Source: Takakia lepidozioides (taxonomy: Eukaryota; Plantae; Bryophyta). Taken from it: 64,000 nt of DNA. The position numbers and the translations under genes were made by a program. This document shows, piece by piece, positions 1 to 64,000 of the stretch. Under the pieces are notes generated by a model, which had not been told where the DNA came from, did no database searches, and saw only the letters and a list, made by a program, of their open reading frames with translations. The stretch is taken from contig CM060731.1 in the NCBI GenBank assembly GCA_030704615.1, positions 70,370,001 to 70,434,000 of the forward strand, given 5' to 3'. Within the stretch, counting starts at the first letter, position 1; every line of letters starts with the position of its first letter.

Positions 1-341
1 AACCTGGGAACGGTTCTTAATGGCGGGAACGTTTTGGTGTTAAAAAAAAAAAAAAAAAAAAACTTTGATATAATTTAAATGATTTAGAGCCTGGTTGGTC
101 ATAACTTTGTCAAATGGACTCCGTTTGACTCAGTTTTTGGGTGGATAGCTGCAGAAAGGGGAAATCTACATATCTACATCTGATTTTTGTTTTGGGGACT
201 CTGCTAAAAATCTGTGGAATTTTTAGAGTGTGAGTGTGCTATAAAAGATCCACAATTCTGTGTCCAGAATCTGTTGTGGTCTACATGAGACATAAATCTG
301 TGGATGTACTCCTTGCATGGCTGGGGGAAATGAGGACGTAA

Positions 342-1070
342 TTGAAGGGAGGGCAGGTCTCTTCTCTTAGCCTGTGCACACAAGGGGACAGGATTTATGT
401 TTCCCAAGGAACTCAGACTGATTTGAGTGGAGAACAGTTGGACGAGTTGATTGCATACTGGGAGTCAGGCATTAGCAATAGACAACAGACTGCTGTAGTT
501 GGCATTGAGGGCCTCAATATCGCCTTGGACAGTCAGAACTCTGTTGGAGCCAGCAGTTCTGCAGCTGTAGGTGAAATACCAAAGTGGGTGAAAGCTAGGC
601 TTGGAACACAGCCAAAGACAGCCCCGGGGACCAAGGTGTTCAGCCACAAGGCCGTGGTGTACTGGAGCAGAGGAGTAGGAGCTGCACAAGTTTGTGCAAT
701 TAGACAGTGTTGCAGTCGGACACGCTCTGCACAAGGCAACCACGAGCGGGGGTTCATTAGCGAGGACAAGTTTGTTCTGTTTGAAGGCGATGCAGTCATT
801 CGCAATGAAGACACCCGCAACCGTCTCAAAGCTTTCGAGTTGAGAGACTATCAGACCCTACCTTTGTTTTCTTTAGTGTTCAGTGAGCGGGAGATAGCAG
901 AGTGTTGCTTTGTCTCTACCTGGCAGAAAGAGGAGGAGGGTTGGTTAGAGCGAGCTACTGTAGCTTGGGACAAGGTTAGTGGCAGGTTTCTGGACATAGA
1001 TATACCTCCTACACCTTACCATCAAGCAGAGCGAGGCACTTTGAGAGAAGTCTGGAAGTTGATAGCATAG
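342..1070 (+). CDS. Uncharacterised ~240-aa ORF upstream of gag, probably part of the retrotransposon
   Basis: Long open frame on the same strand and in the same frame as gag, with globular-looking composition. It starts at TTG; an ATG at ~317 is out of frame, possibly by a 1-bp indel. No recognised domain. Confidence 0.4.
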   Translation: MKGGQVSSLSLCTQGDRIYVSQGTQTDLSGEQLDELIAYWESGISNRQQTAVVGIEGLNIALDSQNSVGASSSAAVGEIPKWVKARLGTQPKTAPGTKVFSHKAVVYWSRGVGAAQVCAIRQCCSRTRSAQGNHERGFISEDKFVLFEGDAVIRNEDTRNRLKAFELRDYQTLPLFSLVFSEREIAECCFVSTWQKEEEGWLERATVAWDKVSGRFLDIDIPPTPYHQAERGTLREVWKLIA

Positions 1071-1592
1071 ATCAGGATTAGATCTTGCTTGGGCGGGCTT
1101 CTATTCTTCCCCTCCATCTCTGTACTATTTTCATTACCTTGTACTTGTAGTAGTTGCCAAAGCCTCTCTTGGTGGAGGCCAGTCAGTCCGGGGTTTTGGG
1201 CTGGGATATTCTGCAGGATCAGCGTTGCTGCTGGATTTTGGTGTGGGGGTGTTGATGCTTTGATTTCTTGTGTTTGGATCCCCCCCAACACCTGCATGCT
1301 TGACTGTGCGCCATGTTGGTTTTGTGTGGGCGCTTGCTTTCATAGGGATTAGGCCGGATTTGATCACCGGTCAATCCTAGAGTATGCTGTCGGTGGTGAG
1401 GCTGGAGTGATGACCAGCAAGACCACCAGTGTTTCTTCTATGGTGAGGCTGGGTTGATGACCAGCCAACCATAGGAGTTCTTGCGGTGGATGCAGGTGCA
1501 GGTGCCCTGAGCCATTGGGATATGACCCTTAAACTGCAACAGGTGCCCACCCGTGTCACTATTAGATTAGTACTAGAGCCTTATAGTGTCAC

Positions 1593-4290
1593 GTGGAGGA
1601 GGTGCACATTGTGAGTGTCATTACGGAGTTACCCAAGGGTTTTGAGGGGAGTACGGCTACAGGCAGTAACAGTGAGAGTGGGTTCACAAGACGAGGTATT
1701 CGGTTCAGACCACCTTCACCGCCACCCTCAATTACTGTAGAGTCAGACACAGACTCGGAGGCTTCATCAACAGGTGTGCACTTTCATTCGCCATTGTTGT
1801 GGGACGACATGGAGGAGATGTATGGAGCTACCAAGGGGCCTCGTAGGTACTCTGGAGCTGTGGGCACAATCGAGTTGGATGACTTTATCCAGGAGTTCGA
1901 CAGCTGGTGTGATTTGCAGCAGATGCGCAATCCACAGCTATTCACCCCATTCATGGCGTGGAAGGGACTGTTCCAGCATTTGGAAGGCCCGCCTATGGAC
2001 GATTACCACGAGTTCAGGCGAGGACATGAAGCAGAGATTGAGGAGTGGAGGATGTATTGGTCACCTGACTACGTCTCCATTACTCGAGGCACGACGCGAC
2101 CAGTAGCTGCATCAGTACCAATAGCTCCCACTGCCAGCACTAGTAGTGGAGCAGGTAGTGCTGGTACTTCTGCAGGTGGTACCAGTTCAAAATGTGCTAC
2201 TACTCCTCCTGCCACAACTACAACACATGTGCCTAGATTCAACCCGGTGGTGGAGTTCTTCCAGGAGTTGCGGAGGAATTACCAAGGTGTACGGACAGAG
2301 AAGCTGCGAAGTTTGCAAGACTTCCAGCGCAAACCCAGTGAGAGCCTGTGAGAGGCGTACACTCGTATGAGGCGCTTGATAAGTGTGACCCAAGGGGTTA
2401 CTGAAGCTCAGGCAATCCAGTTTTGGTATGGAATTCTGGACAAGGAGCTCAAGAGAAGGGTGCGAGATGCAACCCTGTTACAAGCAGCCCAACCCACATT
2501 AGCAGATGTGTTTCTGCTGGCTGAGCGGATTGAGCTCAACATGGTGGAGGAGCGAGTTGTTACAATTGGATTTGGCAAGGACATGCCTGTACGGGGCACA
2601 GCTGTCAGCCCACAGGCACAAGGGACTGCCCAACAGCGTGGTCAGGGGGGCAAGGTTGCCCAGCCCAAGTTCCATGGAGCTTACAGGGGACCTCAGGTGC
2701 AGAGGCCCGTGGCATCTTTTGCAGGCCAACAGCAACCAGGGGTGATATGTTGGACATGTGGAGGACCCCATGTCAAAAGAGATTGCCCAGAGAATGGCAG
2801 AAGGCCGGCACAAGCACAGCCTGCACAGTTGCAGTGTGGGCATTGTGGCAAGTATGGGCATGTAGATGCCCAGTGTTATGACTTGCATCCTGAGTTGCGC
2901 CCAGGCCAGTTCCAAGGGAACAATGGTGGCCGGGGGCGAGGTGGACCAGCCCAAAGAGGACGAGGTGGTCGGGCACGAGGTGCAGGCCAAGGGCAAGCTC
3001 CACATGGCCAAGGACGCGGAGGTCAGGGTGTTGACCAAGGCATGGCCAATCGGCTTCAGCAGCTAGAGCAGAGGCTCGCTGCCATGGCTATAGCTCAGGC
3101 GGTACCGGCTCCCAGGCGGGATGGTCCACCTCCTGCTCCTGAGGGAGGAGATATGGGAGGCATGGGATTCATGTGCGGAGCAGCACTACCACTAGAGCAG
3201 GTGGAGTCTGCTGCAGCCGTGACTCGAGGAGCAGCACGAGTTCCTGAGCCACGAGGTGCAGAGGTGGAGTTGGATCCACAACGTGGGGAGGCAAGCCGTC
3301 AGGCGAGGCTGCCTCAGTCATTCACCTTGGCGGAGACAGTGTCAACGCCATCCATGGCACCTAGTTCTCGCCCGACTGTTACCGAGGCGGAGGTTACTAT
3401 GCCATTGGGGAGAGCTACACGTGCAGCACTGACACCTGCTACCAAGGCTAGTGCAGCCGGTGTGTTATTGGGGGCAGCCACCTCTGTGTGTCAAGCCCCA
3501 CTGTTCTCGGCAACCATGATTGCGACGCCGGGGGTGAGACCAGCTGCAGTGTTCAGACTAGCAGCAACTCTCTGTGAGAGTGGGGAGGTCACTTCATCTT
3601 CTGCGGAGTTAGTGGAAGGTATAGTGGCAGAGGGATCCTCGGATTTGAGGGTCAAGACTGCCACGGCTGCGCCATGGCAAGTTGCAGCTGCCAGGTTGAC
3701 GGAGCTGCCAGCTAGGCCAGCCATTGAGCGCGCCATGGTGACACCTGGAGTTGTCTTGTTGGACAACCAAGGAGACATTTTCACTTTGAGTGGACCGGTA
3801 GGCAAGAAGTACCGGCCACTGCGGGTCTTGTTGGACTCAGGAGCTCAGCCACTGATGTTGGGCAGAGCTGCTATTGCAGGTTTGGGCCTCATGGAGGCGG
3901 ATATGGAGCCTTGTCCTTTCCAGATACAGACATCTCTGGGAGGATCAGAGCAGGCTCGCGGCATGACACGGCATCAGTTGGCTATTAGACTGCAGCCGGA
4001 TCATCCTGTAGATGGCTCAGTGATGCGAGCCAAGGCCATTGTGACAGACGCGGTCTCTTACGATGTCCTCGTTGGTGGGGCAGTGTTATACCCCATAGGC
4101 TTCACCCTGGATTTCTGGGAGGAGTCAGCATCCTACAGGCCTGGATGGCAGTCAGGGGATGGTCGCCGTGCACAGCTCCCCGTGACATTCATTGGGGGTA
4201 TTGCAGCTGCCCAGCGGGGCAAGATGCCAACACTAGCCGCCTTCACAGCTGCAGTTAGTTGGCCTGGAGAGTTGCTGGAAGGCAAGCCCA
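1593..4290 (+). pseudogene. gag: Gag (capsid-like region, two zinc knuckles, RGG tract) plus aspartic protease
   Basis: ORFs 1593-2351 and 2367-4475 are in one frame, split by TGA at 2349-2351 (ESL*EAYTRMRRL). Knuckles CWTCGGPHVKRDC (~2748) and CGHCGKYGHVDAQC (~2835). Protease motif VLLDSGA (Asp codon ~3834) and later DVLVG. Confidence 0.88.
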
Positions 4291-5794
4291 TGCAGAGGAT
4301 GTGCCACCTCCAGCAGAGCAGGATGACATGCATGGTACGGCGGAGTTGTCTGCCATGGTTGCTCACACTCCGTTGTGGGGTACGAACAAGGATTTGCAGC
4401 AAGCTGCTGATGGACGGGTGCAACAAGCTTGGGTGGAAGCTTTTTTATCGTCAGGAGAGGAGGAGAGTGCGGTGATTGCACCAGGGCCACCTCAGTTGTC
4501 GCCATTGGACACCACACCTCTTGTGTGGCAGCGGCCGGATGAAGGCATTTGCCTTCTGGACTTGTTTGGCGGGATCAGCACCGGATTGGCTGCTGTGCTA
4601 CAGGCAGGTGTGCGGGTAAGGCGTTACCTGTATGTGGAGAGGGATGAGACTGCACGACGCGTCTCACTGCGCCATGTGGCTCAGTTGGTACAGCAGTACC
4701 CTGACTTGTTGCCGGTGTCTGCAGTTCGTGGATATCAGCAGGCCTTGCCAGCAGACATTGCGTTGCTGGGGGCGCAGGATTTGGAGCGGGTTGGCTCCAT
4801 TGATCTGGTAGTGGCAGGTTGGCCCTGCCAAGGGCATTCATCAGCCGGGCATGGCAATGGATTGCGAGACTCGAGGACGGGTCTGTTTTGGGAGATGGTG
4901 CGGATTTTGCGCCACTTGCAGCTTCATCAGGCTGTATCTCCGGCATACATCTTGGAGAATGTGCCACTGATGGGTGATTCTCGGGCCAGGGTGATGGCCA
5001 GTGTGCATCAAGTCCGGTCGTGGCTTGGGTCAGCAGTGTTGCTGGATGCAGCTGCAGTGGGGTCACGGGCTCATCGTCCACGACTATGGTGGACTAACTT
5101 GATGCCACCCGCACTGCTCAAGCGTGCATTTGATGGGGTGCAGCGGCCAGCACACCTCACCGTGGATGGCATTTTGGACACAGGAAGGCAGTCTCAACGT
5201 GTGAGACACGATGACCGTTCGCCTTTGGCAGTGGTCAACAGGGTGGGTCAACCACGAGCAGCATTACCTACACTGCTCAGCTTCCCAGGATCCCATGCTT
5301 TTCGGGATGGTGGACCTGGCCTCCTGTGGGATGCTCAGTTGCAGCAGTTAGTGGAGCCTAATGCCGACGAGCGAGAGCGGGCTATGGGGTTTTCCACTGG
5401 GACCACGGCGGTGCCTTCTCTTTCTGAGGCATCACGTCGTCAGGTGTTGGGGCAAGCAATGGATCTCAATTGCTTGACCTGGATTGTCAGCTTGGCTATG
5501 GCTGAGCAACGTAGAGTGCGGAGTGCACTTCCCTTGACGGTCTCTCTGCCTACCGAGACGGTACAGGCAGCGAGTGGGGGCGAGCCGGTGAGGACCACGG
5601 GGTGTAGACATCCATGGCACATGTGGGAGGTGCTCGAGGTTCAGAGGGAGTTGGCAGCCAAGGCAGCTGTGATGGATGAGGTTGGGGATTCTTCTCGGGA
5701 TGAGGAGGTTCTCAATGATGAGATGATGGGGCAGGATGAGGCCTTGTCATTGACTGAGCAGGAAGGGAGTACTGCTCAAGAGGTTGCAGCATAG
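4259..5794 (+). CDS. C5 cytosine DNA methyltransferase domain (DNMT3-like) inside pol; core ~4547-5500
   Basis: Motifs in canonical order: I LDLFGGIS; II YVERD; III DIALL; IV DLVVAGWPCQGHS (catalytic Cys ~4826); V RTGLFWE; VI YILENV (~4955); VII DAAAV; VIII AHRPRLWWTN; IX ERERAMGF; X RRQVLGQAM. Confidence 0.93.
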   Translation: MAWRVAGRQAHAEDVPPPAEQDDMHGTAELSAMVAHTPLWGTNKDLQQAADGRVQQAWVEAFLSSGEEESAVIAPGPPQLSPLDTTPLVWQRPDEGICLLDLFGGISTGLAAVLQAGVRVRRYLYVERDETARRVSLRHVAQLVQQYPDLLPVSAVRGYQQALPADIALLGAQDLERVGSIDLVVAGWPCQGHSSAGHGNGLRDSRTGLFWEMVRILRHLQLHQAVSPAYILENVPLMGDSRARVMASVHQVRSWLGSAVLLDAAAVGSRAHRPRLWWTNLMPPALLKRAFDGVQRPAHLTVDGILDTGRQSQRVRHDDRSPLAVVNRVGQPRAALPTLLSFPGSHAFRDGGPGLLWDAQLQQLVEPNADERERAMGFSTGTTAVPSLSEASRRQVLGQAMDLNCLTWIVSLAMAEQRRVRSALPLTVSLPTETVQAASGGEPVRTTGCRHPWHMWEVLEVQRELAAKAAVMDEVGDSSRDEEVLNDEMMGQDEALSLTEQEGSTAQEVAA

Positions 5795-5863
5795 CAACCA
5801 CGGGACGCGTCCTCTACCTCTAAGCCCACTGGACTTAAGGTTGCAGTTACGGAGGACAATTAG

Positions 5864-8751
5864 GAGCCTGACATTGGACCCATTGTCACTGGAGGAGAGA
5901 GACGACGTATACGGCGGTTCCTGAGGGCTTACAGGAATTGCTTTGCCTTCAGTTTGAAGGACTTGGGAGCGCTGAAGGGTCAAGAGATCCGTATTGAGTT
6001 GGCCACTGACACGCCAATCTTTCGGAGACCCTATAGATACAGTGACATGGAGAGGTCTTTGATTCAGATGAGGACTCAAGATCTCTGGGAGGCAGTTTGG
6101 TGGAGCTCTCTGGTGGAGAGTATGCTTCAGCCACAGTGATGCCAGCTAAGAAGGATGTCTATGGCAATTGGACGGAGAGACGTATGTGCGGTGATTACCG
6201 GCCTGTAAATCGTCAGACCAAGTCCGATAGGTATGCCATGCCGACACCAGAGGAGATCTTTGATGCCATTGGGCATTCCAAGGTCTTTAGCACGTTGGAT
6301 TTACGATCCGGATATCACCAGTTGCCGATCAAGGAGGCGGATAAGCAAAAGACGGCATTCTGGGGGATCAATGAGCACGGGAAGGATTGCCTATACCAGT
6401 GGCGGTTCTTACCATTTGGGCTTAAAAACGCTCCCGCTGAGTTTCAAAGAGTCATGGACAGGATTCTAGCAGGGGTGGAGTTTGCTCGGTGCTACATAGA
6501 TGACATCATCATCTTTAGTGCTACGGTGGAGGAGCATGAGAGACACCTTCAGGGGGTATTTGAGCGCTTGAGGACGCACGGATTGAAGTTACATCCGGGC
6601 AAGTGTAAGTTTTTCCACAACCAGATTGAGTATCTGGGTCACATGATATATCCTGGAGGATTGGGGGTACAACAGACTAAGGTAGAGTCCATTGCACAGG
6701 TTCCACGCCCCACGGATGTGAGCCGAGTTCGAGCTTTCATGGGGTTAGCAAACTATTACAGACGGTTTGTTAAGGGATTTAGTGCCATTGCAAAGGCTCT
6801 AACCAAGCTGACCAAGGTGGACCAGGAGTGGCAGTGGGAAGATGAGCAAGAACAAGCTTTTCAAGAGCTCAAGGCGAGGTTGACCTCGGCGCCCATCTTG
6901 AGACGACCTATCAGGGGGCGTCCTTTTCAGCTGCATACAGATTGGAGCATGCTGGGGCTTGGAGCGGTGCTCACACAGGTGGATGATGAGGGAAGAGAGT
7001 TCGTAGTGGCTTATGCTAGCCGCTCGAACAATGCTGCAGAGTCTAAGTATAGCTCATATGAGGGAGAATGCTTAGCTGCAGTGTGGGCCGTGGCACACTT
7101 CAGGTGCTATCTATACGGCAATCTCTTCACCCTTGTCACGGATCACCAACCACTCAAGTGGTTGATGGAGTCAGACAAGCTTACGGGGAAGCTTGCACGG
7201 TGGGCACTCATCCTTCAAGAGTATGACTTTCAGGTGGTGCATCGACCGGGTTTGGTCAATCGCAATGCAGATGGGTTGAGTCGCAATCCATGCACGAGCC
7301 AGCAGGATGACACTGGAGCTCGGTGGCATGGTGAGACGGACGAGGAGATGGTGCCCGGATGGCATGCATCTGCATTTCTGTGTATCTTGGCAGCGGAAGG
7401 CCAGGTTGGACCTGCAACAGGGATGACTGTGGATCAAGTGTCTGAGGACCCTGAGGCCAGCAATGAGCAAGGTGGCACCAAAGATATACATGAGGATTCA
7501 GCTGTGTTGGACTATCTTCGCACTGAAGACACGGCAGCCACTGTGACTGCCAAGGAGAGGGATCGGATCCTACAACAAGCCAAGAGGTTCAAGTGGGAGG
7601 GGACACACCTGCTCCGAGTGTGGGAGGATGGTCAAGTGAGGATTGTGCCTCACCCAACACAGCGGGCACGGTTAGTGCGGCATGCCCACGAGGAGTTGGG
7701 GCATTTTGGGGTGCGACGCACCCATAGCCTACTGCAAGGGCAGTATTGGTGGCGTGGTATGCACACAAAGGTGCAACAATTTGTGGCTAGGTGCATGGTA
7801 TGTGACAGGGTGCGTGCTTCATTCAACGCCCCTACTCCACAATTGCACCCTCTTCCGATCATGGGATTGGGCTACGGGTGGAGTCTTGACTTCGCAGGGC
7901 CGTTGCCACTGACCATGCGCCACAACAAGTACGTGTTGGTGATGGTGGAGCACTTCTCCAAGTGGATTGAATTGGTTCCATTGCCTGATAAGGCTAGTGA
8001 GGGAGCTGCGTATGCATTCTTGGATTGTGTGCTTAGCCGATTCGGTGCTCCAGCTGAGGTACTCACGGACCAAGGGAGAGAGTTCTTGGGGGAGTTTCAG
8101 GCTTTGTGTGACAAGGCCTTGATAGACCACCGCACCACTTCTCGGGATCATCCTGAGGCCGATGGCTTGGCAGAGAGAGTTGTTCAGACAGTAAAGAGGG
8201 GTTTGCGCAAGTATGGCTTGCAGAAGGGACACCTAGGAGATTGGGACCTTCAGTTACCCTGGTTAGCCATGGGCTACAGGTTCAGCAAGCAAACATCACT
8301 TGCCTCCTTCTCACCATACTTTCTTCTCTTTGGCCGAGAGCCGGATTTGCCTACATCCATTCGCAGAGAAGCTGCTACAGTTCTTAACCTTGACGATCCG
8401 GACGTGTGGGCACGTGTATGTGAGCAGCGTGCAGAGTTGTTCAAGAGAGTCATGCCCATGGCTTTCGAGAACCTTGCCATTGCACAACACCGTGATACGT
8501 TGAGGTATGCTACCATACGTGGTGGGGGCTATCGTCCTGGGGTTCGGAGATTCAACCCTGGTGACTATGTCTATCTGCAGCAGACTACTCCTACGACCCT
8601 GGATGTGACTGCAGGACGTGTTATTTTGAGGGTTCGAGAGGTCTTGCCCTCAGGCGTCTTGGTCTTGGAGGGTCGGGATGGCATAACTTGGAAGGACCAT
8701 GTGCGTAATTGTGCGCCATGTCACCTTCCGAATGTCGATGGCAGGATTTGA
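5864..8751 (+). CDS. pol: Reverse transcriptase - RNase H - integrase (pol); N-terminus frameshifted near 6093
   Basis: RT: RMCGDYRPVN, LDLRSGYHQ, PFGLKNAP, YIDD (~6493). RNase H: LHTDWS, ECLA, TDHQPL, NADGLSR. Integrase: H-x4-H...C-x2-C (HEELGH...CMVC) and D-D-E (SLDF, TDQG, AER). Confidence 0.96.
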
Positions 8752-8929
8752 CCCAAACCTGGCAGTGGTATCTGCAGGTTTGAGGTGCATGTTGTATGGG
8801 TCTGCTAAAGGGGCAGCCACCATGCTGGTGTGTGATCGATGCTCTAGAGGTTGGCATATGGGGTGCTTGACTCCACCTCTTGAGATGGTTCCAGATGGGG
8901 ATTGGTTATGTCCACAATGCAGTGGATAG
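8750..8929 (+). CDS. PHD finger at the integrase C-terminus, separated by a 1-bp insertion
   Basis: C-x2-(Y for C)...MLVCDRCSRGWHMGCLTPPLEMVPDGDWLCPQC matches the C4HC3 PHD pattern. Removing one T from 'atttgacc' (~8746-8753) gives ...VDGRI-DPNLAVV in frame with integrase. Confidence 0.88.
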   Translation, partial: DPNLAVVSAGLRCMLYGSAKGAATMLVCDRCSRGWHMGCLTPPLEMVPDGDWLCPQCSG

Positions 8930-9173
8930 TGGGAGTGAAAACAACCATGGGAGGCTAACAAGCAACGCAAGGCCCAGATACAGGAGACCTTGAATACACG
9001 AAGTCCTGGCTCAAGTTCACAGATTGCAAGATGGCGACTAACGATGGGGCTACTCTTGCACCCGGCCTCTTGGTCTATAGAGTTTGAGTACGATAGGGAC
9101 AGTGATACAGGACTTAGTACGGCTATGGCTATTACGTCTTGTAGCTATCTGGAGGTAGAGGGACCTATCCACC

Positions 9174-9188
9174 AGCTAGGGGGGCGAT
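9174..9188 (+). promoter_or_regulatory. Polypurine tract (plus-strand primer)
   Basis: agctaggggggcgat lies immediately before the TG that starts the LTR. Confidence 0.65.
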
Positions 9189-9717
9189 TGTGGTAGACTA
9201 CTTTATTGTGCATATATGTGTGGTGTGGTTTGGACAGCGATGTAGTTGTGTAGCGATATGTATGCGCACGACAGCTGTCAAGTTAAATAAGCACAGTGTG
9301 AAAACAGCTAGCATAAAACTAGTTATTTGTATTTAACACTTGGATTTAGGTCAAGTGTTAAATCAGGTGTCAAGTTTAGTTTGACACCTGGTCCGTCTTA
9401 TCTTCACGAGAGCGGCAGTCGCGCAGCTCATCTCTCTCGAGTTGAGCCTGCGCGACCGAGCTCCTGCATGTGTTTAGGTTTTAGTGTGCTTATGTAGGGA
9501 TACAGGTTGTTGTGGGGTGGAGTCCCCATAGCTTGGGGTGCCCCTGGCTCGACTTCAGTTTCAATGAGTGATAGCGATGGATTTTATATTTCTTGTGTTG
9601 GGAGTGTATGTCCTTTCAAGCTTCATTATCATTGTGGTAAACTACTTTATTGTGCATATATGTGTGGTGTGGTTTGGACAGCGATGTAGTTGTGTAGCGA
9701 TATGTATGCGCACGACA
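9189..9717 (+). repeat. 3' LTR (529 bp) with an 85-bp direct repeat at both ends
   Basis: Starts TGTGG after the PPT and ends CGACA at the junction with the satellite. 9189-9273 and 9633-9717 differ at one base. Confidence 0.75.
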
Positions 9718-10301
9718 CAAGCAAATGCAAAGACCTTGCCTTAAGGGATTAATCCCACAACCTCCTGAACTCTAAAATGAACTACCTATTTCAAATCCAA
9801 AAGGCCTTATGGTCCAAGCTAGTTTTAGCCTTTTCGCCTCAAGGTACTTGTAGACCCAAGCGAATGCAAAGACTTTGTCTTAAGGCATTGAACCCACAAC
9901 CTCCGGAACTCTAAAATGCACTACCTATTTCAAATCCAAAAGGCCTTATGGTCTGAGCTACTTTTAACCTCTTAGCCTCAACGTACTTTAAACTTTAAAC
10001 CCAAGCGAATGCAAAGACCTTGCCTTAAGGGATTGAACCCACAACCTCCTCAACTCTAAAATGAACTACCTATTTCAAATCCAAAGAACATTTTAGCTTT
10101 GGATTAAAACCACAATCTTAAGGTGCATTGAGCTACTTTTAGCCTTAAGGTACTTGTAAACCCAAGCGATGTTAAGACCTTGCCTTAAGGGATTAAACGA
10201 TTAAACCCACAACCTCTTGAACTCTAAATGAATTACCTATTTCAAATCCAAAAGGCCTTATGGTCCAAGCTACTTTTAGCCTTTTCGCCTCAAGGTACTT
10301 A
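9718..10301. repeat. ~135-bp tandem repeat, left block (~4 degenerate units)
   Basis: Recurring unit cccaagc(g/a)aatgcaaagaccttgccttaagggattgaacccacaacctcc...tttcaaatccaaaaggccttatggtccaagcta...aaggtactt. Confidence 0.9.
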
Positions 10302-12165
10302 TTTCCGAAGGGACAAGGCAGTTTTTGGTGGGCCCCCTCCAAAACAGGACATACCCTCACAGATGAGGGTATATCTCTCACGAAACTAACATCCACCGGA
10401 TGAACTGTATGAATTGGAGGCTACCTACTTCATCCAACTTCTGTGAAAATTTCAGCTCATTTCACCATGTATTTTGGAGGATTATAAGAAATTTGCAAGC
10501 CCTAAATTTGGGGTACACTCCAAATTTGCAGTGGAAAAATGGTTTGACCAGGAAAGTGGATCGACAAATTTTTTTTTTCCTCACAAGACCCCATCCAGAT
10601 TCCCATTATGTGGCACCTAAAGCATGTTGTGGCAAAATTCCAAAGTAGAATTCCCAAATTTTCACAAGGTTGCTTTGTAAGGGAAAACAGGGGGGGTCAA
10701 AACACACCATGAAGCTCAAATGACATGTAATTCAGGCTGCGGGGGTCCAAATTTCCTTGGAATCACAATTTCTGCGGTGAAAGTCTCCCTTGAATGATGA
10801 AGTACCACCTCCAAAAAAAAATTTAGAATTTCAGCAAAAATTGAAGCACTGATTTATCTTTCTGTGAATTTCTACTTCAATCCCAACTCAGGCCAAATAT
10901 TGCCTGAGCTGGTAGACATTTCCGGCTACAAAAAATGGGCTACGTCATCGATTTGCGACCCTAAAATGTCAGGGGACCCCAAATGCGAAATCCTAAGAAG
11001 GCCTGGGGACGCCCTCTGTTTCAGCGTTTCATCCGACAAGCATCTAAAAACTAACTACCAACTACCAAATACCTGCTATACCCCCAGTGCAACGAAACAA
11101 GCTCCCCGCGAGCTCCTGCGTTACCCCCAATGTAGCGATACAAGGTCCCCGCGAGCACCTGCTTTACCCCCAATGCAGCGATACAAGCTCCCCAGGAATA
11201 TCATGATCCCAGAACTGGGGGGGGAGTTGAACCCCCCGATCTGCCCATTGTGCAGACAATCCCGCGCCCCCCCCAAAGCAGCAAGCATCACCCCCAAAAG
11301 CAGAACCACTACCATGACTGCTGCACCGCTGCCCCGCCCCGCCCCCCCCTTCCCCAAAAGTGTGAAACCACCCAAACACAACGCTCCTACGCCAATACAC
11401 CCAAACCCCCATCACCTCCACAGCCCCTCAACCGGCAGCAGTAGATCGACATGACCCCCACAGCCTGTGAACCATCAGCAACACACCCCCACATGACCAG
11501 CACTGCCCATGAACCAACAGCAGCACTGAATTCGTGGCTGTGCAGCCCTTCTCGCACCTCGTAAATGCAGGTGAAGCAGCAGATGTAAACGCAGCGGCCA
11601 GCTCTAAAGACAAACAAGAGCTCCGCAACGCAAAACGGAACAGCGGCCCACACACACCCACATCGCGAAGAGCCCAATAAGCGCACAAAGAAAACAATCA
11701 AGCGCATGCAGGGCAAAATAGGATCGACACAGGAAGGAAGAAGAAGCGTAAAAAGCCGATCTGCACACAACAAGTTGCGAGCCCTCCACATGCACAAACG
11801 AGAGATAACAAAGGATGCGAAGTGCCCGTCCCTGCCACCTCCCGCCATCCTTCGCACGTGCCAGGGGGAGATGTGGCTGTCCGCACAGGCGGACATGCAG
11901 CCCCGGTGGCACCGGTCGCCGCCGAACACATGAACCCCATCCCATCCAACCGGCCACGTGGCAGGTCAACCCTGCTGGAGGGCCCCAAATCACTGATTTT
12001 TGGGTACTACTTTCCAAAAAATCCTGCCGGCTGTCCCTTAGGATTTTTGGGGTGCCATCAAACATTTTTCATTCAGGGCTCGAATTCATCCGAATTCATC
12101 TCGATGATTTTCATCCAATCGAAATTTTCCGGCGACCTAATTCAGGTCGCCTTGTCCATAAGGGG
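10302..12165. mobile_element. Non-autonomous ~1.86-kb insertion interrupting the tandem repeat
   Basis: The satellite unit breaks at ggtactta| and resumes at |ttatagacccaagc (TTA or TA duplication). Subterminal inverted GGACAAGGC/GCCTTGTCC (10311-10319, 12149-12157). Hairpin ggcgacct-aattc-aggtcgcc at 12131-12151. Confidence 0.65.
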
Positions 12166-12500
12166 TTATAGACCCAAGCGAATGCAAAGACCTTGCCTTA
12201 AGGGATTGAGCCCACAACCTCCAGAACTCTAAAATGAACTATTTCAAATCCAAAAGGCCTTATGGTCCCAGCTACTTTTAACCTCTTAGCCTCAACGTAC
12301 TTGTAAACCCAAGCAAATGCAAAGACCTTGCCTTAAGGGATTGAACCCACAACCTCCTGAACTATAAAATGAACTACCTATCAAATCCAAATTTCAAATC
12401 CAAAAGGCCTTATGGTCCAAGCTACTTTTAGCCTTTTAACCTTAAGGTACTTGTAGACCCAAGCAAATGCGAAGGCCTTGCCTGAAGGCATGGCCCCACA
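12166..12500. repeat. ~135-bp tandem repeat, right block
   Basis: Same unit as 9718-10301, ~2.5 copies. Confidence 0.9.
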
Positions 12501-12693
12501 AATAATGAAATTAGAGGTGCAGGTAAGCATATAGTTAGGAGTGACATGATTGAATGGTCGAGTTGTGTAGAGCACTTAGCGTCCCACTAACAATTGCCAA
12601 AATTTGCTTCTTGCACTGTGTGGTGATGTTCTGTATATTGCAGGAGACAGTGGAGTCGGTGTGGAGCTTGAAGGCCACGACAGAGAGCAGGTC

Positions 12694-14248
12694 ATGGCAG
12701 ATGTAGCAGTGAGAGCGAGGGCACTGTCATTGTATCGCATGCTGATGCGGTCCGTGCGCACCTGGCCAGGCCCCTCACACGAGAAGACGTACATTTATGT
12801 ATATCTTGTCCTCACATTCGTGTTTCTTTGCAATGTAGATGCATGATTTGTGTGGCCGTTTCATGTTCGCTTTGTGTCTTTGCTTTCCTCCTCTCCAATC
12901 CAATGGGTTCAACCTGGATTCTCTACAAATGACGAATCGACAGTGGTAACCCTAAACGCTGTTTCTTCTTTTCTCCCTTGTAACCCGCTTGGTTCTGGGC
13001 CGAGTTGAAATCCTTTGTAAGGTTAGAACCCCAAGACGAGCGGTAGGAGAGCTGGTATCGTGTGGTGACTATGGCTGGCTTCAAAGGTATAATGGCAATG
13101 GCAATATTCACCGGGAGTGGTCAGCGAGAGGAATTAGGTTGGACTTGCGAGCAGATTAGGGTTATGTACTGACTGGTTTCATTAATCATTTGATGCCTTC
13201 CTGAGGTGGGAGGTGGTGACATCTGTTTTCTGGGAATGCAGGATGAGGCATACACACTTTTTAGAAGGGATCAGCGGGTCACAGATCCTGCAGAGATAAC
13301 TAAAAAGGTGCGCTCTTTCGGTCACTTAGAGGGCCGTCTCTGCTATCCATTTACCAGATTTTCTCTCATCAAAGTCTGTCATGGAAACCACGTGCCCGCA
13401 TCATGCACTCCTGGAACGTCCACCCTTAACCGTGCATTCAACTTTGGCAATTCAGATATCGACTTCCCGTTTATATTCACAAGGATGATCTGTTACAAGG
13501 CGTTTGAATATGTATGAATGAAAAAACAACTACAATCAGTATTGTACTCACATCTGAGATACTTTCAGTAGACAACTTCCTTGTTTGACAGGATCTGTGC
13601 TGCATTGAATACTGGTTTAAGCTCTCTCAGTTATTGAGGAGGAAATCTAGCGGCCTCTTGTTCGTTTGTGAACATGGTTTGTTCTGTTGCCTGTAAAGTT
13701 GGCAAGGTCTTGGGTCATTCATAATGTAGCTTATTAGATTTTTTTCAAGCACAATACGGCAAGGGTTATTCACTAATAATATTGGCTTGCTTAGGATTTT
13801 TCTAGCCTATGGACTGACATACCCAAACTTTTCACTAAGCTTGCCTGTGTTTGTGAATGCAGCTAGTGGAAGGTGAGACGAGATATCAAATTGCCTGGCA
13901 CTACAAAATTCCTTATCCGCGCCTTCATAACTTGGCCACTGGCTCTGTCACTGAAAATCCTAAAAGGGTTTCGGGGCCTGGTTACCAGGTGTGTAGTTAT
14001 TCCTTCTTTTTTGCTGATAAACTGGGTGTGTTTAGCTGGGGTGAAGGTCACCATCTCTACCTTATGATGGACACTGGTTCCTTGATTTCAGCTCTTAAGT
14101 TAGAAGCTATGTGCTGGGTGGTTCATTGCTTTCGCTAATAGCAGGGTGCATGGGTTTTCAGATTCCTTCCCAAGCGATGGGCTCTTTGGATGATGAAGAT
14201 GATGTACCAGGATTAAATGGATCAAAGAGGATTTTTCAGGGTTTGTGA
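12694..14248 (+). CDS. LYR-motif protein, LYRM1-like (exons ~12694-12798, 13242-13307, 13863-13988, probably 14162-14248)
   Basis: Spliced product MADVAVRARALSLYRMLMRSVRTW...EKTYIY/DEAYTLFRR.../LVEGETRYQIAWHYKIPYPR. The LYR motif and HYKIPYPR match LYRM1. GT-AG boundaries keep the frame. The last exon is a best guess. Confidence 0.82.
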
Positions 14249-15024
14249 GGTGTATAATGTGCTTTTGTCTTTGTAAATTCCCAACCCTACCATGAGGGTT
14301 GAAGCAGCAGCACTCGGTGTTCCAAATGGTGAGAGGGGGGCAAACTTTTGGCTGCAGCACTGGTTGTTTTTCTTGTCACATCTGGCTTGTAGGTTCCATG
14401 TTGCTGGGGCAGCAGTAATATGCAGATCACCTTGCCTCAGCTACCTACCTGGTTTCTAATCGATGATCCCATAGATTTTGATTGAGGGAGTGCCAAACTA
14501 AAATTTACAGTTGCCAAGGCACTGAATTGAAGGTCAAAGTCCAAGTTCAGACCATTATCACTGTCTTGTCACGGCCAGATCAAACTGCAGTCTTCACCTT
14601 AAATTCAGTCCTTCCATCGGGATTAATATTTTGTGAGCTTCTCGTTGAAAACCATGTGTAATTTGGAGAGGTGTGTGTTAATTGCATCAACATATGCTTG
14701 TTAACCTTGAAAGGCGCGCAAGGACATGCACTCTTGTCCCTGACTGATTCAGGACATTAATTTTCATAATATCTAACAGGACCATTCGGACATGACACGC
14801 TAGCTTGAGGATTTCTTGTGTCTTCAGATTTGCAGTTGAAAGATTCCAAATCTCAAGGTGTCTTCTTTTTATGGTTGATTTTCTTTGTATTTTCCATGGA
14901 TGCAATGCAAAGGAGTTTTTTGTGAGTTCTCTCTTTGCTTCATCACGAATTGCTTTTATTTCATCTCAAAATCAAATCCATAAAATTCTTTTTCATCATG
15001 GATGTGATGTTATAATGTTTTATA

Positions 15025-16990
15025 GGGTAGCCTATGCCGTTGGCCCAAGTGTTTAGTGTCATCTAAGCCCAAGTGCAATCTCCTATGTATCCAAGTGTCT
15101 CATATGTCGAGGCCCAAGTCGACCTCTAGGGTAGACTGTGTCGTTGGCCAATGTGTGAAGAATATTTGACCCAAGTGTAATTTCCTATGTATCCCAGTGC
15201 GTCTCCCATGGCGAGGCCCATCTAACAGTATCTCTAATGGTGAACGCCATCGGCCTCGCCAAGCTGCTCATGGCGTAGAGCTTTGGCGTGGGGTTTGGCT
15301 CATGGCGTGGAGTTTGGCGGAAAGACATCCACTGGGGTGACGACAAATCCAACGCCAAGGTGGGCTGGCCAGCCTGCCGAAGCCACGTGGTGGCTCTAGG
15401 CTGCGCCACACCTGCTCTTCATATCCCCAAAGGCAAGAGCGCATGTTCCTCATAACTCCTACGCCACGTGCACGCACCAGATTTGCTCCATGTGCTTGGG
15501 CGTGCACATGCACCCTTGGCGGAGGCTTGACGAGGAACGCCAAAGAAAGAAGACTCCGACCAAACCCGACGTAACTACCACTTCGCCTTAACTATTGCCC
15601 CGTTTCGGGGGTGGGCCCTATAAGGAGGACACCGGGTAACCAAAGGGAGAAGTAAATAGGGTAGCGGTGCCTAGGGTACCTAGGATACCCGGGGGTGCCC
15701 TAGGATACCGCAAAGGGGTTGGACTCGAGTTGTCGCTTATTGGTGATGATGGCAGTGAGGGAGCGCAGTGAGGAGGATTTTAAAGCATCTGTAAAAAAAA
15801 TGGGGGATAGGGATTTTAAGATTGTCGTGTAGCGCGTTTATACTAGTGTCCCACCTCTAGTACCGGCTGTGATAATTGATAGGGGGCCGGTGTGCTACCC
15901 ACGCTGGCGGATGGCGAGGATGAGGGGGGCATATTTTTGTCGTTTATCAAGGGTGGAGGGGGCTGGGTATCGGTCATGACAGTATGTGAATTCAACGAAG
16001 TGAATGGTTAATTTTGGGGAAGGGGAGGTGGGTAGGGGGGCATTGATGGATAAGCCTTGGACAAGTAAGATATATGGGCAGAACCGAGAGGACAGGAACA
16101 GGGTAAGTGATGGCAAGTACACGGAAGTATCTAGTGAGGGACAGTGTGGTCAGGGGGTCGGCCTTGGTACGTACCAGCATTGATGAGTGAGAACCATCTA
16201 GTTTCTGATCTGGACACGAGAAGTTTATGGATGTGCCAAACTGCGATTATAGCAAGTGACGCGGAGATCATGTATAACGGGGTGAGTACACTGACTGAGG
16301 AGATGGGGCCAGGTGTCACGTACTATATGTGTATGTAAACATAACGGGCAGCTGGGGGATGGGAATGAGCGTGACCAGAAGTTTGGGCGTAACGTTGGAT
16401 TTGCGCGTCGGTAACAGTCTTGGTGTGCCAGAAGTAGTTTGACAATTTATGGTGAAAAACTGTAGATTGTGTCCATTTTTGGATATGGGCTTTGGTATGG
16501 CTGGTAGAGGCTAAGGCTTGTTTGTGTGCTTCGCGCGTGAGAGTGGATTTACGGTTACGTATGGGTTTGGTACGATGGAAAATGTGGTGTACCCCCTGCC
16601 CTTGACATAGGTCCCTCCGCGCCAAATATAGTGTTGGCGGGGTACGCTGGGGCACGATCCAGGAAATACCATGCCCAAAATGGCGTTGGAAATGGCATGG
16701 CATACCAATGCGTTGGGGGTGCTCTATAATTACACATCAATATATGAAGTGAGGCAATTTGTTTTGTTTTGTTTGTTTTGTAGGGTTGAGATCTCCCAAA
16801 CCTACGGTGTGGGAGATATGGAATTTCAAGTACTTTTGGTAGCTGGAAATTCCTGAAAAATAGCAAAGTGGGCTTGGAACAATGACGTGGAGATCTCCCA
16901 AACTGTAGGGTACATAGGGGACTGTACTTGGACTGAAATGACATGACTGGACACTTGGGTGAGCACTTGGGCCAACGGCACATGCTACCC
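15025..16990. mobile_element. TIR DNA element (non-autonomous) flanked by TA, with a nested LINE fragment
   Basis: gggtagcctatgccgttggcccaagtg at 15025 is inverted at 16960-16990 (cacttgggccaacggcacatgctaccc), with TA on both sides. Related subterminal repeats recur in reverse orientation at ~33630-33840. Confidence 0.65.
15546..16640 (-). mobile_element. 3' fragment of a non-LTR retrotransposon with a restriction-like endonuclease (RLE)
   Basis: Broken frames give LSNYFW...VTDAQI and RFCPYILL...IHFVEFTYCHDR...KRQKYAPL...RG*..IITAGTRG, the PD...E-x-x-x-x-D/K..KY/G.RG pattern of RLE LINEs. A GC-rich structured 3' end follows. Confidence 0.6.
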
Positions 16991-18049
16991 TAGTATCTCG
17001 TTATATTCTAAATTTTAAATTAAAATACAACAGATTTAAAAAACTTACACTTCATATCACTTTTAAAATTAAAAATATTATTAATTTAAAAAATCAAAAC
17101 ATACTCAATTCATTAATGATACTAATTTATCATAAAGACAAAAAAAATAACTCCGACTAGAGCTGACGTAACTGATAGCCACTTTATTTTATGGGTACTG
17201 CTTCATGTTACGGTGGGTTCTATAAAAGTTTTTTCCAAATCAAAATCTTAAATTTAAAATATTTAAACATAGAGACTAAATAGATGTACATATATCTAGT
17301 GTCTATATCAGATTTTGTTGATGTATATATATATGTCAATCTATGTATATTCTTAATTGTCCAAAATAGACAAGAGACAAAAATCTAATATTAAGAATTA
17401 TTCTATTTTACTAGTTATTATTATATTATTATTTATAATATACCTATATATAATATCGTCATATATTAGTCAATTGAAAAGTGTTCACCACAAAACTAAA
17501 GTGTTGAGGTTCTAAGGGTTTCGATAATTGGGCAACCATTGATTTCTATTTGGTGGTTTTATCATAATTAACATTCAGAAGTGCAATAACATTTACATTT
17601 GAATATGTGACGGAACAAAAGAAAGGATAAAGGATAACGTTTCAAACGAAAAAAAAGAAACTAATATTGGAGTAAATTTCAGTGTTGGTCTAGTATCAAC
17701 ATTTTTTGATACCAGGCTGGTCCTGGTATATGGGTGGCTCTCAAAATGACATACTAGGGGAACATTGGTACCAGGGATATTTTTCAAATTAGATTGAGAA
17801 AATTTTAATTTTAAGCAATGGTATCAATACAAATGTGCTCAAGCAATACCAACTGGTATACATACTGGGATCTGGTATCAAACAAGGCTTCAATTCACTT
17901 TAAAAACACTTGATGAGTGCAGAATTGCACATGGGAATCAAACTTCTGCTAATTCGCCAACATCCACCTACCCTAAGCTGCGAAATGGTCGCCATAACAC
18001 TCTTTCCTACTTCCCTTCAACAAGATTTCATATCAGTCGAAGAAGGGTT

Positions 18050-21000
18050 GCGAAACGTTTGGTCTGGTATCAACAGTATACCAATGGAATTTTTCAAAGC
18101 CTTATGGCTCATGGTGGGGGAACATTTTCTGAGTATGGCTAACGACATTCTTGGTAAAGGAATTATGCCTTCCCCTATGTCTCAAGGTTTGATCACTCTC
18201 ATCTTCAAAAACTGAGATAGGCAAAAAATCTCTAACTACCGTTCCATCACGTTGTTAAACATCACCTATAAAATAATAGCTAAGGCGCTTGCTTTAAGAC
18301 TTCAGCCACTGCTCCCTAGAATCATCAAGAAAGATCATACTTGCTTTATCAAGGACAGGATGATTTTAGACAATATCTTACTGGCTCACGAAGCTTTGCA
18401 TTTGGCTAACATAAATCTCCAACCCCTAGCATTCCTCATGCTAGATTTTGAGAAAGCTTTTGACTCAATTGATTGGGATTTTCTTCTGAGGGTCCTGGCA
18501 AAAGCTGGTTTTCAAGGACCCTTCCTTCATTGGATCAAAATCCTCATTTCTTCTGCCTCAAGCAGGGTTATGGTCAATGGGGTAATCTCTGACTATTTCC
18601 CCATATCTAGGTCAGTTCGCCAAGGTTGCCCTTGGCTCCCTTTCTCTTCCTCATTGTTGTGGACAGTCTCGGGCATCTATGGGATTATAAACCTGATATA
18701 GCCGGACCTCCCATCCATGGTCAAACTTTCCATGTATGCTGATGACACAGCTTTGCTCCTGCATTGCTACATGGGCAATATAGAAAAAGCCATCCTTGCT
18801 TTGAACCAATTCTGCTTGGCCTCTGGTCTAATGGTTAACTGGAACAAATCTGTGGGAATGCTTTCTTTAATCCAAGAAAATGCTGCATTGCGGCACTGCC
18901 AGCCTTGGGGAGGAAATTTGGTCTGAGATGGCATCCTGAGGGGTCCTCCCGTGCTCTTTTGGGTTACCAAATGGGACACTACCTCATGGACAAACAACGG
19001 TTCTGAGGGATTCTGGAAATGCTGAAGAAGAAACTTATTATTGGAGCTCCTCTATGCTGTCTCTTTCAGGAAGAGCCCTAGTGCTCAATCAAATTCTCAT
19101 GGCCTCAATATGGTTCCCGGCTGTTGTTTGGGCACCTGGCTCTGCTCTTATAAAAAGGATAAAAACATTGATGCGTTCGAAACTTCCTATGGGAAACTAC
19201 TTCAGCCAGCCCTCAGCGTCGTGCCTTGGTTTCTTGGAAGCAAGTCTGCCAACCAAAATGCCAGGGAGGGTTGGTTATCATTGACCCCACTGCGTAGATT
19301 GCTACTTTGCTAGCTAAATGGGTGCCAAGGGCTCCCAGGCACATTCAAAGCCCCTGGAGTAGACTGGTTCGACCTCACTTGGTGGATGCCACGCCGCGAT
19401 CTTCCCAAAAGTGGGCTCCCTCCCTCAGATGGATAGTGCAGGGTAAAGGTACCACGACTCCCACAGGGTCCTAGCCCTAGCTCTCTATAATTTGGAAGGC
19501 ATGGAACTTGCTCAGGCCCTCTTTCACACATTAAAGAATGCTTGTCAATTACGCAGAGGCCATCCGACAGCCCTTTTTCGAAAAATAAAACCTTGGATTT
19601 CGAGTGTTGTTGCCTTTAGTTCGGAGATGGGATGGCTGGGAAGAGGAATGATTCATTCATCTGGACAACATCTGGGAACATGGAGATTTTGTCCCCACAC
19701 CCCTGATTACTTCTGTTCTAGGCACTCGCCGTTCTGTAATTTCTTGGCCATGCATTGTTTCCCAGATACCTCCTTATACTCGAGCTCCTTTGCAAGATAA
19801 AAACAAGGAATGGGACGTGCCAGCCTGGTTTGGCAATAGGAATGAAGATCATAATTTGGCTCTCCTACCTCTGTCCTAGTCAAATAACGGTGGCAGTGCC
19901 TCGGGCCTTGGTTTCAAGGTTCTCAATGCAGGAGGGCTGGCTCTCCTTGGCGAAAGAACCTTAGCGCCAAAGCAGGATTGTTCCCCATAAGGGTCATTGA
20001 CTGTATCTCAGGGAAGCCTAATCCTTTGCCACCACTAGGACAGGCCCCTCATTGGGCCCAACATTCACATTTCAACTGGTTTATGAGATTGCCACTTGTA
20101 GGTCTGCAATTTGATCCAGGGGAATGGTCCTGGATGGACAGGGCTCGCTCCCCATTCTTTGTCTACTCTGTTAAACTTGGTTATTCGCTTCTCTCACCAC
20201 CCCATTCCTTCTCCAGTAAATAGATAAGCAAATGGGGCTTACTTTTGCAAGGTGATGTTAATTGGTCCCAAATCTGGAAAGAGATTTGGCGCAAAGATCA
20301 GAATTCTAAGCTATCTGCATTCCTATGGAAGATTACTCATAAGATCCTCCCATTGAATGTATTCATGAAAGTTGATAATTTGGACTGCGCTATGTGTTTA
20401 GGAAGCCAGGAGTCCTTGGAACAGTGTCCGGTGACATGCCCAAGGGCAAAAACAGTCTGGTCCATGGTCACTAATTTCTACTCCAATTGGGAGACTCTCC
20501 CTGTTCTCAACCCCCTTCTCTCTTACTGCTTAACTTTAGAAATGGCAAACCTATGATTAGGTGCCCAGTGTGGGGGTGTCTGAGAGCTCATAAGCTTTCG
20601 GCAATTTGGAAATTAAGGTGTGCTTGGATTTTCCAGGGTAAAACCCCCAGTCTGAGATCTGTGTTGTTTCAGAGTGAGAATACTCCGGCCAAAGCCGGCG
20701 TAACTAAGAGCCACTTCGCCTCACGGCTACTGCCCCCTCTCGGGGGTGGGCCCTATCTTCAGGTTTATATTGATCTCATGACTGAGGAGATGAAGGCCTG
20801 CATCTCATTGTGTGCAGCTTTTCCCCGAGCTTCAGTCAGGCCTAATTTCCAGGAGTTTGATCTCGCATGGGGCAAGAATGGCCTCCTTGGCTCCCGTATT
20901 TCCGACTCTTTAGTGCAATGGAAAGACTCCATCCCCCCTTCATGGGAAATCCCCGGCTGAAGGCAAAGATGTAGACTTCAACTAGCGCCCTAAACGAGCA
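18050..21000 (+). mobile_element. Degenerate 5'-truncated L1-like LINE ORF2 (RT + zf-RVT)
   Basis: Fragments G.NSIPMEFFK, NYRSITLLNITYKIIAKALA.RL, LDFEKAFDSIDW, SVRQGCP, YADDT, FLWKITHKILP...CAMC...ES...CP, with many stops and frameshifts. Confidence 0.9.
20673..20756 (-). mobile_element. ~85-bp retroposed copy of the RLE-LINE 3' tail, inserted in the L1
   Basis: Matches 15550-15620 and 32743-32829, with a flanking ttcag duplication. Removing it restores LRSVLFQ-VYIDLMTEE. Confidence 0.75.
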
Positions 21001-22165
21001 AGAAACTCTAAGTTTAAAGCACAGCTTAAATTCTAGAACTCATGCAGTATGAAAACAGTCTAGCTCGCTGGTCGACGTAGTTAGTTTTTTGCTTTACATC
21101 ACCCCTTCTCTCGTCTCTCTCGCTTCTCTGCTCCTCCTGTTCAGAATAGTATTGCTCAGGGTAGCGCTGCCTTCATGCTCTGGCACCGCCACAACACTGC
21201 TTATTACGCACGAACATTACTTGGATGCTTGCTCTGCAACTCAAACACTCTTTGTTTCTTTTGGATACTTGGCCATGGGGTGGTATCCCCACTGTAAGCC
21301 TTCACGGCCTCAAGGTGCCAGGTTATTTTTTCCACTTTTTCTAATATATTTTCCAGGGCCTCTGTCCCCTGTTCCGTAAAATTATATATATATACAATAC
21401 ATTTGTAATTATTCACAATATTTGCAGAACACTGATATCACAAGTAGACTACTCATACCAGATCAGCAAATGAGGAAGACGGTGGGGGGTATTGGTATGG
21501 CGGCTGCTATATAAAAGTCTATACCAACCTCGTGTCTTTATCTACCAGTGCTTATATCGGTACATATACCAACCCTGAGTCACCTATATACTAGACCAAC
21601 AATGATCTTAACCCTTAATCCCCCAAGCGACCCAAATCCGGTAGCTGGTAGGGCTCCCTCTCATCCAGCCTCTTCCCCCAAAAAGCACAAAAAGTCTGAC
21701 GACGTGGGTGACTTGACACATGGTAGGGGAATGCCACCTGAGGCCCCGGCTGATTAACAGTTTTAGGCTTTGGCAATGCTACTCTAGGGTTGTTCTACCT
21801 GTGCAAGTACTATCCAAATTCTAGAATTTTTTGGACATTGTTCGAGCGGGCATTAGTCACTATGGTACCCACACATCTAATGTAGGGTTTCTTGAAAAAG
21901 TTTGGGGAAATCGAATATCTATGGAGGTTGCTTGAAGCTTGAACATTTTGACCTGTGATGGCAACATAAAAAATATTATATTAGGCAAGGTATAAGTTTG
22001 TTTTGTTTTGTTTCGTCGTTGAGATCTCTCAAACCGCAAGGCCTCCGCCCAGGGTCATGATACTGCCGGAAAGTCCTCGATGAGGGATTGCATTCAATCT
22101 GAGCCCAGTCCACGTGGCATAAGAATGGGGGAAGATGCAGGGTGTATTTCCTTGGATGAGCACCC

Positions 22166-24122
22166 ATTACCGCGGAAACACGGCAAATACGGCAAACCCT
22201 AACCCTAACCCTTAGCGAACTGCCATGTTTGTGAAGGAAAACAGGCTGGGAATTAAGCTGACGTCATTACCGCGGAAACACGGCAAATACGACAAACCGG
22301 GGAAACACTGCAAATTGTAACCCCAAACCCTAACCGTAACCCTTAGCGAACTGCCATGTTCGTGGAGGGAAACAGGGCTGGAATTAAGCGAGCGTTAGGC
22401 ACATGAGAATTCAAATAATAATAATAAAAATAATAAAAGTTTTTTGTTTTTTTTTTTTATTTTTTTGGTTTTTTTTTCGCCCCTCCCCCTGGGCATTTGG
22501 GTAGATGTCGTCGACGATCATCGTGAATTCATGATCATGAAGAAATTGAGTGCGTTGACGCACTCAGTTCTGCGTGGGGGGGGGGGGGGGGGGGGAGAGG
22601 GAGGGAAAAAAAAAAAAAAAAAAAAAAAAAAACACTTGTTTTCTTTTTTGGGTTCACCCCCCCGGGAGAACTGAGTGCGTCAACGCACTCAATTTCTTCA
22701 TGATCATGATTTCAGGATGATCATCGACGACAGTGTTGTGCGGGTCCGGATTTTCACCCCTGGTACCTGGCAGGTTTTTTTTGGGGGGGGAACTCCCCCC
22801 CCCCCGGTGAGAACCTAAGTGCGTCAACACACTCAATTTTTTCACGATCATGATTTCAGGATGCTCATCGACGACAGTGTTGTGCGGGTCCGGATTTTCA
22901 CCCCTGGTACCTGACAGGTTTTTTTTGGGGGGGGAACTCCCCCCCCCCCGGTGAGAACCTAAGTGCGTCAACACACTCAATTTTTTCACGATCATGATTT
23001 CAGGATGATCATTGACGACATCAACGACAGTGTTGTGCAGGTCCGGATTTTCACCCCGGGTACCCGACGGGTTAGGGTCAGCGTTTTTTTTTATTGGCGA
23101 TTTTTCGCCATTTGGCTGTTTGAAAATCCCCTTGGCGAATGAAACAAAGGGAAAAAGAGGTCCAAATAAGGCAGTTTTCGCCAAAAAATGGGGGTCTCAA
23201 AAAGGTCCTCGTCTGTGGATCCACGGGGCAGCAGCACAGATGTAGCCATGGCGGGCCCCATGCAGGATGATCTGACGGGCCAGATGAGGAGTGGGTTTAG
23301 GATTGTGGGGCCTCATCTGTTTCCCAAGGAGATGCTCGTTGCCAGTTTTGCGAGAACTATATACCTCATTTGTACCAATTAGCCTTGGTTTTCACATAGA
23401 AAGAGTTTCATTCGTCCTATGGCTTTCAACTATTTCTATACTTCACCTTCTATTGCTCATCAACATTCATTTGATTCGCAAAATATGGCAAGGGTGGAAA
23501 TACATGTAGCCTACCAATTCGAGGAAAATTACCTAGAATGGGCCACTACCCTACACCCAATATATATAGCCACTCCTATTCCTTTTCAAAATCCCTAAAA
23601 AAAACCCTGGTTAGGGTCCGGGTTACCTATCCTGATCCGGACCCGTGCCATCACCAAAAACTCGGACCCTGACCCGGGTTCATTTCAAAACCGGACCCGG
23701 ACCCGCCAGCTAGGTCCAGAACCCGTTAAACCCACTACTCGCGGGCCAGAGTTGGTATAGCCATCTTTCCTAGTTCACTAGTTGACTTTCTAGAGAGTTA
23801 TACTATTGTTGGTGGGTTGAAAAGCAACTCACTAGTGGGTGTGGCTGCTCCAGGAGTATACTTAAAAACAATGATGGGGCTTGGTGAGAGTGGGGCTAGG
23901 TGGGATCGTAGCTTGGGGCTAGTGGAAGTGGGACCAACTGCGTGAAGTGCTTGGGGTGGGAGTGCTTGGGGTTGACGAAGTAGGGATGGGGGAATTGGGT
24001 CGATCGTCGTGCTTGTAAAGGGGACTCAATATGTCGTGTTTGCCGTATATTGCCGTGTTTGCCGTGTTTGGAAGTTTTGCCGTGTTCACCTCTTCTTCCA
24101 AAATATACACTTCCACGGTAAT
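22166..24122. mobile_element. Putative TIR element with (A)CACGGCAAA subterminal repeats and CCCTAA motifs
   Basis: attaccgcggaa at 22166 (duplicated at ~22266) is inverted by ttccacggtaat at 24111-24122. acacggcaaa and tttgccgtgt repeats occur at opposite ends. Confidence 0.5.
22505..23065. repeat. Inverted plus tandem ~143-bp repeats with internal palindromes
   Basis: Units start at ~22666, 22809 and 22953. An inverted copy lies at ~22505-22571. Palindromes tgagtgcgt-ca-acgcactca and tcatgatcatga. Confidence 0.85.
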
Positions 24123-25660
24123 ATGACCCCCTCTAAACCTTGTCCTCGGTTATAGGACTTGCTTCTCCCTCCTCTAAACCCTGGGCCTAGGCTCACGCTT
24201 AGAGGGCAAAGCATGAGCCGAGCTCCTGGGCTCACGCGGCTAGGCTCACGCCGTAGCTACGCTCCCGCCGAAGCATACCCATGGAGAGCAAAAGTGCTCC
24301 CTCATATATCTAGACTCGGCGCCGCCCAAAAGACAGGCGGCCGAAGTTCCTTCTAGAATGGTGGACTACCTACTCGCCTCCACATAAGATATAGTTGGGT
24401 TCATTGTTCAGCCTTGACTCTTCCTACACTCAACATATCTGGTCCCACTCATTGATCCATAGCTATATTAATTAATATAGCTATGGTTCATGTTTTGGTC
24501 TTTTTTTGGGGCCATGCATGTGCAGCGCCCAAAGTAGGTACTAACTTAGAAAGTAAGTAGTAAGACGTAGGGGATGAGCGCGCTCTCTCCTCTACATACC
24601 TTCTCAAGGAGGCGGCCGGGACCCCATCAAGCGGTGGGGGATCTTCTAGAAGGTTGCCCAACACATGTCACCCCTAGAAACCACTACTTGACACTTGTTT
24701 ACCCCAATTTGGCGCCTGAATTAAACTATCCTCCACTTAATAGCCGTCGCCTTTCTACTTTCTTTTCTTTGGACCCCCCCTTACACAAGGGTTATTCCGT
24801 CAAATCCTTGTGTAGCTTACTATATATCCCCTTTTAAGCTCCTCGACCATCCTCTAATGGGCAGGGCCCACGCCAACTTGGGGGCTTATCCATAGCCCCC
24901 CTAAGGAAAGAGAAGACCGATTGATAACCCTGCCAAACCGGGCGGTTTTCTATATGTGCTCATGTTCCCCTCAATACCACAAGCGAGTATGGCTCTCAAT
25001 CAAATGGGTCCCACCGCTCATCAGTGAGTCCGGTTGCTGGTTATAACCCAGAGTATCTTCTGCCCCCCCAACAGTGGTATGCACAGTAGGAAAAACAGTG
25101 ACAGCTCAGCTAAGGAAGTTGGTGCCCTAACACCTCTACATTTTTTTTTGGGCAAAAATAGAGGTTGTGGTTCCTCGTCACGTGTTTTTTTGTTTTTGGT
25201 ATCATTATATCATTGTATTTTGTTTTTGGTATCACCTCCACATTTAAAATACAAAAATGCAAAAAAAATGCGAGAAACCTTTTCCAAGCGAGCTTAGTTG
25301 CAATGGTAAGGTCAAAGAAGATTCTGGTAAGAAGGGCAGTAGCAGTAGAGTTCAATCCTTCCAATGACCAATTGCACCTAGCCTTCCATATAATGCCAGA
25401 TGGTAGCTTCTCGGAGGGCTTCAAAGACAGGGCATTTGCAGGCCACCGACTTTGATCCCTTATCCCACATTTAAAAATGCAAGAAAAATTCTGAGGATTA
25501 GATTCCACACTAGTAGTAGTCACTAGTCACTAGTCATTCCGGAGTTTGAATGTTTTGGGGTACAAGTATGATAATGCAATTTGTCTTTCCCACCTGCACA
25601 CTCTCCCTCTCTCTCTCCCTCCCACACACTCTCGCACAGTGTCACTCTTTGCGAGCAGAG

Positions 25661-27133
25661 ATGCAGGAGGTGGGGAGCGCACGGAGTTGGTTGGGAAAGG
25701 TTGATCAGAGGTGGGATGAGAGGGGAGAAAGAAAGATTGGTTGTGAGGAGGAGCAGGAATTAATTCCGGGGCTGCCCAACGAAGTTGCTCTGAATTGTGT
25801 GCTGGCAAAGGTGCCATGGCACGCAATGTTGGGGCTTGCGTCTGTGAGCCGTGCGTGGCACAGTGCTTTGGAGACGCGCTCCATTTTCGATGCTCGCGTT
25901 CGCGCCGGTGGTTTCCAGGGATTCTTTGCCCTCCTCCATAAAGCAACCAAGAAACCAACATCTGTGTTTCCATTTGGAGCGCGCGATTTCTTGAACGCCT
26001 GCGAGCTACCACCCACATCAATTCATGGCGAAGGGGACGATGGGGTTGGTGAAATGGCCACGATCTCAAAGGTCGAGGCTGAAATTTGGTTGGAATCCAA
26101 TCAGCTGGATGTCGATGAGACCCAATTTTGGGAAGTTACTGAAACTTGGTCATATGCCATTTCTGTTTATGACCCTCGAGACAACTTTTGGCAACAGCTG
26201 CCTCCTATTCCGAATATCGAATGCGGTATCCCTCTCTTCTGCCGCTGTGTGTGCGTGGGTGGGAGACTGCTAGTTATTGGTGGCCGCGATCAGGAGACAT
26301 CGGAGCCTCGGAGTGAGGTTTACATGCTGGATTTGGTAGCTGGACATGGGGTGTGGCACCAATGTGCAAGCATGAATACACCCCGGGCGAGCTTTTCTTG
26401 TGGGGTTGTGGACGGCAAGGTGATTGTTGCTGGTGGGCAATCAAACTATGCATATGCAATCTCTTCTGCCGAGGTCTTTGATATTGTTGGTAATGCATGG
26501 AGCTCAATTGCAGACATAGGGGTGCCATGCTCATTTTCTGTGGATGCTGTGATGGATGGCAAACTCTATGTCACTGGTGGCTACTCTTCAGTGTCGAATA
26601 CACAGGACAATAAGATTGATCATGTGAAAGCTGGTAGTCGAGTTCAGTGGGATGATGAAGAAGACGATGATGTCCAAAGACAGTGGGTCCAATCAGCTCA
26701 AGTCTATGATGCCAGAAAAGGGAATTGGACAGAAGTGGAAGACATGTGCAAAGATGAGGTTCATGCTTGCGCAGTTGTTGACAGGCAGCTCCATGGTCTA
26801 AGAGCCGATGGAATCCATCGCTACTGCGAGTCTTCCAATTCTTGGTCGGTTGTGCAGTGCAATCCCTGGAACAGGTTACGAGTAGAAGCCGAAGGGGGGC
26901 CCGCCACATCAGCCAGTTATGGGACAAATTCATCATGTGTGCTGACTGCTACTGCTGTGAAACATGAAGTCTTCGCCATGGTTTGCTTCGGAGCTGATGA
27001 GGAATCCTCTGTCTCTTTGTACAGAAATGCAGAGTATGGAAAACCAGGGAAGAAGAACGCGGGCTGGAAGAAGGTTTTGTGTCCGTTCCAATTATTGGGC
27101 TTGTTCCCAGCCTGCTGCTCGATTGAGATGTAA
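25661..27133 (+). CDS. F-box/kelch-repeat protein (single exon)
   Basis: F-box LIPGLPNEVALNCVLAKVP...VSRAW. Kelch repeats LLVIGG..., W...ASMNTPRASFSCGVVDGKVIVAGG, DGKLYVTGG, YD...W. The start is either ATG 25661 or an upstream ATG (ORF opens at 25550). Confidence 0.92.
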   Translation: MQEVGSARSWLGKVDQRWDERGERKIGCEEEQELIPGLPNEVALNCVLAKVPWHAMLGLASVSRAWHSALETRSIFDARVRAGGFQGFFALLHKATKKPTSVFPFGARDFLNACELPPTSIHGEGDDGVGEMATISKVEAEIWLESNQLDVDETQFWEVTETWSYAISVYDPRDNFWQQLPPIPNIECGIPLFCRCVCVGGRLLVIGGRDQETSEPRSEVYMLDLVAGHGVWHQCASMNTPRASFSCGVVDGKVIVAGGQSNYAYAISSAEVFDIVGNAWSSIADIGVPCSFSVDAVMDGKLYVTGGYSSVSNTQDNKIDHVKAGSRVQWDDEEDDDVQRQWVQSAQVYDARKGNWTEVEDMCKDEVHACAVVDRQLHGLRADGIHRYCESSNSWSVVQCNPWNRLRVEAEGGPATSASYGTNSSCVLTATAVKHEVFAMVCFGADEESSVSLYRNAEYGKPGKKNAGWKKVLCPFQLLGLFPACCSIEM

Positions 27134-28924
27134 TAAATACTTGCACAAGCTCTGCACCGTAGCCTCTAGGTTCACCATGCGTCCAGTGTACATGTTGTAT
27201 GTTTGTGTGGCTTATCGCCCTTCCACACTAGTGCAGTCTAGAGCCAGCTCGCGGAGGTCCAATCTTTGGTATACAAGTAGGATTTACGTCTCTAGCAAGA
27301 AGCTTTTGAGATTAGAACTACGTACGCCAGATTTTGACCGACTTTTGCACTCGTCTTGCAATTACTTGTGAAGAAAAATTTATGAGATGCAAACAGATCA
27401 TTCGCTTTACACTGCATTCTGATTTTTGTTGAATTTAGGTCTGGGATGCCAAAGGGAGGCTGTTCGTTTCTTACTACAGGTTTGCTGGACACCTTGCTTC
27501 CGGTGGCGCTGATGGTTCTTCATGTACTCTCTGGATTAGGCCTGAACTCGTCTGGCAAATGGTGCTAGATCGTCGAAGAAGGGGCCTGCGAATGACAGTA
27601 ATTCAATGGTTGTTTTACACAAAGACACTTGCAACTGATGGTATTAAGTATGGACTGTCTTTCTGAATGCCTGGGTTGATTCCATCTTGCCAGACAAGTT
27701 CGAACGGGATCCCATCACATCGTGCAATCTTGACTTCTAGATTTAGTCGTTTAAGTCACCTGGGGCATTGCTTTCACAGGAAAATACATCCATCAATCAG
27801 ACGCTCAAAATTGTGGCAGTTGCAGGTGTACAAAGGTGAAGGTGTTGGATTTATATCGAGAGCTCCTTTGCTCAACTAAGCCATATCTCGTGCCATTACT
27901 GTCTCCGTAACTGTCTCATTCGATCTCTGCTTTTTCCCTTAACATTCTTCAAATTATGTCATGTTGGCTTGCAGTACCGTACTTCCCGGCCACATTGTAA
28001 CCACAGGTCTCTTTGCCTTCCTTTGTGCCACAAATCATATGGACACTTAATATCCCGAGAGTGGAGATGTGCTCTGGATGAAGTCTACCGCGCGGGGCCA
28101 GTTGAAGGCCATGTACAAATACAACCCAGAAAAATAAACTTGTGGGTAACATAGTGTCCAGAAATGGAAAACTCAGAGCATGCCTTGCTGTAAAGTTTGT
28201 AGATACAATCAGTTTGAACACTGTGGTACTATCAACATACACTTGAACGTTCGCCTGAAGTGGACACAGTTGATGAAAATCGCATTTTGAAATCTTGTGC
28301 TCGATCTTCGTGCGCACATCAGTGTCTGTTTGGTTTCTTTGGAAGAAGTCTTAGGAGAGATGGTGTGTTGCATGCCATTGAGTTGTACTTGGCCCAAAGC
28401 CGACCAAGATTCACCGAAAACCATTGAGGTTTCTCTTGCCAATTCTTTTTTGATGAGTTCTTCTACAAAAGTTGAAAGGCTAAAGCTCAGAAAAGATGAA
28501 ATTTAAGATGTGAAGGCAACTTTCAAGCGCAAGTGCAACTCGTTTCCAAAACAACACTAGGCTAATCAGTTTCTTCGTGAAGCAAAGAATTTGACACAAC
28601 GTTGCATGCGTATCGTATTCTCGGTAGGGACTTAAACACTTTAGCTGACGAGACGTTACTGGGAGGGAGGAATAATGAAACTTTTCCGCTAGCGATATTT
28701 AGTATCTCTTTCTCACTGTCCGTACAGGCTACGAAGAGCGATGCGAGAGATTGTGGAAGAGATTGTGGACTGCGGGACGGCTGTGGAGGGTTGTCCGATT
28801 CTTTTTGGTGTAAAGCGCTTGAAGGTGAACTCTCGATACCTGGTAGCTGTACAGAGACAGAGGAAAGATGTTTTGTCATACTGAATAGGAACGGTTCTGA
28901 ATTGTTTTCCTTTGAATCCACTAG

Positions 28925-29240
28925 GTATTGCGGGGACAGCTCGTTGAAGAAGATCTATGTTTGGGACTATGAAGAAGAGTCGGGGACTCCAACAAATCAG
29001 CGGCTTTTTCTAGACACAGCCGATCTTTTTCCGGGGGTACCAGATGGAGCCACCATAGACTCCCAAGGATTTCTGTGGGTGTGTTTCTTCGATAGACATA
29101 AGCTCGTCCAGATCTCGCCTGAAGCAAAGGTGGTGCATGTCATCAACCTTCCTGTGAAGCGGCCCACTCAGCCCATTTGGTATGGTGAGGATCTCGACGA
29201 GTTGTTGATCACTACGGCTACATTGGGTGTTGATGTGCCC
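28925..29240 (+). pseudogene. SMP-30/gluconolactonase (regucalcin-like) C-terminal exon; gene appears fragmentary
   Basis: DS..KKIYVWDY...GTPTNQRLF...GVPDGATIDSQGFLWV...INLPVKRPT...GEDLDELLITTA is the SGL beta-propeller signature, preceded by an AG acceptor. Upstream candidate pieces (~28050-28140) contain stops. Confidence 0.75.
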
Positions 29241-30534
29241 AGTTCATTGTACTATTTCATGATTCTAGTTATATGGGAACAATGTGCAAGTTTGTGTGGA
29301 GCTCACAATCATCTTGTGCGACCTTACATCCTTCTTGGTTTTCTGCTTTGTCAAGTTATAATTTGTTCTTCAAGAACACAAGAATGGCACAAACTAAGCA
29401 TGTGCCAGAGGTATTGGACTGCCTCACCTGGGTGATCCGGGGTACCAGGATATTACTGGACTGCGTCTTTCTTCGGTGGGCAGCCTCAGGCACTGCCTTG
29501 TATCTGTGTCCCAGGCCTTACAAGTCAGTTTTCCATAGGGCACCTGGCACGAATGCCAGTGAACAAGTGCCATACAACGACACGGGACAAATCAGGGCGA
29601 GCCAAATCCACAAGTGATTTTCCATTACTGTGAAGGCCTGGAAGGCACACTTATTGAGGCCACTCTACATACTTATTTTTAGAGCATCTCCACGGTGAGC
29701 ACTGCCCGTCAAATGTTATATACCCAAACGTTATATACCTTGGTTACAGGGGTGACTGTATTTTTTACAAAGACTGGTTGCCTCACACTCCACAGTTGGC
29801 ACGGTAAGCGAGAGTGCAGAGACAAGCCCCAAGGCAGGATCACAATCTTGGCGCGGTCCAAGAACATAATATCTCCTGAACTCACGAATTTAATTTACGG
29901 TGGTTGGTGGGGTCCCGGTATGATTGGCCAAAGTGCCGGGCTGGAGGCAGATTTAAGGGCTAAGGTGAGCTATTGCCCATAAACTCATACACAACAATTT
30001 CCAGAGTCCATGGACAGTGACAACTGTACATTCCAGTGTTGCGCACTGCTTAGGACTTCGACCTCCGCACAGAACTCGTTGCCCACTTGCGGGGAGGAAT
30101 AGGATAGTGTGCAGGAGCATAGGTTGATATTTCACAGATCGACAATCGAAGACACCTCCGATTCTTCTCTATGGAGCGTCGCACGACGTGTGCAATGCTA
30201 TGCAGAGGATCGACACTAGAGCACTTACGAATGTGACCTGAAAAATCTTGTTGTCACGAGCATAGTATTTCTTTGTTGTGCCCGTGTCTGACTTTGTTTG
30301 CAAGCCAAGTCGGTGGGTTGCATTCACACTCTTTCACTCGCCGACAAGAACCAATCCCCAAATTTCTGGGGCCGCCTGCACATATTCCTCTCAATATAAA
30401 GACCAGTTGCATCCACCACAAAAATGGGACCCGCTCACCTCCCAGGCCATATCTGCCAACAGGAGTTCATCCACGGAAATGAACCTTACTAAGTGGCAGT
30501 TACCTATATATAGTACCCACGATCAATTGGGGGG

Positions 30535-31310
30535 AGAGTTGAAGATCAGGCAACCCCATAGTGTGGGAAGAGCCAATCAGTGGGGCCGACGGGAGGCTTG
30601 GAAAGGAGGGAAATGGCTCCACAAGCTGCACACATCTGTACGCATAGAAGTAGGGGGGGTACCCAACGTAGAAGCATGGGAGGGCGATGGGAGACCTTCC
30701 AGAAGCAGCGGTGGGCCCCCTTCTAGAAGACTCCACCACCGCCTCCAAAGACTATATAAGGAGGGTAAGGGTTCCATTTTATTAGGCCTCCATTTCATGG
30801 GCTCTGCAAGCATGCCCCCTTAGAAAATAAAAATTTGGAACCTGAACCTATCTAATTAGAAACTCTCTTACTATGTACTAGAATCATTTTTGCACCATCA
30901 AAAGTTTTAAGAAAACAGCCATATACATACACAATTATACACAACATATACCTACCATGTACCCCAATTCATTTGGCCAATTTGGGAAGGTCAGGCAACC
31001 CGACATTGTGGGAAGAGCCAATTTGTGGGGCCGCGGGAGGCTTGGAGAGGAGGGAAATGGCATGCACATGTACGCCTAGGCTAGCGTAGAAGTAGGAGGG
31101 TCGATGGGAGGTAGACAGCTGTACGATTCTTTTTTATACGGCATTTTATATGGCATGGGATGGGGCGGTGGGCCCAAGACATGCGTTGTACGCCCTCCTA
31201 CTTCTAGAGCTTTCCAGAAGTAGGGGGATGAGGCGGTGGCCCCTTCTAGAAGGCTCCACCACTGCCTCCAAAGACTATATAGAGGGTAAGGGATATACAT
31301 TTTATTAGGT
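30535..31310 (+). repeat. Degenerate direct repeat pair (~30535-30790 and ~30985-31310)
   Basis: Shared tcaggcaaccc...gtgggaagagccaat...gggaggcttgga...ccttctagaag.ctccacca..gcctccaaagactatata. Confidence 0.75.
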
Positions 31311-31951
31311 TTCTTGTTGTAGGTACTGTGCAAATTTGGGAAGAATTGACCGTTCCGTTTGGGAGATTATAATAATTTACCAGGGGGTTTTTTCAACTCC
31401 AAAGAAATTTTGAGGAAACATTCTGTTTGACAAAGCAAATTCGCCCTGACATAGATTTTTGTTGGGGGCCGACCAACTCAATCACAATTCATGCAGGGTT
31501 ACATGTGTCCTTTGGAAATTTGTGGGCCAAATTCCCAAAAAAAAAATGGCACATTGTATGTGCAATCAAGGGGTTCAATGGAAGAAAACCTACACTGGAA
31601 AAGGAAGATCCACATAGTTCCAGGAGTTTTTTACAGAATCAAGTTTCCTCTGGTGCAATCCTGAAGTGCCGATGACGATGTATTGGCGACAATGACGTGA
31701 CATTTCAGATAAAACATGGCAATGATAAGGTGGCACTATGGCACCCTATTGCTGCTCTGATTATCATAATTCAGTTTTTTCTTTTTTCTTTTTTCCTCTT
31801 TCAGCCCAAATTTTGACAACAATGATGTGGCTGATGATGACATGTCCTACAAATGTGGCTATGATGATGTGGTAATCGGGCACCCCATTCCCGCTCTACA
31901 CTGAAATTCGAGGCCCATCTAAGCCCAGTGAAAGCTTGGCAGTGTAGTAAC

Positions 31952-32566
31952 CAGTGTTGGGCGGGCATGTCACTGAGAACATGACCTACGGGCCCGAACT
32001 TGTCGATATGGAAACCCATTAGAAGCCCGCCGGGCCCGGGCTTGTGAGGATATTAAGATTTTTGTTGTCCGGCGGATATGCATAATCTATGCTCATTTTT
32101 GTGTTGCCGGTCATGGTTATAAAGGGTTTGTTGTTATAGAAGCCCGCCGGTCGTGTGTAAGGGCAGGTCATGAATTTTATTTAAAATATATATATTTTTA
32201 AATGACTTCAACTTCTCTAAATTTTTTTGGGCCACCCTCATTTCATTGAAATCACCAATAGTTGAAGTACCTCAGTCATGATCTCCACCTTGATTCTGAC
32301 CAACCTGGGCCTTCACATGCCCTGGTTCTCTTTATTCCACAAGCCCGCCCCGCCCCTCCTACACCTCTTACCTGCCTATGCAGGTCTTTTCGCGGGCCTC
32401 CTGGAGCCCTAACCCGCCTATACAGGTCTTGGGGCGGGCCCCATGGAGACACAAACCCACCTAGGCAGGTCTTGGGCCGGGTAAGCGGTATGGATAGGTC
32501 CGGCGATCAGGGCTGGACATACCCTGGTGCATACCCGGCTCTGACCTGTGTACCCGCCCAACACTG
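31952..32566. mobile_element. hAT-type MITE (615 bp)
   Basis: TIR CAGTGTTGGGCGGG / CCCGCCCAACACTG. Perfect 8-bp TSD GTAGTAAC at 31944-31951 and 32567-32574. Internal cccgcc repeats. Confidence 0.9.
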
Positions 32567-32742
32567 GTAGTAACACCTAAATGTGTGTGTTTAAGCAGTT
32601 CTATTAATAGAAAATGTCTAGCAAGGAGATATATATATCGTTGGATTAGCAACAGAACAAAGAGGTCCTGATATCAATTACAATTTTTTGACCACAACCA
32701 TGAATTGATATTAATTTTCAACGTGGTACTTAACAACTTCCT

Positions 32743-32829
32743 AGAGAGAGAGAAGACTCCGGCCAAAACCGGCGTAACTAAGAGCCACTTCGCCTTGTGG
32801 GTACTGCCCTTTTTCGGGGGTGGGTCCTA
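32743..32829 (-). mobile_element. ~87-bp retroposed copy of the RLE-LINE 3' tail with a (TC)n end
   Basis: Flanked by a ~12-bp TSD taacaacttc(c/t)t at 32731-32742 and 32830-32841. Homologous to 20673-20756. Confidence 0.85.
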
Positions 32830-33629
32830 TAACAACTTCTTATATGTGAGTGGTAGACCCAACTATTATGAACCCAAGAAATGACTAATGTAAAGCCTAA
32901 AACTGCCTAAGGTGCACAAGTGTGCATCCAAAAAGGCACCCCTATATAGCAAATTAAGAAGGACATATTCATTGTCCATGAGATGGTCTGCTCCTTGTAG
33001 AGTCTCTAAGTATCCAAAGTCAAAACATTAATGCACCTAAAAAGGAGCACCAAGTGGCCTATGCTGACCCAGGATAGTGTGTGAAAACGTACCTGAGTAA
33101 ATGAAAACTAAACTGCCCTAAGTCCAGTGCTTATCCATGCATGCACCCAACAACGAGTCTTAATGTCCCTGCCATATCTGAAAATATCTAAATTGCATCC
33201 ATCCTTGAACTTTTATGGATTGCATGCTGGGCCTCTTGCACATGTGAGCCCCGTGTTTATACTTGGTGTTAGAGTTAGAAACTTTGAATGGTCAGCGGGT
33301 CCATTTTAAATGGAGCAGCCGTCATGGTATTTTGAAACAAAATTTGCCCCAAATCTGGCCTATGCCCGCTCTTTCGGTGATTAATTAAGTGCAAATCTTG
33401 AGTACAGTAATCTATTTGATTTGTTAATAACCGTGTAGTTACAAATCCAATAAGTACATGGATGTATACACGTTGAGTCGTAAAACCACCATATCTGTAG
33501 GAAATTATGGCCATTGGTAGACCTTAAATAAACCACTGGATTCTGTCTATCCATTCAAGGACCTCTGTAGTCATTTTTCTATGCAAAAATAGGGGTCCGT
33601 TCAAGGTCGCGCTCAGATTTAGGTGAATC

Positions 33630-33840
33630 TACCTTAGGAGACGCACATGGGAGACGCCCTTGGATACATAGGAGACGATTGGGCTTAGATGACAGTGGAC
33701 ACTTGGGCCTCTACATGGGAGATGCACTTAGATACATAGAAGAGTGCACTTGGGCTTAGATGGTCCTCGACATAGGAGACGCACATGGATACAGAGGAAA
33801 TCGCACTTGGTCTTAGATTTCAATTTTTCACACATGGGCC
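33630..33840 (-). repeat. Fragment of the same family as the 15025 TIR element subterminal repeats
   Basis: Reverse-complement matches (cacttgggcttagatg, ggatacataggag) to 15050-15200. Confidence 0.6.
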
Positions 33841-36510
33841 AATTTGCTATTTTTCATGAATTTCTAGTGACAAAAGATACCTGAATTTCGATGTGTCTCA
33901 TACCGCACGTCCAAAAATTATAAAACCGCCTCTATGACTCTACTCATTGAGGGGAAATTTCCACAACTAAACGAAATTGGCGAAATTAACGATTATGCGA
34001 AACTAACACATAAAGAACAAGTAGCCCATCTGATGAACATGTTACACTATAGGCGTGGCTTTTTCTCCATAACAGACGCGAGTGTAGGCAATGAGGCTTC
34101 ACCTCACATTTAGGGTCCTCACCCATGGACAATTTCGCACTACAAAACTAGCATGAGAAGAAATCACATTGTAGCTAAAAGGATGAATAGGTCACTTTTA
34201 AAGGCCCCACCATTCCTTTTGGATGTGGGATTGTTGGGTGATGGGATTTCGTATTGAAAGTCTCAACTCAAGCTATACCACTAAGGGTTTCTCAATGCGA
34301 AACCCACCATTGCTTAGGTTTGTGCCCATATCACATATCATTCTCAATGCGAAATTCACCGCCGCCGCTATAGGTATAGTTTCTGACTGCACTACAAAAG
34401 GTTTCGCCTTGCTGAATTGGCGCATATGTATCGTACAAATGCACCAGTCTTCTATACCCGCTTATGGTTTTATTCCATTTTGAAAACATATAACTCCTAT
34501 GACAGAGGTTTAAAAACATAAAACTCCCATGACCGTGGGTTGTGCTCATGCGTGAGCATGCTCACGTTGTGCTCACATGATACCAACCCCCGCGTAAGCA
34601 CAATGTGAGCAGAAAAAACACCCCACTTGAGTAGGATCCACGATTATGGGGGTGATAGGTATGCAGCGGAAATACGTTTAATACATGGATATAAGGTCTT
34701 TCTGCGTTGATAGGGTCTACATGATGTGTAACAATATTTTAAACATATAGAAGGAGCTTGAAAGGGAGAAACCTACCAAAAAACTTTAAAAAAAAAAAAA
34801 ACCTAATTTTGCTGGCGAAACCCAAGTTTTGCAGGCGAAAATCCAAGTTTCTCCGGCAAAACCCTTTTTTTGGGTGGTTCTTGGGGATGCTCTACACACA
34901 ATGATTACCCAACGCCACATTGTTTTTGCTCGCTAACCTTTCAGTTCTAGCTAAAGTTTCATCCAGGGCCTCTGTCCCTTTTCTCGGAAAAAAAAGAAAA
35001 GAAAAAGTCTAGCAGATGTATTTGTTTGTCTTTGTGCTAACATGAGTTAAGCTTTGGACAATTAGTTTCCTAAGTTTTGTGGCGTGAGCGCAGTTTTCAG
35101 ATAGTTTCCTATATTTTTCGCGTGGGCACATTTTGGTTTCACTCTCACATATTCTCCAAATTCTTGGGGAATATGCAGAATATGCCTCTGTGCTCAGGTA
35201 AGCAGGCTTAGGCTGGCATGTGCGTGCTCACACACACTACCCAACCTCCGCATTGAGGGCTTTCCAGTGGTATCAAGTATCAAGACCCCGGGCAAAGGCC
35301 GTTGCGGATTGGGAGATGTCAACGACGCCACAAAACAAAACAAACAAAATGAAATGAAACAAAACAAAACAAACTACCTTGCTTAAAAAGATGGATGATG
35401 GGCAAGCGAGTAGATGAGCCACATGCCGTTTGAATGCGGCAGCATGGATTTTGTTGCTGTACAGGGCAGTACCCGTGCCTGCAATTGACCACTATGGTGA
35501 AGAGTAGTCCCAAGGACTGTGACCTTACAGACCTCAGTCAAGCACTACCCTTCAATTCATCTGGATCTGTAAGTTCACTTGCAGGTGTTCTCAAAACTTG
35601 GCTCAAGTACTCTTTCAATGAAGGAGGAGGACCAGACGAGGTGAGAGATGAGTCTACCAGCACAGCTTGTGAACTCATGTTGCAGACAGATGACTCGTGC
35701 AACTGTGAGAACCCACAACTACACTGGTTCAAGCAAGGCTAGTAGTCAACACAAGAGAAAATGCTTCAGCATGATGATTAAAGGGGGTGGGGGAAGAAAA
35801 CATTGGAGTTCCGGCAGTAACATGCACAAGACTCCCTGCATGTCACAAACTCCAAACAAGGGCCGACTGAGGCTTTGACCTGTAGTCAGCAAGCTTGCTC
35901 ACTGACCCTTCTGTCTGTGACCTCTGAAGTACCCCCACTTGCAAAACTTAGTGCCTGGATGAACCACTCTACCAGGACAGTCGCCACAAATGCTCCAGTA
36001 GCACTTACCGCAACAACAAAACACACTTACCTGCAAAAGTCTAGAGTAAACAGACCATTGCACCTCCTTTTCGCTGGTTAATGCTTCTCCTCTTACAGAG
36101 CTTTCTCTGCAGAACTAAACAAATGAGTTTAAGAAATTGAATTGTAGCCGCCGTCAACACTGATTTTCAATGCTTTTAGCATTTGCTTCTTCCATGCCAG
36201 CCTCTGTGACATTAATGTACTCCCCAGAACCACTGTTGCCAAGCAGCAGTCATGCGGTGAAGATAGTCCAATTACTCTATGTCGGCTGCGGCTTAGTCCA
36301 GGGATATAGCCAGATTGTTGTGGCAGGACGTATCAATTGGTCCACACACGTACAATTCTACTTTTCAAAGGCTTCTCAATGTTGACATAGCCATTCTCAA
36401 TCACCTTCTTCCTGGGAAAAAAACTTTCACTCTCTCTTTACCGTTTCGATCATGATAGACCGACCACTACAGCCCAAAATAACAACAGACAAAAACGTGC
36501 TCCTCAACTG

Positions 36511-39500
36511 CTACTCAGTGTCAGGCTTCTCAATGTCAGTAAATCCATTCTCAGACACCTTGGCCTCTTCCTCAGCCACTTCAGCCTCTGTCTTTCTTCC
36601 CTTCTTGGACTTGTAATAAACCCCCATAAACGTCCCCACTGCCTTGTACTTCTCTCGGCACTGATGGTAGAGAGTTGCATCAAACATCCTCCAGAAGTCG
36701 CGTTCATTGAGCTCAGAAACTGCATACTGAGGCTGGAAAGAATGATTCTCAATCATCCACGCCTCCAGCTTTTTGACAGCCTCAACCCCATCATAGACCT
36801 CACCATTGAAAACAGGCCGCGGTGTATAATATACCCCAACATCAGTGAACATTTGTGCAAAAGGCGTGTCACCAGGCCGCCTAGCATATTCAAACCCTGG
36901 CTCGGGGTTAATCATGGTCTTGATAGGAGTCTTGTAAAGGCGGTGAGGACACAACCAAATTGGGTAAACCTGCATTGATAAGAGGGCTAAGTATTGGAAA
37001 GAAGAATTTATTTTCCTATCACTGACCATGGCTTAATTTCTGAGGAGTTTTGGCATATACCCCGTTTATGTTGTATAGCATATGAACTTGACGAGACAAA
37101 CAAATTGCTAGATTATATTGATAGCTAAAAATAAAGTTCTCCCATCCTTCTAAATTAGACCAACTGGGGAAACTTGTTGAGCTCATCCACTGAGAAATTG
37201 TGCCTTTCATCGTTCAAAATCTGGAAATTCTTCATTGAGATTGCCACCCAACCTAAAAGGATTGTGGCCTGCGGGATCAACGGGTGCAATTCTGCAGCAT
37301 CTGCATAGTAGCAAGTTATCACAAATAGGAAAACACTCTCAACCAATAGCTGGGGCTCTCCTCACTACATGGGCGGCACGAGGAAGGCCATACCTCAAAT
37401 TCACGTTCTGAAAATTCGAGGGCATCTCCAACCTTGTATGCAGGCACCAGCATGTCCTGGATGACGTGACGCTCATGGTAGTAGTTGCGGATGGCATCCC
37501 CCTGCGTCCACACAGTTAAACAAGCCCTTAACACAAGACAACAACTATCACTTGCAAGTGACACCAACCAGGTCGTAGTCTAGAATAATTCGTCTGCATG
37601 TGACTTCTAAGAACTAGTTTCAACCAATCACGGTTCGAAGCAATGTCTGAACATTCACAGGGATGCACAGACAATTGTGCCTACCCTGTGCAGATGATAG
37701 ATGATCCGATGCTTGCTGGCCATTAAACATGGAACAGCATAGTAAAGCAACAGTTTGCAAGGACGGTAAGTGCAACCCACTCTTGCAAACAAAATAAGTT
37801 TGCTAAAAGACGAGGTAACAGCCATCCTATCCATTCAACATGGTTTTCATGCACTGCGAACATACCTGGGTCGCTTTCAGAAAGGAGACCTTGGGAGGCA
37901 TCATCCATCCGAAAAACCAGCGGAACCACCACTGGTCTCCAAAGGGCAAAATAAGTTTGCCTTCCCAGTAGAGACAGCGTGTGTGGCGGTGATAATACTG
38001 TCGTGTGGGAATATACTCCACAAACTCACCTTTTGTCAGGGCTGTCTGTGCATGTTGGTAGAACCAGGGCTTGAACCACCAGCCCACCTGCAGGGATTAC
38101 AAGTTAACCACGACGGTTAGGAGAGAAGCAATGAAATCTGTGAATAATGCATCCCTCCTTCCACAGCAAATGTCCAAAAATCTTGCATAAGAAAAGAAGG
38201 CATGACAGACTGTTCATGATCATTCTCGAATAAGGCTAGCTCACAAGCCCACCTCATTAATCTTATTCCCTTTCTTCTTTGCCTCCTCCTTTGATGCATA
38301 GCGCCCTGTCATCATTACGCCTTCCATCTCAGAATAGATCATGCCTTCAACAAATTCTGGTACCTTCTCAGGATTGTCTTGGTCCCCATCACGGGGCATG
38401 TATGAATCATTATATGCCTGTGCCAGTTCCTTCAAAGTTCCTTTCGCAGGCTTATATGTCACTTTCATGTACTCCTTCACCTCAATCAGCTTGATCTCAG
38501 CTGCAACCAGCAGTCCCAGGGTACCTTGTGACCAGGGGATGGCATAGAAGAGGTCTGAGTATTCATTGTCAGCAGTTGCATGCACCAAGCGTCCGTCAGC
38601 AAGGATGATTTCATACGCAACGACGGTGTCAGAAAAGAGACCATAAATATGAGAGCTTCCTTCAATTCCATAGCCATTAATGAGACCACCAACAGTCAGA
38701 TCATCAAGCTCTGCAACCACAGCAAGGGCCAGACCCATTGGAACAGTCATTCTGGTAATTTGGCCCATGTTGACCAAAGGCTCGCAACGTGCAATCTTGT
38801 TCTCCACATCAATCTCCAGAATCTGCCCACAGAGACATTCCTGGGGTTAAAAGAAATTTGTCACACTCTTGGTGTGTACCTTGCCTTAGTATAACCCGGC
38901 TGATCCTAATCTCAGGTCTACAAGCATCCGTTGGCCCCTTGTGGACTGTTCATAGCACAGTAGATTCTATGAATCCGCTGAATGATAAACTTCTGTTTCC
39001 TCCATTTACTTCTACTTACCACCCAGTAGAGAACGCATTATGAAGAGTAGACGTTAGCCCACTCCAATCACAACATTCCCCAGCACAGGATGGGCGAGCT
39101 GATAGAAATTCCTATTTCATAACTTAGTGATATACACCAGGCTTTTCATGGAATGATAAGATAGATATCCACTCTGATAGTTTTCTCTGCTAGCCTGTGC
39201 AAATCATGTCACCTTTATCTAGCAGTTTGACACAGGTTTCTGGTAAATCACATAACATGCAAATCACAACTTGGACAAACAATAGACTGCCAGTTCCACA
39301 ATTTTATACCTACTCTTTCTGGTGGAGATGAAGTACTGAAACAGATCAACAGGCCCAGCTCAACTGCAGCAGTGGCCTCTCAGAAAGCATCTCACCCGGA
39401 CTGAACCGATGTGACTAGAAAATAGAAATTTGCTAGTGGAGACAGCCTCCTACATCAAGTTCCTATGACTCTGTTTCTTGGTACAAGGTGTCAAGGTAGA

Positions 39501-40005
39501 CCTATTGACCTAGTAACTCCAGTGTCGAGAGACAGCTTCGAGAGAGAATGGAGTGCATGAATCTCACCTACAAAGAGCAGACCCGGAGAACCGAAGGTCT
39601 GCCTATAAGGTTAGTCAAGGTTCTGGCAAGAGAGATGGGAAGAGAAAGCTCATTAACTTGACGGAAAGACGACAAGTCGACTTCAAAGTGGCGAGCTCGT
39701 TTGTAATCCACATTACGCATTCCCACGGCAATCCATGGTTTCCTGGCTGTACACACCAGACCGTCACGAGCAGGATCTCTGGACTGCAATCTTTTGAGGA
39801 CCTTATCCACATTTTCATCATGTTCTTTCTGCCGTTTTTTTTCTGACTTCGAGGCAGACCAAATGTCTCCAAAGTAGGCCCACCAATCAAATGCCTTCGA
39901 AACAGGGAGCACCACGAATATCACAAGAATCCATCTGAACTGCACTGCCCAATCCACCCATGACTTTGGACGCTTTGGACGCAACGGTTTTTCCAAGTCT
40001 GACAT
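36511..40005 (-). CDS. DWF1: Delta24-sterol reductase (DIMINUTO/DWARF1); exons 40005-39658, 38822-38253, 38087-37866, 37501-37394, 36969-36511
   Basis: MSDLEKPLRPKR..., GLVCTARKPWIAVGMRN, FAD-binding ELDDLTVGGLINGYGIEGSSH, WFKPWFYQH, HVIQDML, FQPQYAVSEL, VYYKSKKGRK. All junctions are GT-AG and in frame. Confidence 0.97.
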
Positions 40006-42172
40006 TTTCACACGCGGAGTGAAAAATGAGAGATGGATGTTTGGAGATTACAGGGGGACGCAGAGAGGTAGCGAGTAAGCACTGCAGCACATCTCACTGT
40101 TGATGATCCGGAGGTGAGGAAAACACTGACATGCTAAGATAGAGCATCAATGGGGAGCTGCGATCGAATTAAAATGCAAGCTCACCCACTAAAACCGATA
40201 GCACAAGAGAAAGAACGGGTCCGGGGGTAGACGAGGTCACAACAGAGAACGGAAACTAAGAAAAACAAGGGTAGAATCACACAAGCAAATACAAGGAAGA
40301 GGAAAACAAACAAATGGAAGAGAAGGAGAAAGCGAGAGCAATGCCAACGGACCCAAGACTCTAGAAGCAAGGGATCCAACAGAAACGGGGACTGACAGGT
40401 AGTCCAACGGGTCTATCCGACAGAGGAAGATGGAAAGAAAGGCTCACGTCGTAGTGGGAAGAGAGGAGGCAAGACTAACAAGAAACCAGACGGGGGTATC
40501 CAAGGACCCAGTGAGCGATACAACCAATATCTATCTGCTTGCCAAGAAAGCCTGCCACTTCGATCCCCATAAAATGCCTCCCAAAGTTCTGAATCACAAG
40601 GATCGTCCTGTGAGGCCCACATGCAATCCTGGCATCCGATGCACTCAAACAACCAATCGCTGCATGTTTGTGTGCTGGACTTGCCAAATGTGCGGTCATC
40701 GTCATCACTGATGCAGACTGTGCATCATCATGTTTAGTCCACTGATGACCTGGATCTCAGTCTGCCATCGACAGTTACAAAAGGACCTCGAATTACCCAC
40801 CGTCGGTGCCAAGCAGAATAGAATTGTTTGGCACTTAAATTTCCAAGTGCAAACTGCAAACTTCAAACCCAAGATGCTAAACCAATCAGTGCCGACCCAG
40901 AAACTAGAATCACATGTTCCGTTGTAACTTGTAACCCCAAGAGTGGCAGAACGAGTTGATGACCTGACAAGACTGCAGGAACTCCGGAATATTAAAGCAC
41001 ACCCAGAGTCTGTCTGTATTACGGACAAACAACCCGTTCTGGCCCTATTAGCTTCATGGGATGGGCCTTTGTGCGGGCCATCCTCTCTCCAACATTGGAT
41101 CATGTGCAGCCTGTGTTGCATTCTTAGCAAGAATCACGTGTAATAAAGAGGAAGGAATGGAAAAAGCAGCGAATGGCCTAGTTTACGCAGTGCATCATGG
41201 AGGGAGGAGGGACCGCAAGTGCAAACCTGTTGTATGCAGACTCGATGCAAGGCAATCAGACAGACTGTGATATCTATGTTGGTGTTGGGGTTGCATAATA
41301 CATGCTTCAAGTGATTTTCAAACAAGGTAAATGTTGAAGATGTTGGTTTTCCCATACTCATTCATATATCCAGGTTCCTGGGTGAAGAGGGGACTCACAT
41401 CCAATCAATTCCAATCTTGTCACCTTGGATTCCCTTAGATCGACAAAAATCATCAACACCTTTGGTGTTCGTCACATAATAGGAATCCTCTGTCGATTCT
41501 GTGGCTATGTCTAGATGATCAGAACATTACTGGATGTTCAACTACTTTCTCTGCCAGTTCTATGACATCTGCCACTTGTTTGCAAGCTTGAGAACCTAAG
41601 ATATGGGAGAATCCAGAAATTGCATCCTCCCATCCCATCCTGAAGAACAGTCTAAACTACTCCCAACACCTAAAACGACCCCAAGAACCAAATCACATAA
41701 CAGCAAGTCGACCATAAACTGATAAACTACCACTCCAAGTTTTCTGCAATTCCAAATGGAATTGGGGATGGGATTTCATAAACAAAAAGCTGCCAAAACA
41801 AAAAATCAAGCCAACTTGGAAGATAAAAGAGCTTCGTAAGAAGCACTGTACAGGAGCCCAATTACCAGGTAAAAGAGCCACCCTACACAAGCAACAGGAG
41901 TTCACTAACACAGACAAACTCCATCCAAGTAATTCCCTGTTAAATAATCCCAGTTTCACAAAGATTTTTGTGACCATGTACAAGAATAGTGAAGCCCACT
42001 GCCTAGTACTAACTTCAAGACAAGTTCTTTCTCAGCAGCATTAGCATTGTCAGCTGAGAGACACTCAATTTACAACAGATTTGGCCCCTGAGCAGGATAA
42101 ACCAGCTCTATGCTACATGTGAATCAAAACTATCGATCAGGCAGACCCTATGCCAGATCTTAGCTGTGCTAA

Positions 42173-45100
42173 TCAAGGGGTAGTTCTCTTCCCCCACCAC
42201 TTCTTTTTGGTTCTCTCAGCAGACTCCAAGTTGCAAAGCTTTTGGAGAACCACCTTTGTTTCCCGTAACCTTAACTTGAAATCTTTCTTCCATGTATCAA
42301 ACCTCCCCTTAAGCTTTCGAAGTTCCTCGTCTGGATTGAGACTTGCCTCTGTCAAGCCTGACTTCACTTCCACCAGAAAGTCGGCATCGTCATTGAAAAC
42401 CTGTGTTCGGTGGTCAAACTCTCTGATCAGATGACCAACCACTGAACGTCCAGCATCAATTTCTCCTCGTGTCAGAGTGTACTCCGCTGCTGATTGTGGA
42501 TATTTACAAGGGGTCAGACTCTGCTCGGGGCTCTTGGTGCCAAGGGTGGTATCATCATCCCAGTCAAAGTCATCATCCTCGTGGGGGAGTAAATGCTTGG
42601 AGGCTCGCTGCCGTGACACACTGATCCGGAGATTCACAGCATCATCCTTGTTGGGAGTATGCGGCAAAGTGTCATCCATTGCAAGACTCTTTTTGGCAGC
42701 TGCGAGACTAAGTTGCAAAGATGACATCTGCTTCTGCCACATGTCCTCCATAGAAGACATCTTAGACTCATACTCCATCCAACGCGCTTCACAGTGTTGC
42801 AGCCGTTGACGCAGTAGACCATTGTCCTCCTCCTTCTCTCTTAGGGCTTTCTCAGCAATCACAGCTCGCCTTTGCAGTTCCAGTAGATACGACGGCTGCA
42901 CCTTGATTGTAGTATCCTTCAACTCCTCCACTACCTGCCACAGCCCCCGTCCTCGCTGATAATCAAGATACCTGACTCAAATCTAACCTGATTCAGCAAC
43001 CTAGTTATGAATGTTAGTCTGTTCTGAATATTTCCAGTTGTAAAGCCTTGAACCTAGTCAGTCAATGTCAGAATGGTATCCGAGATCTTTCAGCCACAAA
43101 ACTCACTTGGCTGTACATTAATAATATAACTAAGTTAAGATGCGATGAAGTTGCCCACATGTTCTTCAGAAATGCTTGGGTGCCCATCCTGTGACACTCA
43201 CATGAAAGTACTGTGCTCAACCCCCTGAAACATACAGAAGCTGTTTGATATTACACACAATTCTGGTCAACCCAGACAAAGGGAATTTGTTTGTGCACAC
43301 ACCTCGGTCACTAAGACCTTGGTCGATGAAGGTATGCTGTTACCACTACCCATCTCCTTGACCTCCTGGTGTCTGTCTATTTGAACATCTCCTGAATTCT
43401 CAACTTCAGCAGCCAACTTCTCTTCTGTTTCTTGTTGGCGAGAATGCAACTCTCTTCTTGCCAGCCATGCTCGGACAACTGCAAAGTTTTACGATGTCTT
43501 AAAATCAGAAGGCTATCCAACTTTCAGCCTACTACGATGCAATGTGACATCCCTGTGAGGCGCATTTGCCTTGTTTCATCTTGTGCTTAATACAAAAACG
43601 GGCAAAGAGAAACACCTGTTTGCACTAGCACAACCATCTTCCTCCTTGACAGATAGATGCATCGCACTGCACGCCTTCGCACGTGCTTTTGAATGATAAC
43701 AGCCGCCCCATGTATCCGCCGTAATTCCTGAAACTGTCGTCTTGCTTGTACACCTCTAACCACTACTCAAAACACAAGCCGCATCAACCAAGAGTTCTGA
43801 GTTCAGACACCAACATGACGGAAATGGGGCTCAACAATCACACAACTATTAGAATATGGTGCAGGACTTCAGTGACAACACAGTTGCTTAACAGACATGT
43901 ACAGTTCAATGGTGAATGATTATGACACAGCTGCTCATGCGCATAGGAAAAGAGAGAGCAACAAACATCACAATGAACTTACAAGACTGCAAGAAAATTG
44001 TCACTTTTCGCAGCTGTATAAACTGGCATCGAACCTTGTATGCCCTGTACACACTTTGCACCCCTATAACACCCTGAAGGGTACGCAGTCGCAGATCCTC
44101 CAATATTCCTATCTGCATCATCGACGTACACCGATGGACTCAAATTAGAGAAAACCACTGACATTTTATATGCAAACCCAGCCCATTGTATACAGAATGA
44201 GGGATCATACAACTCAAAGGACAGGTGCACAAGTACAGTGTCAGAAAGCTAAGCAAGCCACAAACAGAACAGAGGCTAGAAGAGGACGAGGTACCACATG
44301 CACCTGCACCGCATAGCATGTTTATTCATCATTCTTTCTTAGAAGATTGCTACCGAAGATAGCAGATATAAACTGTCACACACTCACCTACATAACTCCA
44401 CTGGAGCTATGCTTGAAACATACAAAGACTCAGGTGGGTCTTCTTTCAGGCTCCAATAGAATTCTTTACTCGAGATATCTCTAGTCCAAAACCAATATCT
44501 AATGGGTTTATAACACATAAAATCAACAGGAAGCTCCTTTCCAGATTCACACGCGATGAATACCTGTCCAGCTCGGAAAAACAACTTTGTAAGTCCAACT
44601 TGGTACATCTCTGGAGCAATACCAAACTGGTGCAAGATTGCAACACACACACTTAACATATCGTGTTGTGCAGCCAGACTTTTTGGCAGTAAAAATCCAT
44701 ACCTGCACATAAATAACAGCACTACAAAGATCAACCACAAAGTCCTAATTTTCAGCCATCCAATAGCTTATTTGTGAGGGACAGGAACATGTGCTAGCTA
44801 GGTAGTTGTCCAATAGAGTATGGGTTAATCCAAAAATTCCGAGTATAGAGATATTGTCTCTCCCAGCAATTCCACATGAACAAATGCTCATTTGCAATAA
44901 CTCTACTCTAGACTGTCAGTAGCGAGCTCAACTTCCTTCTGGGAGCTGGGGGGCCAACCAATGACTCTGCGAAAACTTGGTTTCAGCCTTGTCAGCTCAA
45001 GATACAGGTGGGAGGAATGGTCACCTGTTGGCAAACTGGTGATGTGAATGGCGCGTGGGGTAGCCAGAGCGGGAAATACGGACCACTTCCAGCACACCGC

Positions 45101-48100
45101 AGCACCGTAGCTGCTGCAGTACTAGCTCCTGTTCAAATATATTTGCAAGCTGCAGAGTGTTTGGCTTTATGCACCTTATAAAGTGTGGCTCTGTATTCTC
45201 TAGTCTCCCCATCAGCTTATTTAGTTGGCCCTGGCATCCCCCACACACACTGGATGCACTTAGGAACGATAATTGGCTCCTTCATTCGATCAAGTGCGAA
45301 GGACAAAATACATACACTAGTCACTCTGGAGCATTTGTGAGTCGTGAAAAATTCCAATCTATATCCTACAACAAGCAGCCATTGTCTACTGGAAATTACA
45401 GTATCCCTGGACATGGGATCGCAAACTGTGCAGAATGTAGTATTCAGGCCGGTCCACCACTGGTTAAGGGCCAAACTAAGAAAAAGAAAACAAAAAACAT
45501 TTTGCAGACACAGCACAGAAAAGGGCAGTTGCCAGACCTTGAACTTCGCTGCCACACTTTGCTTCTGAGATTCTGTACCATTTGCCCTCCGTGTAGGGCT
45601 GAGCAATTTCTGCACATCCTCCCCAATCGACGCGGCAAATAGCTGCGGCAGAGAGCAGTCACAAGCTGCCAGCAGCTGCAAAAGATCCGAATGCAACAGG
45701 TCTCTGTTCTTCTCCAGGAATCCATTGGTCTCATACTTCACCTGCATACACAGCTTTTGTCAAAAGCTCACATACATAGAGAGAAAGAATAACAAAAAGG
45801 CAGAAAGTTTATTGATCTTCTCCCACAGGCCCCCTACTGTGAGTATCATTCACTCATACACAACTGATGTGTTAACCAGTGATGACGACAACCAAGAGAA
45901 ATGAAGAAATTAAATTCCTCGCATACAAAATCCCCTAAGAACTCCATGCCCCTGCATTGATTTGGGTCCACTACCTCTATCATATAAGCCTGTATATTTC
46001 TCAGACCTAACAGATAGAGATGCAGGTTCATCTGCTTTGTAACAAAAAACACTATGCGGAACCTTGGAGCCACCAATAGCCCTAGAAATTGCAAGTCTTG
46101 ATCAGAGTCTAGGAGAATCCACTGCTCCAAGTCATTAGAGCCTCACACTTTGCAAGGCACCCTTGATTCCAAAAAAGGCCCAGAGACTGATTGTAAATGT
46201 ATATTACTCCCATATGAGACGAAACAACATTTCCATTAAAGCACAGATTCCATGCATGAAGTCCTTTAAGAAGACCTTTAGTATCAGCATGTCATGACAT
46301 CCAAAAGAATGTGAGGATGACACACAACCAACCGCAAATATCCTTCCAATATACCTACTCATCCAACTAAGATGGAACTATGAGAGCACAACAGGATTTT
46401 TAAGCATATTTGGAGCAAGTGTCAAAACCTCACTCATGACCTTTAATGGACAATTTACATGGAGGTTAAGAGTGCCATGTCAAATACCTCCCCAGCATAG
46501 TGACAGATCCGGAATGCCCTGCTCCGCTCCCCTTTGAAACAAGCATTTGCCTTCAGATGTTCCTGGAGCTTGTTGGCAAGTGTAAGATCTGTGGCTCTTG
46601 GAAATGTGCACTCCTCATCCAGCAATGAAATGATACCCAGTGGTCTCTGCAATGCAAAACATCACAACTCTGACCATTTGAGCTTTTCTTACTTGGAAAT
46701 CAGATATGTTGATCTTCTGCTCTACCTCCAGAACCTAAGGCCCTCCAGCAGAGAGGGGTATGGTTCACTGCAGCTTTTTGGGTGAGACACTTCTGTAGTT
46801 CCCGTACACAGCCCAAGAGAAAACAGTGAAAGATGTAACAGCACAGCCCTTCAACTCTTCAAATATCGACATTACCCAGAGTAGACATGGACCTGAGAAA
46901 CATCTGCAGACTACACCCAACCACAGATCCACAACAGGAGATCCATGCAAAGAGAATAGAGTGTATATGGTCGTGAAACAAGGAGTATCCATTACCTAGA
47001 GATGCACACAACCACACAAAGAATTTTATTGAACCACTACATACGAAACTAGTTGACATCAAAAGGACATTACCTTCTCAATAAGATCAAGGCACTCTTG
47101 ATTGTCCTCAAAATCAACTCTTGTCCAATCAATGCCTTCAGATGTATACTCCTGCAAAATAGAGCACACCATTTCTAAGAATCTAAGTTTATGTTTTTTG
47201 AAACAAAGCGAAGAGGTAGCAGGGTCAAAGCATCAGGACCAAATTCTTCACCTAGATTGTTATTAGATTGCTACAGAGACCTGACCAACGCAAGAAAAGA
47301 ATTCTGAGAAGAGAATTCCTACTATAACAGACCTCTTGTTCCAGCTTGAAAAGATGGCGGTTGAAATGTTGCTGCAACCTTTCATTTGCATAGTTAATGC
47401 ACAACTGCTCAAAACTATTAATCTGCATCAAACAAGGCAATGAATTAACAGGAACCATTTGGTAAGTGCACAACAGCAGATGCCGATCGTCTCCTAGAAA
47501 GATAAAGCGCGGCTTGCATGAAATTCGTTGGGAGATCAGAAACAAGTAGATGACCATAGTATTCAGCTGGAGCTTGCTTGTAGAAAGCAAGTCTACAGAA
47601 CTCCAAAGGCATCATAAAACCACACCCAGGAGCATTTAGGTGGTGTGTCTGAATGACCTAAGTCCAGCAGCAATAGTCCATCCCCTTAACGTCCAGGATC
47701 ATGTGAAACCACAAGACAAGCTTTGAATGTCCAAATGCTACATAACTTGAACTCACTTTGAATGACTCGAACCCATAAATGTCCAGGATGCTGATAGATC
47801 TGCCAGTGCGCCTCTTGCCAACCTCCAATGACATGTTAATGCGATCTACCAACCAATCAAATACACTTGCATAGATGCACTTGGCAAGTGCATCCCTTGA
47901 ATCAGTTGCCTGCATTCAGCACACAGGAATAAGCAATGAGTAGTCATGGATATAACTTGTAGTAATGAAAAGATTCTCTGCTTTCCTCACAGCATAGACT
48001 TGTTGACAGTGTAAGCCAGTGTTCCTAATCGGAAGTGCCACGAGTGCCCAGACCTGAGAGTAGGTCAATCTTTGCACAATATCATCACCCCCAGCATGAA

Positions 48101-51100
48101 TCCGGCGTGTGGAAAGCGCTGCCATAAGATCCCCAACCTTGCAGTGCAGTAAAGCTGCCACTACTTCCACCGCTGATCAAAGAACCACCTCATGCCAGTC
48201 AGACTCCTATATAGAACATGATAAGCCAAACATACATTGACTTTCCTGTGGAATGTACCACAACAAATCATTCCTCTGAATGTAAATGCTGGCTCAATGG
48301 AAGTGTTGATCCTATTTCACGCTTCAGAAGGCATCCATATGTACCAAGTCAAGAAGCATATAAGGAATTGTGAGGCCATCAGCTCTATGGTGCGCAACCT
48401 TTAGACTAGAATCTCACATCTGTTAGTACGTAGATTGGGAAGATACATTGTTTAGAATGTTTAACTTGCAGAATAATTCCGAACAGAGACAAGTGTGAAG
48501 CACTTTACCCTCATTGTCATCAACAGTCACATAATTGTCAGGTTCCACAACACTGAAGGTGATGTTCCCAAGCCAAAGCACAGCTGCGAGCATCTCAAAA
48601 GCCGCCTGCTGGTCCTCCTTGCTGATTTGCACCACATTCATGGCGCTCTGCATCACCAGTTACGCACAAGCAGAACTGTTTTCTTTGAATAACGTACCGA
48701 ATAAGTAATGCAGATAAATCTTTCAGACAGCACAAAAAATGCATCTATTGAAGATTATTAGTTCACAAAATGAGTAGACTGCCAAGCTTCACCTATGGGG
48801 TCCGGTCGGCATACGGATCCGAACACCCTGACCCTTTTGTGTCGGGATGTGGGAGGCCTTCCCCACATTTCTTTTTAAACCTGCATGGAAGCTCTGACTA
48901 AAAGGCCATTTGTGGCTTTACTGTGGATGCTGATATGTAGGATTACAAAGGAGACATTTCGGCAACCACATCAAACAGGCTACAGAGATCTTCAAGCGCA
49001 CTACCACTGTAGCATTTCCAGTTCCTGTAGATTGACAAATCAATCTTATAGAAAGGCATTGGACCAACCATCATCGCACGAAACTGCTCAGCATCATCAA
49101 CATTAACAATGGTCATACAGCTGCTTTGATTCAAATAGCGATACTCCTGAGCAGGTCTTAGCTTCGCATGTTCTGCAGTATTCATAGAAAAATCCATCAG
49201 GAAACTGTCAAACAACACCTCGCCCCTTCAGGTCTTTCAACTCAATATTCCTTGGACCTTTCTGATGTGAACTTTAAGCACATAACTGAGTTAAAGTAGT
49301 TCTTCCATGCAAGTTTCAGTGAATCCAGGACATCACCCAGTGTGCAAAGATACCATAAAGGATGACCTACCTCGCAAACCAATATCAGCCCCAGCACATA
49401 GCTGGTAAAAAACATGATAAGATCGTTCACCCTCCGCCTGTTGTACAACTCGTGACTGTTTCAGGCAAGATCAAAGCCACAACAAGGTGAGCAAATAAAC
49501 TAAGATTGATACATCAACATACATTGATAACACTGAGCATAAACAGACTTGAACAAATGATAATCACTCTACCTAGCAGCCTTCACCATCAATAAAACCT
49601 GGTGCATATGGAAGGTGAGTTGAATATCACAAACAAGTGACTGTAAAGTCCCCTTAGCCAAAACTAGGTCCCTTTCATCTTCAGAACCACAAAAAAGAGC
49701 AGATATGGGCCCACCAAAGCAGCGAACCTCACCTTCTCAAGTAAGTCTTCTTACACCATACAGCCACAGGTCCAGGGTAAAATAACTGCAAAAAGTTAGA
49801 TTTGTAGAAATTGGGCAGAACAAGAAACCTAATCAAGGGAAAATAACCTCAAATAGCTCACATAGACAACGGCCTCCAAATCCAATGCTAGCTAGCTACC
49901 AGAAAAGCAACAAAAAGAGATTGGCATGCACAGGACTTACAAGTTTGAATCTTCGCCCCACAGATCTTTCCAGCCCTATCAAAATGAATGTCAATCAACT
50001 TCCCCTGTCCATCAACACTGAGTCAGCTCCAAGGTTTTAAGTGAAAAAAATACCTTCAGCTTGTAAAAGTTCAGATCTCGAGGTGTACCACACCCTATTC
50101 ACAACCAGATGCAGGTTGACAACCACTGTTGAGTATAACTGTGAAAAATCCTTGATAACTTCCCATAGTGCAACCATGAAGCTAACTTTGAAGATCACTA
50201 GTGAAAGGGTTCTGGCATTCACAACCCAGAAAGGATTTCGACATATTCACACCCCAGAAGGATTTCATGAGGAAGAAGGCCAAAAAATCCAAAAAAGATG
50301 CCCGGGGAAAACAGGTATCATCAGTTATCTGGCCCTCATCTTCCAGAAAGAGTTAGATAACTTACAAAGCGACTGGAGTTATCATTCCTGAGTGTTTTGG
50401 CATTGCCAAATGCTTCGAGGATTGGATTTGTCTGTAAGATTTCATCCTCTAGTCCACCCCCACCACCAAGGGCTGCCAGGTACTGCATTGCAATCTTGGC
50501 TGTTTCTGTTTTCCCTGCACCACTCTCACCACTGAAAAGGAAAAAATGTAGAAGTCTATTAGCACACATGGAGAAACACAATACCAGTAACCCCCTTTTA
50601 CACACATCCAGCACTAGACATGTGAAGCTATCAAGACATCTCCTTGATATTTCACAAACAGACGAGCAAGTCATAAAGGTCAACCTCCTGCATATCACAC
50701 TAATTCATCGAATTAAGCAACCTCGGTCCACAAAAGTTGAAAATGATCAGCAACAAAGGGAAAAGACACATGCATAAGACAAGTCTGCAAACAAGTACCT
50801 GATGATGATAGACTGGTTGACTCCATCTGCACAAATCAAAGCGAGGTTGGTCCTATGAAAACAAACATCTCTTTCTCTAGGTTCTGGAAGGCCATCCTAC
50901 TGCTATTTTGTGTAAAGACCATAGCCCCTGCATTACAGTGAAGCATGCATGGGCTACAATTCCTCCATTACAACATGTGGTGCCACATACAAGCGCTCTA
51001 CTACACATAGTCTTCAAAATCAACTTAACCACATGATAATAGAGACAAGAAGGAAAAGAAGAACCCACCTCTAACCATTGCTCCAAAGGCACTGTCAGCT

Positions 51101-53465
51101 GTCATATACACATGTGGGTGCAAACCCTGCCCGATCCTTTTCCGGTATGCTTCAACAAATTCAGGAGTGTAAATTGGGACCTTCTTGAAAGGATTAACCG
51201 CTATCAAGACAGGGCCTGCTCTTGTCTGCATCACATGATTAAAGTTCCAACTATATAAACAGCCAACAATCCACAAGTACTGTGCCATGACACAACAGAC
51301 TGCCGTTCCACAATACCTATTCTCTATTACCAAGAGGGTCTATGTCCACAAGGCTACAGCAAACATCGTCTTATGAGAACATCTACTACCGTAAACCAAG
51401 TAGACAGGAAATTGCTTGGAGTCAATCAACACTCTCTCAACCCTTATTGTGAAGACCAGAAAGGAAAAAAGTTGATGTTCTTGAATAATAGTAGCTAGAT
51501 AAACTTACAACTTGAACGACACTTCATACAAACAAACATGTCAAAAGTAAGACGTACTACAGAGACACTGGCCCTCACATAAATAGTGTCTTGTGCATAT
51601 CGATAATCAAGATTGTGAAGAACTGCAGGTTCATTCAGGTAGCTGAGCTTTGTGAGGTCATCCACTCCCTCAAGGATGTCAGGATTTGCTGGTTGTATAT
51701 TCCCAGCAGTTGCCTTGATGACCTGCACACAATTCAAGTTAGAATCATTTATTTTATAAACCCCAAATGATTGCAATGTCACCCAACATGGTCCTAGTCA
51801 CAGAAACATGCATGAACCATGTATAATCTTCTCTTACTTGACCACCGGCAATGCGAATGACAGGCTCTCCATCTCCAACAGAGAGGATGACTCCGGAGGT
51901 CCATTTGTTTTCACTTGTCAAGCACCAAACACGAGAGTTCTGCAGAAAACAATGTCTTAGATCTCCCCTCAACAAACTCCCCAAATTGAATCAATCCTTC
52001 AAGCTCAAGACTACGAGAACACTTCAGGTGTAACTTCCACTTGGAAAAATAAAAAACAGAATCTAGTCATATCCTCAAAGTTGCTTAGGTGAGATAGAAT
52101 CTCAAGCCTGTTCACAAAGGAAATGAAGTCCAGCAGGACGCAATTCACACCTCTATCCCTCTCCATCTGGATTTTCTGGGGATGGTTAGTGCATGTGATT
52201 CAGGGGAGGATAACTAAGCTCCACATGGAAAGCTACTCAGAGGTAATAGCCTTGAAGCTCGGACCAAACTCACCTTAATTTTCATCAACCTATAGTCAAT
52301 TACAAGACTAGGGAACCATCAAAAAGGGCCCTCCCATACTGTGGACTGCAAAGTTACAATGCCTATTTTGTACATTATGTCATCAAGCTGAAAAAAGGGT
52401 ACCCATATGTCCGATGTGTGTGTATGATGGTGAGTATGTTGAACAATTTCTGAGGCAAGGTAATGGTTACACTTCGGGACAAGAGGTCCCTTTGGGAAAC
52501 ATCTGTCAGTGCACCTTTTCACTCAACAATGTTAGAGCCGTGACCCTCCTAGATCTGAAATGCAGGGGTGACTCTCTCTCTCTCCCTATCCCTCTATACA
52601 CAGACAGCCAGATAGGCATGTGTTAGAACATACACTGTCTTATTACTTTCCTATATTTTTATACCTTCAATAGGTAACTTGTGGAACCAGCAGGGAGTAG
52701 TATATGAGAGCATTGTCTTCTGAGAAGTATGAGATAGACGAGCACCTTTTTCAGGCCATATGTGCCATCATCCCTCCACTTCCTGATATCCATAGCAGGA
52801 GAAGTGACAAGGGCTGGCTTTTGGTGTGGAGCGTGGAAACTGAAACTTGAATTCTCAGGCTCATGTAAATGCATCCCAGAAGATTTGCTCCTTTCTAATT
52901 GATCAGGGCCATCTACATTGGTGCAATCTATGTTTCTCTCTGTAGCATTTGTGTCAACAGCAGAAATGATTGTTGGGGAGCCAGAAAAATCAGAACTGCT
53001 TGTTTCACTTCCAATTCTAGCAGTATCCATTCGGTCAGCAGGAGAGACGTGGTAATCACCAAAAGCAACAGGGCTACTACTGCTTGTTGAGGTAGGCTCA
53101 TCGCGTCCCAGAAACTCTATGTCGGAGTTGGAGAAATTTTGAACAGCATCAGCAGATGAACCATCAGCACTTGTGGTCAGGCCTTCAACAGTAGTAGGGA
53201 GTCTGGGAGGTGTAGTAGAGTTCTGTACAGGCAGACTGAAGTTTTCCCTGGACAAAGAGACTCCATCATCGCTAGGCAACGCCAGACTATCCATAGTTGC
53301 ACCCAGAAACTTTCTGGCGCGCACAGCTGAGGGCAAACGAGCTCTGGAGGTTGGCCTTTGTGGTAGGGCAGGTGGCAAGTCCCTCTGCTTGTCATCCACT
53401 GCTCTGATGGAGTCTAGCATTTCCTCTAAGGTGCTCCGAGGAGCCAAGCTTCTAGTCTGATACAT
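42173..53465 (-). CDS. Myosin class VIII (multi-exon)
   Basis: N-terminal RSTLEEML...[17 protein letters not shown]3-like RVWC, P-loop [36 protein letters not shown] motifs, and the class-VIII tail [22 protein letters not shown]...[21 protein letters not shown]. Confidence 0.97.
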
Positions 53466-56400
53466 CCTTGGTAATTGCGGCAGTCTCCCAGTTTCCTCCA
53501 AAATTCGATGCCTTCAAGTCGCTACTCTCATGTCTCGGTCATATCCATCTCAAAGAGCAATCTTTTCTTCGATGTAAGACCACATTGGTTGACAATACTG
53601 GACATGCCAAGCTCGAATAGTTCAGACAATGTAGGATCCCAAACGATACAAACCGCTGTGTCGGGCATTACCCAGCTTTTTACGACTGCCATTGCGTGTG
53701 AGGCAGCCACAAGTTTCTGTGAAATTTGGGATCCTGTGACTGGCCAGGTCCAGCCAAGCCATGCTGGCCCATATGCTGCACACCAAACAAGCTCACATGT
53801 CAATCCCGTAATGCTGAGTTCATCACAACCAGGGTGTACATCCCTACCAAATCCCATCGATGCTTTCACAACCTTCAATTTGAAGCGGAAAAAATAGTAG
53901 ACTGCTCCTCCACGCAAGATGTGGGGCATACAAGCTGCACAAACCAACTTGCAGAGGCATCTCATCCAATCGCGGATCACACCCGCAACAATAAGTACAA
54001 ATACCCACCTGATCGCTTGATGAGATGCGTGAATGCGTTTAGGCAAGCTCACAAGGGGAAAAAATTATACTTAGGTTACAAGCATCTCTCTTCCGGATAC
54101 CATATACTCCTATAAGCTGCAAGGAATTGGGGGATACATACAACTGCAAAAGAGACGAATCTGTCTGAGATAATGTCCCAGAAAGAAAGGACGGACGATC
54201 GCCCACCCAAAGAAGCAGACCAAAACGGAATCTTACCTGCATCGTCCGAGCCTTGCGACCCATTTCACAGCTCTGCTGCTGTAATCTACCCTAGCTCATG
54301 TCTCTCGCCGTACACAGCTCCCTGCCACAGCCGATTAGCAAGCCTGGGCCTTGCCCACTATTTTGTGGCTAGGTAGTAACCCCACCAGTGCCTTGCAGCA
54401 CCTACAAGTCTGGGAAGCGGGGTGAGCGGCAGCAGCAGGCAGATGCGAGGGAGGGAGACGGCAAAAGGCAGTAGCAGCCAGGCGCGCGCCAAAGGCATGA
54501 GCTGCACCTCTGCCATTGCAGGCCCCCCTTTCACCCAACCCCCCCCATGCTCTTCCTATGCACATCATACCCACCCCCATCACTGCATCCTCCCATCCCT
54601 CTCTTCATCCTTCCAAAAGCAGAGCTTTTTTTTGCCTTTGTGTGTTCTGTTGCTGATCCCTGAACTGATGTGGGGTGCCTGCCAAATATTATGTTTCTCC
54701 CCGTTTCAACCCAATGTCTAACAGGGGCCCCACATGGATGTTTTTTCCCTGTTGGGTTTTTCTTGGTGCCTTGTCAGATGCTGGTCAAGAAAGGGCGGCA
54801 AATGTGCTTGAAAGAAAGGGAAGTAAAAGTACCCAATGATGGACATTGGGTTGAGGAGGAGGGAGGCACAAATGTACCTACACACACACATGAGAGGAAG
54901 TTCAAACGGCTGCCATTCAAACGGAAGGGTATTGATGGTGGTGTCCTCCACACTCTGTAACGTAGCCTACTCACATAAGCGGCTCTACTTACAACTCCCC
55001 AATGCTATGTAGGATTGCCTAGTATGGCCTCATCTTTGCAACAGTGTTTCTATATACTTCCAAATGAAAGGAAATACCCATGTCTGGTTACTGGTATTGC
55101 CCTCCTTCAGGCGATGCTATGTTCAAATCTTGGAAACCCACATTGTGTCCCTCTCTCTTGCTGTATTCTTGTGTATTGTGGGCTCCAGCCAGAGAAAAAT
55201 TAATGGATACCTAGTGATGATAAGCATAAGTACTGTTCTGCTCCAGGTAGAAGCTGACCCACTGACTTGGAATGCTAAAATCAGATGGTCTTGTCGTGTC
55301 ACAATGTGTCATGTTGTTTTGAGAGAAAGGGACTGAGCATTGAATTGTAATAGACATGGTTTGTGTGGGAATGGGGTGACAGGAAGTCCACCACATTGCT
55401 AATTGGAGGTACAGCAAACATTCGTCTCATCAATACAGTGGGTCGTGATCAATGCTTTCATAGAGATGGACAATCGGTACAACATTGAAGCCTGGATTGA
55501 TGGATCCACCACCAACTTGACAGTCAAGCAGATGCTACAAGGCAAGACTCCAAACTTTCAAATTCTGCCAAAAAAAGTATGTATGTACACATGGCCCCTG
55601 TTCCACAAACAGGGGCTGATTGTATGGTAATATATTCGAAATGGTTTGCAGAGTTCTCCATAGAAAAAGCAGACCACCGAACAGGGAGTCGCAAGGTGTC
55701 AGAGATGAGTTTGAAAAGGCCAGTGAGGTGGGCAGTGAGTGGGAAGAGAAGGGAAGGTAGCCGTTGAGGTGCGGCCAGCGTGGCTCCGTGTTGAAAGGGT
55801 CGTGGCTCCACGCTCGCACGCACGCGGCCGCTGGGCATTGCACAGCCTGCAAGAGAGCCGTTTCTCTTTCCTTACAAATGCATCCAAGTCCATAGAGTAC
55901 CCATATTTATGCTGTTGATTATGCTGAAATCGTTGATGTGGAAGGGCACTCTTGCTTGTCTCCTGAGATTTGGAGAGATGGGCGAGGAAGAGGCATTGAA
56001 ATTGTGGTGCGCATTGGCAGATTTGAATCTCGCCAAGTCAGAAACGTCATAGTTGGAACAGACGAAGAGGAAAGTGTCTTGTGATACGTGAGCAAACTGA
56101 GATAGGCCGCAATATGTGAGCCTTATTATGCTTGGACCCGTGTAGATCATTGTCCTGTGGCACTGTCTCAGGAGCCTCTTGTGCACCCACTTCTAAAGAC
56201 AATGTGGGATGTTTTAGACGTCCTCCTCATCGTTGAGCCTGCAGCATATAGAATCTGAAAATCTCCACTCGTTTTCTTTCATTTCCTGTTGCTCGTTATC
56301 CACCCTTACTGTATGTAATGTCATTCTCGTGTCTGAACTCCAGCTTGCCCATATGTTCAGACGAAAGCTGCACTATGTAATCCTGTCAGTGCCTCCGTTT

Positions 56401-57949
56401 GCAGTTTTGTCTATTTCTGCTGAATTGAGAGAATTAGTGAAATTCAGGATGTGGGCCTGCCAGATGCGTGCATGTGCAAGATTAGGCTGCCCCTCTCAGC
56501 ATAAGGGAGGTGGAAACTGGACACCTAATCGGCTAAAGCCAGCCACGACTCTTACATGCTGCAATTTTTTTTTAAGACTTATGCTACCTAGTATCTGGGA
56601 GTTGCAGGTCAGTGTGGCCAAGTTCACAAGTCAAGGCTATAGGCGCTTGCGTGGACATTCTCTGGGGCCATTTAAAATGGCACCGTGTTGAGTTCTATGT
56701 TATAGCAAGAGACGTCTCGTCACACGAATTATCTTTCTGTTTCAATTGCAGCCTAGATGAGGCACAAACTGCATCTTCAGTGAGCGTGCCTTGGTGAAAT
56801 ATTTAGACCGGTTAACTGCTCTTGACGATAACAAGATCATGACTTTAGAGGCAATCTTCTCTCTGGACAAGCTTCGAGGTATATCCTCCATCAGACTCGT
56901 CAGAGCATTCTCAGAGCATTCTGAGTCTGATAAACGAGACTTCCTTGGGCTTTATGCAGGGGAGTGCTTTGCTGGCCACGTGCAAACCTTCGGCACACTG
57001 TGCAAAGTGTCCGAGTCAGTGCCATGATTGCATACACGACATCGTGCAGTTGTATGTCCTTCTGCAACTATGTTCAACACTATGGCTTGCACCAACACAA
57101 AAATGGGTTGCTTTCTTGCAGACAACCCCACCCTACTTTCTTTCCATGGCCTTCAACATCAGCTCATTACCACCTCCTTGGAGTGAATTCATCATATCCC
57201 AAAAAAAATGCTCTAGAAGCAATTATGCTTGCCAGAGACATGACACATTGAATTAGTGCAAGTCTGTAACTAAACTTTCCAAAAGATGTAGAAGAAGTCC
57301 AGAACACTTTCCAATCTAGTCTTCAACTTCAACCTACACAGGTTGCCTTCCATACATCCGCAATCCTGTACTAAATGTCAGTATACCACACAGCGGACAA
57401 AACAGCACATATTCCATGAACTAAGTATGAAAATTGATGTTGAAGCCTAATGTGTACAAACTCTTGCTGATTCTCTGAGCAATGCATGCCCTGCTAGGAC
57501 ATTGCAGAACCCATCCATAGAAGAGCCTCAATCAAGTTACAGATGGACAGCGAGTTGGGAATGGCACTTGAAATGCCAGAGAGAGGGAAGACCAATTGCT
57601 GCTATACGGCCCCTTGTGAAGGAATCAGGGACACCCCTAAGTCTGTGTGGTTGGTGTTGTACAACTCAATGTTCACTCCATTACTGCTCTCCAGTTGGCA
57701 CCAGCAGAACTTGACAACTTGAATAGACGATCCCAACTTCGACCAGCTAAAGAGTCGCCATTTGAAATTGCCAGAATTTCTGCAACCATATTCCTCTTGC
57801 TGAAAGCAGCACTTGTCCATTAACAACTACACATATTTGACACGGGTTATATTACAAAATGTGTGACTAATCTAATACTGTCAAAAATCGAGTTCCAATT
57901 GGCCAATGTTTATTCCTGCACCACTGTGGACAGCAGGCCGCTCCCACTC

Positions 57950-60900
57950 CTACAGCGGCCATCCTTTGAGTCTGGCTTGATGCCGCTCAAGCTTAGCTTC
58001 GTACAGCTTTGCCTTCATACCAACGTCCACAGTACCTTTGGGCCGCTCCACATAGGCTTTTATGCCCCTTGTGATATGGGGGTTCTCAGAACCAGTCAAG
58101 CTCCAGGAGCCTTGCTGAGGCACAGAACCAGAATCAATCTGTGGCTGCGCCTGAAAGGAGCCTAGCTCATGCATGCCCATGCTGTGCCCCTTTTCTGGCA
58201 AGGTGTTGGTACAGGTATCTTCTGTGGCATCAACCCTCCAATCAATCTTCCCTGCTTCTCTCTCCCTTCTTGACTCTGCTCCCTGTGTAATCCAGCCAGC
58301 AAATATCATTCATGCATGCCTGACATTACTAAGAAATAGAAAGCTAGTCTACTCGCAAGTTACAATGAGAGCCCCTCACTCACTGCTGCTTATAGTAGAG
58401 CCACTCATCCAACAATTTGCTTTCCACCAGGAGTGCTGTCACCAGCACCCACCTGTCCATGGCCATCTAAGCTGTTCAGCACGACCACACACCACCATGA
58501 GAGCATCACAGCCTTATACTTGCCTCACTTGCAGGCTTTGAGGATAACTTCAAGTTCACAAGAAAGATATTCGGGTGACCACTAGTGCATCGTTGACCTT
58601 TCCAGCTTTTACAGTAACTGCTGAATATAAGGGAAGTGTTTCAAGAAAGGCCCCTAAACTAACACGAGTAAGTAACAAGCCAGCTGCCATTTCACCCTGG
58701 CCCATTAGATTTGTGCTTGATCAGATAGTCCAGGGGTTATTCTGGCAATGTTAGCACCACGTAGGTTCATATGTTCAAGTGGACATACACCTATGTAGGA
58801 GGTTTCCCTATGAAGTCTACCTAGCTACCGAGGGAGGTCCCAGGTAAGCTGGTCAATCCTTAGTGTGTGACAAGACCTGCGGGGAGACTGTGATGTGAGC
58901 AACTGGGGATCGGCAGTAAGCTCTAAGTTTAAGGTACCTTTGACGAAACAGGATTCAAGGGTTTCAATAACTGTGCAACGCTGGCCTACCAACAAATAGA
59001 CACCCTTGAGTCACACATCTCAATAAAAAGTCAGAAGCTGATCTGGAAGCTACTGGCCTGCCTTTGCCAGAGCTGGCTATATTCCAAATTAGTAATCAAA
59101 TACAAAGATTGCTTCTTCCAACAATGAATGCCAGCTGACAAGCCAGGCATATTCAGTTGCAGTCACTGTGTGATGAGCAGGTCTCAAAGCTGCTTGCAGT
59201 CTAGGCACAGTTTCAAGACCAGTGGAAAGGCATATGAAATGAATCCTTGATGCCTGATGAGCATTCACAGTAGTGCCTTTCCTTGACATACTCCTGCCAC
59301 CAATCACAAAGACATTGAAGCTGTCCAAGATGATGATGGTAGAAGTTGGGTTCTTGTGAAGTATGACCTGCTATAACGACAGAAATCGACCAAGTCAATG
59401 AGCAGTAAGTCTGCACTGCAGTTCTACAGAAGGAGCTTATTTTGTCATTGATTTCATTGATCTGGTTCACCCAGGCAGCTTCTATTGCCTCTCCTCTCCA
59501 TGTTCAAGTGAAGGAGATACTAAGGAGCAGAGAAGTCGCCTGAACTCCTTAACAAATAGCTCTCCCTTTGCATACACCTTCACAATTCTATATGCTGTTC
59601 CATGATACCTCCAAGAATTGACCCTCTTAAGATTCTGAACTTGGAAAAAGTGGTGTTCTGCGAATGAGACCCAGGATTTGTCTTCGTCGGTGAGATAATG
59701 CAGCCTTAGAAACCCAGCAGAGACATACCCTACTTGGATTGAGCCTTGGAAGAATGTGCCATATTCCGCAGAATTATCTAGCTTAGTCAAAACCACACAG
59801 AACTTTTGCGGAATAGAGAGACTGTACCTCTTCAATTTGTAGACACCCCTCCTCAAGAATTCTCTCAGGCACACTACCAACAGAGAATTCCTTATGTTTG
59901 CGCTTTCCTTCTTCACTTCCACTGTTTCGAAGGCATTGCTCCTCCTTCACATCAACTTGTTTCTCAACTTGTTTTTCAGATAGATGTGTCTCAGTCACAG
60001 AATCTGCTTGATTATAAAACTTCCTCTCTGTAACATTGCAGTGGCTGGGGCTGCTGGGTAATGCCTCCTCTGGACTGGATGCAAAGGCATAAGACCTGTC
60101 ATCTGCATCTGCTTTCCTTGTATCACCTCGTTCGTGACTCCATGCTCCGGCCCCCTGCTTTAACTCAAAGGGCTCGGCCCAGTAGTGGCTGTCAACCCTA
60201 TCCAATTCCACAGTATACAGGTCACTGTCCAAGGAGTCTGCCCCATCCAGGTCAGGAGGAGGGTAGGAAGCCATCCCACTTGCATGCATTGTATCCACCA
60301 CATGGCGCAGCACCTTTGCCTCCTGCACTACAGCACCTTCATCTGCAGCCCTGTCTCCCCGTAAGAATTTTTCCAGCTCTGCGCGCAGTGCATCCAGAGC
60401 TGCACTCTTCTCTTCCAGAGACAGCCGTGCTTCTGCCAGCTTCATCTGCACACGCTCCTCCCGCCACACCTCTGCCAGCTGCAACATCTGCCTCTCTTCT
60501 TCCACTTCTTCGCGCACTTTGTAAGATGCCCGTTTCAACTCTTCCACCTCTGCTTTGTCCTCACCGATCTCACGTGCCAACTCGTCGCAAACATCTTCCA
60601 TCAGCTCGCGTGCCTTGCGCTCACGCTCCAATTCTTGAACAGCTTTAGCAACAGCAAGGTTAGCATCCACCAGCTCGCGCGAGATCTTGCGGTTGACCAC
60701 TTCCATTCTGCGTCTGGCTTTACGCTCCTCCTCCAGTTCCTCCCTAATGTCCTGGACTGCTGTTCTTATTTTCTCCTGCTCCTGGCTTCGCCAGCTGGTC
60801 CTCTCATCAACCAGTCCTTTCAACAAGCTGTCAATTTCTTTGCGAGCTGATTTTTGAGCAAGCTCAAGTTCTTGCACCCGAGAGCGCGCATGGTCCAATT

Positions 60901-62273
60901 CTACTCGCAACATGGACGCCATTGCTGTGCTAGAATTGTGTTGTTCCTCCAAATTACGAATGCGATTCAGAACCTTGAGTAACTCATTTGAGGTTGTCAC
61001 ACAATTTGTCTCCCCTGGACATGTGTTCTTATCACATGCCATGGTGGTGGACAGTTGTCTCTGACTTTCAAGCTGCTCCAAACAAGGAGTAAATCCAAAT
61101 GAGCAAGTGCACTACGACACACTCAACAACTTACCGAGCAAGGACAATATGCTCTTGATGCTGAGGGTTATGAACTCTGCCAAGGAGAATGAGAATAAAC
61201 CAACCTAGCTCTACCACAGTCAGTCAAAGTGGAAGCCCTTATGCAGCCAGAGCTTATGTAATCCCTGAATTGACCCACGTGTCTCTCATGCGGAAAATGA
61301 TTATGATCAACCTCCTTGCTTTCTCAATTACAGAAGCAATAATTTCTACTGTGCTTTCTGCTACTCCAAGTAGTGGAGTTGGGGAAAACAGGGTACCATG
61401 TAGGAAGCGCCACCATTTCCGGCACCAGAGGGGCTCCCGGAATCGAGACGCTTATCCAGCAGCCTGTGCATATGTGACTGCATCGCTGCTGTTTGTCTGT
61501 CCCGGTGTCCATTTCTCCTACCCTTTGGTGATGCCTGCTGCAATCGCCCCCTTTCCAGTCACAACTTCAACCTCCTATTCTGAACAGCATACAAGACTTG
61601 CATTCCCTCTTATGATGCCAGAGAAATTAGTCTGTGAACAAGAAATGATTTCCCCTCTAAGTAACCAATCAAATACGTGAGAAACACAAAGATGCGATTT
61701 GGAAGTGAAGCACAAAACCGCCCCTTTCCCGTAATTCTACCAATTTACAATTCGGAGATCAGTTCCACCGAAAGCACAGATTCGGATACAGCCGCCTTGC
61801 CTCAAGGCTCTTCGCACAAAATCCCAAAAACTGGGAGCTTCTAGTTCATTGAAACAGGGAGAGACGCAGGGATGCCATACCTTCGTCAATTTCTGGTTAG
61901 CACCCAACTTGCAGCTTTTAGGGGAGGTGTAAAAACGATCGGCCTGATGCGAGCGCGGAGTGGCGGACATATCAGATATTGCTTTCACTGAGGATGACCA
62001 ACGCTGACTACAAAGGGAGGCAGGCAGTGGCAGGTCCTGCAGCTCCCACAAAGAGGCCGCCAGCTTCCGTGCGGATACTGGAGTGGGCCGCCCAGCTGCG
62101 GCATGAGCAGCAGCAGCTGCTGCTATGCCATCATACAGCTGAGTGTTGAACACCTTCCAGCTGGGCACCGGCGTACTGGGGCCTGCCCGTCTGCCTGCCA
62201 ATATCGCGCGCTTCACACGCAATCCCTGCGAGGGCCACCCTGCATCCAGCCCCCGCTTATTGCCTCCCTGCAT
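57950..62273 (-). CDS. BRANCHLESS TRICHOME/At5g41620-like coiled-coil protein (exon structure partly uncertain)
   Basis: Family motifs GPSTPVPSW, VSARKLAASLWE, ELLKVLNRI, MEDVCDELAREI, AEVWREERVQMKL and C-terminal NPHITRG...KAKLYEAKLE. Exons approximately 62273-61881, ~61540-61397, ~61075-59827, ~58284-57950. Confidence 0.82.
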
Positions 62274-63029
62274 GGTACCACCCCGCCTCGTTGCTGCATC
62301 TGCTCTCCTGCACTTCTCTCTGCCCACAACTTCCCCCTCAACCCACCATCCTGCCCCACCCGACAAGACTAGCTTGCAGCCCAGGAGACTCACCACGTCT
62401 GAAGCATCTTAAGCGTGGCATGGCTTGCACTGACAGTGAAGCTGGCTATGGCTGCCCTCTCCTCTCTCTCTCTCAACCCTGAGCAGTCTGGCACGTGTCA
62501 GAAAGCATACACGGTATTCCCGCCACTACCCTCCCTCTCTTTCTCTCTCCCTCTCCCTCTTCCTTTTTGTCCTTAATTTCCAACACGTGCTCTTTTGACT
62601 TGACCCCTGTCCTGAAGGAAGCTCAGCTTTGAAGTTTGGGCTTTCCTTCTTTCTCTCCCTCTGCTTCTCATCACACCCCAACAGAGAAGCTTGCAATCCA
62701 TGCTGAGAGTTTGGTTTGGTTGAGACTTGAGACTCTATATAAGTTTAAGGTTGGAATAGTCCTTTAGTAACTAGAAGTAGCTTCTTTCCAGGAATGTGGT
62801 CTTCCTTTTCAATGACATTCTGAATTCAGAGCATGTGACTGGAAGGGATTCCCTATCTTTTAGGCAAGTGGATGGGATGTTATCAGTCTTTTACAGGGGG
62901 GTTTCAATGACACCCGGCCCTACCGAGTTCACGGTCATCTTTACCCCCTATAAACCACAGTTAAAGTGTGTTTAACATTCAGCAAACTTTGCAGAGCCTA
63001 CTGCTACAGAGGGCTTTGAGGACCCAATG

Positions 63030-63110
63030 GAGGATTGCAGAATTGAACCCAGGATCACCCTGGTCATGCACGAGCAAGCCACGAGCACCCAACCACTGGC
63101 CTGCCTATAG
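63030..63110 (-). repeat. tRNA-derived SINE-like remnant
   Basis: The minus strand reads ...aggccagtggttgg... (A-box-like) and cctgggttcaattc (B-box-like). No convincing cloverleaf. Confidence 0.4.
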
Positions 63111-64000
63111 AAACTGGGATTGCCATTCCCATTTTATCTACTTGACTTGACCAAGGCTTCGCCTTGCTCCGCACTACTAGCTACTACTTCTCATAACAAA
63201 GTCTACATACACGGGGTAAATTGAAGTTTTATGAAAAGATGAACATTTATTGGCTTTTCCCTATAAGGGAGAGACCACCCATTGGTGCCAAAAATGAGTA
63301 AGATCCTGATATACCTCCACTACATAGTACCTACATGAAGCACATAACCCTCCCCCACTTGAATGCTAGCTTGAATGTACCTTGATTGGATAAGACCCAT
63401 AAATGAAACCACAAAAAGGTGGCATAAGTACAAAATATTGGATGTTTTATGCAGAGTTTCATCTATTTTCGGACAGAAGGACACGGGTCGAAACGGATGA
63501 CAAAATCCCTTGTACCGATGAAGTTCGTTGAATGGACGTCATTTGTGGCGTTCAATACCCTAGAATGTCGAGGAGATGGAGAGAGGACTGCGGCAAGGCA
63601 AGGATGCTAGCAGTAAGGTTTGTATAGAGCATGGATAGCTTAAGGAGCAGGTGTAGAGTTTGGCTCATCCAAGAGGGCCGAATTTCAAGCTCAAGATTAC
63701 CTATGATTCCCTCTGGATCCATAGCTACAAGAAACCTGCATTGGTAGATGGTCAACTGGAAGTCGCAGCAGCAGCGGCACAATTGATAAATCAGGCACTG
63801 CTAATGAAGGTACCTTCTTCAACACATTTCACCCTGTTTTTTCCTCTTATCAGAATCGGCCCTAAAATTCCATGTTGAGTTCTAAAAATTAGCCGGTTGA
63901 GTGAATCTTTGATAATTTGGAGTGACTTTGACATGATATTGCCAACGTGACAACAAGAAAGTAAACAAAAACACGTAACATAGATGAGGAGTAGTTGTGG

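Follow-up and report, generated by a model that had tools for sequence, protein, structure and literature searches.

We examined a 64,000-nucleotide stretch of DNA (hereafter, the window) and found in it a decayed copy of a Gypsy retrotransposon, in which a DNMT3-type cytosine methyltransferase closes the Gag-protease frame at a stop codon conserved across the element family. We give even chances to the following reading: this dead Gypsy copy carries a Gag-protease-DNMT3 frame that ends at a leaky UAG, the methyltransferase (DNMT) is made at the level of the capsid protein, and the enzyme methylates the element's own cDNA. Related elements are known from an alga; the present one differs in its land-plant host, for which we found no description in the literature searched, and in the conserved stop between the DNMT and the reverse transcriptase (RT).

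Structure of the element

The Gypsy domains in the window form a decayed copy of a family that is high-copy in the host. We identified the following features.

345..1070, + strand: putative ORF0 of about 240 aa, spanned by host-family contigs in runs X2, X5 and X12
1809..3700, + strand: Gag, its two zinc knuckles starting at 2748 and 2835, from homologues and motifs
3740..4200, + strand: aspartic protease (PR), LDSGA at 3831, weak Pfam match (E 0.037)
4538..5518, + strand: DNMT3-like C5 cytosine methyltransferase catalytic domain, motifs I-X, from Pfam, PDB profile, Foldseek and motifs
5519..5791, + strand: acidic tail, weakly conserved, closing the Gag-PR-DNMT frame, from frame reading and related junctions
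5792..5800, + strand: conserved stop with CARYYA context (TAG CAA CCA), likely readthrough site, from a variant scan and related junctions
5803..5913, + strand: stem predicted downstream of the stop, with arms near 5803-5826 and 5887-5913, possible readthrough stimulator (MFE z -2.5, duplex matrix)
5861..5863, + strand: second stop, in the window copy only
5864..7290, + strand: RT (YIDD at 6493) and RNase H (RH), Pfam RVT_1 E 1.7e-32 and RT_RNaseH E 5.8e-36
7480..8751, + strand: integrase (IN), zinc-binding domain and DDE core, from Pfam Integrase_H2C2 and rve and from motifs
8780..8929, + strand: C-terminal PHD finger, PF00628 E 1.2e-10
9178..9187, + strand: purine-rich, PPT-like tract adjoining the 5' side of the first repeat B, from sequence; L008 has a similar tract ahead of B
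9187..9273, + strand: terminal repeat B, first copy, 87 nt, ending GACA, 99% identical to 9631-9717
9276..9630, + strand: repeat A, 3' copy, beginning TGTC after a 2-nt spacer; the B-nn-A junction also occurs in L008, L049, L050 and L060
9631..9717, + strand: terminal repeat B, second copy, the 3' end of the element, from a repeat search and related loci

The element shows the Ty3/Gypsy order PR-RT-RH-IN with a DDE integrase. Membership in DIRS was rejected, since an rve integrase is present and no tyrosine recombinase match was found in the frames scanned. No chromodomain, the mark of chromoviruses, was found at the integrase end; a PHD finger stands there, with CHD4, PHF12, ATXR5, KDM5 and PHF21A as its top PDB matches. 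The protease is 60-61% identical to those of the relatives P0324 and P0438. Decay of the window copy is evident from a gag stop at 2349-2351, across which P0123 and P0124 read from a shared start methionine, and from frame breaks near 4285 in the protease/DNMT interval (a one-base indel relative to other copies), near 6094 in RT and near 8747 ahead of the PHD finger. ORF0 gave no Pfam match and only Atlas matches below 0.9, and tblastn did not find it in any of 80 related loci; Rfam returned no match in window positions 1-24000. CpG in the element (o/e 0.51) was no more depleted than in a neighbouring LINE (0.33) or in host exons (0.51-0.60), and CHG depletion was likewise uninformative.

The initial annotation called the element an LTR retrotransposon, but no normal pair of identical LTRs, one at each end, was found; instead, the repeats are split, in the layout A-coding-B-A-B seen in L050. 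A 5' copy of repeat A was detected neither in window positions 1-1900, where the best local score was 27, nor in the rest of the window; other copies, such as L039, L040 and L061, carry a single B at the 3' end. Related loci have TG...CA ends and target-site duplications, the window copy being without its 5' end. Among the eight loci with both ends, a 4-bp target duplication was exact in five, matched at 3/4 bases in two and at 2/4 bases in one. Judging from the method as outlined in the consulted portion of PMC6317226, such split repeats would evade LTR-pair finders.

The methyltransferase domain

The stop-to-stop frame 4259-5794 (511 aa) matched PF00145 with an E-value of 5.2e-13 and a score of 49.5 bits, where the cut-off is 22. 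Its motifs lie in canonical order without introns: I (LFGGI, 4562), IV (GWPCQ, 4817), VI (LENVP, 4952), VIII (HRPRLWW, 5072), IX (ERERAMGF, 5369) and X (GQAMD, 5450). An intronless C5 methyltransferase with ordered motifs between the protease and RT of a Gypsy element, as first annotated, was thus recovered. In a PDB profile search, DNMT3A/B/C ranked first (E 4e-20 to 2e-15) and DRM next (3e-9 to 3e-7), followed by bacterial enzymes and DNMT2; none of the 57 matches with E ≤ 1 was a DNMT1 entry. The AlphaFold model (pLDDT 76.8) had DNMT3A as its top Foldseek match (E 3.6e-16), with 20-22% identity in the fold alignment. By sequence and predicted fold, the domain is DNMT3-type, closest to DNMT3 among solved methyltransferases and unpermuted in motif order. 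This agrees with the type originally proposed, and on these comparisons with solved structures an origin from DRM, MET1 or CMT was rejected. Host PpDNMT3b of moss and animal DNMT3A likewise have a non-permuted catalytic domain, whereas the element enzyme is intronless and lies within a retrotransposon polyprotein.

The catalytic motifs are widely kept: among 135 domains, PC was found in 119, EN[VIAT] in 129 and [HQ]RxR in 123. Motif I was matched in only 51 and motif X in 92 of these 135 trimmed domains; we take the low motif I count as an effect of trimming, LFxGI being seen in 19 of the 20 rows of alignment A1. Between families (L056, L057 and L060), where silent sites are saturated, DNMT dN/dS was 0.10-0.14, below one as purifying selection on the domain predicts. 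Within the Sphagnum-like family the ratio was 0.40-0.72, reflecting decay, and RT behaved similarly. Purifying selection therefore acts on the DNMT between families. Of the 81 sequences, comprising the window and 80 loci, only 7 contain the DNMT as one stop-free match of at least 315 codons. We consider it likely that the element's DNMT is catalytically active.

Host and distribution of the family

A quick DWF1 tree, built from 48 of the 120 listed DWF1 matches plus the window and without a hornwort or other named moss, placed the host among land plants on the moss side, in line with the land-plant origin assumed at the outset. The order Gag-PR-DNMT-RT-RH-IN-PHD was repeated across 80 metagenome loci, and Marchantia, Calypogeia, Riccia and Sphagnum harbour relatives. 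In Marchantia polymorpha, the gene models Mp4g09160, MpVg00370, MpVg00540, Mp5g06330 and Mp5g06860 (1278-1281 aa) form one 90%-identity cluster; copies of the element have thus been annotated as host genes. Trees of the DNMT and RT (FastTree, midpoint-rooted, with long branches and element enzymes only) gave largely the same groups.

Beyond these hosts, five pattern matches in viral contigs were all unrelated, and prokaryote genomes yielded a single locus, L081, which is probably a misbinned eukaryotic contig. No hornwort, lycophyte, fern or seed plant appeared among the named matches listed, nor any protein named K. nitens among the matches listed.

A conserved stop between the methyltransferase and RT

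As initially described, the frame continues past the DNMT, crosses two stops (5792-5794 and 5861-5863) and enters the RT N-terminus. The DNMT forms the C-terminal part of the Gag-PR-DNMT frame and shares its phase with RT across the stop. Its earlier placement inside pol thus needs revision: the domain does lie between protease and RT, but it ends the Gag-PR-DNMT frame, with an in-frame stop in 54 of the 56 loci (out of 81) that retain the end of the DNMT together with the start of RT, many of which are near-duplicates representing about four independent lineages. The two stops also differ in kind. Positions 5792-5800 showed no variants at ≥3% among 1359 host-family contigs from four runs, whereas the second stop was missing from 99.9% of the summed depth in run X2 and was missing in X7, X12 and X14. 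The first stop is a family feature and the second is copy-specific decay; we rejected both the view that the two are decay and the view that the two are programmed. Intact homologues end at the window's first stop (P0123, 1278 aa; P0124, 1248 aa; others, 1330-1450 aa), and relatives such as P0413 (2324 aa) have DNMT and RT in a single unbroken frame.

The window's stop (TAG CAA CCA) is a UAG followed by CARYYA, the type I readthrough signal; CAR-YYA is reported to drive readthrough in TMV (PMC2194720, PMC2754532). Among the 54 related junction stops, CAR follows in 50 and the exact CARYYA in 6. The hexamer varies by family (CAA CCA, CAG TTA or CAA TCA), giving Pro, Leu or Ser at the second codon with the motif kept, at a divergence where silent sites are saturated. 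The Sphagnum-like family, the largest with 42 of the 54 stops, has CAACCC, which is not an exact CARYYA.

A stem starting 11-13 nt past the stop was predicted in six of seven folds, with z < -2 in five of the seven; stems 3' of the stop are described as stimulators of viral readthrough (PMC3159437). The arms pair at -15 to -32 kcal/mol inside two family groups and at -5 to -17 across groups, with the arms picked after the folds had been seen and with 10 of 161 control windows equally stable for L056. RNAalifold found no common fold over 12 aligned sequences, and compensatory pairs numbered 0 of 33 in four close sequences, leaving consensus folding without covariation support. Because the stop is family-wide and a CARYYA context with a predicted stem recurs in divergent families, we judge it likely that RT-RH-IN-PHD is made by reading through the first stop.

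Comparison with known elements

The closest precedent is KnitGypsy-Dnmt3 of the alga Klebsormidium nitens (de Mendoza 2018; PMC5890265), which confirms the algal precedent named in the initial annotation. By its published description, it shares Gypsy domains, an intronless DNMT3, DIRS-like split repeats and purifying selection on the DNMT. Its DNMT is reported to lie in one ORF with RT and RNase H, whereas the bryophyte element has a conserved stop between them. The bryophyte element also differs in its land-plant host and in an integrase ending in a PHD finger, a term absent from the main text of PMC5890265. SymbioDIRS-Dnmt3, SymbioLINE-Dnmt and EpiLTRs (PMC5890265; bioRxiv 10.64898/2026.05.21.726589) are likewise retroelements bearing cytosine methyltransferases, the DIRS enzymes being DNMT3-type, but they belong to other hosts and classes (tyrosine recombinase, LINE, and DNMT4-like with DAM and chromodomain). 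The Chlamydomonas Gypsy-7a_cRei (bioRxiv 10.1101/2022.06.16.496473) has a PHD finger in its polyprotein, and a DNMT is not among the domains listed in the section consulted.

TMV (UAG-CAR-YYA), MuLV gag-pol and soybean SIRE1 share the in-frame UAG and CARYYA context, and the predicted stem resembles the cases excerpted from PMC3159437. Unlike in these systems, the stop of the bryophyte element follows both protease and methyltransferase, which would place both at the Gag level, and readthrough is predicted. In the literature searched, we found no description of land-plant elements of the KnitGypsy-Dnmt3 kind. According to one review, land plants such as tracheophytes lack transposon methylases (PMC6338049); bryophytes have them.

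Proposed mechanism and alternatives

In the proposed mechanism, a fraction of the ribosomes would pass the UAG and go on to translate RT, RNase H, integrase and PHD finger. The DNMT would accumulate at the level of the capsid protein, in excess over the copying enzymes, because the stop after it would be read through only in part. The element's protease would release the DNMT, which would be packaged into the particle and, there or in the integration complex, would methylate the element's own new cDNA, a target to which we assign slightly less than an even chance. New copies would then arrive pre-marked like host heterochromatin, and by analogy the PHD finger on the integrase may steer insertion to chromatin without H3K4 methylation. 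Methylation of cDNA was already put forward in PMC5890265.

Alternatively, readthrough may be real and the surplus DNMT may act in trans in the nucleus, on chromosomal copies in a self-limiting way or on host sites. Synthesis at the Gag level would yield far more enzyme than one cDNA requires, host DNMT3b is reported to perform CHH methylation on moss heterochromatin (PMC6453930), and slowed transposition was raised as a possibility in PMC5890265. However, the family abounds in the host, with 95,224 contigs in host run X2 (summed contig depth is not copy number, and run X12, which we guess may be RNA, was left out as expression evidence). Moreover, in relatives the DNMT lies within pol, either upstream of RT or separating RNase H from integrase, a placement that speaks for action in cis, and we regard action in trans as unlikely.

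The stop could also be a true terminator in an incidental CAR context; pol would then arise through splicing, by reinitiation or from an internal promoter. The Sphagnum-like family has an in-frame Met three codons past the stop, where reinitiation is possible, and L060 and L005 have a Met ahead of the RT box; in the window, L056 and L081, however, the first Met falls past RT's conserved RPY box (codon 85 versus 78; 117 versus 79). At the gag-pol stop of the fungal element Tca2, readthrough was undetectable in S. cerevisiae and a promoter was found at the junction, according to the portion of that work consulted. Gene models of Marchantia and Sphagnum fuse DNMT to RT with the junction skipped, but the skipped lengths are unequal, as predicted introns would be, and in most junctions the frame is open and in phase through the stop. 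That the stop is a true terminator appears quite unlikely.

The domain might instead be kept for a non-catalytic role, such as DNA or RNA binding in the particle or shielding of cDNA, or for RNA methylation. Consistent with this, the Klebsormidium enzyme produced no methylation in yeast, a result that its authors graded as inconclusive (PMC5890265), and our model is poor at residues 223-259, the likely target-recognition region. Against it, Symbiodinium DIRS DNMT3 domains methylated CG in that same assay (PMC5890265) and the catalytic motifs are kept in most of the 135 domains, so we hold such a role to be improbable. Finally, a one-off capture, nested insertion, contamination or misassembly, which the decayed window copy without a 5' repeat might suggest, is refuted by named proteins from liverworts and mosses and many related loci that share the order, by a 5009-nt contig from another organism covering 4237-9195 uninterrupted, and by intron-bearing moss-side genes in the same window.

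Implications

Why a transposon keeps an enzyme that normally silences transposons has been a question since 2018, and the earlier hosts were hard to handle. Marchantia polymorpha carries these elements and has methylation mutants, which makes the question testable there. If the conserved stop is leaky, it sets an expected enzyme-to-RT ratio, which would separate cis from trans models.

More tentatively, and at less than even odds, an old green-lineage Gypsy clade may have brought a single DNMT3 out of algae and into mosses and liverworts, with at least one change of its place in the polyprotein. In the lineage that includes the bryophyte elements, it would have come to lie before a programmed leaky stop, so that each particle would be loaded with the enzyme at capsid stoichiometry. 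Together with the PHD-tipped integrase, the enzyme would form a mobile writer-reader pair delivering pre-methylated copies, and might add a third de novo methylation source to bryophyte genomes.

The methyltransferase domain and its element

The C5 methyltransferase domain (DNMT) that the initial annotation had placed between the protease (PR) and reverse transcriptase (RT) of a Gypsy element was recovered by Pfam inside the frame at 4259-5794 (PF00145, E 5.2e-13). Its motifs I-X follow one another canonically from 4562 to 5464. A Gag with two zinc knuckles and the protease lie upstream, and RT, RNase H (RH), integrase (IN) and a PHD finger lie downstream. The proposed DNMT3-type character was borne out as a best-match result, which is not a phylogeny with host enzymes: a profile built from 20 relatives ranked DNMT3A/B/C first in PDB, followed by DRM and then bacterial enzymes, and the predicted fold matched DNMT3A best. 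The best PDB matches of the PHD, as likeness only, were the fingers of CHD4, PHF12, ATXR5, KDM5 and PHF21A. Several of these fingers, like the ADD domain of DNMT3A, read unmethylated H3K4.

Features of the window
345-1070: ORF upstream of gag, ~240 aa
9647-10379 and 12104-12531: tandem repeat of roughly 140 nt, two clusters
12690-14000: small host gene with introns, which we take to resemble an LYR-motif protein
18100-20900: decayed LINE-like RT (RVT_1, E 3.7e-18)
near 22195 and 22325: telomere-like CCCTAA runs
22420-23075: 144-nt tandem repeat, 76-nt inverted repeat and long homopolymer runs
25550-27133: kelch-repeat protein, host gene
28581-29435: SMP-30/gluconolactonase-like, host gene
36511-40047, minus: Delta24-sterol reductase, host gene
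42173-53513, minus: myosin-like exons, host gene (label from reading the translation)
59783-62408, minus: coiled-coil protein, host gene

The ORF upstream of gag occurs in this host's family; it was absent from 80 related loci and had no Pfam or Atlas assignment. From the kelch gene onward, the host genes span 25550-62408.

The kelch, sterol reductase and myosin-like genes are land-plant genes. As judged from these genes, the host is a moss-side land plant: the sterol reductase matches Sphagnum most closely (87%), and a quick tree groups it with Sphagnum and one further row (SH-aLRT 98) and keeps four liverwort-side rows separate. In one sequencing run, 95,224 contigs matched the element, and summed contig depth, which is no copy number, was 0.4-1.3 million across 351-9450 versus 833-4783 past 9800; together these point to a large family in the host. 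The window copy itself is dead, since it is broken at five places (2349-2351, near 4285, 5861-5863, near 6094 and near 8747). Homologues read straight through the first break, and other copies differ from the window copy at the last four.

Distribution and architectures

Two protein searches gave 224 and 65 proteins at E 1e-10 or better. Named sources among the matches listed were the bryophytes Marchantia polymorpha, M. paleacea, Riccia sorocarpa, Calypogeia fissa and three Sphagnum species, as well as Closterium, and no vascular plant names were among them. The chlorophyte Hariotina reticulata provided one cluster. One protein (P0021) carries a bacterial MAG label, and an element of the same family (L081, 1-9285) sits on one contig of an assembly made for a cyanobacterium; misbinned eukaryotic DNA probably explains both. 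A metagenome scan gave 330 related stretches, and among the 80 kept the order Gag-PR-DNMT-RT-RH-IN-PHD recurred, arguing for a family feature rather than a one-off capture.

A full profile search yielded 480 clusters (50% identity) at E 1e-30 or better. Among the best 150 of these, DNMT placements fall into three kinds, defining three element architectures: behind RT/RNase H or immediately ahead of integrase (84), ahead of RT within one frame (5), and terminating a protease-DNMT frame (10); the other 51 showed no further element domain. The RH-DNMT-IN and stop types formed separate supported groups in DNMT trees, and the RT tree was concordant except for P0180, a single-frame element placed in the stop group. 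In P0173, P0376, P0379 and the 84 representatives of the first kind, the chlorophyte Hariotina reticulata among the sources, the related DNMT follows RNase H and precedes integrase in Gypsy elements that bear a PHD finger, a placement not seen in the portions of the literature covered.

Selection on the domain was evaluated by Nei-Gojobori on tblastn-aligned codons of 10 chosen sequences. DNMT dN/dS was 0.136, 0.122 and 0.102 among three related loci (L056, L057, L060; dS 0.25-1.4), about 0.08 for the window against L006 (dS saturated), and 0.40-0.72 in decayed Sphagnum-like copies, similar to RT (0.59-1.13). Catalytic motifs were kept in most of 135 DNMT domains.

A conserved stop between DNMT and RT

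The DNMT frame crosses two stops to reach the RT N-terminus, and the two proved different in kind. The second (5861-5863) is copy-specific, missing from 99.9% of depth in the host's own family, whereas the first is conserved. Both DNMT end and RT start were present in 56 of 81 loci; an in-frame stop separated them at 54 junctions and a sense codon at 2, many loci being near-duplicates that represent about four independent lineages. The six bases 3' of the stop were CAACCC (42), TAACCC (4), CAACCA, CAGTTA and CAATCA (2 each), and CAACTC and CAACCT (1 each). Stop and CAR are maintained between lineages even though silent sites are saturated and the tail ahead of the stop varies in length and sequence. 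Outside the Sphagnum-like family, the second codon varies in amino acid and keeps YYA. Across the host's family, no variant reached 3% at any of the nine positions of TAG CAA CCA. Mp4g09160 (1278 aa) and further proteins of 1330-1450 aa are intact Gag-PR-DNMT frames ending at this position. The methyltransferase, between protease and RT as annotated, thus closes such a frame and is not simply a part of pol. On this comparative evidence, the first stop belongs to the element's design and is not decay. In four Marchantia/Sphagnum gene models (P0126, P0127, P0131, P0162), DNMT is joined to RT and the junction is skipped by varying lengths, probably because introns were predicted there to get round the stop.

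In TMV, CAR-YYA by itself is enough for readthrough, and the rate in MuLV is 5% (PMC2194720); a transient assay in plants measured 32% for the TMV context (PMC2754532). A stem was predicted to start 11-13 nt 3' of the stop in six of seven folds (z below -2 in five), which is the distance described for stems that stimulate readthrough (PMC3159437). Its predicted arms, selected after the folds had been inspected, pair within each of two family groups and differ between them; alignment-based folding gave no covariation in the region. The alternative that pol is expressed without readthrough draws on a Met three codons 3' of the stop in the Sphagnum-like family and on the fungal element Tca2, which shows that a gag-pol stop is not always read through; these two points, the lack of covariation and the late choice of arms all count against readthrough here.

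Element ends

The 3' end reads purine tract, B (87 nt), two bases, A (355 nt), B, and adjoins the first ~140-nt repeat cluster; no 5' copy of A was found within the window. The complete A-coding-B-A-B arrangement is present in L050, and the ends are TG...CA. The internal B-nn-A junction is common to L008, L049, L050 and L060, and several copies have a single B only. Eight loci having both ends carry a 4-bp duplication, exact in five. Because the two-base spacer resembles the overhang trimmed by integrase, the internal junction may serve as template for both ends. For the algal element KnitGypsy-Dnmt3, DIRS-like repeats were described (PMC5890265).

Proposed role and novelty

Most likely, the Gag-PR-DNMT product would be cleaved by the element's protease, and DNMT made at Gag level would methylate new cDNA in cis. 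The cDNA-methylation model was put forward in PMC5890265; the authors' own construct from Klebsormidium produced no methylation when expressed in yeast. DNMT could instead act in trans, or have a non-catalytic role.

The open literature in the portions covered (PMC5890265, PMC6338049, PMC12344493, 10.1101/363937, PMC9033089, PMC11982613, 10.1101/2022.06.16.496473, 10.1101/2021.11.30.470311, PMC6453930, PMC9477723, PMC6317226), subscription journals and Repbase aside, held no land-plant report of DNMT-bearing Gypsy elements or of the stop. The available part of bioRxiv 10.64898/2026.05.21.726589 has the wording "streptophytes (Gypsy-DNMT3)" without mention of bryophytes, moss or readthrough; its supplements and those of PMC12344493 may contain bryophyte sequences.

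The DNMT-bearing element is real, family-wide and under selection. New here are its occurrence in bryophytes, the layout with a conserved and probably leaky stop, the PHD finger, the target duplications and a second DNMT placement in elements including one from a chlorophyte.
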